Under the pieces are notes generated by a model. The model was not told where the DNA came from. It made no database searches and worked only from the letters and a program-made list of their open reading frames with translations. Source: an uncultured Verrucomicrobiae bacterium (GTDB lineage Bacteria > Verrucomicrobiota > Verrucomicrobiia > Limisphaerales > JAFGQR01). Taken from it: 64,000 nucleotides of DNA. Positions 1-64,000 of the stretch are shown here, one piece after another. Numbering within the stretch: position 1 is the stretch's first letter; each line of letters opens with the position of its first letter. Both the position numbers and the translations under genes were made by a program. Location: assembly GCA_963788655.1 (NCBI GenBank), contig CAWBHS010000022.1, positions 96,001 to 160,000 on the forward strand, in the 5' to 3' direction.

Positions 1-3000
1 GCCGCCGTCGATGGTGTCATTGCCCGCATAACCGAATATGCGATCGTTGCCGGCGCCGCCAATCAATACATCCGCGCTGTCGGTGCCATGAATGATGTCG
101 TTACCATCACCGCCTTCGACACGCAGCATCCCGCCCTGGCCGCCGTTTAAAGTGTGCGCGCCATCACGAGCGGTCTCCGAAACCGCCGCCAAGCCAACCA
201 AGATCGCGTCATTCCCGCCGAAGGTGCGTATCGTCGTCGGCGCATTGGCCAAGGCGTTGGCCAGGTTCACAGTGTCGTCGTCTTCGTCGGTGGTGATGGT
301 CAATGAACTGCCCGTGATGTCGCCGCGCAGGTCCACCACGCTGCCCAATAACGGATCGGCATTGCCGTAATCGCCGCGGATCGTCACCGCATTGGCCGCC
401 GCGATCAGCCGGTTGGCGGAACCATCCAAATCGTCGGCCACGTTCAGTGTAATCGCCCCCTGCGGCGCGGTGACCGTCGAGCCTTCCAGCAGCACGAGGT
501 CTTCGCCTTCGAACGCCGAATCTTGCAGCGTCACGGTGATGTCGCCGGTCTCCGAATTGATCTGGTAGGCGTGCAACGCCGAGTTCGCCGCCAGCAGGGT
601 GACAATATTGTGCGCGGACAGGTCGGTGCTGCGATACAGGCTCAACGCGCTGACGTCCGTGTTGGTGACCTCGGGCTGGATGCGGGCAATGTCGGATTCC
701 AAAATCCGCGTGATGGTCCCATTGTCGTCCAGGTAAATGGCATCGCCGCGGATCGTGTGCGCGGTGCCGCTCGCGACCGTCGGATCGAGGGCAACGCGGA
801 AGTTGTGCTTGCTGCCGCTGGCCAAGGTGGCGTCGAGGTCAATTACCGGCGTGCCGGCCAACGCGTCGGCGAGCGACGCTGCCAATTGGATCGTGTTCGG
901 CCCCAGCGCAATCACGTAATACACCGTATCGCTCGTCAATCCGCCGATGGCCGATCCGCCGCCCGTGTCGTAAATCACCGCCTGGCCAGTCGCATAACCG
1001 TGCGCATAGCCAAGGTCAATCACGTCGCGCGCGTCATCCACGGCCTTGGCCGGATTGAAAAACGCTTCCACGCTGATGGTATGCGCGCTGCCCGTGGCGA
1101 CGGACGCGTCGAGGTCAATGCTTTCAACATCCAGGCTGTGCGCAGTGCCGCTGCCCACCGAACCGTCGAGATCAATGACCCCACCGGCGGGTGTGGCCGT
1201 CAGGAGGATCGTGGTGGCGTTGACCACCCGCACGTAATACGTCACCCCGTTGGTCAAGCCGCCGATGCTCGTGCCGCCCCCATTGCGATAGGTCACCGCA
1301 TCGCCATCAGAGAAGCCGTGATCGAAGCCAAAATTGATGCTGTCATTGGCGCTGTTCACGCCGAGCGTCGGATCGATCTGTTGAAGCGCCTTCAGACTAT
1401 GCGTGCCGGAGGCAGCCGAACCGTCCAGTTCAATACCTTCCACGGCTACGCTGTGAGCGCTGCCCGTCGCCACCGCTCCATTGAGATTGATGATGACCGG
1501 AATGGCGGCAACCGCATCGGCGTGCGTGGCGGCCAGTTTGATGGTCGTGCCGTTCACCACGACCGCGTAATACGTCACGCCATCCGTCAGCCCGCTGATG
1601 CTCGAACCACCACCGTTGCGATAGGTGACCGCCTGCCCGGTTAACAAGCCATGCGCATAACCGAGGTCGATGGTTTCGGCGCCACTCTTCACGGCGGAGG
1701 CCGGATCAAAAGTCGGTGGCAGCGTCTGGGCGTCCGCTTGAGTCAGTGCCAGCTTGATCGAAGTCGGACCGACCACGCGCACGAAGTAAATTGTGTTGTT
1801 GGTTAACCCGCTGATGGGGGCCCCGCCATTCGTGCGGTAAAGCACTGGATCGCCGTTGTTGAAAACCGGCGCGACGCCCAGATCAATGGTATCCGTTGCG
1901 GCATTCACCTGGGCAACTGGATCGATGAACAAATCGGCGTTGAGACTGTGGGCGGTTCCCGTCGCGACACTACCATTCAGATCGATGATGACGGGTGTGG
2001 CTGCTTCGGCGTCGGCCTGGGAGGCGGCGAGTTGGATCGTGGTCGCATCCACTACACGGACGTAATACACGGTTCCGTCGGTCAGATTACCAATACTCGT
2101 GCCACCGCCGTTCCGATACAGCACCGCCTGACCGGTCACCAGGCGATGTTCGAAGCCCAGGTTGATGGTGTCATTCGTGCTGTTCACCGCGCCCGCCGGA
2201 TCGAAGACCGTTTCAGCGTAGAAACTGTGCGCGGTTCCCGTGGCGGCATCGGAATTCAGATCAATGAAGACCGGTGTGCCGGCCAGCGCGTCCGCTTGCG
2301 AAGCGGCCAATTGGATGGTGGTGGCGTCCAGCTTGATCGCGTAATAGATCGTTCCGTTCGTCAAGCCACCGATGCTCGTGCCGCCGCCATTGAGGTAACG
2401 GACCGGTTGGCCGGTAGTGAAACCGTGCGCCCGCCCGAAATTGATCGTGTCCGACGCGCTGTTCACCGTGGGCATTGGATCGAACGTCCGCGGCACCGCC
2501 AGCGCCGCTTCCTTGGTCATCGCCAGTTTGATCGTCGTCGCATCCACGACCCGCACAAAATAGGTTTCGCCATTGACCAACCCGCCAACGCTGGTGCCGC
2601 CGCCATTGCGATACACAATCGCGTCACCATCCGCCAAACCGTGCGGCGCGCCCAGGTCGATGGTTTCCTGGTCGCTGTCCACCTGCGTCGCGGGATCGAT
2701 CACCGTGTCCACCCGTTCCAGCGCTTCGACCTCCGAGCGCGCCAATTGGATGGTGGTGGGATTCACCACCCGCACGTAATAGACTTCGCCATCGACCAGG
2801 CCGCCGATGCTCGTGTCGCCGCCGTTGTTGTAAATGACGCGCTCGCCGGGAGTGAATCCGTGTTCGTAACCGAACTGGATGGTGTTCGCCGCGCCGTTCA
2901 CCGCCACCGCCGGATTAAAACGCTCATCCACCAGCAGACCGGAGAGCGTCGGACCGCTCCGCAACACCACGGCAATCCGGCCCGTGGGCGTCTGACTGTT

Positions 3001-6000
3001 GATCGTGCCGGGGCCGATATTGACATCCACTTCGCCCGCCGCGGAGACAATCGAAATCAAATCCACCACCAGGTCGGCATCGGGCCGTGGATCGCGGAGA
3101 ATGCCATTCAATTGGAGGTAAATGCTGTCCTGCGCCTCTGCCAACAGCGACGGCACCGGCAAATCATCCGTCTTCACCAATCCGGCCTGCAATCGCGTCG
3201 CTGCCGTGCCGAGCCCGCCGCCGGTGGTGGTGAATTCAAGCTGGCGCGTTTCCAGTGACTGGCCGATACCCGCGAGGATGTCGCCGCCGGCGTTGTGAAT
3301 TAGCGTGGCGCCAATCGGGTTATCGATGAATCCGGCGAGGACGATGTCGTTCAGCGCGCCGCTCGGGTTGGCGGTGTTTTCAATGAGGATGGTGCATTGG
3401 TTGTCGTGCGGATTGACGGTGGATTGGAAACCGCCCCGGTCCAGACGCAGCACCTGCACGATTGGCTGGCTGCGGTCAAAGACTTCGATGTTCCCGATTT
3501 GCAGGTCCTTGGTCGAGTGGTTGATGATGGTGACGTGATCAAAGGATGTTTCGAACTGGAACGTGGCGGTGCCGCTCAGCGAAGCCGAAGATGAACCGGA
3601 GGTGAACAGCGCGCTGCCCAACCGGTTGGCCAGGTCGGCCACAACAACGGTGTTCCCTACGACCGACGCACGGGGCGGCGAACCGGGTCCAAGGTCCGTC
3701 ACAATGGTGCCGGCGGCGTCCACTTCGATTTCCACGTCGGGGCCGCTGTAAATGATTACGTTGGCATTGAAGAGAATCGTGCTGGCGGGCGAGTAATGAC
3801 GATTCTCACTCGTGAAAGTAATTCCGAGCAGGAAATTGGCGCGAGCGGAAGCGCGCGCAGTAACACTGGCCGGAACTACGGTGGACTCGACACGGAGCAT
3901 CCGCGTTTCCAGCAGTGAACCGTCCTGCACTTCCACGTTGGATTTCGGCGCGAACGTGAGGCTGGCATTGGCGTCGGCGAAACCGATGCTGCACTGCGCG
4001 TCCGCAGTCGCACTCCCGCTCAAGCCGCCCATCGTAGCGGCAAGTGCGAGTTCGTCAGTTCCAGTCAGGTGATTGTTCTGGCCTACGATGACTTCCGCAT
4101 TCGCGTTAACATCTACGTTTGCGTCGGCTTCGGAATCCGCCCCCACCGCGCGGGCCCGGGTGTCTGAATTGGCCTTCGTGTGCAACAGCGCAATCTCGGC
4201 CAGCAACGCCGCACTGCCGGCCTCGATGGTGACGCCTTCGCCCAGTTTCGTGAGCGTGCGGCCTGCCAGCGTAGTCGTGCCCGAGAGGCTGGTGTCGGCA
4301 TCCGCATGCGCGCTGGCGCCCAACCCGGCGGCATTGGAATCGGAATCGGCGCTGGCGTTGCTCGAAGTGAGCGCGTGGAACAGGAGGTTTTCGGAGGCCA
4401 AAACTTTCGCTCCGTCGCCCACGCCCACAGTGGTTTCGTAATCCACCGAGGTTCCGGAATCTGCCCGCGACACACCGATCAGACCGGCGCCACGCGCTTT
4501 CGTGTTCGAGGTGGCGTTGTGCGTCGATTCGGCGATGATCGTAAAGTCGCCGCCCGCATGCGCGGACACGCCATCGTCCAAGTAAGCCCCGTTGTTATCA
4601 TTGATCGCGGCGTCGGCCACCGCGGCGCCTTTGCCAAAGACGCCAAACGCGCGACCATCCGCATCCGCGTTCGCCAGGTGGCTGGCGCGCGACGTGATCG
4701 CAACGTTGCCGCCCGCGATGACGGAAGTGCCCGCGCCGACTTCGGCTTCGACAGACGCAGTGGAACTGGCGTCGGCGCGGGTCGCTTCCAATCCGATCAA
4801 ACCGCCGGCCGTCGCACTGGCGTCCGCGGTGGCGCCGTGGCCGGTCAGCACGTTGCCGAGCAGATCGTAATTGTGCGCGGTTTGCAGGGTGAGATTGCCG
4901 CCGGCATTGATGGTAGCGTTGCTGCCAATGGCCGTGCTCACAGTGGCGTTCACCCGAGCGTCGGCGTCGGTCTCGCCGCGCGCCAATAAACCAAAAACCG
5001 CCCCCGGCGCTTCGGCGTATGCGTCGGCGTCCGACAGAGCCGTGAGCGAAATGTCACCGGCCACTTTGACGACGCTGTTGGAACCAATCGCCGTGCTGAT
5101 ATTGGGCGTTGTCCGCGCGTCGGCTTCCGCGCCAATTCCAGCGAGCAGTCCACCGCTGGCGGCTTCGGCGACGGCATGGGTGGTATTGATCCCTTGCGCC
5201 AGCAGCACGAGGTCGTTGGCGCCCGTCACCGAGCCATTCAGGTGAATCGCCGTCGTGCCGCCGACTGTGGCGGTGGCTTTGCTGGAACCCCAGGCCACGA
5301 GGCCAATCGACAGCGCATACGCATCGGCTTGAGCATCGTTAAACGCTTTCGCTTCGAGCGTGATGTCCTGTCCGGCGTGCAGCGTGGAACCGCTACTGAC
5401 TTCGGTGTTGAGATCGGCCGTTGCCGTGGCTTCGGGCACGGTGCCGTTGGCCGCCAGGAATCCACCAACCGGTGCGTGTGCTTCGGCTTCCGCACCTTTC
5501 CCGGCAAGTGCGCCGCCCGGACCGAAGTTGTGCCAGGCCCGAAGAAGAATGTTGTTACCGGCGGTGACGTTGCTGTTCGCGCCGATGAAGGTTTGGAGCG
5601 TGGGCGCAATTTCGGCGCTCGCCAGGCTAAGTCCGAACGCCGCCGCCCCCAGTTGGAACCGGAAGAGATGGGCCGTCGCGTCCGCAGTGGATTGAGAAAC
5701 GACATTTACGTCATGCGCCACCTGGACATTCGCATTCGCACCGATGGAAGCCCGAAGATCCGGGGCAATTTCGATGTCCGCGAAATTAACGGCACCACTC
5801 CCAATGCCCACCGAGATGGCGTGCGCTTGGCCGGTCGCTTCAATGTTCGTGGTGGCGTTGATCGAAAGATCGTTGACCGCCTGACCTTGAGTTTGCCCTA
5901 CGTTGACGCCATCGCCAAGGTAGGCTTGCGTCAGGCCCTCGGCGGTGACTTTGGTAAACGCCGCCCCGGCCACCACCGCGCCGAGTTGGGCTTCGCCGGC

Positions 6001-9000
6001 GGTGGCGGAAATGGTTTCGTTGCGGTCGGCATCCACGTTGACGGTATCGGCTTGCGTGATCGAGGAACCGGCAGCAACGAAAGCGATCTGCGTGTGCTCC
6101 GCCTTCAGCACGACCACCGCCGCGCCTAATAAAACAAATCCCGATTGGCCGGCCAGGGCGGTGGTTTCGAGATCGGAGGTCAGTCCGGCAATCACGTTGA
6201 TGTCGCCGTTGGCCGTCAGCGTGCCCGAAGCGTACGCCAGCGTGTTGCTGGACACATCCGCCACCACCACGGAAGCGCCGATGCCCACCACGCCGAACAC
6301 CGCGCCGCCGGCAAGCGCGTCAAAGCCGATGTCTTCCAACGCCCGCACGTTGATGTCGCCCCCGGCAACAATCACCGCGCTGCCGTCAATGAACGCCGAC
6401 GTGCCCGGCGGCGTGGCGGTGGTCGTGTTGACCGCATTAGTGACGCGCTGCTGCGTGGGCGCCTGGCCGGAGATGGCGGACGTGGCTTGTTGCAGGCCGC
6501 TGCCGAGTTGCCGGGTGCTCTCGGTGGCGACGGACGGATTGCCGGAGCCGTCTTCGTAATTGCCCAATTGCAGCGAAATGGGGCTGTGCGTTTTCTCCGC
6601 TTCCTGGCCGGCAAACGCATCACTGGTTTGCGCGTTGATGTTGGCATCGCCTTGGAGGCTGTTGGCGGAATTGGCGCCGTCCGAGTAACTCGGATCGAAC
6701 ATCGAACCCAGCGACCAAACACTCACCGAACCCGCCAAGGCCACGCCGCCCACGCCGAGACTCAACGCAAAGCTGTTTACGTCTTTCAGCGAAAGCGCAT
6801 TCACATCCACGTCCCGCGACGCATGCACATTCGATCCGGAACCGATGGAAGCCGTGGTATCGTTCTCGACGCGGCCAATATCCACTCCACCGGCCAATGC
6901 CCCGATGCCCACCGCGTGCCCGCCGGCAATGGTCAGAACGTCCACCGCGTTGGCCGCCGAGACGTTCACGCTTTGGAGATTGTTGACGTTCGACCGGTCG
7001 GTATTGATGTCCGCCAACGCGCCGATAAACGCCTTGGTGTCTGAATCAATCAACGTAACCGTCACGCCGCCCGCGACGCCGAAGAACAGCCCGCCGCCGC
7101 CAGCCGGGGCGATGTTCAGCACGTCTTCGCTCGAGGATGACTGCACCGCCACGCCGCGGATGTTCTCCGTCGAGAAGGATGAGGTAATGCCGCCGTCGAA
7201 AACCGTCAGGTCGCCCGCCTGGCCTTTGGCATCCACCGTGGCGCTGGCGCCGATCCAGGAACGGGTGTCCTTGTTGAGAATCATGACACCGACCGAATGG
7301 CCGCCACCGCCGATGTAAATGCCCACGCCGGCGCTGGCGGCAATCATGTTCACCTGGGTGTCGTCACGCGACGAAACCAGCACGTTGCCGTCAGCCGTGA
7401 CGATGGCGCCGTCGCCGATCCAGGCGAACGTGGTCGCATCGAGGGTCAACACCGAAACGGCGCCGGAAATGGACACGGCTCCGGAGACCGCCAATCCGGC
7501 CGTAATGGACAGAACGTCTTCGTCGGCGTGTGCGACAACCTGCACATCCCGGCGGGCTTGGACATGCGCGTCGTCGCCAATGTGCGCCTGAGTGTTCAGC
7601 GTTACCACACTCACGTCCGCGCCCGGCGCCACGGCAAACACCACACCTCCTGCACCTACGCCGCCGATGCCCAAGTGATAGTAATCATTACCCGCAACTA
7701 CCCGCACGGTTTGCGCGCTGTCCGCGCCGGTGTTGTTCTCGTTCACCCGGGCGCCGTCACCGATGAAGGCGTTGGTGGTGACGTTCAGGATGTGTACCGA
7801 ACCGCCAATGTTCACCGAACCCACGACGCCGAAGCCGCCGCTAACGGCGATGGTCTCGATGTCATCCTGGTTGGTGGCGGTGACGGCCAGACCTTTGAAG
7901 AATTGGGTTTGCGCGGAAGCAGTCCGTTGTCCGGTCAACGCGGCGTCGGTCAATTCGCTTTGGCCATCACCGTTCGCGTCCGCGTTCTGCGAATTGCCAC
8001 TGGTGGACGGCGGTGCTTTGACTTCGCCCAAGGCGCTCAGACTGTGTTGTGCGCCGGTGGCCACCGAAGCGTCCAGATCGATGATCGGCGTCCCGGCGAG
8101 CGCGTCGGTTTTGGTAGCGGCCAGTTGGATCGTGTTTGCATCAAGCACGATGACGAAATACTCATCTTCGTTCGTCAACCCGCCGATGTCCGCGCCGCCG
8201 CCGTTCCGGTAAATCACGGCGTCACCGGTGGTGAAATTGTGCCCGGCACTGAACGTGATGGTGTCGTTGCCGCTGTGGACGTCGTTGGCCGGATTGATGA
8301 AGTCCGGCACGAACGAAACGGTGAATTGGCCGGTGTCGGCATTCAATCCCGGCGTCTGACCCAACGCGGTAATGACGGTATCGTCGCCAACGAAAGCTTC
8401 GATAGTCTTGTTGATGAGGTTGACCGCGGCGGCCGCGCCGGCGGTCACCCCGGCGGAACCACCGATGTTGCCGGCGATCTGGTCCAATTCGGTGTCGTCC
8501 GTGGCGCTAATCAGAATGTTGCCGTTCGCCTGAACAGTCGTGGTGCCCGCGGGCGTTACCGCATCATCCGGATCGTCGCCGATGAAGGCGCGCGTGGTGA
8601 TCGTCATCACATAAACACTGGCCGATCCCATAATGGCTGCGCTGCCACCAATGGCCGCGCCGGGCGCAATGGAAGCAAGGTCTTCCCTGGAATCCGCCAA
8701 CACTTGCACGTCGCCATCCGCCGTCACGGTCACGTCGTGCGCAATGAAAGCCTGCGTACCCTTGTTGATGACTGCCACGTCGGCACCGGCCGCCACCCCA
8801 ACGGTGCCGCCGATGCCCAGTCCACCGGCGGCGCTGATCAGCTTGGTGTCATCTTCGGCGCGTACCATTACGCTCGGATCACTGGCTGCACTGATGGCGT
8901 CCACCTGTGTTCCCGCACCAATGGAGGCGTGAGTGGTGTCGGTCAGCGTATTGACGGTCGCCGAGCCCGCGATTCCGGCCGTGGCCGAACCGCCGCCCGT

Positions 9001-12000
9001 TATCGCCAGGGTGAAGATGTCTTCGGACGAAATGGAGGTGACCGCCAATCCCGCATTACCGCCGGTGGCCAAATGGGCATTGCCGCCAATCGAAGCTTGA
9101 ACGGTGTCGTCGCGAACCAACGTAGTGTTGGACGCGCCCACGCCCGCATCGCCGCCAATGCCCAAGCCGCCGGCAATCAAGTCGATCTCGGCTTCATTGC
9201 TCGCAGACACGGTGAGGTTACCACCTGCATCCAGCGTGGCATTGCCGGCTACTTGAGCGTCCGTCTCGGCATCGATGACATACACGGAAGCCGCGCCACT
9301 GACGCCAACACTCTGCCCGCCGCTGACATTCGCGGCCAGCGAAGTGATGCTGTTTTCGGATTGTGCTTGAACGGAAATATCATCCCGCGCGTGAACGGCG
9401 GCGCCATTGCCAATCGTTGCCTGGGTGTCCTGATTGAGCACCCCGATCTCCACGCTCGCACCCACGCCGACCGACGATCCAATGGCGACCACGCCGGCGG
9501 CGTTCACCAAGCGAGTGTAAGCGACGGCGGATAGGATTACGGTTTGAGTCGGCAACGGGGCGCCAAGAATTGTAGCAGCGGACGTGAGTCCGCTCTGCCT
9601 TTCTTCGGCGGAGAAGTGAGCGGACTCACGTCCGCTGCTACCAGTTTCTTGGGCGGGCGCCACGGGCACATTGATTTGCGCGTCGTCGCCGATGGTGGCT
9701 TCGGTGGTTTCGCTCAGAATGGTTACCACCACGGAACCAGCCACCGAGGTTTCGTCGGAGAGCGAGCCGCTGACGGCAATGGCCAGGGGGAACAGGTCGA
9801 AGTCCAGGTTGATGCCAATATCAATATCCACGGGCGCCAACGAATAATTCGCGGTGACGGACAGCGAGTCATTCGCATCGGCCCGAACGCGCGCGCCCAG
9901 CGAAGCGCGCGTGGTGTTGTCGATGTAATTGACCGCCACCGATGCGCCCACGCCCACGTTGCCTTTGCTGAAGACTCCCGCGCCGGCGATGTTCTGCAAT
10001 TCCATTTCGTTCTCCGCTTGAACGGTGATGCCAGCGGCAGAATTCAACGACGCATCATCGCTCACGAGGGCCTGGCTGCTGGTCGTGAGCACCAGGATGG
10101 AAATGGAACCCGCCACGCCAGTTTCTTCGGCGCCACTGCCGGCCAAGGCACGCTCGGTGTAGGCGTTCGGATCCGTGGCGCCCATTAAACCTTGCACCGT
10201 TATCGAAGCAGCCGACACACTGACGCCAGTGCCGATGGATGCCTCGGCAGTCAAGTTGGGAATATTCAACGCCACCGCGGCACCGACGCTGGTGTCGGAA
10301 TCTGTCGCTATGGCATCGGCGGTTGCAGTTGCGGGAACATCAGCGGAAGCGATGAGGCTGAAGTGGCCGTTGGCCTCGATGGTCTGGTTCGCCGCTACTG
10401 AGGCAGTGCTCTCGACAATCACCACATTCACGCTCAGCGCCGCGGCCACTCCAACGTCCGCGGAATCGCTCTTGGTCTTGTCGGAGGATTGGTTGTTGGC
10501 GTTCCCCAGCAGTCCCTTGACCGCGGGTATGACCGCGTCGGAGCCCGCGAAGCTTGCCTGATCACTGGTTTGCTGGTCGGCATCCTTGTCGTCGGGTTTG
10601 CTGCCTTTGGCACTGGCTTTCGCGGTGGCGTTGCTCGTTGTGATGGCGCGGGATGCAATCGATACCGCACCGCCGGCGTTGACGCTCCGGGCTACATTTG
10701 CGACCGCGGCTTCTTCGACCACCGCCAGAACCAACGAAGCCCCGACCGCCACGTCCGTCGCGGCGGTCGTTCCGTCAGCCGAGGTTTCCACTTCGGCGGT
10801 GTGCTTCGCTTCAACCGTTAAATCACCTGTCGCGTTCAACGTGTTGCCGCTGCCCAGATGAGCGGTCGTGTCCGAAGCCTCAATTGAAATGGCCACCGCG
10901 GCGGCCACCGCCGTGCCGCCGGAACTGCCGGTTTGCGCCGTCGTAGTCACGGTGGTGGTAAAGGTCGCGGACACGGTGACGTCGCGGGCGGTTCCGTTCA
11001 CCTGCGCCGTGTCGGCAATCTCCGCACGAGTCGCATTGGCATCATTGGTGGCAAAGGCAAAATTGAGCGCCGCCGAGGCGCCCACGCCCACATCTTCACC
11101 CGAAGCCCCGCCCTCGGCCGGTTTGGCGGTAGCGACGCTGCTTGAGGTCTTCACCGCGCGCACGATGAGGTCACCACCATTCAACGCGATGGCTGCGCCG
11201 GGAAGAATGCGCGCTTCGGTGCGATTGTTCACCAGGTTCAGTGCCAGCGAACCGGCCACGCCAACGTCCTTGGCGCCGGCGCCAGAAGTGGCTTCGGCCG
11301 TGATCGTGTGCGTGGTGTCGCCAGAAACGTCGGTCATCACTGACTCAACCGTGACTCCCTGCGCGTTGACGCTGGCGTTGTTTCCAATGCTGGCCGCGTT
11401 GACGGCTTCCACGTAATTGATCGCCACGGCGGCGCCAACGCCGGTCGAACTCTTGACGGTGGTGGCGTTGGAGTTGGCGGAAGCGTCCACGTTGTTGGAG
11501 GTGCTTACAGTGAATTGACCGGCGGCAATCACCGAGGTGTTGTCCGCCAACGCTGCTTCGGCTTGAGCGATGACAATGTTCAAAGCCAGCGTCGCGGCCA
11601 CCCCGACTGGTCCGTCGCTGGTTTCGGCGGAAGGCGTATCGTCCGAGGAAGTGCCGCCGGTGTTTTCCGCGTGGTCCTTTTGCGCTTTAACCTGCTGGTC
11701 GGAATTGTCCTGCGACCCGGTCTTGCTGGAATCGGTGCCTTTGGCGCTGGCTTTACCGTCGCTCATGGCGGAGGACGAGGCGTGACTGCTGATCATGGCC
11801 GCTCCACCCGCGTCCAGATCACGCGCAACAGTGGCGAAGGTCGTATCATTGATAATGTTCAGAGCCAGCGAAGCGCCAACCGCAACATCGGCCCCGGCGG
11901 CTTCGCCATCGGCAGTGGTGGTGACATTGCCGGTGTGGGTAGCAGCGGCGCCGAAATCGCGGGTCAGGGTGGTCGGGTTGCCGGTACCAAACCGGGCCGT

Positions 12001-15000
12001 GGTTTCGTTGATGGAAATGGAAATCGCGACGCTCGCGCTCACCGCGGCGCCACCATCGGACGTGGCTCCGGTCTTGGCCATGGTGGTCATGGTTTGACTC
12101 GAAGTGGCATTGAGCTTCATGTCGCGGAGTGTTCCGGTCAGTTGAGCAGCGTCTTCAATCTCGGCGCGAGTCATGGTGTCGGCGGCGATGTTCAGAGCCA
12201 GGGAGGCGCCTACGCCCACGTCGGAACCCGAGGCGCCACCGGTGGTCGTCGGCTGCGCGGAGGCGGTGTAAGTGGCAGTATTGGTCGCGGTCAACTCAAC
12301 GTCGCCACCCGCAATGATCACGGCAGCACCCGACTTGACCAAGGCTTCGGTGCGGTTCTTGACGATGTTGATGGCTAACGCGCCGGCGACCCCAACGTCC
12401 GAGGCGCCGGCACCGGACATGGCCGTAGCACTGAACGTGTGGGTGGCGTCGCCGGAACTCGTCATCACGGCTTCCAGTGCGAGGCTGCCGGCGTTGACAT
12501 TGGCGTTGCCAGCAATCGACGCTTCGTTCACCACTTCGGCATAGTTGATTGCCACGGCGGCACCGACACCCACGCCTGATCCGCCTTGGGCGGGACTGGC
12601 AAAGTTCGAGCCGCCGCCGGTGCTGCCCTGCACGGTGCTGGCGTTGGCTTGAGCCGAAGAGTCGGTATCGTTGCTGGCGCCGATCGCCAACGCGTTGCTG
12701 ACTTGGACCGTAATGCTTCCGGTTGTCGAAGCGTGGGAGGTTGAATTGGCCAGGTTCACCGCAATGGCCGCCGCCACACTGACGGTGCCATCGGAGGTTT
12801 CAGCGGAAGGCGTGTCGGTGGTGCCGGAATCCGCCACGCCGTTGTCCATCGCCTGTTGATCACCGTAATCGCGTTGGTTGCCGGTCTCCTGGTTGACGCC
12901 GTCAGCCGGGGCTTGCGAATTTTCTTTGGTGCCTTTGGCGCTGGCGGTTGCTTCGGCCTTGCTGGTGGCCGCGGAATGGGCGTTGACCGTAGCGCTGTCT
13001 CCGGCCGTTAGGGAACGAGCGAGAGTGGCCGTGACAGTGTCGTTGGCAATGTTCAACGCGAGGGACGCACCAACTGCCACGTCAGAGCCGGCCGCGGTGC
13101 TGTCAGCAGTCGAGGTGGTCGAAGCAGTGTGCGTTGCCGACAGGGTCAAGTCGCCGGACAAGCTCACGGCATTGCCAGTGCCCAGGCGGGCGGTCGTGGT
13201 ATTATTGGCGATAGTGATCGCGGCGGCGGCACTGACGCCGGTTCCGCCCTGCGATTCGGCGCCGGTACTGGCGGCCGTGGCCAAGGTATGATTGGCGGTG
13301 GCGGTGAGCGACAAATTGTCCGGAGTGCCATGAAGTTGAACCGTATCTTCGATCTCCGCCCGCGTGGTGTTCTCGGTAATGCTGAGCGCCACCGACGCGC
13401 CTACACCAACGTCTGAACCGGTGGCGCCACCTGCAGTTGTTGGCTTGGCGTTCACGGTGTGTTCTGATTGATTGACTGCCGTCAACTGGATATCGCCGCC
13501 GTTGACGGTCACCGATGTGCCCGATTCGATGATGGCTTCACTGGTATTGTTGACGATGTTGATCGCCAACGATCCCGCCACGCCGGTGTCGGTCGCGCCG
13601 GCACCGCTGGTGGCTTCGGCTTTGAACGTTTGCGTCGTGTCCCCGGAAACGTCCGTCATGACTGCTTCTTGGGAGAGACCACCCGCGCTGATAGTGCTAT
13701 TGGCACCGATGCTCGCTTCGTTGGTGGTTTCGACCCAGTTCAGCGCTACGGCCACGCCGACACCGGTCGTCGTGGCTTTGCCCGTAGCTTGGCCATCAGC
13801 CGTGGCGCTGGCGTCGGTCTGATTGGAAACGCTCAAGGTCAGCAGGCCACCCGCGATCACGTTGCCGTTGGCAGGAATCATGGCTTTCGCATTATTAAAT
13901 GCGAGATTCAAGGCGAGAGCGGCGCCAACGCTGACGGCCCCGTCGCTGGTTTCGGCGCTGGGGGCATCGGTGGTGCTGGTGCCGGCTTTGCCTTCGCCAA
14001 AACTCTTTTGGTCGGCGACCTGATCGTTGGCGGTGCTGTTGCCGGATTGGTTTTGTTCCTTGTCTTTTTCGGTGCCCTTGGCGCTGGCAGTGGCGCTGGC
14101 GCTGGTGGCCGCGCTCGCGTGGGCGGAGAACGTCACATCGCCGGCGGCGCTCAAGGCGCGATCCGTGGTGGCGGTGGTGGTGTCGGTCACCAGGTTCAGG
14201 GCCAGCACGGCGCCCACGGCTACGTCGGCACCCGCGGCTTCGCCAGTGGCAGTCGTCGTGGCACCGGCCGTGTGGGTCGCAGTCGCATTGAGTGAACCGC
14301 TCAAGGTCAAGCTTGCGCCCGTGCCCAAACGTGCCGTGGTGGTGTTCTGGGCCAAGGTAATGGCGACGGCGGCACTGACCGCCGTCCCGTCGCTCGATTC
14401 GGCGCCTGCTTGGGCGGTGGTGGTGAACGTGTGTTGACTCGTGGCGGTCAAGCTGAAGTCGTGCGCGCCGCTGACTGTCGCACCGTCGGCCAGTTCGGCA
14501 ATGGCGTCGTTGGCTGGCGCCAGATTCAACGCCACCGATGCGCCTACGCCTACGTCCGATCCGCTGGCGCCTCCGTCGCTTGTCGGCTGAGCGGTGGCGA
14601 TGTGCTCGGATTGGTTGACCGCGCTAAGGCTCACGTCGCTGCTGGTCAGTGTAATGGTAGAGCCACTCCCGATCAGCGCCCGGCTCCGATTGACCGGCAC
14701 CAGGTTCAACGCCAGTGAACCCGCCACTCCGGTGTCGGTCGCCGCGGCGCCACTGGTGGCTTCGGCTCGGAAGGTTTGGGTCGTGTCCCCGGAAACATCT
14801 GTCATCAACGCCTCCACCGTCATGTCGCCGGCGCTGATCGTGCTGTTGGCGCCGATGCTGGCTTCGTTGACTGTCTCCACCCAGTTCAACGCCACCGCCA
14901 CGCCCACACCGGTCGTTGTGGCCTTGCCCGCGGCCCGGCCATCGGCCACCGCTTGCGCATCGGTCTGGTTGCTGGCGCTCAAGCTCAACACTCCGGCGGC

Positions 15001-17904
15001 GGTCACGTTACCAGCGGCAGGAATCAACGCCTGGGAAGTGCTTTGCACCAGGTTCAAGGCCAATGCTGCCGCCACGGTTGTTGCTCCGTCGCTGGTCTCG
15101 GCGCTGGGGGCATTGGTGGTGCTGGTGCCGGCTTTGCCTTCGCCAAAACTCTTTTGATCAGCGACCTGATCGTCCGCGGTACTGTTGCCGGATTGGTTTT
15201 GTTCCTTGTCTTTCTCGGTGCCCTTGGCGCTGGCAGTGGCGGTGGCGCTGCTGATTGCGCTGGCGTGGCTGGCAAATGTCACATCACCGGCGGCGCTCAA
15301 TGCACGATCCGTGGTGGCGGTGGTGGTGGCGGTCACCAGGTTCAAGGCCAGCACGGCGCCCACTGCAACGTCCGTGCCGGCGGCTTCGCCACTGGCGGTG
15401 GTGGTCGCGCTGGCAGAATGGATGGCAGCAACTTCAGAATTGCCAGTGAGTGACAGCGCCGATCCGGTTCCCAATCGCGCCGTGGTTGAATTCTTTGTGA
15501 GCGTCGTGGCCACCGCCGCACTGACCGCCACGCCATCGCTGGCTTCGGCGCCGGTTTCAGTGGTCGTGGTGAAGGTGGATTGACTGGTGGCATTCAGCGT
15601 AAGATCGTTCGCTCCGGTTAAAGTGGCCCCGTCCGCCAATTCCGCCAGGGTTTCGTTGATGGGCACCAGATTGAGCGCGACAGAGGCCCCGACGCCCACG
15701 GTCGGATCTTCGCCCTGGGGAGGTTTCACGACGGGCTTGGCTTCGACGGTGCCGGCGGTCGTGTTGCTCGATATCAGACTGACATTGCCGCCATTGGCGT
15801 TGACGAAACTGCCGCTCTTGATCATTGCGTCATTACGATTGCTGAGGAAGTTGATCGCCAGAGCGCCGGCCACGCCCACGTCGGTCGCACCAGTGCCGGA
15901 GGTGGCTACGGCACTGAATGAATGTCCGGCGGAGGCGAGCGCCTCGATGGAAACGGTGTTGGCCGTAAGATCCAAGTTGCCGCTGAGATAAGCTTCATTG
16001 GTGGTGTCCGCGACGTTGATGGCCACGGCGACGCCGACGCCGGTGGTTGAATCTGCGGCAGTGCTGTCGGCGGTTGCGGACGAAGTAGTGGTGGAACGGG
16101 CCCGGACGCGGAGGTCATTGGTGGCCACGACGGGATTGGTGGTGGCGAGGAAGGCTTCGGTATGCCGGGTCAGGTCCGTAATGGCCAGGGCCCCCACGAC
16201 ATTGACCTGGCCGTCACTGGTTTCGGCGTTGTAATCGTTGAGCTTGGTTTGCGTGTCGGAATTATTGTCGGTCGCGCCGCCAATCGTGGATTTGGCAGTG
16301 GTTGAGATATCCTCCGTCGAACTCGCGTCAATCTGCACGTTGGCTGCGGAGATGGACGCGTTATTCTCGGCGAATGCCCGGGTTGTCGAGTTGACCAACG
16401 CAAACGCTAATGTTCCGCCGACGGTAGTATCGCCTCCAGCAGTGCCATCCGCCATGGTGGTGGCGATAATGTCGTTGTCAGCGGAGAGTGCCAAAGTGCC
16501 CCCCGCGAGGATTGTGGTGGTGTCGGAAAGGCGCGCCGTTGCGGCACTGTCAATCAAGGAGGTAGCCAAGGCAGCATCCACGTCTGAATCGCCTCCACTG
16601 GAAGCGGCCAGGGCATTCGCGGTAGTTTCAACCGTTGATTGCGCGGTAATCGTGACATTCCCCGCGGCGGTAATCTGCGAATTGCCGGTAACCGCCACCG
16701 AAGCAGTGGAATCAACGTCAATGACCGCCAACTCGGCCCCTTGCATATTGAGAAGGCCTTGGGCGGTTGCGTTGATCGTGCTGCTGGCCGTGAGGTTCAC
16801 ATTGCCAGCTTGAATCGTGGCACCGTCGAGCGTGATGGTGGCGCTCGCGCTGGCATCGGTGTCGGTTTTGGTTACGGACGCGTTCAGGCTCACATCGCCG
16901 GGGGTGAAACCGGAATCCGCTTGTGCCAGAAGACGTGCGCCAACGGCCAGGGAAATATCCCGGGCAGAAAGTGTGATATCGCCGGAGTCACCGGCCGACG
17001 CATCGGATAATGGATCCGAGCCCGCACCTAGATTGCGGCTGGATAATGTTGCCCCGCTAGCAACGGAAATAGTGGTGCCAGCTTCGATCGTCAGATTGTG
17101 CAGGTCTTTGCCTCCAATCGAACCACCTAGGGAAACTGAGCTTCCCGCGACCAAGGTCAAGTTGTCGGCGGTGCCATCGTCGTTGCCCGCGATGGTCGCC
17201 ACCGAGGTGATGGTGATGCTTCCCGTGGCTTCAATGCGGCGAGTGCCCACGATAATGACGGGTCCATCGTAGGTCAGATTACCCGTTACTTGAACATCCG
17301 AAGAAATCACCAGGGGTGAAGCCGCCAATGGCAAACCATTGTCGGTTGCAGCAAGCGCTGCTTCCAAGATTCCGCCGACACGTGAGTTTGCCGCAGCGCA
17401 GGCCGCTAGCTCAGACAACGCCGCTGGCGGAGCGTTGGCGACACGGAGTGAATCCGTGAGTTCCTGAACCATGACGTTCGAGGTTTCCGGGACCGAACTG
17501 CCGACGGACTGAGTGTTGGTTGGCTCGACGGAGCCAAGCGTCGGAGCAATTGGTTCGTTGACGGAAGACGTAGCTTGGACTTCGGCGGAGTCGGCTGGCA
17601 GAGCCTTCTCAGACTTATCGGAGGCTGCCGATGTTGCGGATTGTTCGCTTGGTGTGGCAGCTTCCCCGACCAAGCCATCAAAAACATCGCCCGCTTGCGT
17701 GCTGGGATCGTAAGTCAATTCCGAGGTTTCACTGTCAATGGTCTGAGCCTCGGCTGGGATAACCAGCATGGCGGCGGAAGGATCATCAGTGGTCAGGCTG
17801 GGAGCGGGGTGGGCAATCCCGTCGGCAGAAAGCAATACGCGAGGCTCCAGCGCTTCCAACAGGAACTGGCTGTTTCTGCTTCCAGTCTGAAATCCTCTAC
17901 CCAT
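1..17904 (-). CDS. Giant LEPR-xLL-domain, RTX-repeat surface/adhesin-like protein (>=5968 aa, 3' end outside window)
   Basis: ATG at 17904 gives MGRGFQTGSRNSQFLLEALEPRVLLSADG, with an in-frame TGA upstream at 17941-17943. The same frame reads VEGGDGNDIIHGTDSADVLIGGAGNDRIFGYAGNDTIDGG at positions ~123-1. The ORF track lists no stop-terminated ORF from this start, and spot translations at ~9500-9700 and ~800-2900 are in frame. Confidence 0.93.
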   Translation of the reverse strand, partial: MGRGFQTGSRNSQFLLEALEPRVLLSADGIAHPAPSLTTDDPSAAMLVIPAEAQTIDSETSELTYDPSTQAGDVFDGLVGEAATPSEQSATSAASDKSEKALPADSAEVQATSSVNEPIAPTLGSVEPTNTQSVGSSVPETSNVMVQELTDSLRVANAPPAALSELAACAAANSRVGGILEAALAATDNGLPLAASPLVISSDVQVTGNLTYDGPVIIVGTRRIEATGSITITSVATIAGNDDGTADNLTLVAGSSVSLGGSIGGKDLHNLTIEAGTTISVASGATLSSRNLGAGSDPLSDASAGDSGDITLSARDISLAVGARLLAQADSGFTPGDVSLNASVTKTDTDASASATITLDGATIQAGNVNLTASSTINATAQGLLNMQGAELAVIDVDSTASVAVTGNSQITAAGNVTITAQSTVETTANALAASSGGDSDVDAALATSLIDSAATARLSDTTTILAGGTLALSADNDIIATTMADGTAGGDTTVGGTLAFALVNSTTRAFAENNASISAANVQIDASSTEDISTTAKSTIGGATDNNSDTQTKLNDYNAETSDGQVNVVGALAITDLTRHTEAFLATTNPVVATNDLRVRARSTTTSSATADSTAADSTTGVGVAVAINVADTTNEAYLSGNLDLTANTVSIEALASAGHSFSAVATSGTGATDVGVAGALAINFLSNRNDAMIKSGSFVNANGGNVSLISSNTTAGTVEAKPVVKPPQGEDPTVGVGASVALNLVPINETLAELADGATLTGANDLTLNATSQSTFTTTTETGAEASDGVAVSAAVATTLTKNSTTARLGTGSALSLTGNSEVAAIHSASATTTASGEAAGTDVAVGAVLALNLVTATTTATTDRALSAAGDVTFASHASAISSATATASAKGTEKDKEQNQSGNSTADDQVADQKSFGEGKAGTSTTNAPSAETSDGATTVAAALALNLVQSTSQALIPAAGNVTAAGVLSLSASNQTDAQAVADGRAAGKATTTGVGVAVALNWVETVNEASIGANSTISAGDMTVEALMTDVSGDTTQTFRAEATSGAAATDTGVAGSLALNLVPVNRSRALIGSGSTITLTSSDVSLSAVNQSEHIATAQPTSDGGASGSDVGVGASVALNLAPANDAIAELADGATVSGAHDFSLTATSQHTFTTTAQAGAESSDGTAVSAAVAITLAQNTTTARLGTGASLTLSGSLNATATHTAGATTTATGEAAGADVAVGAVLALNLVTDTTTATTDRALSAAGDVTFSAHASAATSASATASAKGTEKDKEQNQSGNSTANDQVADQKSFGEGKAGTSTTDAPSAETSDGAVSVGAALALNLAFNNAKAMIPANGNVIAGGLLTLSVSNQTDASATADGQATGKATTTGVGVAVALNWVETTNEASIGANSTISAGGLSQEAVMTDVSGDTTQTFKAEATSGAGATDTGVAGSLAINIVNNTSEAIIESGTSVTVNGGDIQLTAVNQSEHTVNAKPTTAGGATGSDVGVGASVALSITENTTRAEIEDTVQLHGTPDNLSLTATANHTLATAASTGAESQGGTGVSAAAAITIANNTTTARLGTGNAVSLSGDLTLSATHTASTTSTADSTAAGSDVAVGASLALNIANDTVTATLARSLTAGDSATVNAHSAATSKAEATASAKGTKENSQAPADGVNQETGNQRDYGDQQAMDNGVADSGTTDTPSAETSDGTVSVAAAIAVNLANSTSHASTTGSITVQVSNALAIGASNDTDSSAQANASTVQGSTGGGSNFASPAQGGSGVGVGAAVAINYAEVVNEASIAGNANVNAGSLALEAVMTSSGDATHTFSATAMSGAGASDVGVAGALAINIVKNRTEALVKSGAAVIIAGGDVELTATNTATYTASAQPTTTGGASGSDVGVGASLALNIAADTMTRAEIEDAAQLTGTLRDMKLNATSSQTMTTMAKTGATSDGGAAVSASVAISISINETTARFGTGNPTTLTRDFGAAATHTGNVTTTADGEAAGADVAVGASLALNIINDTTFATVARDLDAGGAAMISSHASSSAMSDGKASAKGTDSSKTGSQDNSDQQVKAQKDHAENTGGTSSDDTPSAETSDGPVGVAATLALNIVIAQAEAALADNTSVIAAGQFTVSTSNNVDASANSNATTVKSSTGVGAAVAINYVEAVNAASIGNNASVNAQGVTVESVMTDVSGDTTHTITAEATSGAGAKDVGVAGSLALNLVNNRTEARILPGAAIALNGGDLIVRAVKTSSSVATAKPAEGGASGEDVGVGASAALNFAFATNDANATRAEIADTAQVNGTARDVTVSATFTTTVTTTAQTGSSGGTAVAAAVAISIEASDTTAHLGSGNTLNATGDLTVEAKHTAEVETSADGTTAATDVAVGASLVLAVVEEAAVANVARSVNAGGAVSIASRAITTSNATAKASAKGSKPDDKDADQQTSDQASFAGSDAVIPAVKGLLGNANNQSSDKTKSDSADVGVAAALSVNVVIVESTASVAANQTIEANGHFSLIASADVPATATADAIATDSDTSVGAAVALNIPNLTAEASIGTGVSVSAASITVQGLMGATDPNAYTERALAGSGAEETGVAGSISILVLTTSSQALVSDDASLNSAAGITVQAENEMELQNIAGAGVFSKGNVGVGASVAVNYIDNTTRASLGARVRADANDSLSVTANYSLAPVDIDIGINLDFDLFPLAIAVSGSLSDETSVAGSVVVTILSETTEATIGDDAQINVPVAPAQETGSSGRESAHFSAEERQSGLTSAATILGAPLPTQTVILSAVAYTRLVNAAGVVAIGSSVGVGASVEIGVLNQDTQATIGNGAAVHARDDISVQAQSENSITSLAANVSGGQSVGVSGAASVYVIDAETDAQVAGNATLDAGGNLTVSASNEAEIDLIAGGLGIGGDAGVGASNTTLVRDDTVQASIGGNAHLATGGNAGLAVTSISSEDIFTLAITGGGSATAGIAGSATVNTLTDTTHASIGAGTQVDAISAASDPSVMVRAEDDTKLISAAGGLGIGGTVGVAAGADVAVINKGTQAFIAHDVTVTADGDVQVLADSREDLASIAPGAAIGGSAAIMGSASVYVMTITTRAFIGDDPDDAVTPAGTTTVQANGNILISATDDTELDQIAGNIGGSAGVTAGAAAAVNLINKTIEAFVGDDTVITALGQTPGLNADTGQFTVSFVPDFINPANDVHSGNDTITFSAGHNFTTGDAVIYRNGGGADIGGLTNEDEYFVIVLDANTIQLAATKTDALAGTPIIDLDASVATGAQHSLSALGEVKAPPSTSGNSQNADANGDGQSELTDAALTGQRTASAQTQFFKGLAVTATNQDDIETIAVSGGFGVVGSVNIGGSVHILNVTTNAFIGDGARVNENNTGADSAQTVRVVAGNDYYHLGIGGVGAGGVVFAVAPGADVSVVTLNTQAHIGDDAHVQARRDVQVVAHADEDVLSITAGLAVSGAVSISGAVSVLTLDATTFAWIGDGAIVTADGNVLVSSRDDTQVNMIAASAGVGIYIGGGGHSVGVMILNKDTRSWIGASATVDAKGQAGDLTVFDGGITSSFSTENIRGVAVQSSSSEDVLNIAPAGGGGLFFGVAGGVTVTLIDSDTKAFIGALADINTDRSNVNNLQSVNVSAANAVDVLTIAGGHAVGIGALAGGVDIGRVENDTTASIGSGSNVHASRDVDVNALSLKDVNSFALSLGVGGVALAGSVSVWSLGSMFDPSYSDGANSANSLQGDANINAQTSDAFAGQEAEKTHSPISLQLGNYEDGSGNPSVATESTRQLGSGLQQATSAISGQAPTQQRVTNAVNTTTATPPGTSAFIDGSAVIVAGGDINVRALEDIGFDALAGGAVFGVVGIGASVVVADVSSNTLAYASGTLTANGDINVIAGLTSDLETTALAGQSGFVLLGAAVVVLKAEHTQIAFVAAGSSITQADTVNVDADRNETISATAGEAQLGAVVAGAAFTKVTAEGLTQAYLGDGVNVGQTQGQAVNDLSINATTNIEATGQAHAISVGIGSGAVNFADIEIAPDLRASIGANANVQVAHDVNVVSQSTADATAHLFRFQLGAAAFGLSLASAEIAPTLQTFIGANSNVTAGNNILLRAWHNFGPGGALAGKGAEAEAHAPVGGFLAANGTVPEATATADLNTEVSSGSTLHAGQDITLEAKAFNDAQADAYALSIGLVAWGSSKATATVGGTTAIHLNGSVTGANDLVLLAQGINTTHAVAEAASGGLLAGIGAEADARTTPNISTAIGSNSVVKVAGDISLTALSDADAYAEAPGAVFGLLARGETDADARVNATVSTAIGSNATINAGGNLTLQTAHNYDLLGNVLTGHGATADASATAGGLIGLEATRADASSTASVEAEVGAGTSVIAGGNVAITSRASHLANADADGRAFGVFGKGAAVADAAINDNNGAYLDDGVSAHAGGDFTIIAESTHNATSNTKARGAGLIGVSRADSGTSVDYETTVGVGDGAKVLASENLLFHALTSSNASADSDSNAAGLGASAHADADTSLSGTTTLAGRTLTKLGEGVTIEAGSAALLAEIALLHTKANSDTRARAVGADSEADANVDVNANAEVIVGQNNHLTGTDELALAATMGGLSGSATADAQCSIGFADANASLTFAPKSNVEVQDGSLLETRMLRVESTVVPASVTARASARANFLLGITFTSENRHYSPASTILFNANVIIYSGPDVEIEVDAAGTIVTDLGPGSPPRASVVGNTVVVADLANRLGSALFTSGSSSASLSGTATFQFETSFDHVTIINHSTKDLQIGNIEVFDRSQPIVQVLRLDRGGFQSTVNPHDNQCTILIENTANPSGALNDIVLAGFIDNPIGATLIHNAGGDILAGIGQSLETRQLEFTTTGGGLGTAATRLQAGLVKTDDLPVPSLLAEAQDSIYLQLNGILRDPRPDADLVVDLISIVSAAGEVDVNIGPGTINSQTPTGRIAVVLRSGPTLSGLLVDERFNPAVAVNGAANTIQFGYEHGFTPGERVIYNNGGDTSIGGLVDGEVYYVRVVNPTTIQLARSEVEALERVDTVIDPATQVDSDQETIDLGAPHGLADGDAIVYRNGGGTSVGGLVNGETYFVRVVDATTIKLAMTKEAALAVPRTFDPMPTVNSASDTINFGRAHGFTTGQPVRYLNGGGTSIGGLTNGTIYYAIKLDATTIQLAASQADALAGTPVFIDLNSDAATGTAHSFYAETVFDPAGAVNSTNDTINLGFEHRLVTGQAVLYRNGGGTSIGNLTDGTVYYVRVVDATTIQLAASQADAEAATPVIIDLNGSVATGTAHSLNADLFIDPVAQVNAATDTIDLGVAPVFNNGDPVLYRTNGGAPISGLTNNTIYFVRVVGPTSIKLALTQADAQTLPPTFDPASAVKSGAETIDLGYAHGLLTGQAVTYRNGGGSSISGLTDGVTYYAVVVNGTTIKLAATHADAVAAIPVIINLNGAVATGSAHSVAVEGIELDGSAASGTHSLKALQQIDPTLGVNSANDSINFGFDHGFSDGDAVTYRNGGGTSIGGLTNGVTYYVRVVNATTILLTATPAGGVIDLDGSVGSGTAHSLDVESIDLDASVATGSAHTISVEAFFNPAKAVDDARDVIDLGYAHGYATGQAVIYDTGGGSAIGGLTSDTVYYVIALGPNTIQLAASLADALAGTPVIDLDATLASGSKHNFRVALDPTVASGTAHTIRGDAIYLDDNGTITRILESDIARIQPEVTNTDVSALSLYRSTDLSAHNIVTLLAANSALHAYQINSETGDITVTLQDSAFEGEDLVLLEGSTVTAPQGAITLNVADDLDGSANRLIAAANAVTIRGDYGNADPLLGSVVDLRGDITGSSLTITTDEDDDTVNLANALANAPTTIRTFGGNDAILVGLAAVSETARDGAHTLNGGQGGMLRVEGGDGNDIIHGTDSADVLIGGAGNDRIFGYAGNDTIDGG
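830..2919 (-). repeat. Eight tandem ~75-100 aa protein repeats inside the giant ORF
   Basis: Consensus TI[DN][LF]GxxHGxxxGxxVxYxNGGGTSIGGLxxGxxYYVxVVxxTTIxLA occurs near 2870, 2645, 2425, 2145, 1865, 1650, 1320 and 1000, with a ninth isolated copy at ~8070-8310. Confidence 0.9.
9572..9641. repeat. REP-like GTAG palindrome doublet embedded in-frame in the giant CDS
   Basis: GTAGCAGCGGACGTGAGTCCGCTC (9572-9595) and its perfect reverse complement (9618-9641), with a 22-nt spacer. Confidence 0.9.
10450..16300 (-). repeat. About five tandem ~380-aa (~1.15 kb) macro-repeats in the giant ORF
   Basis: An AETSDG motif recurs near 16210, 15088, 13941, 12788 and 11612, and ASAKG[TS] near 15220, 14075, 12930, 11740 and 10605. 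DNA at 13991 matches 15137 (offset 1146 nt). Confidence 0.85.
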
Positions 17905-17997
17905 GAACCGCTTCGGCAAGAACTCCGCCGCCCGCCCAGGTCAGAAATCAATTGGGCAACGTAGTGGTCGTTGAGCTAACCTGAAATTATCAGCGAT

Positions 17998-18026
17998 CCT
18001 ATACCCTATTACCGCGGAGGCGTCAA
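17998..18026 (-). promoter_or_regulatory. Candidate sigma70 promoter of the giant gene
   Basis: Minus strand TTGACG-17 nt-TATAGG about 95 nt upstream of ATG 17904; the -10 element is imperfect. Confidence 0.3.
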
Positions 18027-18239
18027 TGTTTCTTTTGGATCTCATTAGGAACGCTCGACATTCCAGCTACCTCGAAGGGAGCACCTTCGATAGAATCGAC
18101 AGGAGTGGCGGTGCCGGGCGCATCGGAATTCCTTGTTAAGTTGCGGGCGACCCGGCAGCATAGCCGGCAAAACCAATGCAGTTACGAGCCAGCCGCAGAT
18201 TACGGCATTATTTGACAGGCACCTCGATGAATCCGGCGA

Positions 18240-19343
18240 ATGAAGATTAAGCGCATTGCGGTCCATCAAGTGGATTTGCCCTTGCACGAAGGCAGCTACA
18301 AATGGTCCGGTGGCAAATCCGTTACCGTGTTCGACAGCACGGTCGTGAGCGTGGAAACCGACGACGGCGTCACCGGTTGGGGTGAGGTGTGTCCCCTGGG
18401 GCCGGCTTACCTCCCGGCTTATGCGCAAGGTGTCCGCACGGGCCTGGCTGCGTTGGGCCCGCAACTTTTGGGCGAAGATCCACGGCAATTGGAGCGTTTG
18501 AACCGGCGCATGGAGGCGGCGCTTAAAGGCCATTCCTACGTGAAGTCCGCCCTCGATATTGCTTGCTGGGATGTTCTCGGACAGGCGGCGGGCCTGCCAG
18601 TGTGCGTGTTGCTCGGTGGCCGGTACGGAGAGGATTTCGGGTTGTATCGGGCCATTTCGCAAGAAGCGCCGGAAGCGATGGCCGGCCGGGTGGCCGGTTA
18701 CCGGGCCGAGGGTTATCGCCGGTTCCAACTTAAAGTGGGCGGCGATCCGGACACGGATATTGAGCGCATCCAGGCGGTTGCCGCCAAACTGCAAACGGGC
18801 GACAAGCTGATTGCCGACGCCAATACCGGTTGGTTGATGCACGAAGCAATGCGCGTGGTGGATGCGGTCCGCGACGTGGATGTCTATGTCGAACAGCCAT
18901 GCCTGAGCTATGAAGAATGCCTGTCCATCCGGCGTCATACGCACCGGCCGTTTGTGCTGGATGAAGTAGTCGATGGGATTGACATGCTGGTGCGCGCCAA
19001 AGCCGATCGGGCGTGTGACGTGGTGAACATCAAGATCAGCAAATTCGGCGGCTTGACTCGTGCCCGCCAAGCCCGCGACTTGTGCGTGGCGCTGGGCATC
19101 GCGATGACCATTGAAGACAGTTGGGGCGGCGACATCGTAACGGCCGCCATTGCGCATTTGGCGCACAGCACGCCGCCGGAATTCCTGTTCACGAGCACAG
19201 ACTTTAACAGTTATGTAACCAGGAGCATCGCCGAAGGCGCACCCCAGCGCGTGAACGGGCGTATGGCGGCTTCGACCGCGCCGGGACTTGGAATTCGTCC
19301 GCGGTTGGAAGCGCTGGGGAAACCGGTGCTCGAATTTTCCTGA
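18240..19343 (+). CDS. Enolase-superfamily (MLE subgroup) enzyme, cis-3-hydroxy-L-proline dehydratase-like
   Basis: 367 aa with [62 protein letters not shown] and IEDSWGGDI, closely resembling the cis-3-hydroxy-L-proline dehydratase family. Confidence 0.85.
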
Positions 19344-19492
19344 CGCATAGTATGCAACAACAAACAATTTTACTGTCCATGAAGCAGGTAAGGCGACGTT
19401 ACTGCGCCGCCGTGACATCAGGGCTGAGCGGCAGATCAGTTCTACCAAGATCGTGGTCCCAAGGTGGGCGTAAGCGCGGGCGCGGACTGTTC

Positions 19493-21133
19493 ATGAACAC
19501 TGACGTAGCGGCGTCGCCGCAGAGTGCGGCAGACATTCTTGAATCAAGACGGCGGCGCGCTGCTACGCCGCCACTGCGGTTCCGGAGAAATCTTCCCCAA
19601 TGGTTGGGCATTCTGATGTTCGTCAGTTTGGGGTGCCTGTTTGTCAAAGCCGCCGAAGCCCCGAAATTGGATCGCCCGAACATTTTGGTGGCGATTGCTG
19701 ACGACCAATCCTGGCCGCACGCTTCGGCTTACGGCTGCCAAGGCATTTCCACGCCGGCGTTCGATCGCGTGGCAAAGATGGGCCTGTTGTTCAATAACGC
19801 TTTTGCCGCGTCACCGGGGTGCAGTCCCTGCCGGGCGGCGTTGTTGACCGGACGCCACCACTGGCAACTGGAAAACGCCGGCACCCATGCCAGTTCGTTT
19901 CCCACGAATTACGTCACGTTCCCAGACTTGTTGGAGCAAGCCGGCTATTTTGTGGGCATGACCGGCAAGGGCTGGGGGCCGGGCAACTACAAAATCAGTG
20001 GGCGCGAACGCAATCCGGCCGGAGCGGCGTTCAGCAAACGCACGCTCAAACCGCCCTTCAAGGGCATCAACAAAAACGATTACGCTGCCAACTTTGCCGA
20101 CTTCCTGGCAGCCCGGCCCAAGGACAAACCGTTTTGCTTCTGGTACGGCGCCACGGAGCCGCATCGCTCCTACGATAAAGGCTCCGGCTTGAAGAGCGGC
20201 AAGAAATTGGCGGACGCGGTGGTGCCGCCATTTCTGCCGGACACGCCGGAAGTGCGCAGCGATGTGCTGGATTATTTTGTTGAAATCGAATGGTTCGATC
20301 AGCACCTCGGGAAAATGTTGCAGCAACTCGAAGCGACCGGGGAATTGACCAACACGCTGATCATTGTCACCAGTGACAATGGCATGCCGTTTCCGCGCGC
20401 CAAAGCCAACCTGTACGAATACGGTATCCATGAGCCCCTGGCCATCAGTTGGCCGGCGCGCGCGCCGGGCGAACGGGTGGTGGACGACCTCGTGGGCTTC
20501 GTCGATCTGACGGCTACCATTCTGGACGCGGCGCAGGTCGAGCATCCCAGCCACAAGACCGGGCATTACACGATTTCTGGCCGCAGCTTGATGAACATCC
20601 TGACCGCCAAGGAACAGGGATTGGTGGACAGTTCGCGCACGATGGCCTTCAGCGGACGCGAACGCCATTCGTCCTCGCGCTACCACAATCTCGGCTATCC
20701 CGCGCGCGCGCTCCGTACGCCGCGGTTTCTATACCTCCGCAATTTTCATCCCGAACGTTGGCCGGCGGGTGATCCGCAGAAATACGAGCGCAACGGTGAG
20801 TTGGGTCCAATCCATGGCGGATATCATGACATCGATGCCGGACCGACGTTGTCGCTGCTGGTAGCGAAACATGACGATCCGCAAATCAGCCGTTTTCTGC
20901 ACCTGGCGGTGGATAAGCGACCGGAAGAAGAACTGTTCGACATTGGTCAAGACCCGGCTTGTCTCACCAACCTGGCGGACAAACCGGACTTCAAAGATGA
21001 ATTGGGCCAACTGCGCGCGGCGCTGGAGAAGTGCTTGAAAGAAACCGATGATCCGCGCATGGGTAACAACCCGGAACTTTGGGAGACGTATCCGCGTTAT
21101 TCGCCCATTCGGAAATTCCCGCCCTCGCCGTAG
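19493..21133 (+). CDS. Secreted formylglycine-type sulfatase (SGSH-like); start uncertain (19493 or 19616)
   Basis: RPNILVAIADD, CSPCRAALLTG (CxPxR), GKGWG, TSDNGMPFPRAKANLYEYG and a hydrophobic N-terminal segment. Confidence 0.9.
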   Translation: MNTDVAASPQSAADILESRRRRAATPPLRFRRNLPQWLGILMFVSLGCLFVKAAEAPKLDRPNILVAIADDQSWPHASAYGCQGISTPAFDRVAKMGLLFNNAFAASPGCSPCRAALLTGRHHWQLENAGTHASSFPTNYVTFPDLLEQAGYFVGMTGKGWGPGNYKISGRERNPAGAAFSKRTLKPPFKGINKNDYAANFADFLAARPKDKPFCFWYGATEPHRSYDKGSGLKSGKKLADAVVPPFLPDTPEVRSDVLDYFVEIEWFDQHLGKMLQQLEATGELTNTLIIVTSDNGMPFPRAKANLYEYGIHEPLAISWPARAPGERVVDDLVGFVDLTATILDAAQVEHPSHKTGHYTISGRSLMNILTAKEQGLVDSSRTMAFSGRERHSSSRYHNLGYPARALRTPRFLYLRNFHPERWPAGDPQKYERNGELGPIHGGYHDIDAGPTLSLLVAKHDDPQISRFLHLAVDKRPEEELFDIGQDPACLTNLADKPDFKDELGQLRAALEKCLKETDDPRMGNNPELWETYPRYSPIRKFPPSP

Positions 21134-21229
21134 TTATCACGCCGTTTCGGCGCTTGGCTTTGATTTTTACATTGGCTGCTGCGTCATTAACTGCGGCAGT
21201 TACCGGCCGAGGCAAGACCGTGCCCGAAT

Positions 21230-22597
21230 TTACTTTCCTTTCTGGTGCATGAGGCGGGCCAGCCGCAGGGCCATTTCCAAGGATTGCTCGTAATTGAGGC
21301 GGGGGTCCACCTGGCTGCGATACGCCGTGGTCAGATCGGCTTCGGTCACGCCGCTCGCGCCGCCAATGCATTCGGTGACATTGTCGCCGGTTAATTCGAA
21401 ATGCACGCCACCCAAGTGAGCGCCGGCATCGGTCAGGATGCGGAACGACTTTTCGATTTCATCCAGGATTTTGTCAAACCGTCGGGTCTTGATTCCACTC
21501 GCGGTGGTCTCGGTGTTACCGTGCATGGGGTCGCAGCACCAGAGCACCACTTTGCCCTGTTTCCGCACCGCATCCACAATTGGCGGGAATTCCTTCTCGA
21601 TTTTGTCGGCGCCGAACCGATGAATGAGCGTCAGCCGTCCCGGTTCGTTGCGTGGATTGAGCACCTCGCAGAGGGCCAGCACCTCGTCGGCTGACACCTT
21701 CCCACCTATCTTCACTCCGACGGGATTGTGGATGCCGCGGAAGTATTCGATGTGGGCGCCGTCCAGGTTGCGGGTGCGATTGCCGATCCAGGGAAAGTGC
21801 GTGTTCAGGTTGTACCAGCCGGTGCGCCGGGGAACCTGCCGGGTTTGGGCCTGTTCGTAGTGCAGATGCAATCCTTCGTGGCTGGTGAAGAAATCCACCC
21901 GATTGATGTCGCCGACGCTGCCACCGGTTAACGTTTCCATGAACCGCAGCGACTGGCCGATGGACTCGACCATGCGCGTGTATTCCTCGGCCAACGGCGA
22001 CCGATGCACAAAGCCAAGCTCCCAATACTCCGGGTGATGGAGGTCGGCAAAACCGCCGTCAATCAGCGCACGAATGAAATTGATCGTCAGGCCCGAGCGT
22101 TCATAAGCCCGAAGCAACAATTCGGGATTGGGCACGCGGTCGGCTTCGGCAAATGGCGCGCGGTTGACCATGTCCCCCCGGTAGGAAGGCAAGCTCACCC
22201 CGTTCTTGGTTTCCAAATCCGCCGAACGCGGCTTGGCGTACTGGCCGGCAAACCGGCCCACGCGAATGACGCGTTTCTTGCCGCCCTGCACCAGCACCAG
22301 GCTCATTTGCAAAAGGATCTTCAGTTTGGCGGCGATATACGTGGATTCGCAGTCCTCGAAATTCTCCGAGCAATCGCCGCCTTGCAGCAGGAACATTTCG
22401 CCCTGAACCGCCGCGGCGAGCTGTCGGCGCAGCGACTCGATTTCCCAGCTCGAAACCAGCGGGGGCAATCGTGACAACTGGCTCAGAACCGCATCCAGTG
22501 CCGCAGAGTCGGGATAGGTCGGTTGTTGCGCGGCTCGTTTCCGCTGCCAGGATTCCGGCCGCCAGTCTGATACTGTTTGAGGACTATTGTCTTGCAT
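21230..22597 (-). CDS. Class II 3-deoxy-7-phosphoheptulonate (DAHP) synthase
   Basis: LLQGGDCSE, GRFAGQYAKPRS, LPSYRGD, FTSHEGL, WIGNRTR, CDPMHGNT, GGVHFELTG and DPRLN. Confidence 0.95.
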   Translation of the reverse strand: MQDNSPQTVSDWRPESWQRKRAAQQPTYPDSAALDAVLSQLSRLPPLVSSWEIESLRRQLAAAVQGEMFLLQGGDCSENFEDCESTYIAAKLKILLQMSLVLVQGGKKRVIRVGRFAGQYAKPRSADLETKNGVSLPSYRGDMVNRAPFAEADRVPNPELLLRAYERSGLTINFIRALIDGGFADLHHPEYWELGFVHRSPLAEEYTRMVESIGQSLRFMETLTGGSVGDINRVDFFTSHEGLHLHYEQAQTRQVPRRTGWYNLNTHFPWIGNRTRNLDGAHIEYFRGIHNPVGVKIGGKVSADEVLALCEVLNPRNEPGRLTLIHRFGADKIEKEFPPIVDAVRKQGKVVLWCCDPMHGNTETTASGIKTRRFDKILDEIEKSFRILTDAGAHLGGVHFELTGDNVTECIGGASGVTEADLTTAYRSQVDPRLNYEQSLEMALRLARLMHQKGK

Positions 22598-22724
22598 GCG
22601 TAAACCAATGAATGTGCCGTGCAGGCCGAAAGAATTCCAACGAAATGTAAGGCCGAGTGCGGCGGACTACGGACTCGATCTTGATTGCTCGCACCGAACG
22701 CTTGTGATAAACACCCCAGACGTT

Positions 22725-24035
22725 ATGAAAACCAATTCTCGTTTGTCCCGTCGATCATTTCTCCAGCGAACTGCAACCGTGACCGGCTTGGTCGGCCTCG
22801 CGCCGCAAATCGTACCCTCCGCCGTGCTGGGCGCGGCAGGGCAGACGGCTCCCAGCAACCGCATCACGGTTGGCTTCATCGGCGTCGGCGGCCACGGCAT
22901 TGGCTGGAACCTTCCGCCGTATCTCCGGCACCAGAGCGCCCAAGTGGTGGCAATGTGCGACGTGGACAACGTTCACATGATTCGCGGCCGCGAAACGGTG
23001 AACGACCGTTACCAGAATGAAGACTGTTTGGGGACCAAAGATTTTCGGGAGGTTCTGGCCCGCAAGGATATCGACACGGTGATGATTTCCACACCGGACC
23101 ATTGGCACACGCTCATCAGCCTGCTGGCCATTCAAGCGGGCAAGGACGTGCAATGCGAGAAACCCACCCTCACCATCCACGAGGGCCGGGTGCTCACCGA
23201 GGCCGTCCGCAAACACAAAACCGTGTTCCAAACCAGCACTGAGGACCGCTCGGTGCCCGAATATCATCGCATGGCGGAACTGGTCCGCAACGGGCGGATT
23301 GGCAAACTCCAGCGCATTGAGGTGGTCCTGCCCAAGCAACCTAATGTGCCTGGGGATCCGACCCCGCAACCGGTGCCGGCCGGCTTGGATTATGAAATGT
23401 GGCTGGGGCCCGCACCGTTTGCGCCTTACACGCGCGATCGTGTGCATTTCAACTTCCGTTGGATTTGGGATTATTCCGGCGGGATTATTTGCGATTGGGG
23501 TGCGCACTTGTTCGACACCGCGCAATGGGCGAACGATACCGAGCGCACGGGACCGGTCGAAGTGGAAGGCGCCGGCACGTTTTGGGAGGGCGGACTGTAC
23601 AATACCGTCAAGGACTACGATGTCACCTACCGTTACGCCAACGGCGTGGTGATGACGTGCAAGCCCGGCAATCCGAGCATCAAGTTCATCGGCACCGATG
23701 GCTGGGTGGGCAACACTGGTTGGCGGGCGCCGGTGCAGGCCAGTTCTCCCAAGATACTGAATTCCAAGATTGGCCCCGAAGAACTGCACCTATACACCAA
23801 TCCGAACGGTGAACACGACGACTTCCTGAAATGCGTCAAGAGCCGCAAGGATCCGTATTTCCCGGTTGATATCGGCCATCGCGTGAGCACGGTCTGCCAC
23901 CTGGCCAACATTGCCATCAAGACCGGCCGCAAACTCAAGTGGGATCCGGCCAAGGAGCAGTTCATCGGCGATGACGATGCCAACAAGATGCTGGATCGTC
24001 CGCGCCGTTCGCCGTGGCAGTTGCCGGAGGTCTGA
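22725..24035 (+). CDS. Tat-exported Gfo/Idh/MocA-family oxidoreductase
   Basis: MKTNSRLSRRSFL twin-arginine signal, GFIGVGGHG, STPDHWH, CEKP, WLGPAP and DWGAHLFD. Confidence 0.92.
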   Translation: MKTNSRLSRRSFLQRTATVTGLVGLAPQIVPSAVLGAAGQTAPSNRITVGFIGVGGHGIGWNLPPYLRHQSAQVVAMCDVDNVHMIRGRETVNDRYQNEDCLGTKDFREVLARKDIDTVMISTPDHWHTLISLLAIQAGKDVQCEKPTLTIHEGRVLTEAVRKHKTVFQTSTEDRSVPEYHRMAELVRNGRIGKLQRIEVVLPKQPNVPGDPTPQPVPAGLDYEMWLGPAPFAPYTRDRVHFNFRWIWDYSGGIICDWGAHLFDTAQWANDTERTGPVEVEGAGTFWEGGLYNTVKDYDVTYRYANGVVMTCKPGNPSIKFIGTDGWVGNTGWRAPVQASSPKILNSKIGPEELHLYTNPNGEHDDFLKCVKSRKDPYFPVDIGHRVSTVCHLANIAIKTGRKLKWDPAKEQFIGDDDANKMLDRPRRSPWQLPEV

Positions 24036-24056
24036 AGACCGACTGAACCGGCAGCG

Positions 24057-26193
24057 TTAGGGCGCCAACGAACTGACGACGCGGTAAAACTTCTGCGAAC
24101 CGCCGGCGAGATTGGTAAAAGTCATCCAGCCATGGTAGGCGAGCATCGGGCCGCCGGGTTCGTCCGTGAAGGTCTGGCTGAAGTTCGTTTTGGATTGTAG
24201 CCGGTAGTACATTCCTCGGAGCGTGGTGAAGCGCAATTCGCACTGGCCGGAGTTCAGGGACCGAATGGTGAGTGCCGCCGGAACGTCGGCTACCGAGCCA
24301 TCGTAGTAATGTTGCGCCAGCGCCCAAACGGCCTGGCCCACCTCGACCGCCGCCTGCCGACCGACCCAATTATCAATAGGCGGATGGATGCCACCCCAGA
24401 TGCGCGAAATGCCGGCTTCGTCGGAGGCATCGTAGTAAGTGGCCCACTGCAAGGTCAGCGGCACCGAAGGGCCTTGTTCAAACCCAAGGGTGTAGTTGGT
24501 GTAAGTGCCGAGACCTCCCGGAAAGTAGGGCGAGCCGGTGATTCCGGCCAGCACTTCGGCCGCCGACCGGCTGAAGGAACTGTGCCCCGAGAAATAGCCC
24601 GGGAATCCGGGCGTGACAAAGTTGGTGCGTTGGTAAGTGCTCCACGTATCGGCATGAATCCATTTCACGCCGCTGTGCTGCGTGAGCGGGTTTGCCGGCG
24701 GACCCGGCCAGGCGCGCACGGCAATTTTGCCCGGCGTCAAACCGGCGTGGCGTCCGGATGCGACCGTGCCCGCGGTCACCAGTTCAATCAAGTTGGTGAC
24801 GAGCGGCAACCCGTCGGGGTTGTAAGAGGGAAGCGCCGGATCGCTGGACTGGCCCAAGCCCGCCAGGTATCGGATGCAACCGATCGGTCGCCAGTCGTCG
24901 TAGTAGCGTTTGGTTCCCCACGCCTCGCAGGCGGCATCATGCACGGCCGCGTTGACCGCGAAGTACATCTTCACATCCCATTCCAGGTCGTCCACCACCG
25001 GGCCGGTACCGCCGATCCGTTTCTCCAACAGCGGACTGTCGGCCACGTAATTGGCCAGCACGTTCCAGTGGCCGGGCGGAGTTTCGGAGGTCGGCCCATC
25101 CGCCCAGAACTCCGCCACGATCCGGGCGTAATCGCCGCGCTTGACGAGATTGGGGGCGTACAGGGAGTCCGGTAACCGGGTTGGTGGTGTAACCGTGCCC
25201 GTCATAGATCTCAAAATCGCCGTTGCCGTAGTTGCCGGCGAATTCCAGGCTGTTGTTGCCCCGGGCGGCCGGAGAAATGTCCATCATCACGCCGTCATCC
25301 GGCGACAATTGGCTGTCCGCCGTGATGTTCGCCACGATTTCCTTCACGAACTGCGCGTGGGTCGGCCCCCCGAAATACGGCGGCGGGCCGGGGTCAACCC
25401 AGGGTTTGGTTGGATCCATGCGCGTCAGTGCGAAGGGACGCACGCCCAGCCATTGGGCGCCGAGGTAGTTCTGGATGGGGCCTTGTGGAAATCCGTTCTG
25501 GTCCACCGCATTGACGATTTGGAGCCGCTGCCAGTGGTTGATGTCCACTACCGTATTGCCAAAGCCGTCATTGATGCCCGGCAGCAAGACGGCGAGCGGC
25601 GGATTGACATAAACGTAGCCGCCCTGGGCGACCGGAAAGTCCGGGTAAGCGACGGGAGGATCGGCCTGGGGATAAGGCGTGCCCCCCGCTTGATTGGCGC
25701 CGTCATTGATGAACCAGGTCGAGACGGCATCATAGATGGCATTGCCTAACCCGGCAGGCGTCGAGGGGTCGCGGGATTGGTTGTTCAGATCGTAGCCCAA
25801 CGCGGTCATCTGGGCATCGTCCGCCGCGAGCGTGGCGGCGGCGGTTTTGGAATAGACATGGCGCTCCTTGAGGAGACGGTAGGCGGCATAGCTAATTGCT
25901 TCGCGCCGGGCTGCCGCTACGTCTGCCGCAGTGTGTTTGCCGCGATAAACGTAGCCCACGGCCACCGGATCGTACGCCGCCCAGGCGTCATACATGCAGA
26001 CCGAAAGGCTGAAGAGGTTTCGCGCCTGGGCCGGTGGGTGCGGGGTGTCAGCTCGGATGGCGGCGAGTGCCCGTTCGTCCCAAATGCGGGCGACCGTCTG
26101 CGCCGCCGGCGCCGCGGGAACCGTGGCAGTTCCGCACGCGAGGCAGAGGAGGATCCGCAGACCGAGCGCCCAATTCCAGCACCTTGGCCGCAA
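24057..26193 (-). CDS. Secreted vanadium-dependent haloperoxidase/PAP2-superfamily protein, split by a +1 frameshift at ~25162; start uncertain
   Basis: ORFs 24937-26454 and 24057-25214 join as ...TNPVTGLP/YAPNLVKRGDYARIVAEFWADGP. Motifs KRYYDDWRP, PGYFSGHS and SRIWGGIH are present, with a signal-like LRILLCLACGTATVPAAPA. Confidence 0.82.
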
Positions 26194-26206
26194 CGATTCA
26201 ATTGGA

Positions 26207-26358
26207 GTAGCTGCGTTCGTGAGAACGCGGCTGATTAACGCAGAGCATTGGCGCACCCAAATGGAAACAAGGCGGTGACTTTCCGGTGAGTGGTAGAAGA
26301 GACCGGCTGGGGTTGTATTCTCCTTTGAATTCACCCGCGTTCTCACGAACGCAGCCAC
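26207..26358. repeat. REP-like GTAG palindrome doublet
   Basis: GTAGCTGCGTTCGTGAGAACGCGG (26207-26230) and CCGCGTTCTCACGAACGCAGCCAC (26335-26358), a 23/24 inverted match. Confidence 0.85.
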
Positions 26359-26470
26359 AATGGCTGCAAAGATGCGGCTTAGATCGGCGAAGCGCGCCGT
26401 CTGGCGGTTGGCGGGAAGGCCGCCCTGGATTACCGTTTTGCTTCTGAAGTTCATATTCTGAATACATTGG

Positions 26471-26839
26471 TTAGGGGTTGATGAGCAGCGTGCCGCCGTT
26501 CAATTGTTTGGTGGTGCCGTTGTTGATAAATGGTTTAGCGCGGATAATCAGCGTGCCACCGCTCACGTCTGCCGAGATCAGCGCCTCGTTGACGAGGCTG
26601 ACGGCGGTTGATCCGCCGATGCAAGCGGCCGCGTAGCCGATTTGGCCGCTGTGCCCGCGCAGGGTGAGCCGGTTGGTCAAGGTGGTGCTCGCCACGCCCC
26701 CGCCTGCCGGCTGTTGCAAGGTGACGGGCACCGAGACTGTCGCGCCCGGATAACCCGGCACGATATTGATGTTCAGGGAGTCTTGGGCGAAGCCAGCCGG
26801 GGCAGCGAGGCACGCAAGATATCGGTGAGAAGTTGCCAT
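26471..26839 (-). pseudogene. Probable internally deleted remnant of secreted-protein gene(s)
   Basis: A short degenerate signal-like segment and GYPGATVSVPVTL (cohesin/Ig-like first strand) are joined abruptly to a beta-strand tail, LVNEALISADVSGGTLIIRAKPFINNG. Confidence 0.4.
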
Positions 26840-27188
26840 TACGCGCGTGCCCGCACTGAGCGCTGCGCGCGTGAGGGAGAATTGATCTTCGGGCTCAGAG
26901 CATTTGCCACAGTAATACAATGCCTAAGCAATACTTGAGTGCAGCCCGGACGTCAAGGAGCGTTGGTCGGGTCTTGAGAGTTTGTGGCCGGCGGCGGCCG
27001 GGCTCGCCAATGGTTATGAGTTGGTGCCGGTCAGTTTCCGGAGAGAATTCCGGAACAAGCCAACAACGCGGTTCGCTCGGCATCGATCAGGCGCGGGGAC
27101 GCCCCGCCGGTCCCCCAGTGTGCCGCGCGCTGGTCAACGGATGGAGGAGGACGACGCTCGATCTTGCCAACGCCTGGCGTGGTTCGGG

Positions 27189-27234
27189 GTCAACGGCGAG
27201 GCGCCGTTGACGGCGCCCGAGGCGGGCGCGCTCC
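27189..27234. repeat. Dispersed double-hairpin REP-like repeat (copy 1 of 4)
   Basis: GTCAACGGCGAGGCGCCGTTGACGGCGCCCGAGGCGGGCGCGCTCC; other copies at 30805, 33773 and (reversed) 46592. Confidence 0.85.
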
Positions 27235-27238
27235 CCGA

Positions 27239-28690
27239 TTATGGCGTCGCGTCCGTAGTCGCGTCGGCACCGTCCAACCGCAGAAACTCAATTCGGTGAT
27301 TGCCGTCGGGATGGCGCGCCGAGGGGCCGGCCACCAGCATCGCCATGTCGCCGGGCAGATCCTGTTCACGAAGCCAATCTTGCGCGAAGTCGCGCCAGTT
27401 GTCGGGATCGTCCGGCAGTTCCACGGGATGCACGCCACAGGAAAACGCCAGGCTCTGCCCAACCGCCCGGTCGTGGCTCAGCGCGATGATCCACACCGGC
27501 GGATTAAATCGGGCGATCATTCGCGCGGTGGCGCCGGTGCGCGTCGGCACCAGCACCGCGCTGCAGGGCACGGTCTCGAGCGCGTGTTCGACCACTGCGG
27601 CAATGGCCTCCGCGGACGTGGCGGGTTTGGATTGCCGGATCTTTGCCCACAAATCATCGAGCCGCGTCGGCGACCGATGGGCTTCGGTGGCGGCGGCGAT
27701 CTTCGCCAACATGGCCACGGCTTCCGCAGGATAGCGGCCCATCGCCGATTCGCCGGAAAGCATGAGGCAGTCCGTCCCGTCCAGAATGGCGTTGGCTGCG
27801 TCGGTGGCTTCGGCGCGCGTGGGCAGACGATTGGTGGTCATGGATTCCAACATTTGGGTGGCAATGATGACCGGTTTGCCGGCGAGACTGGCTTTGGCGA
27901 CGAGCTGTTTTTGCACGACCGCAATTTCCTCGATCGGCACCTCGACGCCGAGATCGCCGCGCGCCACCATGACGCCGTCAGCCGCTTTCAGGATTTCTTC
28001 AATGTGCTCCAGTGCCCCGGAGCGCTCGATCTTGGCAATGATGAAAGGATGCGCCCCGCTCGCGGCCGCCGCGGCGCGGACGGCCTCAATGTCCGCCGCG
28101 GTCTCCACGAAGGACTGGCTGACCGCATCAACGCCGTGTTGGAGCGCGAACTCCAGGCAAGCCCGGTCATGGTCGGTGAACGCGCCAATTCCCAAATCAA
28201 TGCCCGGCAGGTTCAGCCCTTTGCGGGATCGCAGTTCCCCGCCCACTTCGACCTGGCAGTGAACGTCCCGATCCGCGATCCGTTCGACTGCCAGTTGCAC
28301 CAGGCCGTCGTTCAGGAACAGGCGGTTGCCGGGCTTCACCACCTGTGGCAGTCGGGCGAAACTCACAGAGACGCGCTCGGAATTGCCCACCACTTCTTCG
28401 GTCGTCAACGCGAAGCGTTGCCCCGGCTGCAACTCGATGGGCTCGGGATTGATTGTTCCCAGCCGCATCTTGGGTCCGGGCAAATCGGCCATGATAGCGA
28501 CCCGCCGGTCCGTGGCTTGTTCGGCGGCGCGGAGCCGGGCGATGCGTTCGGCGTGTTCGGCAAAACTACCGTGGGAGAAGTTCAGCCGCGCCACGTTCAT
28601 ACCGGCGCGGATTAGCTGCTCGAGCACTTCCGGTGATTCAGAGGCCGGGCCGATGGTGGCAATAATTTTGGTTTTATGATTGGGGAGCAT
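27239..28690 (-). CDS. pyk: Pyruvate kinase
   Basis: KTKIIATIGPAS, RLNFSHG, DLPGPKMRLG, IIAKIE, MVARGDLGVE, ATQMLESM, PTRAEATD and MLSGESAMG. Confidence 0.97.
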   Translation of the reverse strand: MLPNHKTKIIATIGPASESPEVLEQLIRAGMNVARLNFSHGSFAEHAERIARLRAAEQATDRRVAIMADLPGPKMRLGTINPEPIELQPGQRFALTTEEVVGNSERVSVSFARLPQVVKPGNRLFLNDGLVQLAVERIADRDVHCQVEVGGELRSRKGLNLPGIDLGIGAFTDHDRACLEFALQHGVDAVSQSFVETAADIEAVRAAAAASGAHPFIIAKIERSGALEHIEEILKAADGVMVARGDLGVEVPIEEIAVVQKQLVAKASLAGKPVIIATQMLESMTTNRLPTRAEATDAANAILDGTDCLMLSGESAMGRYPAEAVAMLAKIAAATEAHRSPTRLDDLWAKIRQSKPATSAEAIAAVVEHALETVPCSAVLVPTRTGATARMIARFNPPVWIIALSHDRAVGQSLAFSCGVHPVELPDDPDNWRDFAQDWLREQDLPGDMAMLVAGPSARHPDGNHRIEFLRLDGADATTDATP

Positions 28691-28912
28691 GGAAACCCTT
28701 GCCCTTTAGCCGGGCGTGTTAACAGTCTTCATTACGATCTCACGTTGTAGCCGACGCCGCGGCGGTCTTATGCGGTAAGCCAAGCAGTGTGTTGTTAGCC
28801 GTGTTTTGAAAAGTCTTGGCAACGTTATCTTTCCGACACTGGTCAGGCAAGGGAGATCGCCACTTGGCGTATGTTGCTCATGACGCGTCCCCGCTCCAGC
28901 CAAACTTTTCAG

Positions 28913-28941
28913 TTGACCCGGCCATGGACGATGGATACTTT
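28913..28941 (+). promoter_or_regulatory. Candidate sigma70 promoter of the leuL-leuA transcript
   Basis: TTGACC-17 nt-TACTTT, with the predicted +1 falling on the GTG at 28948. Confidence 0.6.
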
Positions 28942-28947
28942 CCCGCC

Positions 28948-29022
28948 GTGACTGTGATTGGAAACATTCGACTGCTGCTAGGAAACGTGCTGCTGCTGCG
29001 CAGCGCGGCAGTTGGGTGTTGA
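28948..29022 (+). CDS. leuL: Leucine attenuator leader peptide (24 aa)
   Basis: MTVIGNIRLLLGNVLLLRSAAVGC has two Leu triplets (CTG CTG CTA; CTG CTG CTG) and lies directly upstream of a terminator and leuA. Confidence 0.8.
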   Translation: MTVIGNIRLLLGNVLLLRSAAVGC

Positions 29023-29042
29023 TTTGAGTGTGCGATCGAGTT

Positions 29043-29084
29043 CACCCCACTGCCAGAAATCGGCGGTGGGGTTTTGTGTTTTTT
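29043..29084 (+). terminator. Attenuator terminator upstream of leuA
   Basis: Stem CCCCACTGCC / GGCGGTGGGG followed by TTTTGTGTTTTTT. The 5' arm can alternatively pair with GGCAGTTGGGTG (29007-29018). Confidence 0.85.
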
Positions 29085-29121
29085 GATCCCAAGCGCCACC
29101 GCCACAACCGAGAAAGAATAC

Positions 29122-30690
29122 ATGAAAAAGAATCGAGTCTATTTCTTCGACACCACGCTTCGCGATGGCGAGCAATGCCCCGGCGCGGCCATGAACTTGC
29201 GCGAAAAAATGCAGGTGGCCCGGCAATTGGCCCAGCTCGGCGTGGACATCATCGAGGCCGGCTTCCCCATCACCAGCGAGGGCGACTTTGCCGCCGTCCA
29301 GCAAATTGCCCGGGAGATCAAAGGACCGGTGATCTGCGGACTGGCGCGCTGCGTGTCCAAGGACATTGACACCGCCGCCGCGGCCGTGAAACCAGCCGGC
29401 AAACGGGGCCGCATTCATGTGTTCCTCGGCACGTCCAAAATCCATCGCGAGTTCAAATTGGGCAAAGCCCAGAACGAGATCTTGCGGCTCGCCGTGGAAG
29501 GCGTCAAACGCGCCAAGTCCTACGTGGATAATGTCGAGTTTTCACCCGAGGACGCCTCCCGAACTGAATTGGATTTCCTGGTCAAGATCGTCGAAGCCGC
29601 CATCGCCGCCGGCGCCACGACCATCAACATGCCGGACACGGTGGGCTATGCTACACCCTCTGAGTATGGCCAGATGTTCAAGCATGTGGTCGAAAACGCC
29701 CGGGGGGCGGACAAGGCCATCTTCAGCGCCCATTGCCACGACGACCTCGGGTTGGCGGTGGCCAACTCCCTTGCCGCCGTGCAACACGGCGCGCGCCAGG
29801 TCGAGTGTACGATCAATGGCATCGGTGAGCGGGCCGGCAATGCCGCCCTCGAGGAAATCGCGATGGGACTCAAAACGCGCGGCAGTTTCTATGGTGGACT
29901 TCAGACGGGCATTCGCGCCGACGAAATCGTCAGAACCTCGCGCTTGGTTTCCCGCATGACCAGTTTCATCGTCCAACGCAACAAAGCGATTGTCGGGGAG
30001 AACGCGTTTTCGCACAGCTCGGGCATCCACCAGGATGGCATTTTGAAGAAGCGCGAAACCTACGAAATCATGGATCCCGAAGACGTGGGCTGGGGCAAAA
30101 CCGAGTTGCCATTGACCAAACATAGCGGGCGGCACGCTGTGGCCGTGCGGCTCAAACAGCTTGGTCTCAAAATGTCCGAAACCGACCTCAACACCATCTT
30201 CGCCCAGGTCAAAGAGATTGGGGACAAGAAGAAGTTTGTTTATGACGACGACTTGGCGACCCTTGTTGAAGGGCACATTACGGAAGTGCCGGAGACTTGG
30301 TCATTGGACTACTTGAATGTCACGAGCGGCAACCACACCGTCCCTACGGCTACCGTGCGCATGGCCAAGGCCGGCGGTAAGAAGTCGGCAGCCGAGATGC
30401 ATCAAGACGCGGGGATTGGCGATGGGCCCGTGGATGCCGCGCTCAAAGCCATCGATCGCATCACCAAAATCCGCGGTCGGTTAATGGACTATTCCCTTCG
30501 CGCCGTTTCGCAAGGCAAAGATGCTTTGGGCGAAGTGACCATCCAGGCGGACTTCGGCCAAGGTAAACTGGTGGCCGGCAAAGGCGCCAGTACCGATGTA
30601 ATCGAAGCCAGCGCCCGCGCCTACTTGAACGCGGTGAACCGCTTCCTCAACGAACACCAGCCCAAGAAGCGGAAGCCCGTACAGCCGTAG
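29122..30690 (+). CDS. leuA: 2-isopropylmalate synthase
   Basis: [55 protein letters not shown] and the C-terminal regulatory domain (GDGPVDA). Confidence 0.97.
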
Positions 30691-30709
30691 CCCCGGCCAA
30701 CACTCATGG

Positions 30710-30850
30710 GTGGGACAGGCGCCCCGCCTGTCCACCGGCGCGCCCCGCGCCGGTCAGTGAATGGCGCCCGGTTCTCGACCATTCCAACGCCTGGCGACTT
30801 CGGAGTCAACGGCGAGGCGCCGTTGACTGCGCCCGAGGCGGGCGCACTCC
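30710..30850. repeat. Composite REP-like repeat region downstream of leuA
   Basis: GTGGGACAGGCGCCCCGCCTGTC (30710-30732, related to the 49060 family) plus a double-hairpin copy at 30805-30850. The flank CCAACGCCTGGCG is shared with 27167. Confidence 0.8.
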
Positions 30851-31007
30851 CCGATGGCTGCCCGCGGCTCTATGCCCGTTCGGTTCTCCGCCCGGATGGG
30901 ATGTGCGCGCGGTCCTCCGCCGCTTTTGAATTGCACGTCCGAGCTGGTACAGCTCTCTCCAATCCAGGGGCGCCTGTCCGCATTTCGCCAGCCCGGCAAC
31001 CGCTCCC

Positions 31008-31036
31008 TTGCCAATGGCCCTCCGCCGAAGTAACTT
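31008..31036 (+). promoter_or_regulatory. Candidate sigma70 promoter of ctpA
   Basis: TTGCCA-17 nt-TAACTT, 23 nt before ATG 31060. Confidence 0.45.
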
Positions 31037-31059
31037 GCCCGCGAATTGTTGTCATTTTT

Positions 31060-32403
31060 ATGAAACGTCGGTTCCTATACAGCATGCTCATTGCTGCGCT
31101 CGGGCTGAATCTTCTGGTCGGCGCACAAATCTATTTTTCGTCCGCCCAAGGGGCCAGCCGGGATGAGCCCTATCCCAATCTGAAGCTGTTCACCACGGTC
31201 CTGGACCGGGTGCGCCAGGATTATGTGGACGGCGACAAACTGACCTACCAGGATCTGATTCATGGTGCGCTCAAGGGCATGCTGAACTCGCTGGATCCCC
31301 ACAGCGAATTCATGGAGCCCATGAAATATGACGAGCTGAAGAAAGACACCCAGGGCGAATTCGGCGGCGTGGGTATCGTGATTTCCATGAAGGACAACTA
31401 CCTTACGGTCGTCGCCCCGATGGAAGACACGCCTGGTTTCAAGGCGGGCATTCTCAGTGGTGATCGCATCATCAAAATTGACGGCAAAAGCACGGAAAAG
31501 CTCTCGTTGCAGGACGCAGTCCAGTGGCTCCGGGGCGCCCCGGGGAGCGAGGTAAGGATGACCATTTTCCGCCCCATCAGCGGCAAGGTGCGGGAGTTTA
31601 AAATCACCCGGGCCCAGATCAAAATTGACACCGTCAAGGACATCAATGGGCGGCGCGAATTCCCCTTGGGCGAGGACAAAATCGGCTACGTTCGCCTGGT
31701 GCAATTCGGCGAACAAACTGCGGAAGATCTCGAGGACGCGCTCAAGAAACTCGATACGCAGGGCATGCAATCGCTGATTTTGGATTTGCGCGACAATCCG
31801 GGCGGTTTGCTCGATACGGCCGTCAAGGTCTGCGACAAGTTCCTGCCCAACGAACAATTGGTCGTCACCACCGAAGGCCGCGAAGGCCATCCCAAGTCGG
31901 AATACTACGCCAATTCGCACAATAAACATCTCAACTTGCCCATGGTCATTCTGGTTAACGGTGGCAGCGCAAGCGCCTCTGAAATCGTGGCGGGCTGCCT
32001 CCAGGACACCACCATTCGCGGAGTGAGCCGGGCCGTGATCCTCGGGGAACAAACCTTTGGCAAAGGTTCGGTCCAAAGCATCCTGCCGTTGCCCGATGGG
32101 TCGGCGCTTCGCCTGACCACGGCCAAGTATTACACGCCCAGCCACAAGGTCATTCACGAGCACGGTATTACTCCGGACATCCCCGTACCCATGTCGGATG
32201 AGGAAATGCGCGACGTGTTGTTGAAGCGCATGCCGGGAGGCCTTGAGCGACTTGAACCGGCGGACCAGGAGCGGGTGCGCAACGCGCGCGATCGCCAGCT
32301 TGATCGCGCGATGGATCTGCTCAAGGGCATCCGCCTCTACACCCAGGATTTGCCGCAACTCCGGAATGCGCCGGCCAAAACTGAGAAGATCGCCGCCAAA
32401 TAA
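31060..32403 (+). CDS. ctpA: S41-family carboxyl-terminal processing protease (PDZ + peptidase)
   Basis: Signal/TM segment MKRRFLYSMLIAALGLNLLVGA, LDPHS, FGGVGI, LDLRDNPGGLL, SASASEI, TFGKGSVQ and TTAKYYTP. Confidence 0.93.
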   Translation: MKRRFLYSMLIAALGLNLLVGAQIYFSSAQGASRDEPYPNLKLFTTVLDRVRQDYVDGDKLTYQDLIHGALKGMLNSLDPHSEFMEPMKYDELKKDTQGEFGGVGIVISMKDNYLTVVAPMEDTPGFKAGILSGDRIIKIDGKSTEKLSLQDAVQWLRGAPGSEVRMTIFRPISGKVREFKITRAQIKIDTVKDINGRREFPLGEDKIGYVRLVQFGEQTAEDLEDALKKLDTQGMQSLILDLRDNPGGLLDTAVKVCDKFLPNEQLVVTTEGREGHPKSEYYANSHNKHLNLPMVILVNGGSASASEIVAGCLQDTTIRGVSRAVILGEQTFGKGSVQSILPLPDGSALRLTTAKYYTPSHKVIHEHGITPDIPVPMSDEEMRDVLLKRMPGGLERLEPADQERVRNARDRQLDRAMDLLKGIRLYTQDLPQLRNAPAKTEKIAAK

Positions 32404-32529
32404 TTGCCAGGCTGAACGGGGCGAGACTTCATCGCTCTCGTCGCGAGCGTGGGGCCTTTGCCGGGAAGCCTTTTCGAGCAATGGTTGGGATAGAGTTCGA
32501 GGCTCTTACTTAGGGGACAAGCACCAACC

Positions 32530-33555
32530 ATGACCCTGCTCGCCGTTGAAACATCCTGCGACGAAACCAGTGTCGCCATCATTCGCGACGGGCGGGTATT
32601 GGCCAATATTGTCTCCTCGCAAATCCGTCTCCATTCGGAATATGGCGGGGTGGTTCCCGAATTGGCCACGCGCGAACACTTGCGGAACTGGCTGCCCGTG
32701 GCCCGCACTGCCTTGCGCGAGGCGGCAGTCCAGGTAATGGAGATCGACGCCGTCGCCGCGACGCAGGGACCGGGCTTGCCGAATGCGTTGCTCATCGGTT
32801 TCCAAGCCGCCCAAGCCCTGGCGTTCGCGCTCAATAAACCGTTTGTTGGCGTTCATCACCACGAAGCCCATTTGTATTCGCCGTGGATTGCCGGCGACCC
32901 TCCGGCCGCGAACTTCGGCGCCTTCCAACCCAACGTTTCGCTGATTGTCAGCGGCGGGCACACCATGCTGGTTCACGTCCGGGCTGAACTGGAGCACCAT
33001 CTCCTCGGCGCTACGCTGGATGACGCGGCGGGTGAATGCTTTGACAAGACCGCCAAACTTATTGGATTGCCCTATCCCGGCGGACCGGAGATGGACCGTC
33101 TGGCTGAAGCCGGCAATCCGGCAACGTTCAATTTCCCTCGTCCGCTGCTGACCGAGGCCAACGACGATTTCAGTTTCTCGGGCTTGAAGACTTCCGTGCG
33201 TTACTTTCTGCAAAAGCGTCCCGAACTGCTGAACGATCCGCAGGCGTTGCGGGATCTCTGTGCCAGTGTGCAAGCGGCCATTGTCGAAGTGTTGGTCACC
33301 AAAACCATTCAGGCCGCCCGCCGGTTGGGAGTGGAGTGCGTCACCGCTTCCGGCGGCGTCACCTGCAATCGCACCTTGCGTCGCGACCTGGCCGCCGCCT
33401 GCAAAAGAAACAACCTGATCCTGCGACTGGCCGAGCGTACCCTCTGCACCGACAACGCCGCGATGATCGGCATTTTAGCGGAACGCAAATTGCGGCAACA
33501 AAAGCAGGAAACACTGCTGGACGCCGAAATTGCGCCCAACTGGGCCCTGAGATAA
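32530..33555 (+). CDS. tsaD: tRNA N6-adenosine threonylcarbamoyltransferase
   Basis: ETSCDET, GGVVPELA, GPGL, HHHEAH, VSGGHT, DDAAGECFDK, FSFSGLKT and CTDNAAMIG. Confidence 0.97.
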   Translation: MTLLAVETSCDETSVAIIRDGRVLANIVSSQIRLHSEYGGVVPELATREHLRNWLPVARTALREAAVQVMEIDAVAATQGPGLPNALLIGFQAAQALAFALNKPFVGVHHHEAHLYSPWIAGDPPAANFGAFQPNVSLIVSGGHTMLVHVRAELEHHLLGATLDDAAGECFDKTAKLIGLPYPGGPEMDRLAEAGNPATFNFPRPLLTEANDDFSFSGLKTSVRYFLQKRPELLNDPQALRDLCASVQAAIVEVLVTKTIQAARRLGVECVTASGGVTCNRTLRRDLAAACKRNNLILRLAERTLCTDNAAMIGILAERKLRQQKQETLLDAEIAPNWALR

Positions 33556-33694
33556 TGACCATTGACCAATAACCAATGACCACAGAAGGACCAGTTTCCA
33601 ATGACCAGTCAGCCAGTCGCAGGCGGCCGGAACCTGGATTGGAGCTTGGAGATTTGGTCATTCTTTGGGTATTGGGTATTGGTCAATGGTCATT
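33554..33694. repeat. Inverted heptamer tandem arrays (AATGACC)n ... (GGTCATT)n
   Basis: AATGACC ATTGACC AATAACC AATGACC (33554-33581) and GGGTATT GGGTATT GGTCAAT GGTCATT (33667-33694). Confidence 0.85.
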
Positions 33695-33772
33695 CCTCGT
33701 TTTGATCGCTGCGCCTTGAACTGGCCACAACCTGAGGGGCGTCAGGAACAAGTGGCTGGCGCTTGCCCCCGG

Positions 33773-33858
33773 GTCAACGGCGAAACGCCGTTAACCGCGC
33801 TCAAGACGGGCGCGCTCCCTATTCATCCGGCATCCGGAATCAAGCATCCGGCATCGAA
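33773..33858. repeat. Degenerate double-hairpin REP copy followed by a (CATCCGG)x5 heptamer array
   Basis: GTCAACGGCGAAACGCCGTTAAC...GGGCGCGCTCC (33773-33818), then CATCCGG CATCCGG AATCAAG CATCCGG CATCGAA (33824-33858). Confidence 0.75.
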
Positions 33859-33864
33859 ACATAT

Positions 33865-33895
33865 TGTTGACATATCAACAGTTGCCAGCTAGACG
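33865..33895 (+). promoter_or_regulatory. Candidate MarR operator overlapping the -35 element
   Basis: The perfect inverted repeat TGTTGA-CATA-TCAACA (33865-33880) contains TTGACA, and TAGACG lies 17 nt downstream of that -35. Confidence 0.6.
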
Positions 33896-33902
33896 TAACG
33901 GC

Positions 33903-34394
33903 GTGAAACCGAAACCGGTTCAACCCGGGCCGCGGTACGCGACGTTGATTCAACTGTTGCGCACGGCCGACACGCTCTGGAACGCCAGCCGGAGCCTGTT
34001 CGCGCATTGGGAGCTTAGTCCCAGCCAATTCAATGTGCTCAATCTCCTGAACGACCAGCCGGCGGGTCTGACCCAAACCGAACTGAGCCGCCATTTGCTC
34101 ATGCACCGATCGAACCTCACCGGAATGGTGGATCGATTGGAGCAGCGCGGTTTGGTCATTCGTCGGGACAATCCCGGCGACCGCCGTACTTACTGCGTGC
34201 AACTCACGCACGCGGGTCAGCAAATCATGGGGGAGGTGCTGCCCTTTTATTACCAGGCGGCGGAAGCAGTCTGGGGCCATCTGCCCATCAAACGTGCCCG
34301 ACAATTGGTGGGCGAACTGGCCACTGTATGCGCCAACGCTGAGCGCGCCGCGGCGGGCGCTGAGGGCTTGAAACCGCCCCCGCTTCGAAGCTAG
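33903..34394 (+). CDS. MarR-family transcriptional regulator
   Basis: LSPSQFNVL, LTQTELS, RSNLTGMVDRLEQRGLV and DRRTYCVQLTHAG. GTG start at 33903; the track start at 33864 lies inside the operator. Confidence 0.93.
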   Translation: MKPKPVQPGPRYATLIQLLRTADTLWNASRSLFAHWELSPSQFNVLNLLNDQPAGLTQTELSRHLLMHRSNLTGMVDRLEQRGLVIRRDNPGDRRTYCVQLTHAGQQIMGEVLPFYYQAAEAVWGHLPIKRARQLVGELATVCANAERAAAGAEGLKPPPLRS

Positions 34395-34411
34395 AACCGA
34401 CTCACCAGTTT

Positions 34412-35851
34412 ATGAGTTCTCAGTCCCCCAACGCGAATGCCGCCAGGTCGCCGGCCCCGTCTCAGTCGCCGGCGTTACCCGGGGCACGGCCCGCGTTGAT
34501 CTTGCTGCTGCTGATCAACCTGTTCAATTACCTGGACCGCCAGGTGCTGGCCGCGGTGGTACCCAATATCAAACAAAGCTTTTTTGGCGCGCCGGGCCAA
34601 CCGGGCGGCCTGGCGGAAACCAGCCCCGCGTTGCAGACGATGTTGGACTGGTGCCAACTGCACTTGGGATTCAAGCCGGAGAACGCGCTGATCGGGGTAT
34701 TGTCCATGGCGTTCATGGTGGTGTACATGATTGGCGCCCCAGTCTTTGGGCGACTGGCCGAACGCTGGTCGCGCTGGCTGCTGGTGGGCGTGGGGGTGAT
34801 TCTCTGGAGCCTGGCCAGCGGCGCGTCGGGTCTGGCGGCCACGTTCGGTCTCTTGCTATTGACGCGCTGTTTCGTCGGGATCGGCGAAGCGGCTTATGGG
34901 CCGGTGGCACCAGCGGTGATTTCCGATTTCTATCCGGTGAAAGTCCGCGGGCAGGTGCTGGCTTGGTTTTACATGGCAATCCCGGTCGGCAGCGCGCTCG
35001 GGTATGTAGTCGGCGAGCAGGTCGCCAAATCGTCGATTGGCCAGTGGGGCGCGAGCTGGCTGGGATTGCAATCGGAGAGCTGGCGTTGGGCGTTTTATCT
35101 GGTCGTGCCGCCAGGGATTCTGTTGGGATTGTGGTCGCTGTTCATGCGCGAACCGGCCCGGGGGCAGACCGACCTGCAACAACCGGCGCCGGCTGCCAAA
35201 GTGCGCTGGGCTGATTACCTGATCCTGTTCCGCACTCCGTCCTACGTTCTGTGTACGCTCGGCATGTGCGGCATGACGTTTGCCATGGGCGGCATCGGCT
35301 TTTGGATGCCGTATTACCTGGAGAACCGGCCTGGAGCCAGCGGGTCGCCCACCACCCTCTTCGGGGCCATCGTGGTGGTGGCTGGATTAACTGCCACGTT
35401 GCTGGGTGGCTTCGCCGGCGACAAGCTGCGGTCCCGTTTTCCCGGCTCGTATTTCCTCGTTTCCGGCGCGGCGATGCTCACCGGTTTTCCGCTGTTCCTG
35501 CTGGTGTTGAAAGCACCGTTTCCCTGGATCTGGCTGTTCGTTTTCCTGGCGGTCTTTTGCCTGTTTTTCAATACCGGTCCCACCAATACGATCCTCGCGA
35601 ACGTCACCCATCCGGCCATGCGCACCGCGGGCTTCGCCTTGAACATTCTGATCATCCATTCGCTGGGCGATGTAATTTCGCCGGTCATCATCGGCATCCT
35701 CAGCGACAAGTACAACATGAACGTGGCCTTCTTTGTAGTCGGCCTGATGTTCCTGGCCAGCGGCATCCTGTGGCTGTGCGGCGCGCGGTTCCTGGCACGG
35801 GACACGGAACTCGCGCCCACGCGACTCAACTCAGCGAAACACTCCTTATGA
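34412..35851 (+). CDS. Spinster (Spns)-type MFS transporter
   Basis: About 12 hydrophobic segments, with INLFNYLDR, APVFG, LLLLTRCFVGIGEA, FYMAIPVGSALGY, WRWAF and HSLGDVISPVIIGILSD. Confidence 0.9.
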   Translation: MSSQSPNANAARSPAPSQSPALPGARPALILLLLINLFNYLDRQVLAAVVPNIKQSFFGAPGQPGGLAETSPALQTMLDWCQLHLGFKPENALIGVLSMAFMVVYMIGAPVFGRLAERWSRWLLVGVGVILWSLASGASGLAATFGLLLLTRCFVGIGEAAYGPVAPAVISDFYPVKVRGQVLAWFYMAIPVGSALGYVVGEQVAKSSIGQWGASWLGLQSESWRWAFYLVVPPGILLGLWSLFMREPARGQTDLQQPAPAAKVRWADYLILFRTPSYVLCTLGMCGMTFAMGGIGFWMPYYLENRPGASGSPTTLFGAIVVVAGLTATLLGGFAGDKLRSRFPGSYFLVSGAAMLTGFPLFLLVLKAPFPWIWLFVFLAVFCLFFNTGPTNTILANVTHPAMRTAGFALNILIIHSLGDVISPVIIGILSDKYNMNVAFFVVGLMFLASGILWLCGARFLARDTELAPTRLNSAKHSL

Positions 35852-38016
35852 CTTGGTTGCTCCGACTCCTCGTTCGTCTGCTTTTCCGGTTCCGCGCCTT
35901 CAATACCGAAGTGCTGAACACGCCCGGACCGGTGCTGCTGCTGCCCAATCATGTTTCGTGGATTGACTGGTTGTTCCTTGGTGTTTGCCTCGAAGACGAT
36001 TGGCGGTTCGTGACCTCGATGGAAATGGTGCAGAAAGGCCATCGCTGGATGCGGACAATCATCGACAACCGGCGCACGTTTCCAGTCGATACGATGTCCC
36101 CATACACGGTGCGGCGCCTGGCCGAATACCTGCAAAAAGGCGGCCGGTTGGTGTTGTTTGCCGAAGGCCGATTGTCGCGGACCGGCACGCTAATGAAACT
36201 GTTCGATGGCACCGGATTTCTGCTGCACAAAACCGGCGCCAAGGTCATCACCGCCTACCTGCGTGGCGCCCAACGATTGCCCTTGTCACCCAATCGCGAA
36301 CGGAAGCAATGGTTCCCGCGCGTTACGGCCCATTTCGGCGCGCTCCAGACACCGCCGCGCGTGGAACATCTCAGCACGGCCAAAACCCGCGCCGTGTTGA
36401 CCACCTGGCTCCGCGATCAACTGGTGCGCCAGCAGTTCGAAGTCGAAATGCAGTTGGGCCCCGCCACCGTGCCGGAAGCCATCGTGGCCACCGCCGCGCG
36501 CCTGCCCGGATTCAACATCATGGAAGATGTGACCGGCAAACTGTCTTATCGCCAGTTGCTGGTCGGCGCGGATTTGCTGGCACGCCAATGGGAGAAACTG
36601 CTACCGGCCGCCAACCGTGTGGCCACCGCCGCGCAGCCGGAACGGGTCGGCGTGCTCCTGCCGAATGTCAGCGGGATGCCGACATCGTTGCTCAGTTTGT
36701 GGCTGGCCGGCAAGGTGCCGGCGATTCTGAATTACTCGACCGGCATGAACACCATGCTGGCGTGCGCCCAACTGGCCGGCTTGAAGCACATCATTACTTC
36801 GCGCGGCTTCCTGGAGCGCGCTCGGATTCCCAGCGAACCATTCACGCAAGCCGGCATTGAGTTGCTCTTCGTCGAGGACGTGCGCCCGCGGATTTCCGGT
36901 ACTGCAAAACTCGCGGCACTATTGCGGGTGTCATTCAATCCACATTCGGTTCTCCGGCGCGGTTCGTCGGGCGAAACCGCCGCCGTGATCCTGTTCACCA
37001 GCGGTTCGGAAGGCGTGCCGAAAGGCGTCGAGCTGACTCATACCAACCTGCTGGCCAACATCCGGCAGGTGCTGGCGACGGCGGATCTGCAAGACACCGA
37101 CCGCGTGTTCAATGCGCTGCCATTGTTCCATAGCTTTGGCCTGACGGTGGGCATGTTGCTGGGATTGGTGCGCGGGCTTTATGTGTTTCTCTACATTTCG
37201 CCGTTGCACTACCGCGTGGTGCCCACGGTGTTTTACGACCGCGACTGCACCATTTTGCTGGGGACCAATACGTTTCTGAACGGTTATGCGCGCAAGGCCC
37301 ACACTTATGATTTTCGTAGTTTGCGCTACCTGTTTGCGGGCGCGGAAAAGCTTCAGGACAACACGGCCAAGGTGTGGGCCCAGCGTTTTGGCGTGCGCGT
37401 GCTCGAAGGTTACGGCGCCACCGAGTGCAGTCCTTGCATCAGCGTGTGTACGCCGCTGCAACCGCAGCACGGTTCGGCGGGCCGTTTCCTGCCCGGCCTT
37501 GACCATCGGCTCGAACCGGTCGAAGGCGTCGATAACGGCGGCCGGCTGTTCGTGCGCGGACCAAACGTCATGCGCGGCTATCTGAATCCGGAAGCCAATG
37601 CGCAGTTTCAAGCGCTGGATGGCTGGTATGACACCGGCGACATTGCGTCGGTGGACGAGGCCGGATTTGTTCACATTCTGGGCCGCCTGAAACGCTTCGC
37701 CAAAATCAGCGGCGAAATGGTGAGCCTGACGGCCGTTGAGGATGCCTTGGCCGGCACGTTTCCGCATTACGGTTTGCGCTGCCAAGTGGCCATCGTCAGT
37801 CGGCCGGACAGTGACAAAGGCGAAGTGCTGGTGGCAGTAACCAACGAATCCAAACTTCAGCTCGACGAAATTCGCGCTGCGCTCCGCGCCAAAGGACTGC
37901 CCAACTTGTGCGCGCCACGCGAACTCAAGCTCGTCAAAGAAATCCCGAAGTTGGGCACCGGCAAAGTCAATCACCGCGAACTGGCAAACGTCTTGAAGTC
38001 CCAAGCAGCGACGTAG
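35848..38016 (+). CDS. aas: Bifunctional 2-acylglycerophosphoethanolamine acyltransferase / acyl-ACP synthetase (722 aa)
   Basis: PlsC motifs NHVSWID and FAEG, adenylation motifs LFTSGSEGVPKG, EGYGATE, YDTGD and GRLKRFAKISGEMVSL. ATGA overlap with the MFS stop. Confidence 0.92.
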   Translation: MTWLLRLLVRLLFRFRAFNTEVLNTPGPVLLLPNHVSWIDWLFLGVCLEDDWRFVTSMEMVQKGHRWMRTIIDNRRTFPVDTMSPYTVRRLAEYLQKGGRLVLFAEGRLSRTGTLMKLFDGTGFLLHKTGAKVITAYLRGAQRLPLSPNRERKQWFPRVTAHFGALQTPPRVEHLSTAKTRAVLTTWLRDQLVRQQFEVEMQLGPATVPEAIVATAARLPGFNIMEDVTGKLSYRQLLVGADLLARQWEKLLPAANRVATAAQPERVGVLLPNVSGMPTSLLSLWLAGKVPAILNYSTGMNTMLACAQLAGLKHIITSRGFLERARIPSEPFTQAGIELLFVEDVRPRISGTAKLAALLRVSFNPHSVLRRGSSGETAAVILFTSGSEGVPKGVELTHTNLLANIRQVLATADLQDTDRVFNALPLFHSFGLTVGMLLGLVRGLYVFLYISPLHYRVVPTVFYDRDCTILLGTNTFLNGYARKAHTYDFRSLRYLFAGAEKLQDNTAKVWAQRFGVRVLEGYGATECSPCISVCTPLQPQHGSAGRFLPGLDHRLEPVEGVDNGGRLFVRGPNVMRGYLNPEANAQFQALDGWYDTGDIASVDEAGFVHILGRLKRFAKISGEMVSLTAVEDALAGTFPHYGLRCQVAIVSRPDSDKGEVLVAVTNESKLQLDEIRAALRAKGLPNLCAPRELKLVKEIPKLGTGKVNHRELANVLKSQAAT

Positions 38017-38062
38017 AAGTATGGACGCGAAAATGAGCGCCAGGTCGAACACTGCGAAACTG

Positions 38063-38168
38063 AAAGCGGGAGCAAGCTCCACGCACTCCCAACGCTGGCG
38101 CGCAATTCGGAAAGACCAGGCAGAACGTCGCGTCAACGTTTGGAGTGCGTCCGGCTTGCCGGCGCTTT
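38063..38168. repeat. REP-like GGAG-type palindrome pair
   Basis: AAAGCGGGAGCAAGCTCCACGCACTCC (38063-38089) and GGAGTGCGTCCGGCTTGCCGGCGCTTT (from 38142) are imperfect inverted copies. Confidence 0.65.
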
Positions 38169-38209
38169 TGAACGGAGCGTGAAACAGGGATAAGGAACAA
38201 GAATCGCTT

Positions 38210-39373
38210 TTGAAAACGGAAAGCTCACAACCAGCCAAACGTGCTCGCTCCGATAGCGCAGCGTCCCGCCAACCGCGAACGTCTCGCAAAAAATGGTGGC
38301 GCCGTTTGCTGCTGGGCTTGGCCATATTGCCGTTGGTCGGCATTGCCGGTTGCGCGCTGCTGTTTCAAGGGCCGTATTTGCCGCCGCAGCCGCTGCCCGA
38401 CGAACCATGCTTGGACATGCACTGTCACGTGGCTGGCATTGGCGCGGGGAACAGCGGTTGTTTCATTTCCGAACACCTGCGGAACAGCTACAAATTCGGC
38501 ATCTACTTGCGCAGCTTTGGGGTCACGAAAAAGGAGGTGGAGCAGCAAGGCGACGCCCTCATTGTGCGCCGGTTGTCCGAACAAATTGCCGCCAGCCGGC
38601 ACGTGGACCAAGCCATCATCCTGGCCATGGACGGCGTGGTCAATAACGCGGGCGAATTGGACCGCCAGCGCACTGAATTTTATGTGCCCAACGAATTCGT
38701 GGCGCAGCAAACTGCCAAATACACCAACCTCCTCTTCGGCGCGAGCATCAATCCCTACCGGCATGATGCGCTGGAGCGTCTCGAATGGGCGCATGCCCAC
38801 GGCGCCAGACTGATCAAGTGGCTGCCCTCCATCATGCTCATCGATCCAGGTGACGAACGACTGGTGCCGTTTTATCGCAAGCTGGTCGAGTTGAAGATGC
38901 CCCTGCTCACGCATGCCGGGAAGGAACGGTCCTTCACGCACGCACGCGACGAGTTTGCGGACCCGGAGCGTCTGGAATTGCCGTTGCGCCTGGGCGTCAC
39001 CGTCATTGCGGCGCACGTGGCATCCACCGGATCGCACGCCGGCGAACGCGATACCGATCGCCTGGCTCGCCTGATGACGCAACATACCAACTTGTGGACC
39101 GACATCTCGTCCCTAACCCAGTTCAACAAGCTTGGTTATCTACGCGAGGCCTTGCAGCGCCCGGCGTTCCAAGGACGATTGCTCTACGGCACGGACTATC
39201 CCCTGATCAACACGCTCATGGTGTCGCCCTGGTATTTTCCGTTGAACCTCAAAGTGCGCCAAATGTGGAAGATCAGCCGGATCGACAATCCCTGGGACCG
39301 GGATGTCGCCTTGAAGCAAGCGCTCGGGGTGCCTCCCGAGGTGTTTCGGCGGGCTGACCAAATCCTTCGCTGA
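38210..39373 (+). CDS. Membrane-anchored metal-dependent amidohydrolase (Amidohydro_2-like)
   Basis: N-terminal TM segment, DMHCH, ASINPYR, KWLP, LLTHAG, IAAH, DISSL and LYGTDYP. Confidence 0.85.
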   Translation: MKTESSQPAKRARSDSAASRQPRTSRKKWWRRLLLGLAILPLVGIAGCALLFQGPYLPPQPLPDEPCLDMHCHVAGIGAGNSGCFISEHLRNSYKFGIYLRSFGVTKKEVEQQGDALIVRRLSEQIAASRHVDQAIILAMDGVVNNAGELDRQRTEFYVPNEFVAQQTAKYTNLLFGASINPYRHDALERLEWAHAHGARLIKWLPSIMLIDPGDERLVPFYRKLVELKMPLLTHAGKERSFTHARDEFADPERLELPLRLGVTVIAAHVASTGSHAGERDTDRLARLMTQHTNLWTDISSLTQFNKLGYLREALQRPAFQGRLLYGTDYPLINTLMVSPWYFPLNLKVRQMWKISRIDNPWDRDVALKQALGVPPEVFRRADQILR

Positions 39374-39375
39374 CA

Positions 39376-40196
39376 ATGGACGACGAATTGCAGTCACTGC
39401 AAATCCGCATCCACGGCGAAGGCCATAGTCCGACGCTGATTTACTTGCCGGGCATCCACGGTGACTGGACTTTGATCACCGAATTTCGCAAAGCCATTCA
39501 GGAGCAGGTTCGTTTGGTGGAGTTCAGTTACCCGCGCAGCCTCACGTGGTCGCTGGATGATTATGCGGCTGCCGTCGAGCAGGCCTTGCGCGAGCATCAG
39601 ATCGCCGAAGGCTGGTGGCTGGGCGAATCGTTCAGCTCGCAAGTGACCTGGGCGTTGCTCGGCCGTGAGCAGGCACGTGCCCGCGCGGGTGAAACTGGAT
39701 TTCGTGCTCAAGGCGTGATCCTCGCCGGTGGTTTTGTTCGGTACCCGGGGGATGGTTTGTGAAGCTGGGCTGGCAGTTGAGCCCGTTGCTGCCGCACGGA
39801 GCGTTGAAAGTCCTGTTTGGAATGTATCGGCGTTACGCCAAGCTGCGTCATCGACACTCGCCGGAGTCACAAGTGAACGTTGCGGAGTTCATCCGGCGGC
39901 GCCTCGAACCTGCCGATCGGCTGGCCATCCGGCACCGGCTCAAGTTGATCGCCGACTACGATCCGCGGGCAATCGCGCAGAAGGCGCAACTGCCCGTCCA
40001 TTCGCTGGTGGGATTGGTCGATCCGGTGGTGCCCAGTCTGCCGGTCTGCCGCTGGCTCAAGCGCAATTGTCCGGGTTACCGTGGCACCCGCGTGGTTGTT
40101 GGAGCCGATCATAATGTGCTGGGAAGTGCTCCGCGCCAGTCGGTCGAGCAAATTCTTCGCTGGTTGCGGGAGGAAGAATCGTCTGCGCGGCAATAG
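39376..40196 (+). CDS. Alpha/beta-hydrolase, split by a frameshift at the G run 39747-39751
   Basis: YLPGIHG, GESFS (nucleophile elbow), GLVDPVV and ADHNVL. Adding one G joins RYPG to GWFVKLGWQ. Confidence 0.78.
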
Positions 40197-40256
40197 TGTT
40201 TTTGAGATACCGATGGGGCCATACGGCTACGACTTGCTGACGGAGCGTAGCCGGCA

Positions 40257-40463
40257 ATGCCAAATCCGCGAGGCGGCCAGCCGAATCTGCCGGGTGAGAT
40301 TCAAGCGACGGTCAATTTGAAACAGGTTTCCTGGGGAACGGAACTGAACATCACCCAGGAAGGAATCCCCGCGGCCATTCCCGCCGAAGCATACTACCTC
40401 GGCTGGCAGGAATCCCTGGCGCTGTTGGCCAAATTGGTCGAGGCGGAGATGATCGGCTGTTAA
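40257..40463 (+). pseudogene. C-terminal fragment of an SRPBCC/AHSA1-family protein
   Basis: PNLPGEIQATVNLKQVSWGTELNITQEGIP...YLGWQESLALLAKLVE resembles the last strands and helix of SRPBCC proteins; the N-terminal half is absent. Confidence 0.65.
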
Positions 40464-40655
40464 ATCCATTCCAATCGAACGGTGGACTGTCCGCGACGCT
40501 CCTCGATCGAAAACTCGCTCGCCTCGGCCTTGAGCGTCGCTGGGCCGGGCCTGAAGTTCCAGCAAATGATTGAGAGCGGCGGCGCAATAAACGATACTGG
40601 CGCCATGATGCGATGACAACCACGTGGCCAGCACCGAGGTTGCCCTGGATATTGG

Positions 40656-42603
40656 TCAGTCCCCCAAAAATCTTTTCCGATCCGCCTGCCAGAGACGGTC
40701 CAATTCCGCGTGGCTCGGCGGTTCACCAATCTTCCGCCAGCCCTGGCCTTCGTGTTGTATCTCGGGACGCCCGGCCAACAGTGCGGTGTATGGTTTGAAC
40801 CGACGCAGCACCGCTTTACCCAACAACGGGCGCACATGAATCATGTTCGAGTAAGTCAACCGTCCGCCAAATTCCAGTTCGGCTTGGATGGCACTCACGA
40901 TGGCATTCGTCTCCGCGCCTTTGGCGGCCTGGTCGAGGCCGTGCCGCAAATACAAGTAGTGCCAATACATCCGCAGTTGATCGACGCGCTCTCGATATTG
41001 CGGCAAATCCCGAACCAATCCGGCCGCTTCGTCGAGGTCACGGAAGGAGGCTTGCATGGTTTGGAGATTGAATTTCGCCGCCGGCGGCTCGTTGGAAGGT
41101 TGTCCATCGGCCTCAGAGGTCTTCGATTTTGTCCGGTTCTCCGATACCGCCGCTGAAGGTCCGTACCAACGGACATAGTAACGTTCCATCACCGCCGCCG
41201 CCGGACCGAACGCCGCTTGGTAAAAGTCACGGAGCACAGCAGGCACGTCCGCATCCACGTCCCACATCAACTGCGCCGCCAGATAATATCCCAGCCCGCG
41301 TGGTCCCCAATTGTTCGAAGCTTCGGCATTGATACTCGTCACGCCTTGGCGATGAAAGAACCGTAATTCCTTTTGCAGGGCCGCCGGCGTCAGTTTGCCA
41401 GGCGACGGATAATCCCAATCCCACTGATAAACGCTGTAGTAGTCGCGGATGCCGATTTGGGCGGCCCGCGCGCGCCAGGCATCCAGTTGGGCTTCCCAAC
41501 TCAGATCGGTGCGCCGGAAGGCCGTGGTGGTTTGAACGAACACATTCGAGCGGAGTTGGAAGGAGGGCGGATGCGAATACGCACTGTAAGCGTAAGAACC
41601 GATCAGTGTATCAGGATATTTCACCGCCACCGCGGCAGCCACCTGGTTGATGAAATGAAAGAGCGTTTCCGAAGTCACGTTCACCACGACGCCGTCGGGG
41701 CGCTTGGCGAAATAGGTGCCATGTTCCGCGTATGATTTGGCTCCCTGGAACACGGCGAAACAACGGTCGCACTCGCAGTAGCCCAGCCCGTCCGGCGGGC
41801 TCATGGAAATCATCGCTACACCGTGCGCGGCCTGGGCCAAGGCGTCCTTGATGGCCCGCGCGACCACCGCCGGGTGACTGTAACAGGGCTTCGTGGGTTG
41901 GCGCTTGCCATTCACCAGCGCAAACCAATCCGGGTGTTCGGCGAAATCCTTGTTGAAGTCCAAGCCGTGTCGGCTGTGCCCGATGGAAATGGCAATCGGT
42001 CCGCCCATGCGATTATGTCGCTGCCAAGCCTCGAAGTCCTGGGCACACGGAGGATAGGCCCCATAGCCATACCAGATTTTGCGCTGCACCGGGAAATCGG
42101 GGCGGCTACGTTGGTTCCAAGCGCCCGTAATCGTGCGCTGCCGCGGCACCACCTCCCACGTCTTGCCGGGAAAAAACCAGCGGCAGCCCAGGGATTGCAG
42201 GAAGGTTGTCACCGCGTGTTGCACGCCGGACGTCTGATTGGCGATGAGTAGCAGATTCGTTCCGTCGCTTCTCAGGATAAAACCTTCCCCGCCCAGTTTG
42301 GATACATTCGTGAGCGTCAGCCATGGGAAGTCCGCCGCCAAATCCGACGTACAGACCATGGGCAGTGGCCTTCGGTTGGCCCACTGCCAATTCCGTTCCG
42401 GCAATCTCGTGGAGATAATGCTGCAATTCGGCGACGGGTGCGGCCACGCTGCCGGGCAACAACGCCATTTGCGGAACACCATCCTGGATCAGCGTGACTG
42501 GTTGTGCGGCCAACCAAATCGGAAGCGCCGCCAAACCGAATGCGCAAACACGGAGCGTTCGCGCCATCCGGCCAGCCAGCGGTTTTCGGGAGGCAGAAGA
42601 CAT
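40656..42603 (-). CDS. Secreted DUF4838-type protein (GH67/GH20-like N-terminal domain), frameshifted at ~42341
   Basis: Signal peptide, AELQHYLHEIAG, EGFILRSDG, LGCRWFFPG, HPDWFAL, CYSHP, SMSPPDGLGYCEC and YAYSAYSHPP. Removing one T joins HGLYVG to LAADFPW. Confidence 0.8.
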
Positions 42604-42610
42604 ACGGTGA

Positions 42611-43054
42611 TCAAAACGTGAGCACTTTCCAATTCTCCTTAAGGATGTCGGTCAGGGGCCGGCCCATGCCTTTGACCTCCACACCCAGTTCGCGCAGACG
42701 TTGGGAAACGCCATAGGAATCCGCGCACGCCACACAGGCTTGGACCTTCACGCCATCCCGCATCATGGCTTTGACTTTGGCTTGCAGGTCCTTATCCGCG
42801 GCCAGCAATCGGGCGGACGGACCCCAGACAATCAAGACCACGCGGTCAAACCACTTCTGTTGCTGCGCTGCGTGGCAATACATCAGGCAGACGCGGTGCG
42901 CCACGTCGGGATCGCCACTGCTCCAAACCACGGCCAGCCGGCTCGGCGCGATCTCCGGGTTTCCGTTGGTGTTTACCGGTTGGGCCCAGAGCCACAACGC
43001 GCCGGTGAGCATGAGGGCAATGACGATCGACCAGGTCAGGGATATTTTTTTCAT
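42611..43054 (-). CDS. Exported DsrE-family protein
   Basis: Signal peptide MKKISLTWSIVIALML, LAVVWSSGD, LIVWGPS and ACVACAD (CxxC). Confidence 0.8.
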   Translation of the reverse strand: MKKISLTWSIVIALMLTGALWLWAQPVNTNGNPEIAPSRLAVVWSSGDPDVAHRVCLMYCHAAQQQKWFDRVVLIVWGPSARLLAADKDLQAKVKAMMRDGVKVQACVACADSYGVSQRLRELGVEVKGMGRPLTDILKENWKVLTF

Positions 43055-43178
43055 GACCATCATTTTGCGGATGTCAGTTCGATTTCCGCAACGTTTTCCG
43101 TTCGACACGGCTCATCTCATGGCCCTGGATCGGCGGGTCGTGACGGCAGAATGGATATCGGCGCCGGTAACCTGGCCC

Positions 43179-43206
43179 TCGAAGTTCGGATTTCGGCCTT
43201 CGAATT
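43179..43206. repeat. Short heptamer tandem array
   Basis: TCGAAGT TCGGATT TCGGCCT TCGAATT. Confidence 0.5.
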
Positions 43207-43298
43207 TCGCGATAGCTCCGGCGCCCGGAATCTGCCGGCTAACTTTGGGCTTTCCAGTTCCGCCGCGAACCGCCAACATCTGAAGTGTGACGGTCGAG

Positions 43299-43589
43299 AT
43301 GTTTAAACAGGAAATAACCGCAGCCCTCCGGGCGTACGAGAAATACATTGTCTGCCTCGACAAGACGCCGCCTGATTGTGAAGCCTCGCTGCGTTCGTTG
43401 ATGGAAAAGGCCATCAAGGCCTACCAGAATCGGGGTGCCAATCTGCGCCACGGCATTGCTCTGGACCGGCAGGTGACGATCATTCTCAGTCAGACCGACG
43501 GCGACCGGCCCTTGTGCGGCATCTATTTCAACCTGCACTCGCCGTACCAAAGGAAAATCTCCCCACGCACCGCCAAAACGGCCGGTTGA
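43299..43589 (+). CDS. Small hypothetical protein (96 aa)
   Basis: Fills the gap between minus-strand genes, has typical codon bias and a globular-looking sequence ending LCGIYFNLHSPY. Confidence 0.72.
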   Translation: MFKQEITAALRAYEKYIVCLDKTPPDCEASLRSLMEKAIKAYQNRGANLRHGIALDRQVTIILSQTDGDRPLCGIYFNLHSPYQRKISPRTAKTAG

Positions 43590-43619
43590 ACGGCGTTCCC
43601 ATCCCCGAGAAACCGCCCG

Positions 43620-43991
43620 TCAATCCGGGCGCACTTCATCGTCCAATTGGCATTCGCCGGCGACGATATCGCCCGCGATGTTTACGTCACGCTGCGGCCC
43701 GGTGATCTTGATTTCCCCGACTTTGAGGCCTTTCCGATAGACATTCAGCCGCGTCCCCACCTGCGGCAGGACTCCGACCGGATACGAAATGACCACGAAG
43801 GCAGCCTTGCGATTGACCGATGTTATCTTGCCCTTCACCACGTTGCTCGGGGTAATGATCAGCCCGGTTCCGTTCGTGGCGGCACTAGTCAGGTTGCCGG
43901 TGACACGGCCGGGTGGTATTTCCGTGGGCGCGCCTTGCGGTCGGGCGCATCCGGCAATCAAGGCCAAGAATAACAAGAGCAACCAATGCAT
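43620..43991 (-). CDS. Small lipoprotein with a C-terminal beta-strand domain
   Basis: MHWLLLLFLALIAGC lipobox and C-terminal LNVYRKGLKVGEIKITGP. Confidence 0.8.
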   Translation of the reverse strand: MHWLLLLFLALIAGCARPQGAPTEIPPGRVTGNLTSAATNGTGLIITPSNVVKGKITSVNRKAAFVVISYPVGVLPQVGTRLNVYRKGLKVGEIKITGPQRDVNIAGDIVAGECQLDDEVRPD

Positions 43992-44219
43992 GGAATGCTC
44001 GTACCCGCGAATGGCCTCGCGTGCAACCTGGAAAATTCATTTGCCCGCGAGGGTGAATGCCAGCCGTGGGGTTTTGCTTCGAAACCGGAAAATTCAAAAC
44101 CGTGTCTCCTTGTTACGTGTGGCTTCGGTGAGTTGCCCACAGGTCATCTAATCACTTGCTGAGAATTTCCTCGTTAGGCGGTGGAAATGCCGGCAAAAAT
44201 GGCTAAAGGTAAAGGCGTC

Positions 44220-46580
44220 ATGACCGCGCGACATTTTTTGCTCTACTTCACGTTCATGGGTGTGGTGGCTGGAGTTACGGCCGGGGCCGCCAGGGGCCCG
44301 GGCCAGGCTATTGCCCCAACCAGTGCTGCCACTGATGGCTTTCAAACACACGTGCGCCCGGTGCTCGAGGAGTTTTGTTTCCGCTGCCATGGGGAAACCA
44401 AACACAAAGCCGGACTCTCGTTTTCCCACTTCGCAACGGCGCAGCAGGCCCGCGCGGAACACGAGGTGTGGTCGAAGGTATTGCGCGTTTTGCAGGAACA
44501 CGAAATGCCGCCGGAAGGCAAGCCGCAGCCGTCGCCGGGCCAGCGCGACCAAATCATTGGCTGGGTTCACGCCGAAATGTTTCCGTTGGACTGCGATCAT
44601 CCCGATCCTGGGCGCGTCACCATTCGCCGCTTGAACCGAGCCGAGTACAACAACACCATTCGCGACCTGGTGGGGGTGACGTTTCATCCGGCGGATGACT
44701 TTCCCCCGGACGATTCCGGTTACGGCTTTGACAACATCGGCGACGTGCTTTCGCTTTCGCCGATCCTCCTCGAGAAATATCTCGCGGCCGCGGAGCGAAT
44801 CCTGGACGCGGCCATCGTCACCCCCGAATCAATCAAACCGCCCGAACAAATTTTTGCTGCGAACGCGTTCAAAGCCACGGGTGGCGGAGGTCTGTCCGGC
44901 ACATGTTGTTTTCAACTCTTCAGTCAAGGCGAGGTCTATGTTCAATTCGCGCCGAGATCCAGCGGAGAGTTTCGTCTGCGCGTGCGCGCCTACGGTCAAC
45001 AAGCCGGGCCGGATTCGGTGCGCATGACGGTCAAAGCGGATGGCAAGGAGTTGAAGACGTTCGAAGTCAAAGCCGTCGAGGAAACGCCCGGCGATTACGA
45101 AGTGCGCTGCCAACTCGCCGCCGGCAATCGGCGTCTGGCCGCTGGGTTCATCAACGACTATTACAATCCCAACGATCCGAATCGCGCCAACCGCGACCGC
45201 AACCTGGTCGTGCAGTCGATCACGGTGGAAGGCCCGTTGGACGCGCCGCCGCCCTCGCTGCCGGAAACGCATCGGCGCATCTTTATCTGCGAACCCACGC
45301 CAGGAAATGAGCCGGCCTGCGCTCGCAAGATCATCCGCCATTTCGCGCGCCGGGCCTTTCGTCGTCCGGTGGCGGATGAGGAAGTGGCGCGCCTGGCCAA
45401 GTTGGCAGATTCGGCGCGCCGTGATGGGGAAAGCTTCGAGCAAAGCATCAAACTGGCGTTGGAAGCTGTGTTGGTCTCGCCGCACTTCTTGTTCCGCGGC
45501 GAACTGCAACCCGAACCGAACAATCCCGAAACCGTCCGCCCCATCGACGAGTTTGCGCTGGCGTCGCGGCTTTCATATTTTCTGTGGAGCAGCCTGCCCG
45601 ACGACGAGTTGTTTCGGCTGGCCCAGGATAAGCAGCTTCGCGCCCACCTCGAACCCCAGGTTCGTCGTATGCTAAAGGATCAGCGCGCGCAAGCATTGGT
45701 GCAGAACTTCGGCGAGCAATGGCTGCAAACCCGCAACTTGGACTTGGTAAGTCCCGACGCCCACATCTTCCCGGGGTTCAACGAGACCCTCCGCCGTTCC
45801 ATGCGTCGCGAAACCGATTTGTTATTTGCCACGATCATTCGCGAAGATCGGAGCGTGCTCGATTTTCTCACCGCGGATTTTACGTATGTCAATGGACCGT
45901 TGGCCCGGCTATACGGGATTGACGGGGTCAAAGGCGACAAGTTCCAGCGGGTGTCCTTGAAAGGCACCGGCCGGGGGGGGTTGCTCACGCATGCCAGCGT
46001 GCTTACCATCACGTCCAATCCCACGCGCACTTCGCCGGTCAAACGTGGTAAATGGGTTCTGGAGAATCTCCTCAACGCGCCCCCGCCGCCCCCGCCGCCC
46101 AACGTGCCGGCATTGAACGAATCCCAGGAAGCCGCCGCCAACACGACGTTGCGTCAGCGGATGGAGCAGCATCGGGCCAATCCCTTGTGCGCTTCGTGTC
46201 ACGCGCGCATGGACCCCATCGGCTTTGGACTGGAAAATTTCGACGGCATCGGCGCTTGGCGCCAAAAGGACGGTGGCTTGCCCATCGATCCTGCGGGGCA
46301 GTTGAACACGGGGGAAACTTTCGCCGGCGCCGCCGATCTGCGCCATCTGCTCGCCACGGCCAAACGCGACCAATTCGTCCGCTGCGTAGCGGAGAAATTG
46401 TTGACCTACGCGCTGGGACGCGGTCTGGAATATTACGACCGGTGCGCCGTGGACCGGATGGTGCAAAACGTGGCCAAACAGGACTACCGGTTCTCATCGT
46501 TCATTTTGGAAATCACGCGCAGCGCCCCTTTCCAAATGCGCCGCGGCGAAGGCGAACGGCTGGCGCAGGTGGACCGATGA
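44220..46580 (+). CDS. DUF1592/DUF1588/DUF1587/DUF1595/DUF1585 (PSD) cytochrome-c-like protein
   Basis: CFRCH and CASCH heme motifs, RRLNRAEYNNTIRDL, GFDNIG, ASRLSYFLWSSLPD, RTSPVKRGKWVL, GFGLENFDGIG and LLTYALGR. Confidence 0.9.
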   Translation: MTARHFLLYFTFMGVVAGVTAGAARGPGQAIAPTSAATDGFQTHVRPVLEEFCFRCHGETKHKAGLSFSHFATAQQARAEHEVWSKVLRVLQEHEMPPEGKPQPSPGQRDQIIGWVHAEMFPLDCDHPDPGRVTIRRLNRAEYNNTIRDLVGVTFHPADDFPPDDSGYGFDNIGDVLSLSPILLEKYLAAAERILDAAIVTPESIKPPEQIFAANAFKATGGGGLSGTCCFQLFSQGEVYVQFAPRSSGEFRLRVRAYGQQAGPDSVRMTVKADGKELKTFEVKAVEETPGDYEVRCQLAAGNRRLAAGFINDYYNPNDPNRANRDRNLVVQSITVEGPLDAPPPSLPETHRRIFICEPTPGNEPACARKIIRHFARRAFRRPVADEEVARLAKLADSARRDGESFEQSIKLALEAVLVSPHFLFRGELQPEPNNPETVRPIDEFALASRLSYFLWSSLPDDELFRLAQDKQLRAHLEPQVRRMLKDQRAQALVQNFGEQWLQTRNLDLVSPDAHIFPGFNETLRRSMRRETDLLFATIIREDRSVLDFLTADFTYVNGPLARLYGIDGVKGDKFQRVSLKGTGRGGLLTHASVLTITSNPTRTSPVKRGKWVLENLLNAPPPPPPPNVPALNESQEAAANTTLRQRMEQHRANPLCASCHARMDPIGFGLENFDGIGAWRQKDGGLPIDPAGQLNTGETFAGAADLRHLLATAKRDQFVRCVAEKLLTYALGRGLEYYDRCAVDRMVQNVAKQDYRFSSFILEITRSAPFQMRRGEGERLAQVDR

Positions 46581-46591
46581 GATTTTGACCA

Positions 46592-46730
46592 GGAGCGCGC
46601 CCGCCTCGGGCGCTGTCAACGGCGCCTCGCCGTTGACTCCGCCCGCCAACGCCAGCCACCGATCAGAAGCACGGTTCCATCCGCGGCCGGCGCGAGGCGC
46701 ATCGACCGACAGGCGAGGCGCCTGTGCTCC
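46592..46730. repeat. Double-hairpin REP-like repeat (reverse orientation) plus a second hairpin
   Basis: GGAGCGCGCCCGCCTCGGGCGCTGTCAACGGCGCCTCGCCGTTGAC (46592-46637) and ACAGGCGAGGCGCCTGTGCTCC (~46709-46730). Confidence 0.8.
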
Positions 46731-46850
46731 CTTTCAGAAACGCCACCATCCACACTTGTCGGCTTCAATGGAGACGCCGCAGAAAACCGAAATGTCCGCT
46801 TGCTTGCACCCATTCACGGCCTTACTGTCGCCTATTAGAAAACACATAGG

Positions 46851-48227
46851 ATGAAGCGTATGACCCGAAAATGGCAGATTCCCCGACGGACCTTCCTGCG
46901 CGGCCTGGGCGCGACGATGGCGTTGCCCGCGCTCGAAGCCATGGTCGCCCCAATCGACTTGCTGGCCAAGAACACCAACCACACCCACAATGGCAGCCAT
47001 CCGTTGCGCCTGGCGTTCGTGTATGTGCCCAATGGCGCGAACATGGCCGACTGGAAACCGAAAACGGAAGGCACCGATTTCGAATTGCCCTACATCCTCG
47101 AGCCGCTGAAACCGGTGCGGAACGAAGTGCAGGTGCTGACCGGACTGGCGCAGGACAAGGCGTTTCCGAACGGGGACGGCGCCGGAGACCACGCCCGGGC
47201 CAGCGCCACGTTCCTGACTGGCTGCCAGGCCCGCAAGACGGCCGGCGCGGACATTCACGTGGGCATCTCCGTCGATCAAGTCGCCGCGCAGCGGTTGGGC
47301 CGGTTGACACGGTTGCCGTCGTTGGAGTTGAGCACCGACCAGGCGCGGCAGGCCGGCGCCTGCGATTCGGGTTACAGTTGCGCCTATCAGTTCAACATTT
47401 CCTGGAGCGGCGAGAGCACGCCCTTGCCGCCCGAGGCCAATCCGCGACTGGTCTTCGAACGGTTGTTCGGCAACGATCGCCCGGCGGAAATGACCGAGAG
47501 CCGCGCCCGCCGGGAACACTATCGCCAAAGCATATTGGACCTGGTGCAGGAAGACGCCCGGCAGTTGAAGGCCCAACTGGGCCGCACGGACCAGCGCAAA
47601 CTGGATGAATATCTTACCTCCGTTCGTGAATTGGAACGGCGCGTGGAACAAGCGGAGCAATTCACTGCCTCCTTGCCGAACGCCACCAAGCCTGCGGGCA
47701 TCCCCCGCGAATACGAACGGCACCTCGAGCTGATGTTTGACCTACTGGCGCTGGGATTTCAAACCGACACCACGCGCATTGCGTCATTCATGATGGCGCA
47801 CGACGGCAGTAACAAGCCCTATCCGTTCATTGGCGTCTCTGAGGGGCACCACGACCTTTCCCACCACCAGAACAAGGAGGAGAAGAAACACAAGATTGCC
47901 CGGATCAATCATTTTCACCTCACCCAGTTCGCCCGGTTTCTGACCAAACTCAAAAGCATTCCGGAAGGCAACGGCACGCTGCTGGACCATTGCATGATCG
48001 TTTACGGCAGCGGCCTGTCCGACGGTAATCGGCACAATCACGACGACCTGCCCGTCCTCGTGGCCGGTGGCGGCGCCGGCACCTTAACGCCCGGCCGGCA
48101 CGTGAAGTTCAGCAAGACGCCGATGAACAATCTTTACCTGGCTCTGCTCGAACGGATGGGCGTCCCGACGCAACAATTGGGCGACAGCACTGGAATCTTG
48201 CGGGGTATTGGTCCGGAGCTGAGCTGA
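46851..48227 (+). CDS. Tat-exported DUF1552 (HXXSHH) protein
   Basis: PRRTFLRGLG, YVPNG, SVDQVAA, ISWS, NPRLVFERLFG, HHDLSHH and GNRHNH. Confidence 0.92.
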   Translation: MKRMTRKWQIPRRTFLRGLGATMALPALEAMVAPIDLLAKNTNHTHNGSHPLRLAFVYVPNGANMADWKPKTEGTDFELPYILEPLKPVRNEVQVLTGLAQDKAFPNGDGAGDHARASATFLTGCQARKTAGADIHVGISVDQVAAQRLGRLTRLPSLELSTDQARQAGACDSGYSCAYQFNISWSGESTPLPPEANPRLVFERLFGNDRPAEMTESRARREHYRQSILDLVQEDARQLKAQLGRTDQRKLDEYLTSVRELERRVEQAEQFTASLPNATKPAGIPREYERHLELMFDLLALGFQTDTTRIASFMMAHDGSNKPYPFIGVSEGHHDLSHHQNKEEKKHKIARINHFHLTQFARFLTKLKSIPEGNGTLLDHCMIVYGSGLSDGNRHNHDDLPVLVAGGGAGTLTPGRHVKFSKTPMNNLYLALLERMGVPTQQLGDSTGILRGIGPELS

Positions 48228-48398
48228 GTTGCGTTGAGCAAGCCTTCGCTATTCGGCGGCGTTTGAAATGGCCGGGCCCGACCAGGAAGATGCAAATATC
48301 CTGAGTGTTTCTTTCGTAGGCGACGTAGTTAAAAGGAAAGCTGGCGTTCTGAAGAACGTTGTGGCTGATCGCGGAATGTAACGGAATCGGATTAAAAC

Positions 48399-48872
48399 AT
48401 GAAAAATAAGGCAAAGAAACACTTGAGCACTTGTCTGGCCTTGGGGCTGGCGGTGGGTATGACGGGTATTGCTTTTGGCGCGGCTGACAACGGCAAAGCC
48501 ACGACCAAACCCTATCCGCTGGACACCTGTGTGGTTTCGGGCAAGAAACTTGAACTGACCTCCTCGACGCTATACTCCTTCAATTATAAAGGGCAACAAA
48601 TCACGATGTGCTGCCAAGGCTGTCGCGAGGACTTTCAGAAAGCCCCGGCCAAATACATGGCCAAAGTCACCGCGGCGGCCAAGCTCGTGAAACCGTATCC
48701 GCTCAAAACCTGTGTGGTCTCCGGCGAGACCTTGGGCGAAATGGGCAATCCGTACGTCTTTGTCTTTCACGGGCAAGAACTCAAGTTGTGTTGTAAAGGC
48801 TGTCTGAAGACCTTTAGCAAAGAGCCCGAGAAATATCTGGCCAAGATGCGGGAATCGAAGTCGTCCCATTGA
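48399..48872 (+). CDS. Exported tandem TRASH/YHS-like metal-binding protein
   Basis: Signal peptide and two KPYPLxTCVVSG...CCxGC...PxKY repeats. Confidence 0.82.
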   Translation: MKNKAKKHLSTCLALGLAVGMTGIAFGAADNGKATTKPYPLDTCVVSGKKLELTSSTLYSFNYKGQQITMCCQGCREDFQKAPAKYMAKVTAAAKLVKPYPLKTCVVSGETLGEMGNPYVFVFHGQELKLCCKGCLKTFSKEPEKYLAKMRESKSSH

Positions 48873-49011
48873 CCAGTCTCCAAACCTCCGTCCCGACGCA
48901 CTGAGGAACTTGGTTCAACTTCCTCTGCGCTTCGGTTTCTGCGCAGGCTGGAATTGATAAGTGCCGTTGGACTGCCGGCAGGCCCATTCGGTCCGCAATC
49001 CGCGTCGCCTT

Positions 49012-49207
49012 AGCCGTATCCATTCAGTAGCTGGAGCAGCGATGACGCGATTCGGCGCGGTAGGACAGGCGTCTCGCCTGTCTCGGATAACGAAGGGCGT
49101 TCTCACTTATGGGTGACCTTGGAAGAGTCCCAGCCCAGCGATGCAAGTCGGTGGCTTCGTTCCATTCGGGACAGGCGGGACGCCTGTCCTACTGAATAGT
49201 CACGGCT
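49012..49207. mobile_element. MITE/REPIN-like non-autonomous element with nested inverted repeats
   Basis: Outer IR AGCCGTATCCATTCAGTAG / CTACTGAATAGTCACGGCT (16/19) and inner REP doublet GTAGGACAGGCGTCTCGCCTGTC (49060-49082) / GACAGGCGGGACGCCTGTCCTAC (49170-49192, 22/23). Confidence 0.6.
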
Positions 49208-49246
49208 TGGGGTGAATCTACATCCCCTCGTTCACTGCCTAACGAA

Positions 49247-50716
49247 TCATTTCACCGCCAGTTGCCGGGTAATTTGAAACTTCTCGATCCGTTTGCGCAG
49301 TGTCGCCCGGGTGATGCCCAGCAACCGGGCCGCCTGCACCTGATTGCCGTTGGTATCCATCAGGGCCTGAATGATCAGTTCCCGTTCGACTGCCGGTAGA
49401 ATTTTGAGCGCCGGTTGCTGGCGCGCCCATTGAAACAGCCGTTGCGCCAGGGCGGGAATCTCTTCCGGAATCACGGGCAGCTCGTCCCCTCGGGAAGCCA
49501 CTCCCGCGGACGAAGGAGTATTTGCGGTTGGCGCGCCCGCGGTTCGATGGGCCGTGATTTCCGCAGGCACATCGCTCAACAGGATGGCGTCGCCCTTGCA
49601 GACCACCAAGGCGCGTTGAATCACGTTCTCGAGTTCCCGCACGTTGCCCGGCCAATCGTAATGGGCCAGGGCCTCGATTACCTCAGGGGTGACAGATTTC
49701 GGACGTTTCGAGCCTTGGCCGGTGAATTTCTTCAAGAAATAATTCACCAACAAGGGAATGTCATCGCGCCGCTCGCGCAGTGCCGGCATGGCCAGGCGAA
49801 CCACATTAAGGCGATAAAACAAATCCTCGCGGAACTCCCGGCGGGCAACGGCGGGTTCGAGGGATTTGTTGGTCGCGGCAATCACGCGCACATCGACCTG
49901 AATCGGTTGATTGCCGCCCACCCGTTCAAAGGTGCCCGATTGTAGGACGCGCAGAATCTTGGCCTGCGTGGCGAGCGGCATGTCGCCGATTTCATCGAGG
50001 AAGATCGTGCCGTGATTGCACTGCTCGAATTTGCCCACCCGCTGGTTGGTCGCCCCGGTGAAGGCGCCGCGTTCGTGCCCAAATAATTCGCTTTCGAGCA
50101 GGTTCTCCGGGATCGCCGCGCAATTGATGGCGAGGAACGGTTTCTCCGCGCGCTGGCTGTGATGATAGATGGCGCGGGCCACCAATTCCTTGCCGGTGCC
50201 GCTCTCGCCCGTGATCAGCGCCGTCGCGTCCGCCGCGGACAACTGACCGATCAGCTTGAACACGTTTTGCATCGCTTCGCTGCGGCCTACGATGCCCACG
50301 TCGTAATCCTCCGATTCCAACAATGGTTGGTAGGATACCACCCGCTTCATGTCCTGGGCCGCCTTCAAGGCCGACAACACGATCTGCTTGAGCTTGGGCA
50401 CGTCGAACGGCTTGAGCAAATAATCATAGGCGCCTAATTTCATGGCCTCGATGGCGGTTTGCGTCGTGCCGTACGCAGTCATCATGATCACCGGCAGTCG
50501 CGCATCGGTTTGGCGCAAACGGCGCAAGGTTTCCAGGCCGCTCAGGCCACCCATCCGCACGTCCATGATCACCAAGTCGGGTTTGAGCCGGGGAATGACT
50601 TCCAGCCCTTCTTCGCCGCTGTTGCAGGTTGTGATGTCAAGCTCGGGCGAATCGAAAATGCGGCGGAAGGAATATTGGACATCCGCCTCATCGTCTATCA
50701 ATAACAGTTTGTTCAT
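49247..50716 (-). CDS. Sigma-54-dependent response regulator (REC-AAA+-Fis HTH, NtrC family)
   Basis: LLIDDE, DVRM, KPFD, GESGTGKE, ESELFGHERGAFTGA, FLDEIG, FREDLFYRL, WPGNVREL and GNQVQAARLLGITR. Confidence 0.95.
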   Translation of the reverse strand: MNKLLLIDDEADVQYSFRRIFDSPELDITTCNSGEEGLEVIPRLKPDLVIMDVRMGGLSGLETLRRLRQTDARLPVIMMTAYGTTQTAIEAMKLGAYDYLLKPFDVPKLKQIVLSALKAAQDMKRVVSYQPLLESEDYDVGIVGRSEAMQNVFKLIGQLSAADATALITGESGTGKELVARAIYHHSQRAEKPFLAINCAAIPENLLESELFGHERGAFTGATNQRVGKFEQCNHGTIFLDEIGDMPLATQAKILRVLQSGTFERVGGNQPIQVDVRVIAATNKSLEPAVARREFREDLFYRLNVVRLAMPALRERRDDIPLLVNYFLKKFTGQGSKRPKSVTPEVIEALAHYDWPGNVRELENVIQRALVVCKGDAILLSDVPAEITAHRTAGAPTANTPSSAGVASRGDELPVIPEEIPALAQRLFQWARQQPALKILPAVERELIIQALMDTNGNQVQAARLLGITRATLRKRIEKFQITRQLAVK

Positions 50717-50849
50717 CCAGATCGTGACTGTGGCCAAAGCCGGGAGATGAGTCAAGTCGGGCTCGGAAAAACGCGGCTCAAGGAATGGCGGCGATCGACA
50801 GATGGCGTGACCATCGGCCTGCCCGCATCAATTCTGCGCACGAAACCGT

Positions 50850-50877
50850 TTGACTTGGCGGAACGGCTGAACATAAT
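50850..50877 (+). promoter_or_regulatory. Candidate sigma70 promoter of the FHA gene
   Basis: TTGACT-16 nt-CATAAT, 20 nt before ATG 50898. Confidence 0.5.
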
Positions 50878-50897
50878 CGATTTCAATTAGCGAAGAT

Positions 50898-51398
50898 ATG
50901 GCGAGACTTGTCCTCCTAAGCGAAGGCTTGACCGGGCGCACGTATGAACTGAAGGTCGAAAAGACCACGGTTGGACGGGTGTCGGATAATGCCTTCGAGA
51001 TCTCCGAGGCGTCCGTGTCCAGTCATCACGCTGAAATCATTCTCAAAGGCAACGAGGTGTTGATCCACGATTTGGACTCCACCAACGGAACCTTTATCAA
51101 CGGCCAAAAAATCTCCGAAGCCGTGTTGAAGCCCGGTCAGATTCTTCGTCTGGGAATGGTGGAAATGCGTCTGGAAACTGGGGAAGCGGCGCCGTCCAAG
51201 CAAAACTTTGACCAGACGCGCGTCATTCCGCAGGGCGTCAAGCTGGACGAATTGAAAGGTGACCGCGCGCCCTTGGACCTCAAGAACACCGCCTTTTCCA
51301 AGAAAAGCAACAAGTTCACCACCTACTTTATCATCGGCGCGGGCATCGTCGGCCTGATCCTGATTGGCCTGCTGGTTTACGTAACCATGTTGCGGTAA
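50898..51398 (+). CDS. FHA-domain protein with C-terminal membrane anchor
   Basis: VGR, SVSSHH, DLDSTNGTFING and C-terminal FIIGAGIVGLILIGLLVYV. Confidence 0.9.
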   Translation: MARLVLLSEGLTGRTYELKVEKTTVGRVSDNAFEISEASVSSHHAEIILKGNEVLIHDLDSTNGTFINGQKISEAVLKPGQILRLGMVEMRLETGEAAPSKQNFDQTRVIPQGVKLDELKGDRAPLDLKNTAFSKKSNKFTTYFIIGAGIVGLILIGLLVYVTMLR

Positions 51399-51411
51399 CC
51401 ATGCTGCGCCA

Positions 51412-52416
51412 TTAACCCTTCAACCATTGGGCCGCCTCGCCCGCCGAATAGGTGATGATAATGTCGGCGCCAGCCCGGCGAATGGCCAGGAGGGTTTCCA
51501 GAGTCGCCGCCCGTTCATCAATCCAGCCTTTCGCCGCAGCCGCCTTGATCATCGAATACTCCCCGCTGACCGCATACGCTGCCGTCGGATAGCCGAACTC
51601 GGTTTTGACGCGATAAACAATGTCCAGATACGCCAGCGCCGGCTTGACCATCACCATGTCCGCGCCTTCCTGAATGTCCTGCGCCACTTCGCGCAGCGCT
51701 TCGCGGGCGTTGGGCGGATCCATCTGATAACTTCGGCGGTCGCCGAATTTGGGCGCCGATTCCGCCGCTTCCCGAAACGGTCCATAATAAGCCGACGCAA
51801 ACTTGGCCGCATACGACAGGATGGGCGCATCGGTGAATCCGGCCTGGTCCAACGCTTCGCGAATGGCTCGCACCCGGCCATCCATCATGTCGCTGGGCGC
51901 CACCACATCCGCGCCGGCCTCGACGTGGCTGCGGGCCGTCTGCGCCAGCAGTTTCAGGCTCGGGTCGTTGAGAATGCGCGTCCCTTGCGCGTCGCGTTGG
52001 ACGATGCCGCAATGGCCGTGGGTCATGTATTCGCACAAACAGACGTCGGTGATGACCAGCAATTCGGGCAGTTCCTTTTTCAACAAGCGCACGGCCTGCT
52101 GCACGATGCCATTGCGCGCGTAAGCACCGCTGGCCTTCAGATCCTTGCGCTCCGGAATGCCAAACAGCAGGACCGCGGGCACGCCCTGTTCCTGCGCGCG
52201 TTTCGCTTCCTTGAGCATTTCATCCGGCGACAATTGAAACACCCCCGGCATGGCTGGCACCGGATGCCGGACCCGCCGGCCGGGCCGCACAAACAAGGGC
52301 AACACCAACTGGTCCGCACTGAGCCGCGTTTCGGCCACCCAATGGCGCAAGGCCGGCGTCTGCCGCAAGCGCCGGAGTCGTTGCGTGGGAAACGATGCCA
52401 TCAAAGACTGGTTCAT
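51412..52416 (-). CDS. hemB: Porphobilinogen synthase (Zn-type)
   Basis: RLRRLR, DVCLCEYMTHGHCG, APSDMMDGR, YYGPFREA, YQMD, MVKPAL and VSGEY. Confidence 0.97.
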   Translation of the reverse strand: MNQSLMASFPTQRLRRLRQTPALRHWVAETRLSADQLVLPLFVRPGRRVRHPVPAMPGVFQLSPDEMLKEAKRAQEQGVPAVLLFGIPERKDLKASGAYARNGIVQQAVRLLKKELPELLVITDVCLCEYMTHGHCGIVQRDAQGTRILNDPSLKLLAQTARSHVEAGADVVAPSDMMDGRVRAIREALDQAGFTDAPILSYAAKFASAYYGPFREAAESAPKFGDRRSYQMDPPNAREALREVAQDIQEGADMVMVKPALAYLDIVYRVKTEFGYPTAAYAVSGEYSMIKAAAAKGWIDERAATLETLLAIRRAGADIIITYSAGEAAQWLKG

Positions 52417-52422
52417 GCGCGC

Positions 52423-52451
52423 ACCTTACCGAAGCCGCGCGTTTCCTGCAA
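52423..52451 (-). promoter_or_regulatory. Candidate leaderless promoter of hemB
   Basis: Minus strand TTGCAG-17 nt-TAAGGT-6 nt-ATG. Confidence 0.55.
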
Positions 52452-52595
52452 CGCTGCGGTTGGCGCAGACTGGGCTCCTCAGCCGATGGGCAGTTTGCGG
52501 TCATTCGGAACAGTCGAGACGGCTGTCCTACTGAGAGCGCCAAACGAGAATCCATTGTCTTTCCATTTTCCCGAGAACTCGTTAGCCTTGGTGCC

Positions 52596-53899
52596 ATGAA
52601 TCCATTGCTTGTTCGTTCCCGCTTAAGGCTCACCGGTATCTTGTTCCTGGGATTGTCCGTGCTGCCGGGTGTACGCGCGGCGAACTGGCCCCAGTTCCGC
52701 GGCCCCACGGGCCTGGGTTACACCGAGGCAACGAACCTGCCGTTACAATGGGGCGGACCAACACGTGAAAACGTGCTGTGGCAGTCGCCGCTCAAAGGGC
52801 AGGGGCATGCCAGTCCCATCGTGTGGAATGACACCGTGATCGTTTGCACCGCTTACTGGCCACCGGACGCCGGCGCCCATGAGAAGGTCATTCCCGAACA
52901 CCACGTCCTGGGCTATCGGGTCAGCGATGGGAAGCTGCAATGGGACACGAGCGTGCAGCCCGGTTCCTGGTTGCGGACGGATTTCCGGAGCGGCCCTGGA
53001 GGCGGTTACGCCGCGCCAACGCCGACCACGGATGGTGAACTGATTTTTTGCGCGTTTGGTTCCTCGGTGTTGGCGGCCCTCGATTTCCAAGGTCGCATTA
53101 TTTGGCGGAAGGAAATCATTCCCCACACATTCGACGTCACCTTGGGCAGCAGTCCAGTGCTTTATCAGGACACGGTCATCCTGCTCTGCGCCATGGCCAA
53201 ATCCAGTGATTCGCGAGTGGTCGCGTTCGACAAAGTCACGGGCGCGGTGAAATGGCAGCGGAGTTTTCCGGACATGGCTTTCGGGCACAGCACGCCGTTG
53301 ATCATCGACGTGAATTCCCAACCGCAAATGCTGCTGTTGGCTTCGGGCGGTAGTCCGAAAGACAACGCCCTGCGGAGCGTCGATCCCAACGACGGCAAAC
53401 CCCTCTGGTGGTGCGGGGGCGCCGGCGACGCCGCATCGCCCGCATACGCCGCCGGGATGGTTTATTTCGACAGCGGACGCGGCGGTCCGGGCATTGCGGT
53501 GGATGCCACTGGAACGGGTGATGTCTCCGCCGCGCACATCCGTTGGACGATTCCCAAGTGCCTGAGGGAATCGGTTCGCCGATCATTGTCGGCTCGCGCG
53601 TGTATCGTCTTCACAATCCATCCATCCTCAAATGTTGGGATTTGGCGACCGGCAAAACCCTGTATGCCGAGCGACTGGAAGGGCTTTCCACCGCTTGGGC
53701 AAGTCCCATCGCCGATCCCGCGGGGCGAATCTATTTTGCCAATGCGGGCAAAAGTTACGTGCTCCAGGCCGGTCCGGAATTCCGGGTGCTGGCGGTGAAC
53801 GACCTCGGCGATGGCAACCATCCTTCCCCGGCGGTTGCGGGAGACCGGCTTATTCTGGTCGGCCTGAAAAACCTCTATTGCATTGGCCGGCGGGAATGA
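52596..53899 (+). CDS. Secreted PQQ-like beta-propeller protein, frameshifted at ~53555
   Basis: Signal peptide, ANWPQFRGP, GHASPIVW, APTPTTDG, SSPVLY and STPLI. One added base joins RWTIP to VPEGIGSPII...ASPI...SPAVAG. Confidence 0.82.
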
Positions 53900-53969
53900 T
53901 GTGGGGCGGAAGAGCGCCGCAAATTTCCTTCGATCGAGATGGCGGCGGCTTACCGAGACGCCGCTACGG

Positions 53970-55493
53970 TTAGCGTTTTGCCATCTTGTCCAGTGCCGCC
54001 ATGGGGAATTCCTTGGAAGGCGCGTGTTGTTCGCGCATGATCCGTTCGAGCTTGGCCACGATGTCGGCGTGCTGGGCGGCAACATCCCGACTTTCACCCG
54101 GGTCCTGGTCGAGATCGTACAAGGCCAAGTGCAGTTGCGGCTTGGCGTTCTGGCCGGCCGGCTTGAGGTGTTGGCGGATGCCCTTCCAATTCCCGACCCG
54201 TACAAACTGCTGGCCTCCGTAACCGGGAAATTCGCGATACAGAAAAGGGCGCGGTTCCTGCCGTTGCCCAAGCAGTGTTGCGGCAAAGCTTAGGCCGTCA
54301 AGGTCGCGCGGGATGGCGCTTTTGCAGCCGGCCAGTTCCAGCAGCGTTGGCATCCAATCTTCGAAACCGGTGAGGCGATCCGACGTGGTGCCGGGCTGGA
54401 TGTGCCCCGGCCAGCGGACGATCATTGGCACGCGAATACCACCTTCGTACAGGGAACCTTTCAGTCCGCGAAACGGTCCGGCCGACTTGAAGAACTCCGA
54501 GTCTGAACCGCCTAAACGGTTGTAGGTCGGGCCATTGTCGGACGTGAAAACAACAATGGTCTTTTCCTCCAGGCCGAGTTCTTTGACCAAAGCCATCAGC
54601 CGCCCCACTTCGCGATCCAGTCGGGTAACCATGGCCGCGTATGTCGCTCGCGGTGTCCGGTTGGGCAAGTAACCATGACCGCCGGGATAAGGCGGGTCGG
54701 ACCAGCGATTGGTGTATTCGGCCAGGGAATCCGCCGGCACTTGCAGCGCCAGATGCGGGACCACCGAGGGCACGTACAGAAAAAACGGCCGGTTCCAGTG
54801 TTCCCGGACAAATCGCAGCGCCTGTTTGTGAATCAAATCCGGCGCGTAATCTGTGCCGATGTAACCGGCGTAGGACGCGGGATCGTTCGGGTCGGCATCG
54901 GCCGGCAATTTAGCGTACGGAGAAAAGGGCTCGTTGTTCAGGCTGACGCGCCGGTCGTTGTCCCACAGGTAGGTAGGGTAGTAATTGTGCGCGTGGCGCT
55001 GGCAATTGTAGCCGTAGAAGCGATTGAAGCCTTGTTTCAACGGGTCGCCCGTGCTGCCCGGCCCGCCCAGGCCCCACTTGCCGAAGGCGCCGGTGACGTA
55101 ACCCTGTTGTTGGAACGCTTCTCCCATCGTGACCGTGGCCTCCGGAATCGGGAACTGGCCCTCGGGTTTCATCTCGCGATTGTCCCGAACGAACGCGTGC
55201 CCCGGATGTTTGCCAGTCATCAGCACACAGCGCGATGGCGCACAAACGGCGTTGCCGGCGTAGTGCTGCGTGAACCGCATGCCTTCGGCCGCCAACCGAT
55301 CAATGTTCGGCGTGCGAATCTTTTGCTGTCCATAGCACCCCAGTTCGGCGTACCCAAGGTCGTCAGCCATGATAAACATAATGTTGGGGTGGGCCGGGGC
55401 TGCGGCGGCCGACGCGGCAGGAACGCTGGGCAACGTAAGGGCGCCCAGCAACATGATGGCTTTGACAGCGGGATGCTTGATGAAGGTGGTCAT
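53970..55493 (-). CDS. Secreted arylsulfatase-family sulfatase
   Basis: PNIMFIMADDLG, CAPSRCVLMTG, GKWGLG, FTSDNG, KGSLYEGGIRVP and LYDLDQDPGE. Confidence 0.95.
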   Translation of the reverse strand: MTTFIKHPAVKAIMLLGALTLPSVPAASAAAAPAHPNIMFIMADDLGYAELGCYGQQKIRTPNIDRLAAEGMRFTQHYAGNAVCAPSRCVLMTGKHPGHAFVRDNREMKPEGQFPIPEATVTMGEAFQQQGYVTGAFGKWGLGGPGSTGDPLKQGFNRFYGYNCQRHAHNYYPTYLWDNDRRVSLNNEPFSPYAKLPADADPNDPASYAGYIGTDYAPDLIHKQALRFVREHWNRPFFLYVPSVVPHLALQVPADSLAEYTNRWSDPPYPGGHGYLPNRTPRATYAAMVTRLDREVGRLMALVKELGLEEKTIVVFTSDNGPTYNRLGGSDSEFFKSAGPFRGLKGSLYEGGIRVPMIVRWPGHIQPGTTSDRLTGFEDWMPTLLELAGCKSAIPRDLDGLSFAATLLGQRQEPRPFLYREFPGYGGQQFVRVGNWKGIRQHLKPAGQNAKPQLHLALYDLDQDPGESRDVAAQHADIVAKLERIMREQHAPSKEFPMAALDKMAKR

Positions 55494-55547
55494 GACCGTG
55501 AAGTTCCCAAACGGTCTGCCCTTTGAACAGTCTGAATTTTCAAACCG

Positions 55548-58500
55548 CTATGGAAGCGTAACCGACCGATAGAAGCAGGGGGAGAAATTGGTCGAGCCGG
55601 GGTGAACCAGGTCCAACATCCCCATGGGTGTGTTGGTGATGAGCCACGTGTTCCAGGTTTGCAGGTCGGTCGAATACTGAACTGCAAATTGTCCTTCGGG
55701 TTGACCGGTCAGCCGCAATTGGTTTTCTCCGGAAGGGCCGGCCCCCAGCGGAGTCAGTTGCGACGGTGTAGCCAGGCGGTAGTTCAAATGCACCACACCG
55801 CTGGCGCCACCGACCCCGTCCACCGCGAAGTAATATACCGTGCCCGGCGTCACGTCGAACATCACCGCGCTGTCGAAGCCATCCATTCCGCCGTCGTTAT
55901 CGCAGGCGACGGGGATCAGGCTCTCAAAGGTGTCGCCGCCAGTGTACACAGCCAGCACGGTGTCGAAATCGCTGCCGTCGGTATTGAGATAGAGCGCCCC
56001 GTTGGCTTCGGCCAGATAGGCAAACCAGTGCGAGGCCCCGCCGGCTTCGCCACAGTGATTGGGTTCGCCCGGTTCCTTGCTTGCCCCGGCGGTGCTGAAT
56101 ACTTGCGATCCCGAATAACCGCGGCTGACCGTGAACCCTCTGGTGCCGCCTTTGCCGCTGGCAAGCGCTGGGGCAAAACCAAACAGCCCAGCGCCGCCCA
56201 GCCGCAGTGGTTTGCCTGAGCGAATTAGATGCACCAGCTTGTTGTAGGCGCGCACGTCCTCGATTTCATCTCCGGTTTGGTTGAATTGCAAGTCGGCGAC
56301 GGGGCTTTCGACGTAATAACTGCCCTGGCTAATCTTCACCGAGTATTTACCGACCTTGAGGGCGTCGGCGTTGGTGATGACCAGTCGATTGGTGATGGCA
56401 TTCGGAATGGGCAAACCATTGAATAACCACTGGTAACTCAGCGCCGGGTCGGTGCTGTTCGCGAGTTCGACCTGGAAGACCACCAGGTTGCTGAGCACAA
56501 TCGTCTGGCTGACCGGCTGGACCGTAATCTGGGGCAGGCGATTGGTGGTGGTGAGAAAATTCCATTGCAACACCACGTTCCCTGCGGCGCCGTTTAGGCC
56601 GTCCACCGCGATGCGATACCATTCCCCGGCCACGGTATTGAAGGACACGGCGCTGGTCAAAAAACCGCCGCGGTCTTCGTCGCTGGCGACTTCCGTCAGG
56701 GCGTCCACAGTGTCGCCGGTGTACACGGCCAGCAGGGTGTCAAAGTCGCTGCCGCGGGTGTTGAACGTGGCAATTCCGTTGCCGGGCGCCTGCCAGGTGA
56801 GCCACAAAATCTGCCGCCGGGCAGGCCGGCATGGTCGGGTTCGCCTGGTTCAACCGTGGCGCTTGTGTTGTTGGCTGTGCCCCGGCCGCTGGAATCGGTC
56901 AACAGCACTTGATCGATGAAATCGTCCATCAGCGGCAACTCGTCCAACCTCACCCGCACCCAGGCCGGTGGGCTTTCGAGGGCGTCCCAGGCACTTTGAA
57001 CGGCCACCGTATAACGGCCACCATCACTCACCTGCACGGGATCGATAACCAGGGTGGCATTGGTGGCGCCGGGCAGGTTGACCCCGTTGCGCCGCCACTG
57101 GACGGACAATGGCTCGCTACCCACGTAGCCGACGTTCAGCACCAGCGCATCGCCTTCCATTATGATCTGGCTCAACGGTGGCTGCGTGATGGCCAGTGGC
57201 TGCGGCGGCACAACGTCCAGCAGCGCTGCCGGACTGAGAACGGCGCCGGTGGCACTGCGAACCAGAACCGAGTAGGCGCCAGCGTCGGCCAGTTGAACCG
57301 GGTCCAACAGAAGAATGGCATTGGTGGCGCGCGGAATGGGATTGCCATTGAACCACCATTGGTAGGTGACGGAACTGGCGCCCGTTACGGTAACCGCAAA
57401 CTTTACGCGGCCGTCCACGTAACCCTGTTGGGTTTGCGGCGCCATCTCTATGGCCGGCATGCCGGGCTGCGTGTATTTCAGGACCAAATAATCCTCGTCG
57501 GACGTGCTCCCGCGCGACGTGCCGCCCACGACCACCTCGCCGGCGGCATTCACCGCGACGGCGCTCCCGCGATCCTCCATTCCGGCGTAGTCATAGTTTT
57601 CCTGCCATTGGAGCTGGCCGTGCGCGTCGTATTTGACCGTTAGCACGTCGCTGGTGGAACCACTGTCGCTGGTGCCGGTGACATAGACGTTGCCCGCCAA
57701 ATCCAGCGCCAGGGCGGTCGCGGCGTCCTTCCGCGGCAAGGAGTGGATGGCCACCCAAAGCAGGTTGCCGTCGCGATCATACTTGAGCGTGCCGAAGTTC
57801 TCGTTATTGGCGGCGGAAACGACGCCGGCAACGAACACATTGCCCTCGCGATCGACCGCCAGCGCGGCGGGGGCGTCGTCCTTCTGGTCCGGCCCATCGT
57901 AACGGCGCGCCCAGAGTTGGTGGCCGTTCGCGTCGTACTTGACGGTGGCGAAATCCTGTTTGGTGCTGTCGCCTTCGGAAGTCCCGGTCACAATCACATT
58001 GCCCTCACCGTCCAGCACCAGGGCGACGGCCAAGTCCGATTTGTTGCCGGGACTGGAATAGGTGGCCACCCAGAGCAGGTTGCCATCGGGATCATATTTG
58101 ATCGTGGTAAAATCCTGGCCGTCGGTCAGGCCCACGGCCCCGCCGGTGACATAGACGTTGCCCAATGGGTCCACGGCCAAGGCGCGCGCCTGGTCCGGAT
58201 GCTGGGCGGGACCGTCGTAACGCGTGGGCCAGAGACGAGCGCCGTTGGCCCCAAACTTGACGGTCGTGTAATCGCCGCCGGTGTTTCCCGTGACAATCAC
58301 AGCGCCGGAATCATCCACGGCCACGCAGCACGCCGCGTCATCGACACTGTAGGAATAACGCGCCGTCCAGAGGGTGTTCCCGGTTGGACCGTATTTGAGC
58401 GTGGCAAAATCGGAATTGCCGCCGCGGGATTCGCCAGTGACATACACGTTGCCCGCGAGATCCACGGCGAGGCCGTTGGCTTGGTCGTAATCATTGCCGG

Positions 58501-60164
58501 GCCCATCGTAGCGATTGGTCCACAGGGCCGTTCCGTCCGAAGCATATTTCACTGTCAGATAGTCCAGGCTCGAAGCGTCGCCCTCGGAGGTGCCCGTGAC
58601 GAGCGTGTTCCCGGCGGCATCGAGCACCATAGCCCGGAGTTCGTCAGCGCGGTTGGCGGGACCGTTGTAGCGCGCGGTCCAGGCCAGCGTGGGCGAGGTG
58701 GCGTTGACGATAGGCTGGCTGGCGGCAAACTCCGAGGTGTTCCCAGCCGAATCCGTGGCCGTTGCCGAGACAACGCGAGCCTCGGGATCCGGGGCCGGTA
58801 AGGTGACCCTAAACGCCGCCTGGCCCGCGGCGTTGGCTACTACGTTGACCGCACCGAGGAATGATTTGCCTTCGCCAAAGCCGGATGCATCCATCGCCGG
58901 GCTCGCAAAGAACTCGAGCCAGTAAGTGAGGTTGGGCAGGCTCTTGAGCGTGCCAGCGAGCTCGAGGGTGTTGCCCTGGTTCGTGGCCGAGTTGATGACC
59001 GGATAGTTTTGGAGGCTGTTGGCGCCGGAGTCGGTGTCGGTGGAATCGTTCGGTTCCACCCCGGCCGTTGCCAGATCGATGCCCAAACCGGCGTTTTCAA
59101 AAATGGAGTTGCCCAGCACGGTATTGGTGGCCCAGAGCACCCAAACACCCGGGCCGCCGTTGAAGGCGATGGTATTGCCGGCGCCCGCGTTTGTGCCGCC
59201 CACGGAACATCCGGGCGCGTTGGTTAGAAAGATTCCGCCCAGTGCATTGCCAAGGTGGCGTGAACCGGAGTAATCCGTGCCGATGAAGTTGCCTGCGATG
59301 GTGTTGTTGAAACAGTTGTTCAGGAACAGGCCGTAATCGTTGATGCCGGTGCCGTGGCTGCCCGCGATGATGTTGCCGGCTCCGGGATCCGAACCGCCAA
59401 TCTGGTTGTTGGAGGCGTTGGGATTCGTCAGCAGGATCGCCGGGCCCATATTTCCGAGCGGTTGCGTGCCGCTGGCGTCCGTGCCGAGGTAATTGCCCTG
59501 GATGATCTGGCTCCCGGAGTTTTGCAGGTAAATCCCGCCCGTCTGATTGTCACTGATCACGTTTCGCTGGGCGGGGGCCGGGCCGCCGATGCGAGCGCCG
59601 CCGGCGGTGGACCGGATGCCATAGCCGCGATTGCCCGCCGGGGTGACGCCATCCACGTCCACGCCGATGAAATTTCCCTCGATCTGGGTATCCGCAAACC
59701 CGAACAAATAAATACCGTCGGCATCGAAATTCAGAATTGCCAGGCCCTTGATGGCGCAGCCGGTATCGTTGATCGCGAGGCCCTTGGCGCCGTCACTGTT
59801 CCCGCTGCCGATCAGGCGGATCAGGATCACCGCATTGTTGCCGTTGGAAAGCGTGTTGGCGCTGGCGCCCGGTTGGGTATAGCCGTCAATGGCAACCGGC
59901 TTGGTGATGTTGGGCAAAGCGCCGCTGACCGCGCGGACGGTGTGAGGCCCCGCGCCGGGGATGGCGAACTGGATGGTGTCCGCATCCGAGGATGCATTGG
60001 CGTCGGCGATGGCCTGGCGCAACGTGCCGGCACCGCTGTCATTCGTCGAGGTCACGGTAAATATTGCTGCCTGGCTCGCGTCGCAGAGCGGTCAATAATA
60101 GCAGGCCACCAACGGCCGCTTGGACCAGAGGCCACACTCGGTGGACAAAAAAGCAACGTTTCAT
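55548..60164 (-). CDS. Large secreted multidomain protein (beta-helix, SBBP propeller, Ig, PPC-like domains) with two frameshifts (~60092, ~56807)
   Basis: A signal peptide from ATG 60164 is shifted relative to AIFTVTSTNDSGAGTLRQAI. GNxIGTD beta-helix repeats, about 7 WxxRYDG...GNVYVTG repeats, three Ig (xQWxxNG) domains, two DTxLAVYTG domains and a C-terminal STDLQTW...FYR. Confidence 0.85.
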
Positions 60165-60617
60165 AGGCCAGTTCGAAGGGATGGGGAAGGCACGGGAACG
60201 ATTCGTGGACGGCATGAACCGTCGCCTCGCTCGAAATACTTGAGCGACTTTGACATAAAAGCTGGGTAAGGCACGGAAAGCACGTGGTGCCGGCGGAATT
60301 CACGGCCCGGGGCGGTTGCGCGCCACGAGCCCAAAAGCCGCCGCACCATTCTCAAGGAAAATCCGGTGTGCTCTGATACTCACTGCTTTTTGGCGTCCAA
60401 ACCGCGAAGCATTCGGACCACGTGGTTTAATTCAAAGCAGAGGGGGTGCCAGAGTGAGGCGCATGAAGATTAGAACGGGTAGGGAACTGGTGCGGCCTGC
60501 GCCAATTCACCGCCCGCGGCATCCGCTCGGCTGGGCTCCACGGAGTCTCGCCCTGTGGAGTCGGCGTTGCGGGCAAAGAACGCCGAACGATTCGTGAGGC
60601 GCAGTTTATGGGGAAAC

Positions 60618-60653
60618 AAAAAAAAATCAGGGCGGTGCCGCAGCACCGCCCTG
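60618..60653 (-). terminator. Intrinsic terminator downstream of the FKBP gene
   Basis: 11-bp stem CAGGGCGGTGC/GCACCGCCCTG with a 4-nt loop, followed on the minus strand by A and T9. Confidence 0.88.
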
Positions 60654-60685
60654 CCTTGAGCGAAATGAAATGATCGGTAGCGCCC

Positions 60686-61402
60686 TTACTTCTTCGCCGG
60701 TTCTTTCGGGGCGGCGGGCGGTTTGATGCCGAGCAGTTCGATGTCGAACAGCAAGACGGAGTTTCCCGGGATATTGGGCCGACCGTTGGGGCCGTACGCC
60801 AGATCGGGCGGGATGACGAGTTGCCATTTCGAACCGACCGGCATCATGAGCAGCGCTTCGGTCCAGCCCTTGATCACCCCGGTCACCGGGAACGTGGCCG
60901 GTTCGCCACGACGATAGGAACTGTCGAATTCGGTGCCGTTCGACAACGTGCCGCGGTAGTGGACGATTACGGTGTCGTTGGTGGTCGGCTTGGGACCGGT
61001 GCCCATGGTGATGACCTTGTATTGGAGACCGCTCGGGGTGACTTGGACCCCTTCCTTTTTTTTGTTGGCGGCCAGGAAGGTTTCGGCCTCCTTGAGGTTT
61101 TCGGACGCCTCGGCTTTGCGTTTGGCCGTCTGTTTTTCGCGTAATTCGGTTTGGAAGGTGCGCATGGTGTTGCGGGCTTCTTCGTCGGTCATCAGGGTCT
61201 TGCCGCCGGAAAGGGCGTCCTTCAGCCCCTTCAGGTACATCTCGGGATTGACCTCGACGCCACTTTGTTTCATGGAATGGCCCATGTTCATGCCCAGCAT
61301 ATAACTCACTTTATCTTCCGGAGTTTTGAAGGGGCTGTCCTCCGCGGCGACGAGGGTCAGGGTCAGGCTGGTTAGCAAAATAGTAGTCAATGATAATTTC
61401 AT
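60686..61402 (-). CDS. fkpA: FkpA/Mip-type FKBP peptidyl-prolyl isomerase
   Basis: Signal peptide, KVSYMLG, TPSGLQY, VHYRGTL, FDSSY, VIKGWTEAL, IPPDLAYG and FDIELL. Confidence 0.93.
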   Translation of the reverse strand: MKLSLTTILLTSLTLTLVAAEDSPFKTPEDKVSYMLGMNMGHSMKQSGVEVNPEMYLKGLKDALSGGKTLMTDEEARNTMRTFQTELREKQTAKRKAEASENLKEAETFLAANKKKEGVQVTPSGLQYKVITMGTGPKPTTNDTVIVHYRGTLSNGTEFDSSYRRGEPATFPVTGVIKGWTEALLMMPVGSKWQLVIPPDLAYGPNGRPNIPGNSVLLFDIELLGIKPPAAPKEPAKK

Positions 61403-61862
61403 GTTAGCGATCTTCAACGGACTTGCCCGGGATCGGAAATGGCTTCGGCCCAGACAACCAAGTTAATTGTCAAGTTGCCAAACTAATCGGTATTACCCGC
61501 TCGTCAAGGCCAAGCTCCGGCTCGACAAGGATTTTCCTAGTGGCGAGCCAACCGTGGTTTGTGACAAAGTCAAATCACCGTTGCCTTGGCAAGCATTCCT
61601 AAATGCCCGAACAGCATACGAAGCGCCCAGTGCCGGCACCGGATTGGCCTGAAGGCGTGAACACCGGTGAGCTACGGGCTCAAGTGCGCGTGCGCAAGGC
61701 GTGACGGATTTTTGTTGATGACAATTTGATTCGGGTGGCGGAGCGTATCCTCAGCGGGGTTCCCCCCAACCCCCACCTCCCTGACGCCCGCTGCCCGAAT
61801 CGTTTTTCTTCTATTGACATTGCCCGCTGACGCGGAAAGCTCAGCCGGTTGTCGCATTAGTC

Positions 61863-64000
61863 ATGATTGCCGAAAACAGAAGGCGAACCATTGTGAACCT
61901 GGCTGCTGTTTCCCGTGTCCTGGGGGGGGCGGTAATGGCGGCCGGAAGCCTGTTCGTGTTCGGCTGGCTTTTCCATCTGGAAGCGCTGCAAGGCGACTGG
62001 CTGGGACCGGCCCCGGTGGTTCCAACAGCGGCCGTGGCGTTTCTGCTGGCCGGCGCCGCTTTGGCTGGCTTAAGCTTTCCCTCGCTCGGAGCGGGTTCTC
62101 GTTGCGTAGTCAGAATAGTGGCCGGCGCGACCGTCACGGTGGGCGGGTTGGCCCTGGTTCTGCGTCTATTTAGTTTTTTCAATGATCACCAACCGTTGCT
62201 GCTCGAAAGCTCGATCCCAATGGGGCCCTGGAATCTGGGGAAAATGTCTGCCGAAACCGCTCTCAGTTTGGCCCTGATGGGAACCGCGTTGTTGCTCCTG
62301 GCGCGCCGGGATAATCGTGGATTTCGGCTGGCGCAGGGGCTGACGCTGGTGGCGTCGGGAATATCCCTGGTAGCCTTCCTGGGATACGCCTACGAAATCC
62401 GGGCCTTCAACCAGATTCATTTCCTGAAACCGATGCCGCTGCCAAGTTCGGTGCTGTTTCTGATGCTTGGCGCGGGTATTCTATGTGCCCAGAGCGGCTC
62501 CGGACTGGGCCGATTGTTGGCGGCCAACAACGCCGGCGGAATTTTGGTGCGCCGGTTGTTGCCGGTGGCCGTTGTGTTGCCGTTGGTCCTGGATGGGCTG
62601 CGGTTGATGGCCCAACGCGCCGGTTGGTTTGATCCGGAGGTGGGCGTGGCCTTGTTCGCGGTTTCCGACGTGGTCATTTTGTTTGGGTTGATCTGGTGGA
62701 ACGGCCACTGGCTGGACACCATGGATACCGATCGCCACCGGTTGGTTGCCGAACTGCACCGGTCCCATGAACGGTTCGCCCGCATGTTCCAATCCAATCC
62801 CCTGCCCATCAGCCTGGTGGCTTCGGAGGGAAGCCGTTTCCTCGATATCAACGACGCGTTCACCCGCATGACCGGGTATAGCCGGGCGGAGACGCTGGGA
62901 CGCACCGCCCTCGAACTGGGCCTATGGGTGCATCCGGAACGCCGGGCCGAATTGTTGCGTCTCATGGAACAACAAGGAGCGGTCGATGCGTTCGAATTCC
63001 AATACCGCACGAAAAAAGGTGAGGTGCGCGACGCGATGTCATTCACCGACCGTATCGAATTGGAAACCGGCCCGTGTTTCCTGTTCATTTCCAACGACAT
63101 CACCGGTCGCAACCGGGCCGTCGAGGAACACGCGCGGCTGGCCGCCATCGTCAAGTCCGCCAACGACGCGATTATTGGCAAGACGCTCGCCGGCGTCGTC
63201 GTCAGTTGGAATGAAGCCGCGGAACGCACTTATGGTTATACCGCACAAGAGATGGTGGGCCAATCCATCAACCGGGTGGTACCGCCGGAACGGTTGCCGG
63301 AACTTGAGCAAATCAACCAAAGCATCCGGCGCGGTGAACGCGTGCGCATTCTCGAAACCTCCCGCATCCGCAAAGATGGCCGGCGCATCGTCGTGTCGCT
63401 GGCCGTCTCTCCGCTCAAGGATGTCACCGGCAAGGTGGTCGGCATTTCCACGATTGCTCGCGACATCACCGAACGCAAACGCGCCGAGGAACAAATCCGC
63501 CAACTCAACACCGAACTGGAGGAGCGCGTCCGGCAACGCACCGCGGAACTCGAAACCGTCAACCGCGAACTGCGTCAGGAAATCGTGCAACGTGAACAGA
63601 CGCAGGAGGCGTTGCGCCAGAGTGAGGAACGGTTCCGTTTGCAGGTCGAACGGATGCCCATAGCCTGTGTGCTGCTCGATGCCGAGTTCCGCTTCCAGTA
63701 TTGGAACCCGGCGGCCAACCGCATCTTTGGTTATTGTCCCAACGAAGTCCTCGGCAAGCATCCCGAGGAACTCATTATCCCGCCGGACACCCCCACCCAA
63801 CTGAACGGCAGCCTGGCGCGGATGGCCGCCGAAAACACCACGATTCGCCGCGTGGGTGAGAACCGGACGAAGGATGGGCGGCGGATTACCTGCGAATGGT
63901 CCAACACGCCCCTGAAAGATGCCTCCGGGCAGGTGCTGGGTCTGCTGGCCATGGCCCAGGACATTACCGAACGGCGTCAGAAGGAGGCGGAGATCCGCCG
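61863..64000 (+). CDS. Multi-TM, multi-PAS sensor protein (probably a histidine kinase); runs off the window
   Basis: The frame is open from ATG 61863 (MIAENRRRT) to the window end and is not in the ORF track. About 8 hydrophobic segments, three PAS/PAC domains (NDAFTRMTGY, WNEAAERTYGY, WNPAANRIFGY, each ending DIT) and a coiled coil (LEERVRQRTAEL). Confidence 0.88.
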   Translation, partial: MIAENRRRTIVNLAAVSRVLGGAVMAAGSLFVFGWLFHLEALQGDWLGPAPVVPTAAVAFLLAGAALAGLSFPSLGAGSRCVVRIVAGATVTVGGLALVLRLFSFFNDHQPLLLESSIPMGPWNLGKMSAETALSLALMGTALLLLARRDNRGFRLAQGLTLVASGISLVAFLGYAYEIRAFNQIHFLKPMPLPSSVLFLMLGAGILCAQSGSGLGRLLAANNAGGILVRRLLPVAVVLPLVLDGLRLMAQRAGWFDPEVGVALFAVSDVVILFGLIWWNGHWLDTMDTDRHRLVAELHRSHERFARMFQSNPLPISLVASEGSRFLDINDAFTRMTGYSRAETLGRTALELGLWVHPERRAELLRLMEQQGAVDAFEFQYRTKKGEVRDAMSFTDRIELETGPCFLFISNDITGRNRAVEEHARLAAIVKSANDAIIGKTLAGVVVSWNEAAERTYGYTAQEMVGQSINRVVPPERLPELEQINQSIRRGERVRILETSRIRKDGRRIVVSLAVSPLKDVTGKVVGISTIARDITERKRAEEQIRQLNTELEERVRQRTAELETVNRELRQEIVQREQTQEALRQSEERFRLQVERMPIACVLLDAEFRFQYWNPAANRIFGYCPNEVLGKHPEELIIPPDTPTQLNGSLARMAAENTTIRRVGENRTKDGRRITCEWSNTPLKDASGQVLGLLAMAQDITERRQKEAEIR

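Follow-up and report, generated by a model that had tools for sequence, protein, structure and literature searches.

In Escherichia coli, the MFS transporter LplT and the acyltransferase Aas are encoded in one operon (aas-lplT, reading frames overlapping by 8 nt) and carry out the 2-acyl-GPE cycle, in which a lysolipid is flipped inward and then re-acylated. According to PMC11416262, the system is tied to Lnt, whose by-product lyso-PE is recycled by LplT/Aas. LplT-Aas fusions of about 1140 aa (PRK06814, PRK08633) have an LplT-like MFS half followed by the acyltransferase. In the Spinster (Spns) family, human SPNS1 is a lysosomal exporter of LPC and LPE that takes its substrates out of a non-cytosolic leaflet and delivers them to the cytosolic side, where they are re-used in phospholipid salvage; it is eukaryotic and lysosomal, and has no genetic acyltransferase linkage in eukaryotes. 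The characterised bacterial members point away from lysolipids. MsSpns (Mycobacterium smegmatis MSMEG_3705) confers capreomycin and ethidium resistance according to PMC9440201, where HnSpns (Hyphomonas neptunium) is raised as a candidate efflux pump of broad specificity; besides drug resistance, MsSpns is tied to sterol genes and isocitrate-lyase genes, and HnSPNS is still termed orphan (PMC11739509). An adjoining aas gene is not reported in those parts of the published descriptions of HnSpns and MsSpns that were available.

Here, a locus was analysed that lies at 33903..38016 of a stretch of 64,000 nucleotides from a Verrucomicrobiota-like bacterium, hereafter the window, and consists of three genes on a common strand (+). 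The features are:

33863..33882, + strand: operator-like palindrome ATTGTTGACATATCAACAGT, read from the sequence and conserved in the related loci L030 and L062
33903..34394, + strand: marR-family regulator, 163 aa (GTG at 33903, TAG stop at 34392-34394; Pfam MarR/MarR_2)
34412..35851, + strand: Spinster (Spns)-type MFS transporter P0002, 479 aa (ATG at 34412, TGA at 35849-35851)
35848..38016, + strand: aas, two-domain protein P0003, 722 aa (ATG at 35848-35850, TAG stop at 38014-38016)

The original prediction described three co-oriented genes with a 17-nt gap between marR and spns (34395-34411) and an ATGA stop/start overlap of spns and aas (4 nt, 35848-35851), and every coordinate checks out. 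As in E. coli, an MFS gene and aas share one operon and overlap; the gene order spns-aas is the reverse of the aas-first order of E. coli, which recurs in the related locus L005, and marR heads the operon in the window, unlike in E. coli.

P0002 is a Spinster-type transporter and not an LplT-type transporter. The Spinster-like motifs on which it had been predicted to be one are found in its translation (NYLDR at 39-43, TRCFVGIGEA at 151-160, FYMAIPVGSALGY at 186-198 and HSLGDVISPVIIGILSD at 416-432), and the suggested comparison of the two families assigned it to the Spns type by PDB search and Foldseek. Human SPNS1 is its best solved relative both by sequence (E 1.4e-44), followed by SPNS2 (3.3e-40), HnSpns (4.3e-26) and next NorA (2.2e-6), and by TM-score, the best match of the AF2 model (pLDDT 90.9) being LPC-bound SPNS1 (9boi; TMt 0.83, 30% identity). 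The top 16 Foldseek matches are all Spns structures. The bacterial proteins HnSpns and MsSpns share family and fold with P0002 and are farther from it than the human proteins (HnSpns with 22-23% identity). By BLASTP, P0002 matches E. coli LplT only with an E-value of 1e-5 over 113 aa. The curated model NF008397 gives E. coli LplT 579 bits, and the fusion models PRK08633 and PRK06814 recognise it through their N-terminal parts; all three models are missing from the top 25 families listed for P0002. NCBIfam lists DHA-type drug pumps as weakly similar to P0002. By sequence and by fold, P0002 falls among the Spinster proteins rather than in an LplT or a sugar/drug MFS family.

Residues D42, R43, R152, E159 and D172 of P0002 are invariant in an alignment with 22 relatives. 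They correspond to D41, R42, R122, E129 and D142 of HnSpns, described as proton switches and substrate arginine in PMC9440201. HnSpns and MsSpns share with P0002 the TM1 Asp-Arg pair and the Arg/Glu/Asp network of TM4. The luminal proton sensors of SPNS1 (E87, D94, S97, R300 and S442) have no confident mapping onto P0002, which has K54 at the position of E87 and an insert of about 38 residues before TM2. P0002 is proposed to be a lysophospholipid flippase; the substrate, the direction and the proton coupling of transport are predictions.

By its domains, P0003 is a full-length bifunctional lysophospholipid acyltransferase/acyl-ACP synthetase, with the Pfam domains Acyltransferase at 19-137, AMP-binding at 230-579 and AMP-binding_C at 646-706. 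The aas call of the original prediction is borne out by this complete two-domain architecture, shared with E. coli K-12 Aas at 38% identity over the full length (E 5e-161). The best NCBIfam models are PRK06814 (714 bits over model positions 431-1134 of 1140) and PRK08043 (563 bits), and P0003 does not reach the curated cut-off of any Aas model. H35 and D40 (HX4D) as well as the AMP-binding motifs are invariant in the alignment. The Aas proteins found with Spns belong to two subfamilies that are 32-34% identical to each other, less than the 38% between the window type and E. coli Aas: the window type with PRK06814 and a Chthoniobacterales type with PRK08633 (807 bits) as best model. The curated models of both are LplT-Aas fusions, of which P0003 and the Aas proteins of the related loci cover only the C-terminal two-thirds. 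None of the 120 best relatives of P0003 is a fusion or carries an MFS domain. The closest curated models of the Spns-adjacent Aas are the Aas halves of fusions whose MFS half is LplT-like, while in the window this half is missing and a separate spns gene lies alongside, with the order MFS before acyltransferase in common.

The neighbourhoods of spns were surveyed in 80 related loci; the Spns relatives number at least 586. In 35 of these loci, aas and spns are no more than 6 kb apart, so the arrangement of the window exceeds chance. Thirty-two of these pairs are divergent and come from Chthoniobacterales-type genomes (31 spaced by 56-283 nt, 27 full length), and three are on the same strand. 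In L005 the order is aas-spns, again with an ATGA overlap, and L030 and L062 each carry the operon marR-spns-lnt-like-x-aas. Altogether, the linkage spans two Spns clades, two Aas subfamilies and four gene arrangements. Since a single clade of all linked lineages is not rejected by the Spns tree (p-AU 0.112), only the Aas side speaks for an independent origin of the linkage. The linkage is limited, among the 80 loci, to Verrucomicrobiota-type genomes and a few labelled Acidobacteriota, where six of eight loci have no acyltransferase neighbour of spns; it was found in none of 19 Planctomycetota, 4 Melainabacteria and 5 other loci. The nearest Spns relatives of the window, in L002 and L059 (74% and 72% identity by tblastn; L002 76% in the tree alignment), have other neighbours and no aas, each locus having one short flank. 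The expected conservation of the linkage holds for the 35 loci and fails in Planctomycetota, Melainabacteria and these two nearest relatives. A literature search found no paper reporting the pairing.

Further links of spns to acyltransferases and to Lnt had not been foreseen and lend additional support. A stand-alone PF01553 (PlsC-type) acyltransferase gene lies immediately 3′ of spns in L031, L052 and L058, and a TMEM164-related acyltransferase gene lies downstream in L014, as do the genes for OlsB and the lyso-ornithine-lipid acyltransferase OlsA in L047. In P0123 and P0124, Spns is fused to a PF01553 domain; in P0123 the MFS part comes first, as in the LplT-Aas fusions, and the acyltransferase is at the cytoplasmic C-terminus. 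The lnt-like genes of L030 and L062 score 97.7 and 95.4, below the TIGR00546 cut-off of 132.9, and their products share 23% identity with E. coli Lnt.

A MarR gene beside an MFS gene is the usual layout of an efflux-pump locus. The marR product of the window matches Pfam MarR_2 (1.1e-17) and MarR (1.9e-16), both over the cut-off; it matches no specific NCBIfam equivalog at its cut-off, and a PDB sequence search gave generic MarR relatives only. In L030 and L062, orthologues with 64-66% identity precede spns, and the GTG column is kept; an alternative start, TTG at 33864, is in the same frame as GTG 33903. The palindrome (arms TGTTGA at 33865-33870 and TCAACA at 33875-33880, spacer CATA) encloses a TTGACA hexamer and precedes the GTG by 21 nt. 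Its conservation in L030 and L062, with diverged flanks, is an additional supporting observation that had not been anticipated. When 81 fetched loci, the window excluded, were scanned for the exact pattern, L062 was the sole match, and L030 differs by one mismatch. MarR may bind the palindrome and place the operon under ligand-responsive control, probably as a repressor acting over its own promoter.

We consider it fairly probable that marR-spns-aas is one operon for lysophospholipid salvage, and the balance of evidence likewise tilts towards a Spns flippase that replaces LplT as the supplier of lysophospholipids to Aas. The substrates of the Spns protein would be lysophospholipids in the periplasmic leaflet of the inner membrane, with 2-acyl-lyso-PE and its relatives as the likeliest, and proton coupling would drive their flipping to the cytoplasmic leaflet, the same topological direction as in SPNS1. 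The peripheral Aas, encoded by the overlapping downstream frame, would re-acylate them with acyl-ACP made by its own synthetase domain from free fatty acid and ATP. With flipping by Spns and re-acylation by Aas, the system would therefore do the job of E. coli LplT-Aas, a Spinster-family transporter occupying the place of LplT.

Alternatively, the genome may encode a conventional LplT or LplT-Aas fusion at another site, with the pair working as proposed but as an extra salvage route that is perhaps specialised in its substrates; this explanation overlaps with the preferred one. PMC11416262 calls LplT/Aas ubiquitous in Gram-negative bacteria, many genomes with Spns have no linked aas, and the search for lplT covered the 64-kb window. 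However, the sole aas visible per locus is unfused and adjoins spns, the relatives of P0003 are unfused as well, and about 0.8 Mb of related loci, a tiny part of the genomes, contain no LplT-like match at E<1e-5. We regard this route as possible; the preferred explanation assumes that LplT is absent elsewhere in the genome. Slightly less likely, Spns could carry other amphipathic cargo to the neighbouring acyltransferase, such as free fatty acids that Aas would activate with its acyl-ACP synthetase half, lyso-aminolipids, for instance lyso-ornithine lipid, or environmental lysolipids rather than endogenous lyso-PE. The substrates of the Spns family vary widely (S1P, LPC/LPE, drugs), Aas contains a fatty-acid-activating domain, OlsB and OlsA (lyso-ornithine-lipid acyltransferase) are encoded directly downstream of spns in L047, and an acyl-ACP-thioesterase-like gene lies directly upstream in L081. 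Yet what the recurrent partners (Aas and the stand-alone and fused PF01553 proteins) share is the lysolipid acyltransferase domain and not the fatty-acid-activating one, and the lnt-like gene of L030 and L062 indicates lyso-PE from the periplasmic leaflet.

An efflux pump for drugs or toxic amphiphiles under MarR control, with Aas as a neighbour through a general envelope-stress response and no hand-over of substrate, would fit the resistance attributed to MsSpns and the discussion of HnSpns (both from PMC9440201), the marR gene directly upstream with its conserved palindrome, and the weak similarity to DHA-type pumps. It appears improbable, because it hardly explains the C-terminal acyltransferase fusion, which is difficult to account for unless the two are directly coupled in function, or the pairing with two Aas subfamilies that elsewhere are fused to LplT; stop and start codons overlap both in the window and in L005, whose gene orders are opposite, and no more than 3 of the 36 cases with a linked aas (35 loci and the window) have a MarR gene. 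A meaningless adjacency through chance or hitch-hiking can draw on the variable spns neighbourhoods outside Verrucomicrobiota, and is nevertheless scarcely credible against 35 linked loci where well under one would be expected (a rough estimate that assumes one gene copy per genome and genomes of several Mb), with four arrangements and two Aas subfamilies.

The interpretation that a Spns flippase feeds Aas in the role of LplT, as originally predicted, is supported, each computable part having turned out as predicted. The coupling of spns and aas suggests that the orphan bacterial Spns family fills the role of LplT.

The genes marR, spns and aas were compared with the ORF list and the raw sequence, and both bore out the original prediction of three co-oriented genes with a 17-nt gap followed by an ATGA overlap. 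The operon and its immediate neighbours are as follows:

32530 to 33555, + strand: tsaD, upstream of the operon, 347 nt away
33903 (GTG; or TTG at 33864) to TAG at 34392-34394, + strand: marR-type frame encoding P0001, from ORF list and raw sequence
34412 (ATG) to TGA at 35849-35851, + strand: MFS gene (spns) encoding P0002, 479 codons, 17 nt after marR
35848-35850 (ATG) to 38016, + strand: aas encoding P0003, 722 aa
38210 to 39373, + strand: Amidohydro_2 gene, downstream of the operon, 193 nt away

The stop codon of spns and the start codon of aas lie in a common ATGA at 35848-35851. The remaining genes of the window are of PVC type (sulfatases, DUF1592/DUF1588/DUF1552 proteins), and the closest named protein relatives came from MAGs of Verrucomicrobiota and Opitutaceae. 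The promoter scan of 33400-38400 returned 0 promoter-like sites, none of the sigma-70 type, terminator-like sites in the same region were no commoner than in shuffles, and Rfam gave no match on 33300-38400. A long imperfect hairpin of ~145 nt (33554-33695), located directly after the tsaD stop codon and upstream of marR, is made of repeated CCAATGACCA-like words and their complements; its RNA fold reached -73.2 kcal/mol (z-score -5.4, 0 of 200 shuffles folding as well, no Rfam match), and a role as terminator, insulator or small repeat element is possible. Elsewhere in the window (500-18000), 17 + strand ORFs of 91-745 aa in a row form an unexplained gene block with no Pfam match at 1e-5 (11 scanned) and no PHROGs match (17 scanned), and the AT skew is strongly negative at 10-16 kb, to -0.23.

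The transporter had been read as a Spinster-type protein rather than LplT, the E. coli lysophospholipid flippase encoded with Aas. This assignment held, since SPNS1, SPNS2 and HnSpns were the top matches and LplT models were not among the families listed, and all of the Spinster-like motifs quoted beforehand were found in the translation of P0002. The protein matched Pfam MFS_1 at 9.6e-45, and against PDB sequences it matched human SPNS1 at 1.4e-44, SPNS2 at 3.3e-40 to 6e-34 and HnSpns at 4.3e-26, the next family after Spns being NorA at 2.2e-6. An AlphaFold2 model built with 22 relatives (pLDDT 90.9, pTM 0.90) was compared with the PDB by Foldseek, in which ranks 1-16 were all SPNS2, SPNS1 or HnSpns (E 7e-18 to 6e-12) and the first non-Spns match was DgoT at 1.5e-10, seven orders of magnitude weaker. 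The best TM-score was obtained with the LPC-bound SPNS1 structure 9boi (TMt 0.83, 30% identity). In the comparison with family models, the curated LplT model NF008397 and the LplT-Aas fusion models PRK06814 and PRK08633 were not among the best 25 of 34 families for P0002 (E <= 6.9e-4 for those 25, the other 9 being weaker), and the E. coli LplT used as control scored 579 bits on NF008397, 137 bits on PRK08633 and 106 bits on PRK06814, matching the N-terminal 400 positions of both fusion models. BLASTP of P0002 against E. coli K-12 LplT gave 29% identity over 113 aa (E 1e-5), which is the level of similarity of any two MFS proteins. Within the 64-kb window, no second MFS, LplT or Lnt candidate was found.

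Residues D42, R43, R152, E159 and D172 of P0002 are invariant in the alignment of the transporter with its relatives (22 sequences). Because of the motif spacing and a shift of 30 between the two sequences where the phmmer match begins (query 100, chain 70), they would correspond to D41, R42, R122, E129 and D142 of HnSpns, that is, to the Asp-Arg pair of TM1 and the Arg...Glu...Asp network of TM4. These HnSpns residues are described as proton switches and substrate arginine in the available text of a DEER/MD study (PMC9440201). The luminal proton-sensor residues of SPNS1 have an ambiguous position on P0002. In the clade of the window and in Melainabacteria, the insert between TM1 and TM2 exceeds that of the Chthoniobacterales clade by ~20-25 residues; its length does not track Aas linkage.

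The third gene had been called aas, and its product showed the expected two-domain build, with a PlsC-type acyltransferase domain (19-137), an AMP-binding domain and a C-terminal lid in Pfam, and collinearity with E. coli K-12 Aas over the full length (38% identity, 725 columns, E 5e-161). Its PNHVSWID aligns with PNHVSFID of E. coli (HX4D motif), in which H36 is catalytic according to the available part of PMC11416262; H35 and D40 of P0003 and the adenylation motifs are invariant in the alignment with 24 relatives. The scores of P0003 are under the NCBIfam cut-offs (PRK06814, 714 bits versus 1349; PRK08633, 514 versus 1221; PRK08043, 563 versus 886), PRK06814 and PRK08633 being fusion models of which only the Aas part can match; P0003 covers only positions 431-1134 of the 1140-position PRK06814. 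By its scores, P0003 is a divergent Aas-type enzyme and not an equivalog by NCBI's rule.

The Aas proteins encoded beside spns are of two types with 32-34% mutual identity. Those of Chthoniobacterales-type loci have PRK08633 as best model (807 bits, positions 423-1144, in L013), and those of the window type have PRK06814 (714 bits in the window, 733 bits in L005). In a quick LG+G4 tree of 25 Aas rows, rooted at the midpoint only, the two types were split with SH-aLRT 100, and the path from the window type to E. coli Aas (2.29) was shorter than that to the Chthoniobacterales type (3.19). The N-terminal half of both fusion models is LplT-like, and this half is missing from the Aas proteins beside Spns; none of the best 120 relatives of P0003 was fused or had an MFS domain either. 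An Aas without its LplT half, encoded beside a Spns gene, is what a non-orthologous replacement of LplT would look like.

For the survey of linkage, the size of the Spns family was taken as 530 cluster representatives at E<=1e-30, and a scan with the transporter alignment, using one genome per species, yielded 586 relatives; the survey took in the best 80 of them (35-77% identity). Spns, Aas, MarR and a second acyltransferase type were located in each locus by tblastn. The Spns-aas linkage expected from the window recurred: aas was found within the flank of spns in 35 of the best 80 of the 586 relatives, distributed over the taxon labels as follows.

Acyltransferase neighbours of spns in the 80 surveyed loci; labels are those of the MAG records, among which mis-binned contigs are possible
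Verrucomicrobiota, 44 loci: divergent aas in 32, same-strand aas in 3, PlsC-type acyltransferase in 1, none in 8
Acidobacteriota, 8 loci: PlsC-type acyltransferase in 2, none in 6
Planctomycetota, 19 loci: none of the acyltransferase neighbours
Melainabacteria, 4 loci: none of the acyltransferase neighbours
Other labels, 5 loci: none of the acyltransferase neighbours

The 32 divergent aas-spns pairs belong to Chthoniobacterales, Spartobacteria and Udaeobacter-type genomes, and the intergenic gap is 56-283 nt in 31 of them. The divergent aas is full length in 27 loci, cut by the contig end in 4 and partial in one (L056). In L056 (3835-4826), the sole locus of this type with a partial copy, only residues 379-691 are present, 1175 nt from spns, possibly as a decayed copy. 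A MaoC-type dehydratase gene is convergent with aas in 7 Chthoniobacterales-type loci, and a protein of the LMF1 (lipase-maturation-factor) family is encoded near the pair in 5; both are lipid-related (for example L015 250-798 and L020 1710-3290). Among the unlinked Verrucomicrobiota loci, 5 of 8 have one flank of <2.5 kb. The three co-directional loci are close relatives of the Spns of the window (69-70% identity): L005 has the order aas then spns with an ATGA overlap at 5965-5968, and in L030 and L062 marR-spns is separated from the aas that follows by one or two inserted genes. The nearest Spns relatives of the window (L002 and L059) are without aas linkage. Two loci from MAGs labelled 'beta proteobacterium' (L054 and L055) carry a Spns 70-77% identical to that of the window, which was matched in pieces only (best segments, residues 217-466 in L054 and 22-257 in L055), with frameshifts or assembly errors as possible causes; the taxon label fits poorly with the Verrucomicrobiota-type sequence.

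In the Spns tree (78 rows, without L054, L055 and L068, whose matches were short), the linked loci are spread over two supported clades, one of 15 rows to which the window belongs (SH-aLRT 100) and one of 36 rows (SH-aLRT 98), with unlinked Planctomycetota and Melainabacteria around them and 7 changes of state implied. An AU test with all linked Spns lineages constrained to one clade, a group named after the tree had been seen, did not reject that topology (p 0.112), and the Spns tree alone is therefore no proof of two origins.

Beyond Aas, several other acyltransferases were found next to spns. A stand-alone PF01553 acyltransferase gene lies directly 3' of spns in L031, L052 and L058, followed in L031 by a PAP2-like AtPDCT1_2 gene. 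In a search among longer proteins, two relatives (P0123, 913 aa; P0124, 928 aa) were found to carry a Spns domain (69-71% identity) and then a PlsC-type acyltransferase with a long C-terminal membrane extension in one chain. The join in P0123 follows directly after the conserved transporter end and could reflect either a genuine fusion or an error of frame, and P0124 contains a scrambled, arginine-rich stretch within the transporter that resembles a double frameshift. In L058 (7291-7640) each of the two genes has a frame of its own, one abutting the other, and both proteins were therefore treated as 'fused or overlapping'. What the Spns partners have in common is lysolipid acyltransferase function and not fatty-acid activation.

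Further gene contexts were recorded at single loci. A TMEM164-related integral membrane acyltransferase gene lies directly 3' of spns in L014, a Phycisphaerales MAG (7306-8055; TIGR02206, 122.6 bits, cut-off 75), and an acyl-ACP-thioesterase-like gene lies upstream of spns in L081. In L047 (6034-8924), spns is followed directly by olsB-like and olsA-like genes, which scored 139 bits on NF052554 and 115 bits on NF052552, both below cut-off. The genes olsB and olsA serve ornithine lipid synthesis, OlsA acylating lyso-ornithine lipid, and the context of L047 hints that some Spns family members may handle lyso-aminolipids.

Between spns and aas, L030 (7438-9275) and L062 (5319-8910) carry an Lnt-like gene and a second gene, which encodes a DUF7670 protein in L030 and a B12-binding radical SAM protein in L062. 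The first inserted product has LNT_N and CN_hydrolase domains in L030 and a CN_hydrolase domain in L062, and both score under the cut-off of TIGR00546 (97.7 and 95.4 bits; cut-off 132.9). The L030 protein is collinear with E. coli Lnt (23% identity); the catalytic E267 and C387 have a Glu and a Cys as counterparts, and K335 is in a gap. As described in the accessible part of PMC11416262, the sn-1 acyl chain that E. coli Lnt uses comes from PE. Lyso-PE remains behind in the inner membrane, and Lnt is thereby one constitutive source of the lyso-PE recycled by LplT and Aas. The operons of L030 and L062 therefore hold a likely producer of lyso-PE, a candidate flippase and a re-acylating enzyme.

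The first gene of the operon had been named marR, which the domain searches upheld: P0001 matched MarR_2 (64.3 bits, cut-off 27, 1.1e-17) and MarR (60.1 bits, cut-off 24.6) above the Pfam cut-offs, with no specific equivalog model in NCBIfam and with generic MarR proteins only as solved relatives. The palindrome ATTGTTGACATATCAACAGT is located at 33863-33882, ~21 nt upstream of the marR GTG, and includes a TTGACA hexamer. With the consensus ATTGTTGACATATCAACAAT, it is conserved at the same place before marR in the window, L030 and L062, amid flanks that are not conserved, and MarR autorepression via this putative operator would be the natural reading. Among the window and the surveyed loci, the MarR gene accompanies spns in these three only and is therefore outside the conserved core.

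By comparative genomics (gene anatomy, family assignments and a linkage both recurrent and varied), the overall interpretation of the original prediction was supported, and a functional coupling of Spns and acyltransferases is very probable. The specific mechanism, in which the Spns protein would flip lysophospholipids out of the periplasmic leaflet into the cytoplasmic one and Aas would re-acylate them there, is less certain but more likely than not. An inward direction is suggested because the chemistry of Aas is cytoplasmic, because the order MFS then acyltransferase in the fusions would place the enzyme on the cytoplasmic C-terminus, and, by analogy, because SPNS1 carries LPC and LPE out of the lumen into the cytosol for their salvage, as stated in the available text of PMC11725778 and a preprint (10.64898/2026.05.09.724020). 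Complex prediction for Spns residues 20-479 and the Aas transferase domain (1-210), using the respective alignments, gave a score of 0.00 and a mark of 0.32, which is neither for nor against binding. Against the mechanism counts that the linkage is phylum-restricted and that L002 and L059, nearest to the Spns of the window, are without it, and the misses of curated cut-offs by the Lnt-like and Aas-type proteins weigh in the same direction. The characterised bacterial Spns also point elsewhere: MsSpns is discussed as a drug pump in the accessible text of PMC9440201, and HnSPNS is still called an orphan (PMC11739509). A far wider reading is tentative and stands below even chances. It holds that the Spns proteins of the clade of the window are genuine lysophospholipid flippases and that they have wholly taken over the role of LplT in Verrucomicrobiota. 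Each of the two Aas subfamilies, which are LplT-fused elsewhere, would have seen this happen at least once. Spns would form a self-contained lyso-PE cycle operon with Lnt and Aas, switched by a MarR repressor that would sense a lipid intermediate. On this reading the lysophospholipid salvage by lysosomal SPNS1 would be an ancient trait of the family, shared with bacteria, and the orphan bacterial Spns proteins would gain a physiological substrate.

Compared with E. coli LplT/Aas, in which the reading frames of aas and lplT overlap, the system of the window is a variant with a transporter from another MFS family; its spns and aas share an ATGA, as do the same genes in reverse order in L005. In the PRK06814/PRK08633 fusions the MFS half is LplT-like, whereas in the window and the related loci Aas is unfused and accompanied by a separate Spns gene. 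A search of the full-text literature by title and start of the abstract brought up no link of bacterial Spns to Aas or to the role of LplT; most subscription journals are outside its scope, and an earlier mention is possible.

Bacterial Spinster homologues are used to model the structures of human SPNS1 and SPNS2. Their conserved genetic coupling with Aas and further lysolipid acyltransferases, joined in two loci by an Lnt-like enzyme, provides a concrete hypothesis for the Spns substrate. Lysophospholipid repair in the LplT form is termed ubiquitous in Gram-negative bacteria in the available part of PMC11416262, and according to the accessible text of PMC13170283 it was recently tied to outer-membrane homeostasis. 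If the proposed mechanism is true, this repair would exist with a non-orthologous transporter in a whole phylum, and one transporter family would join bacterial and lysosomal lysophospholipid salvage.
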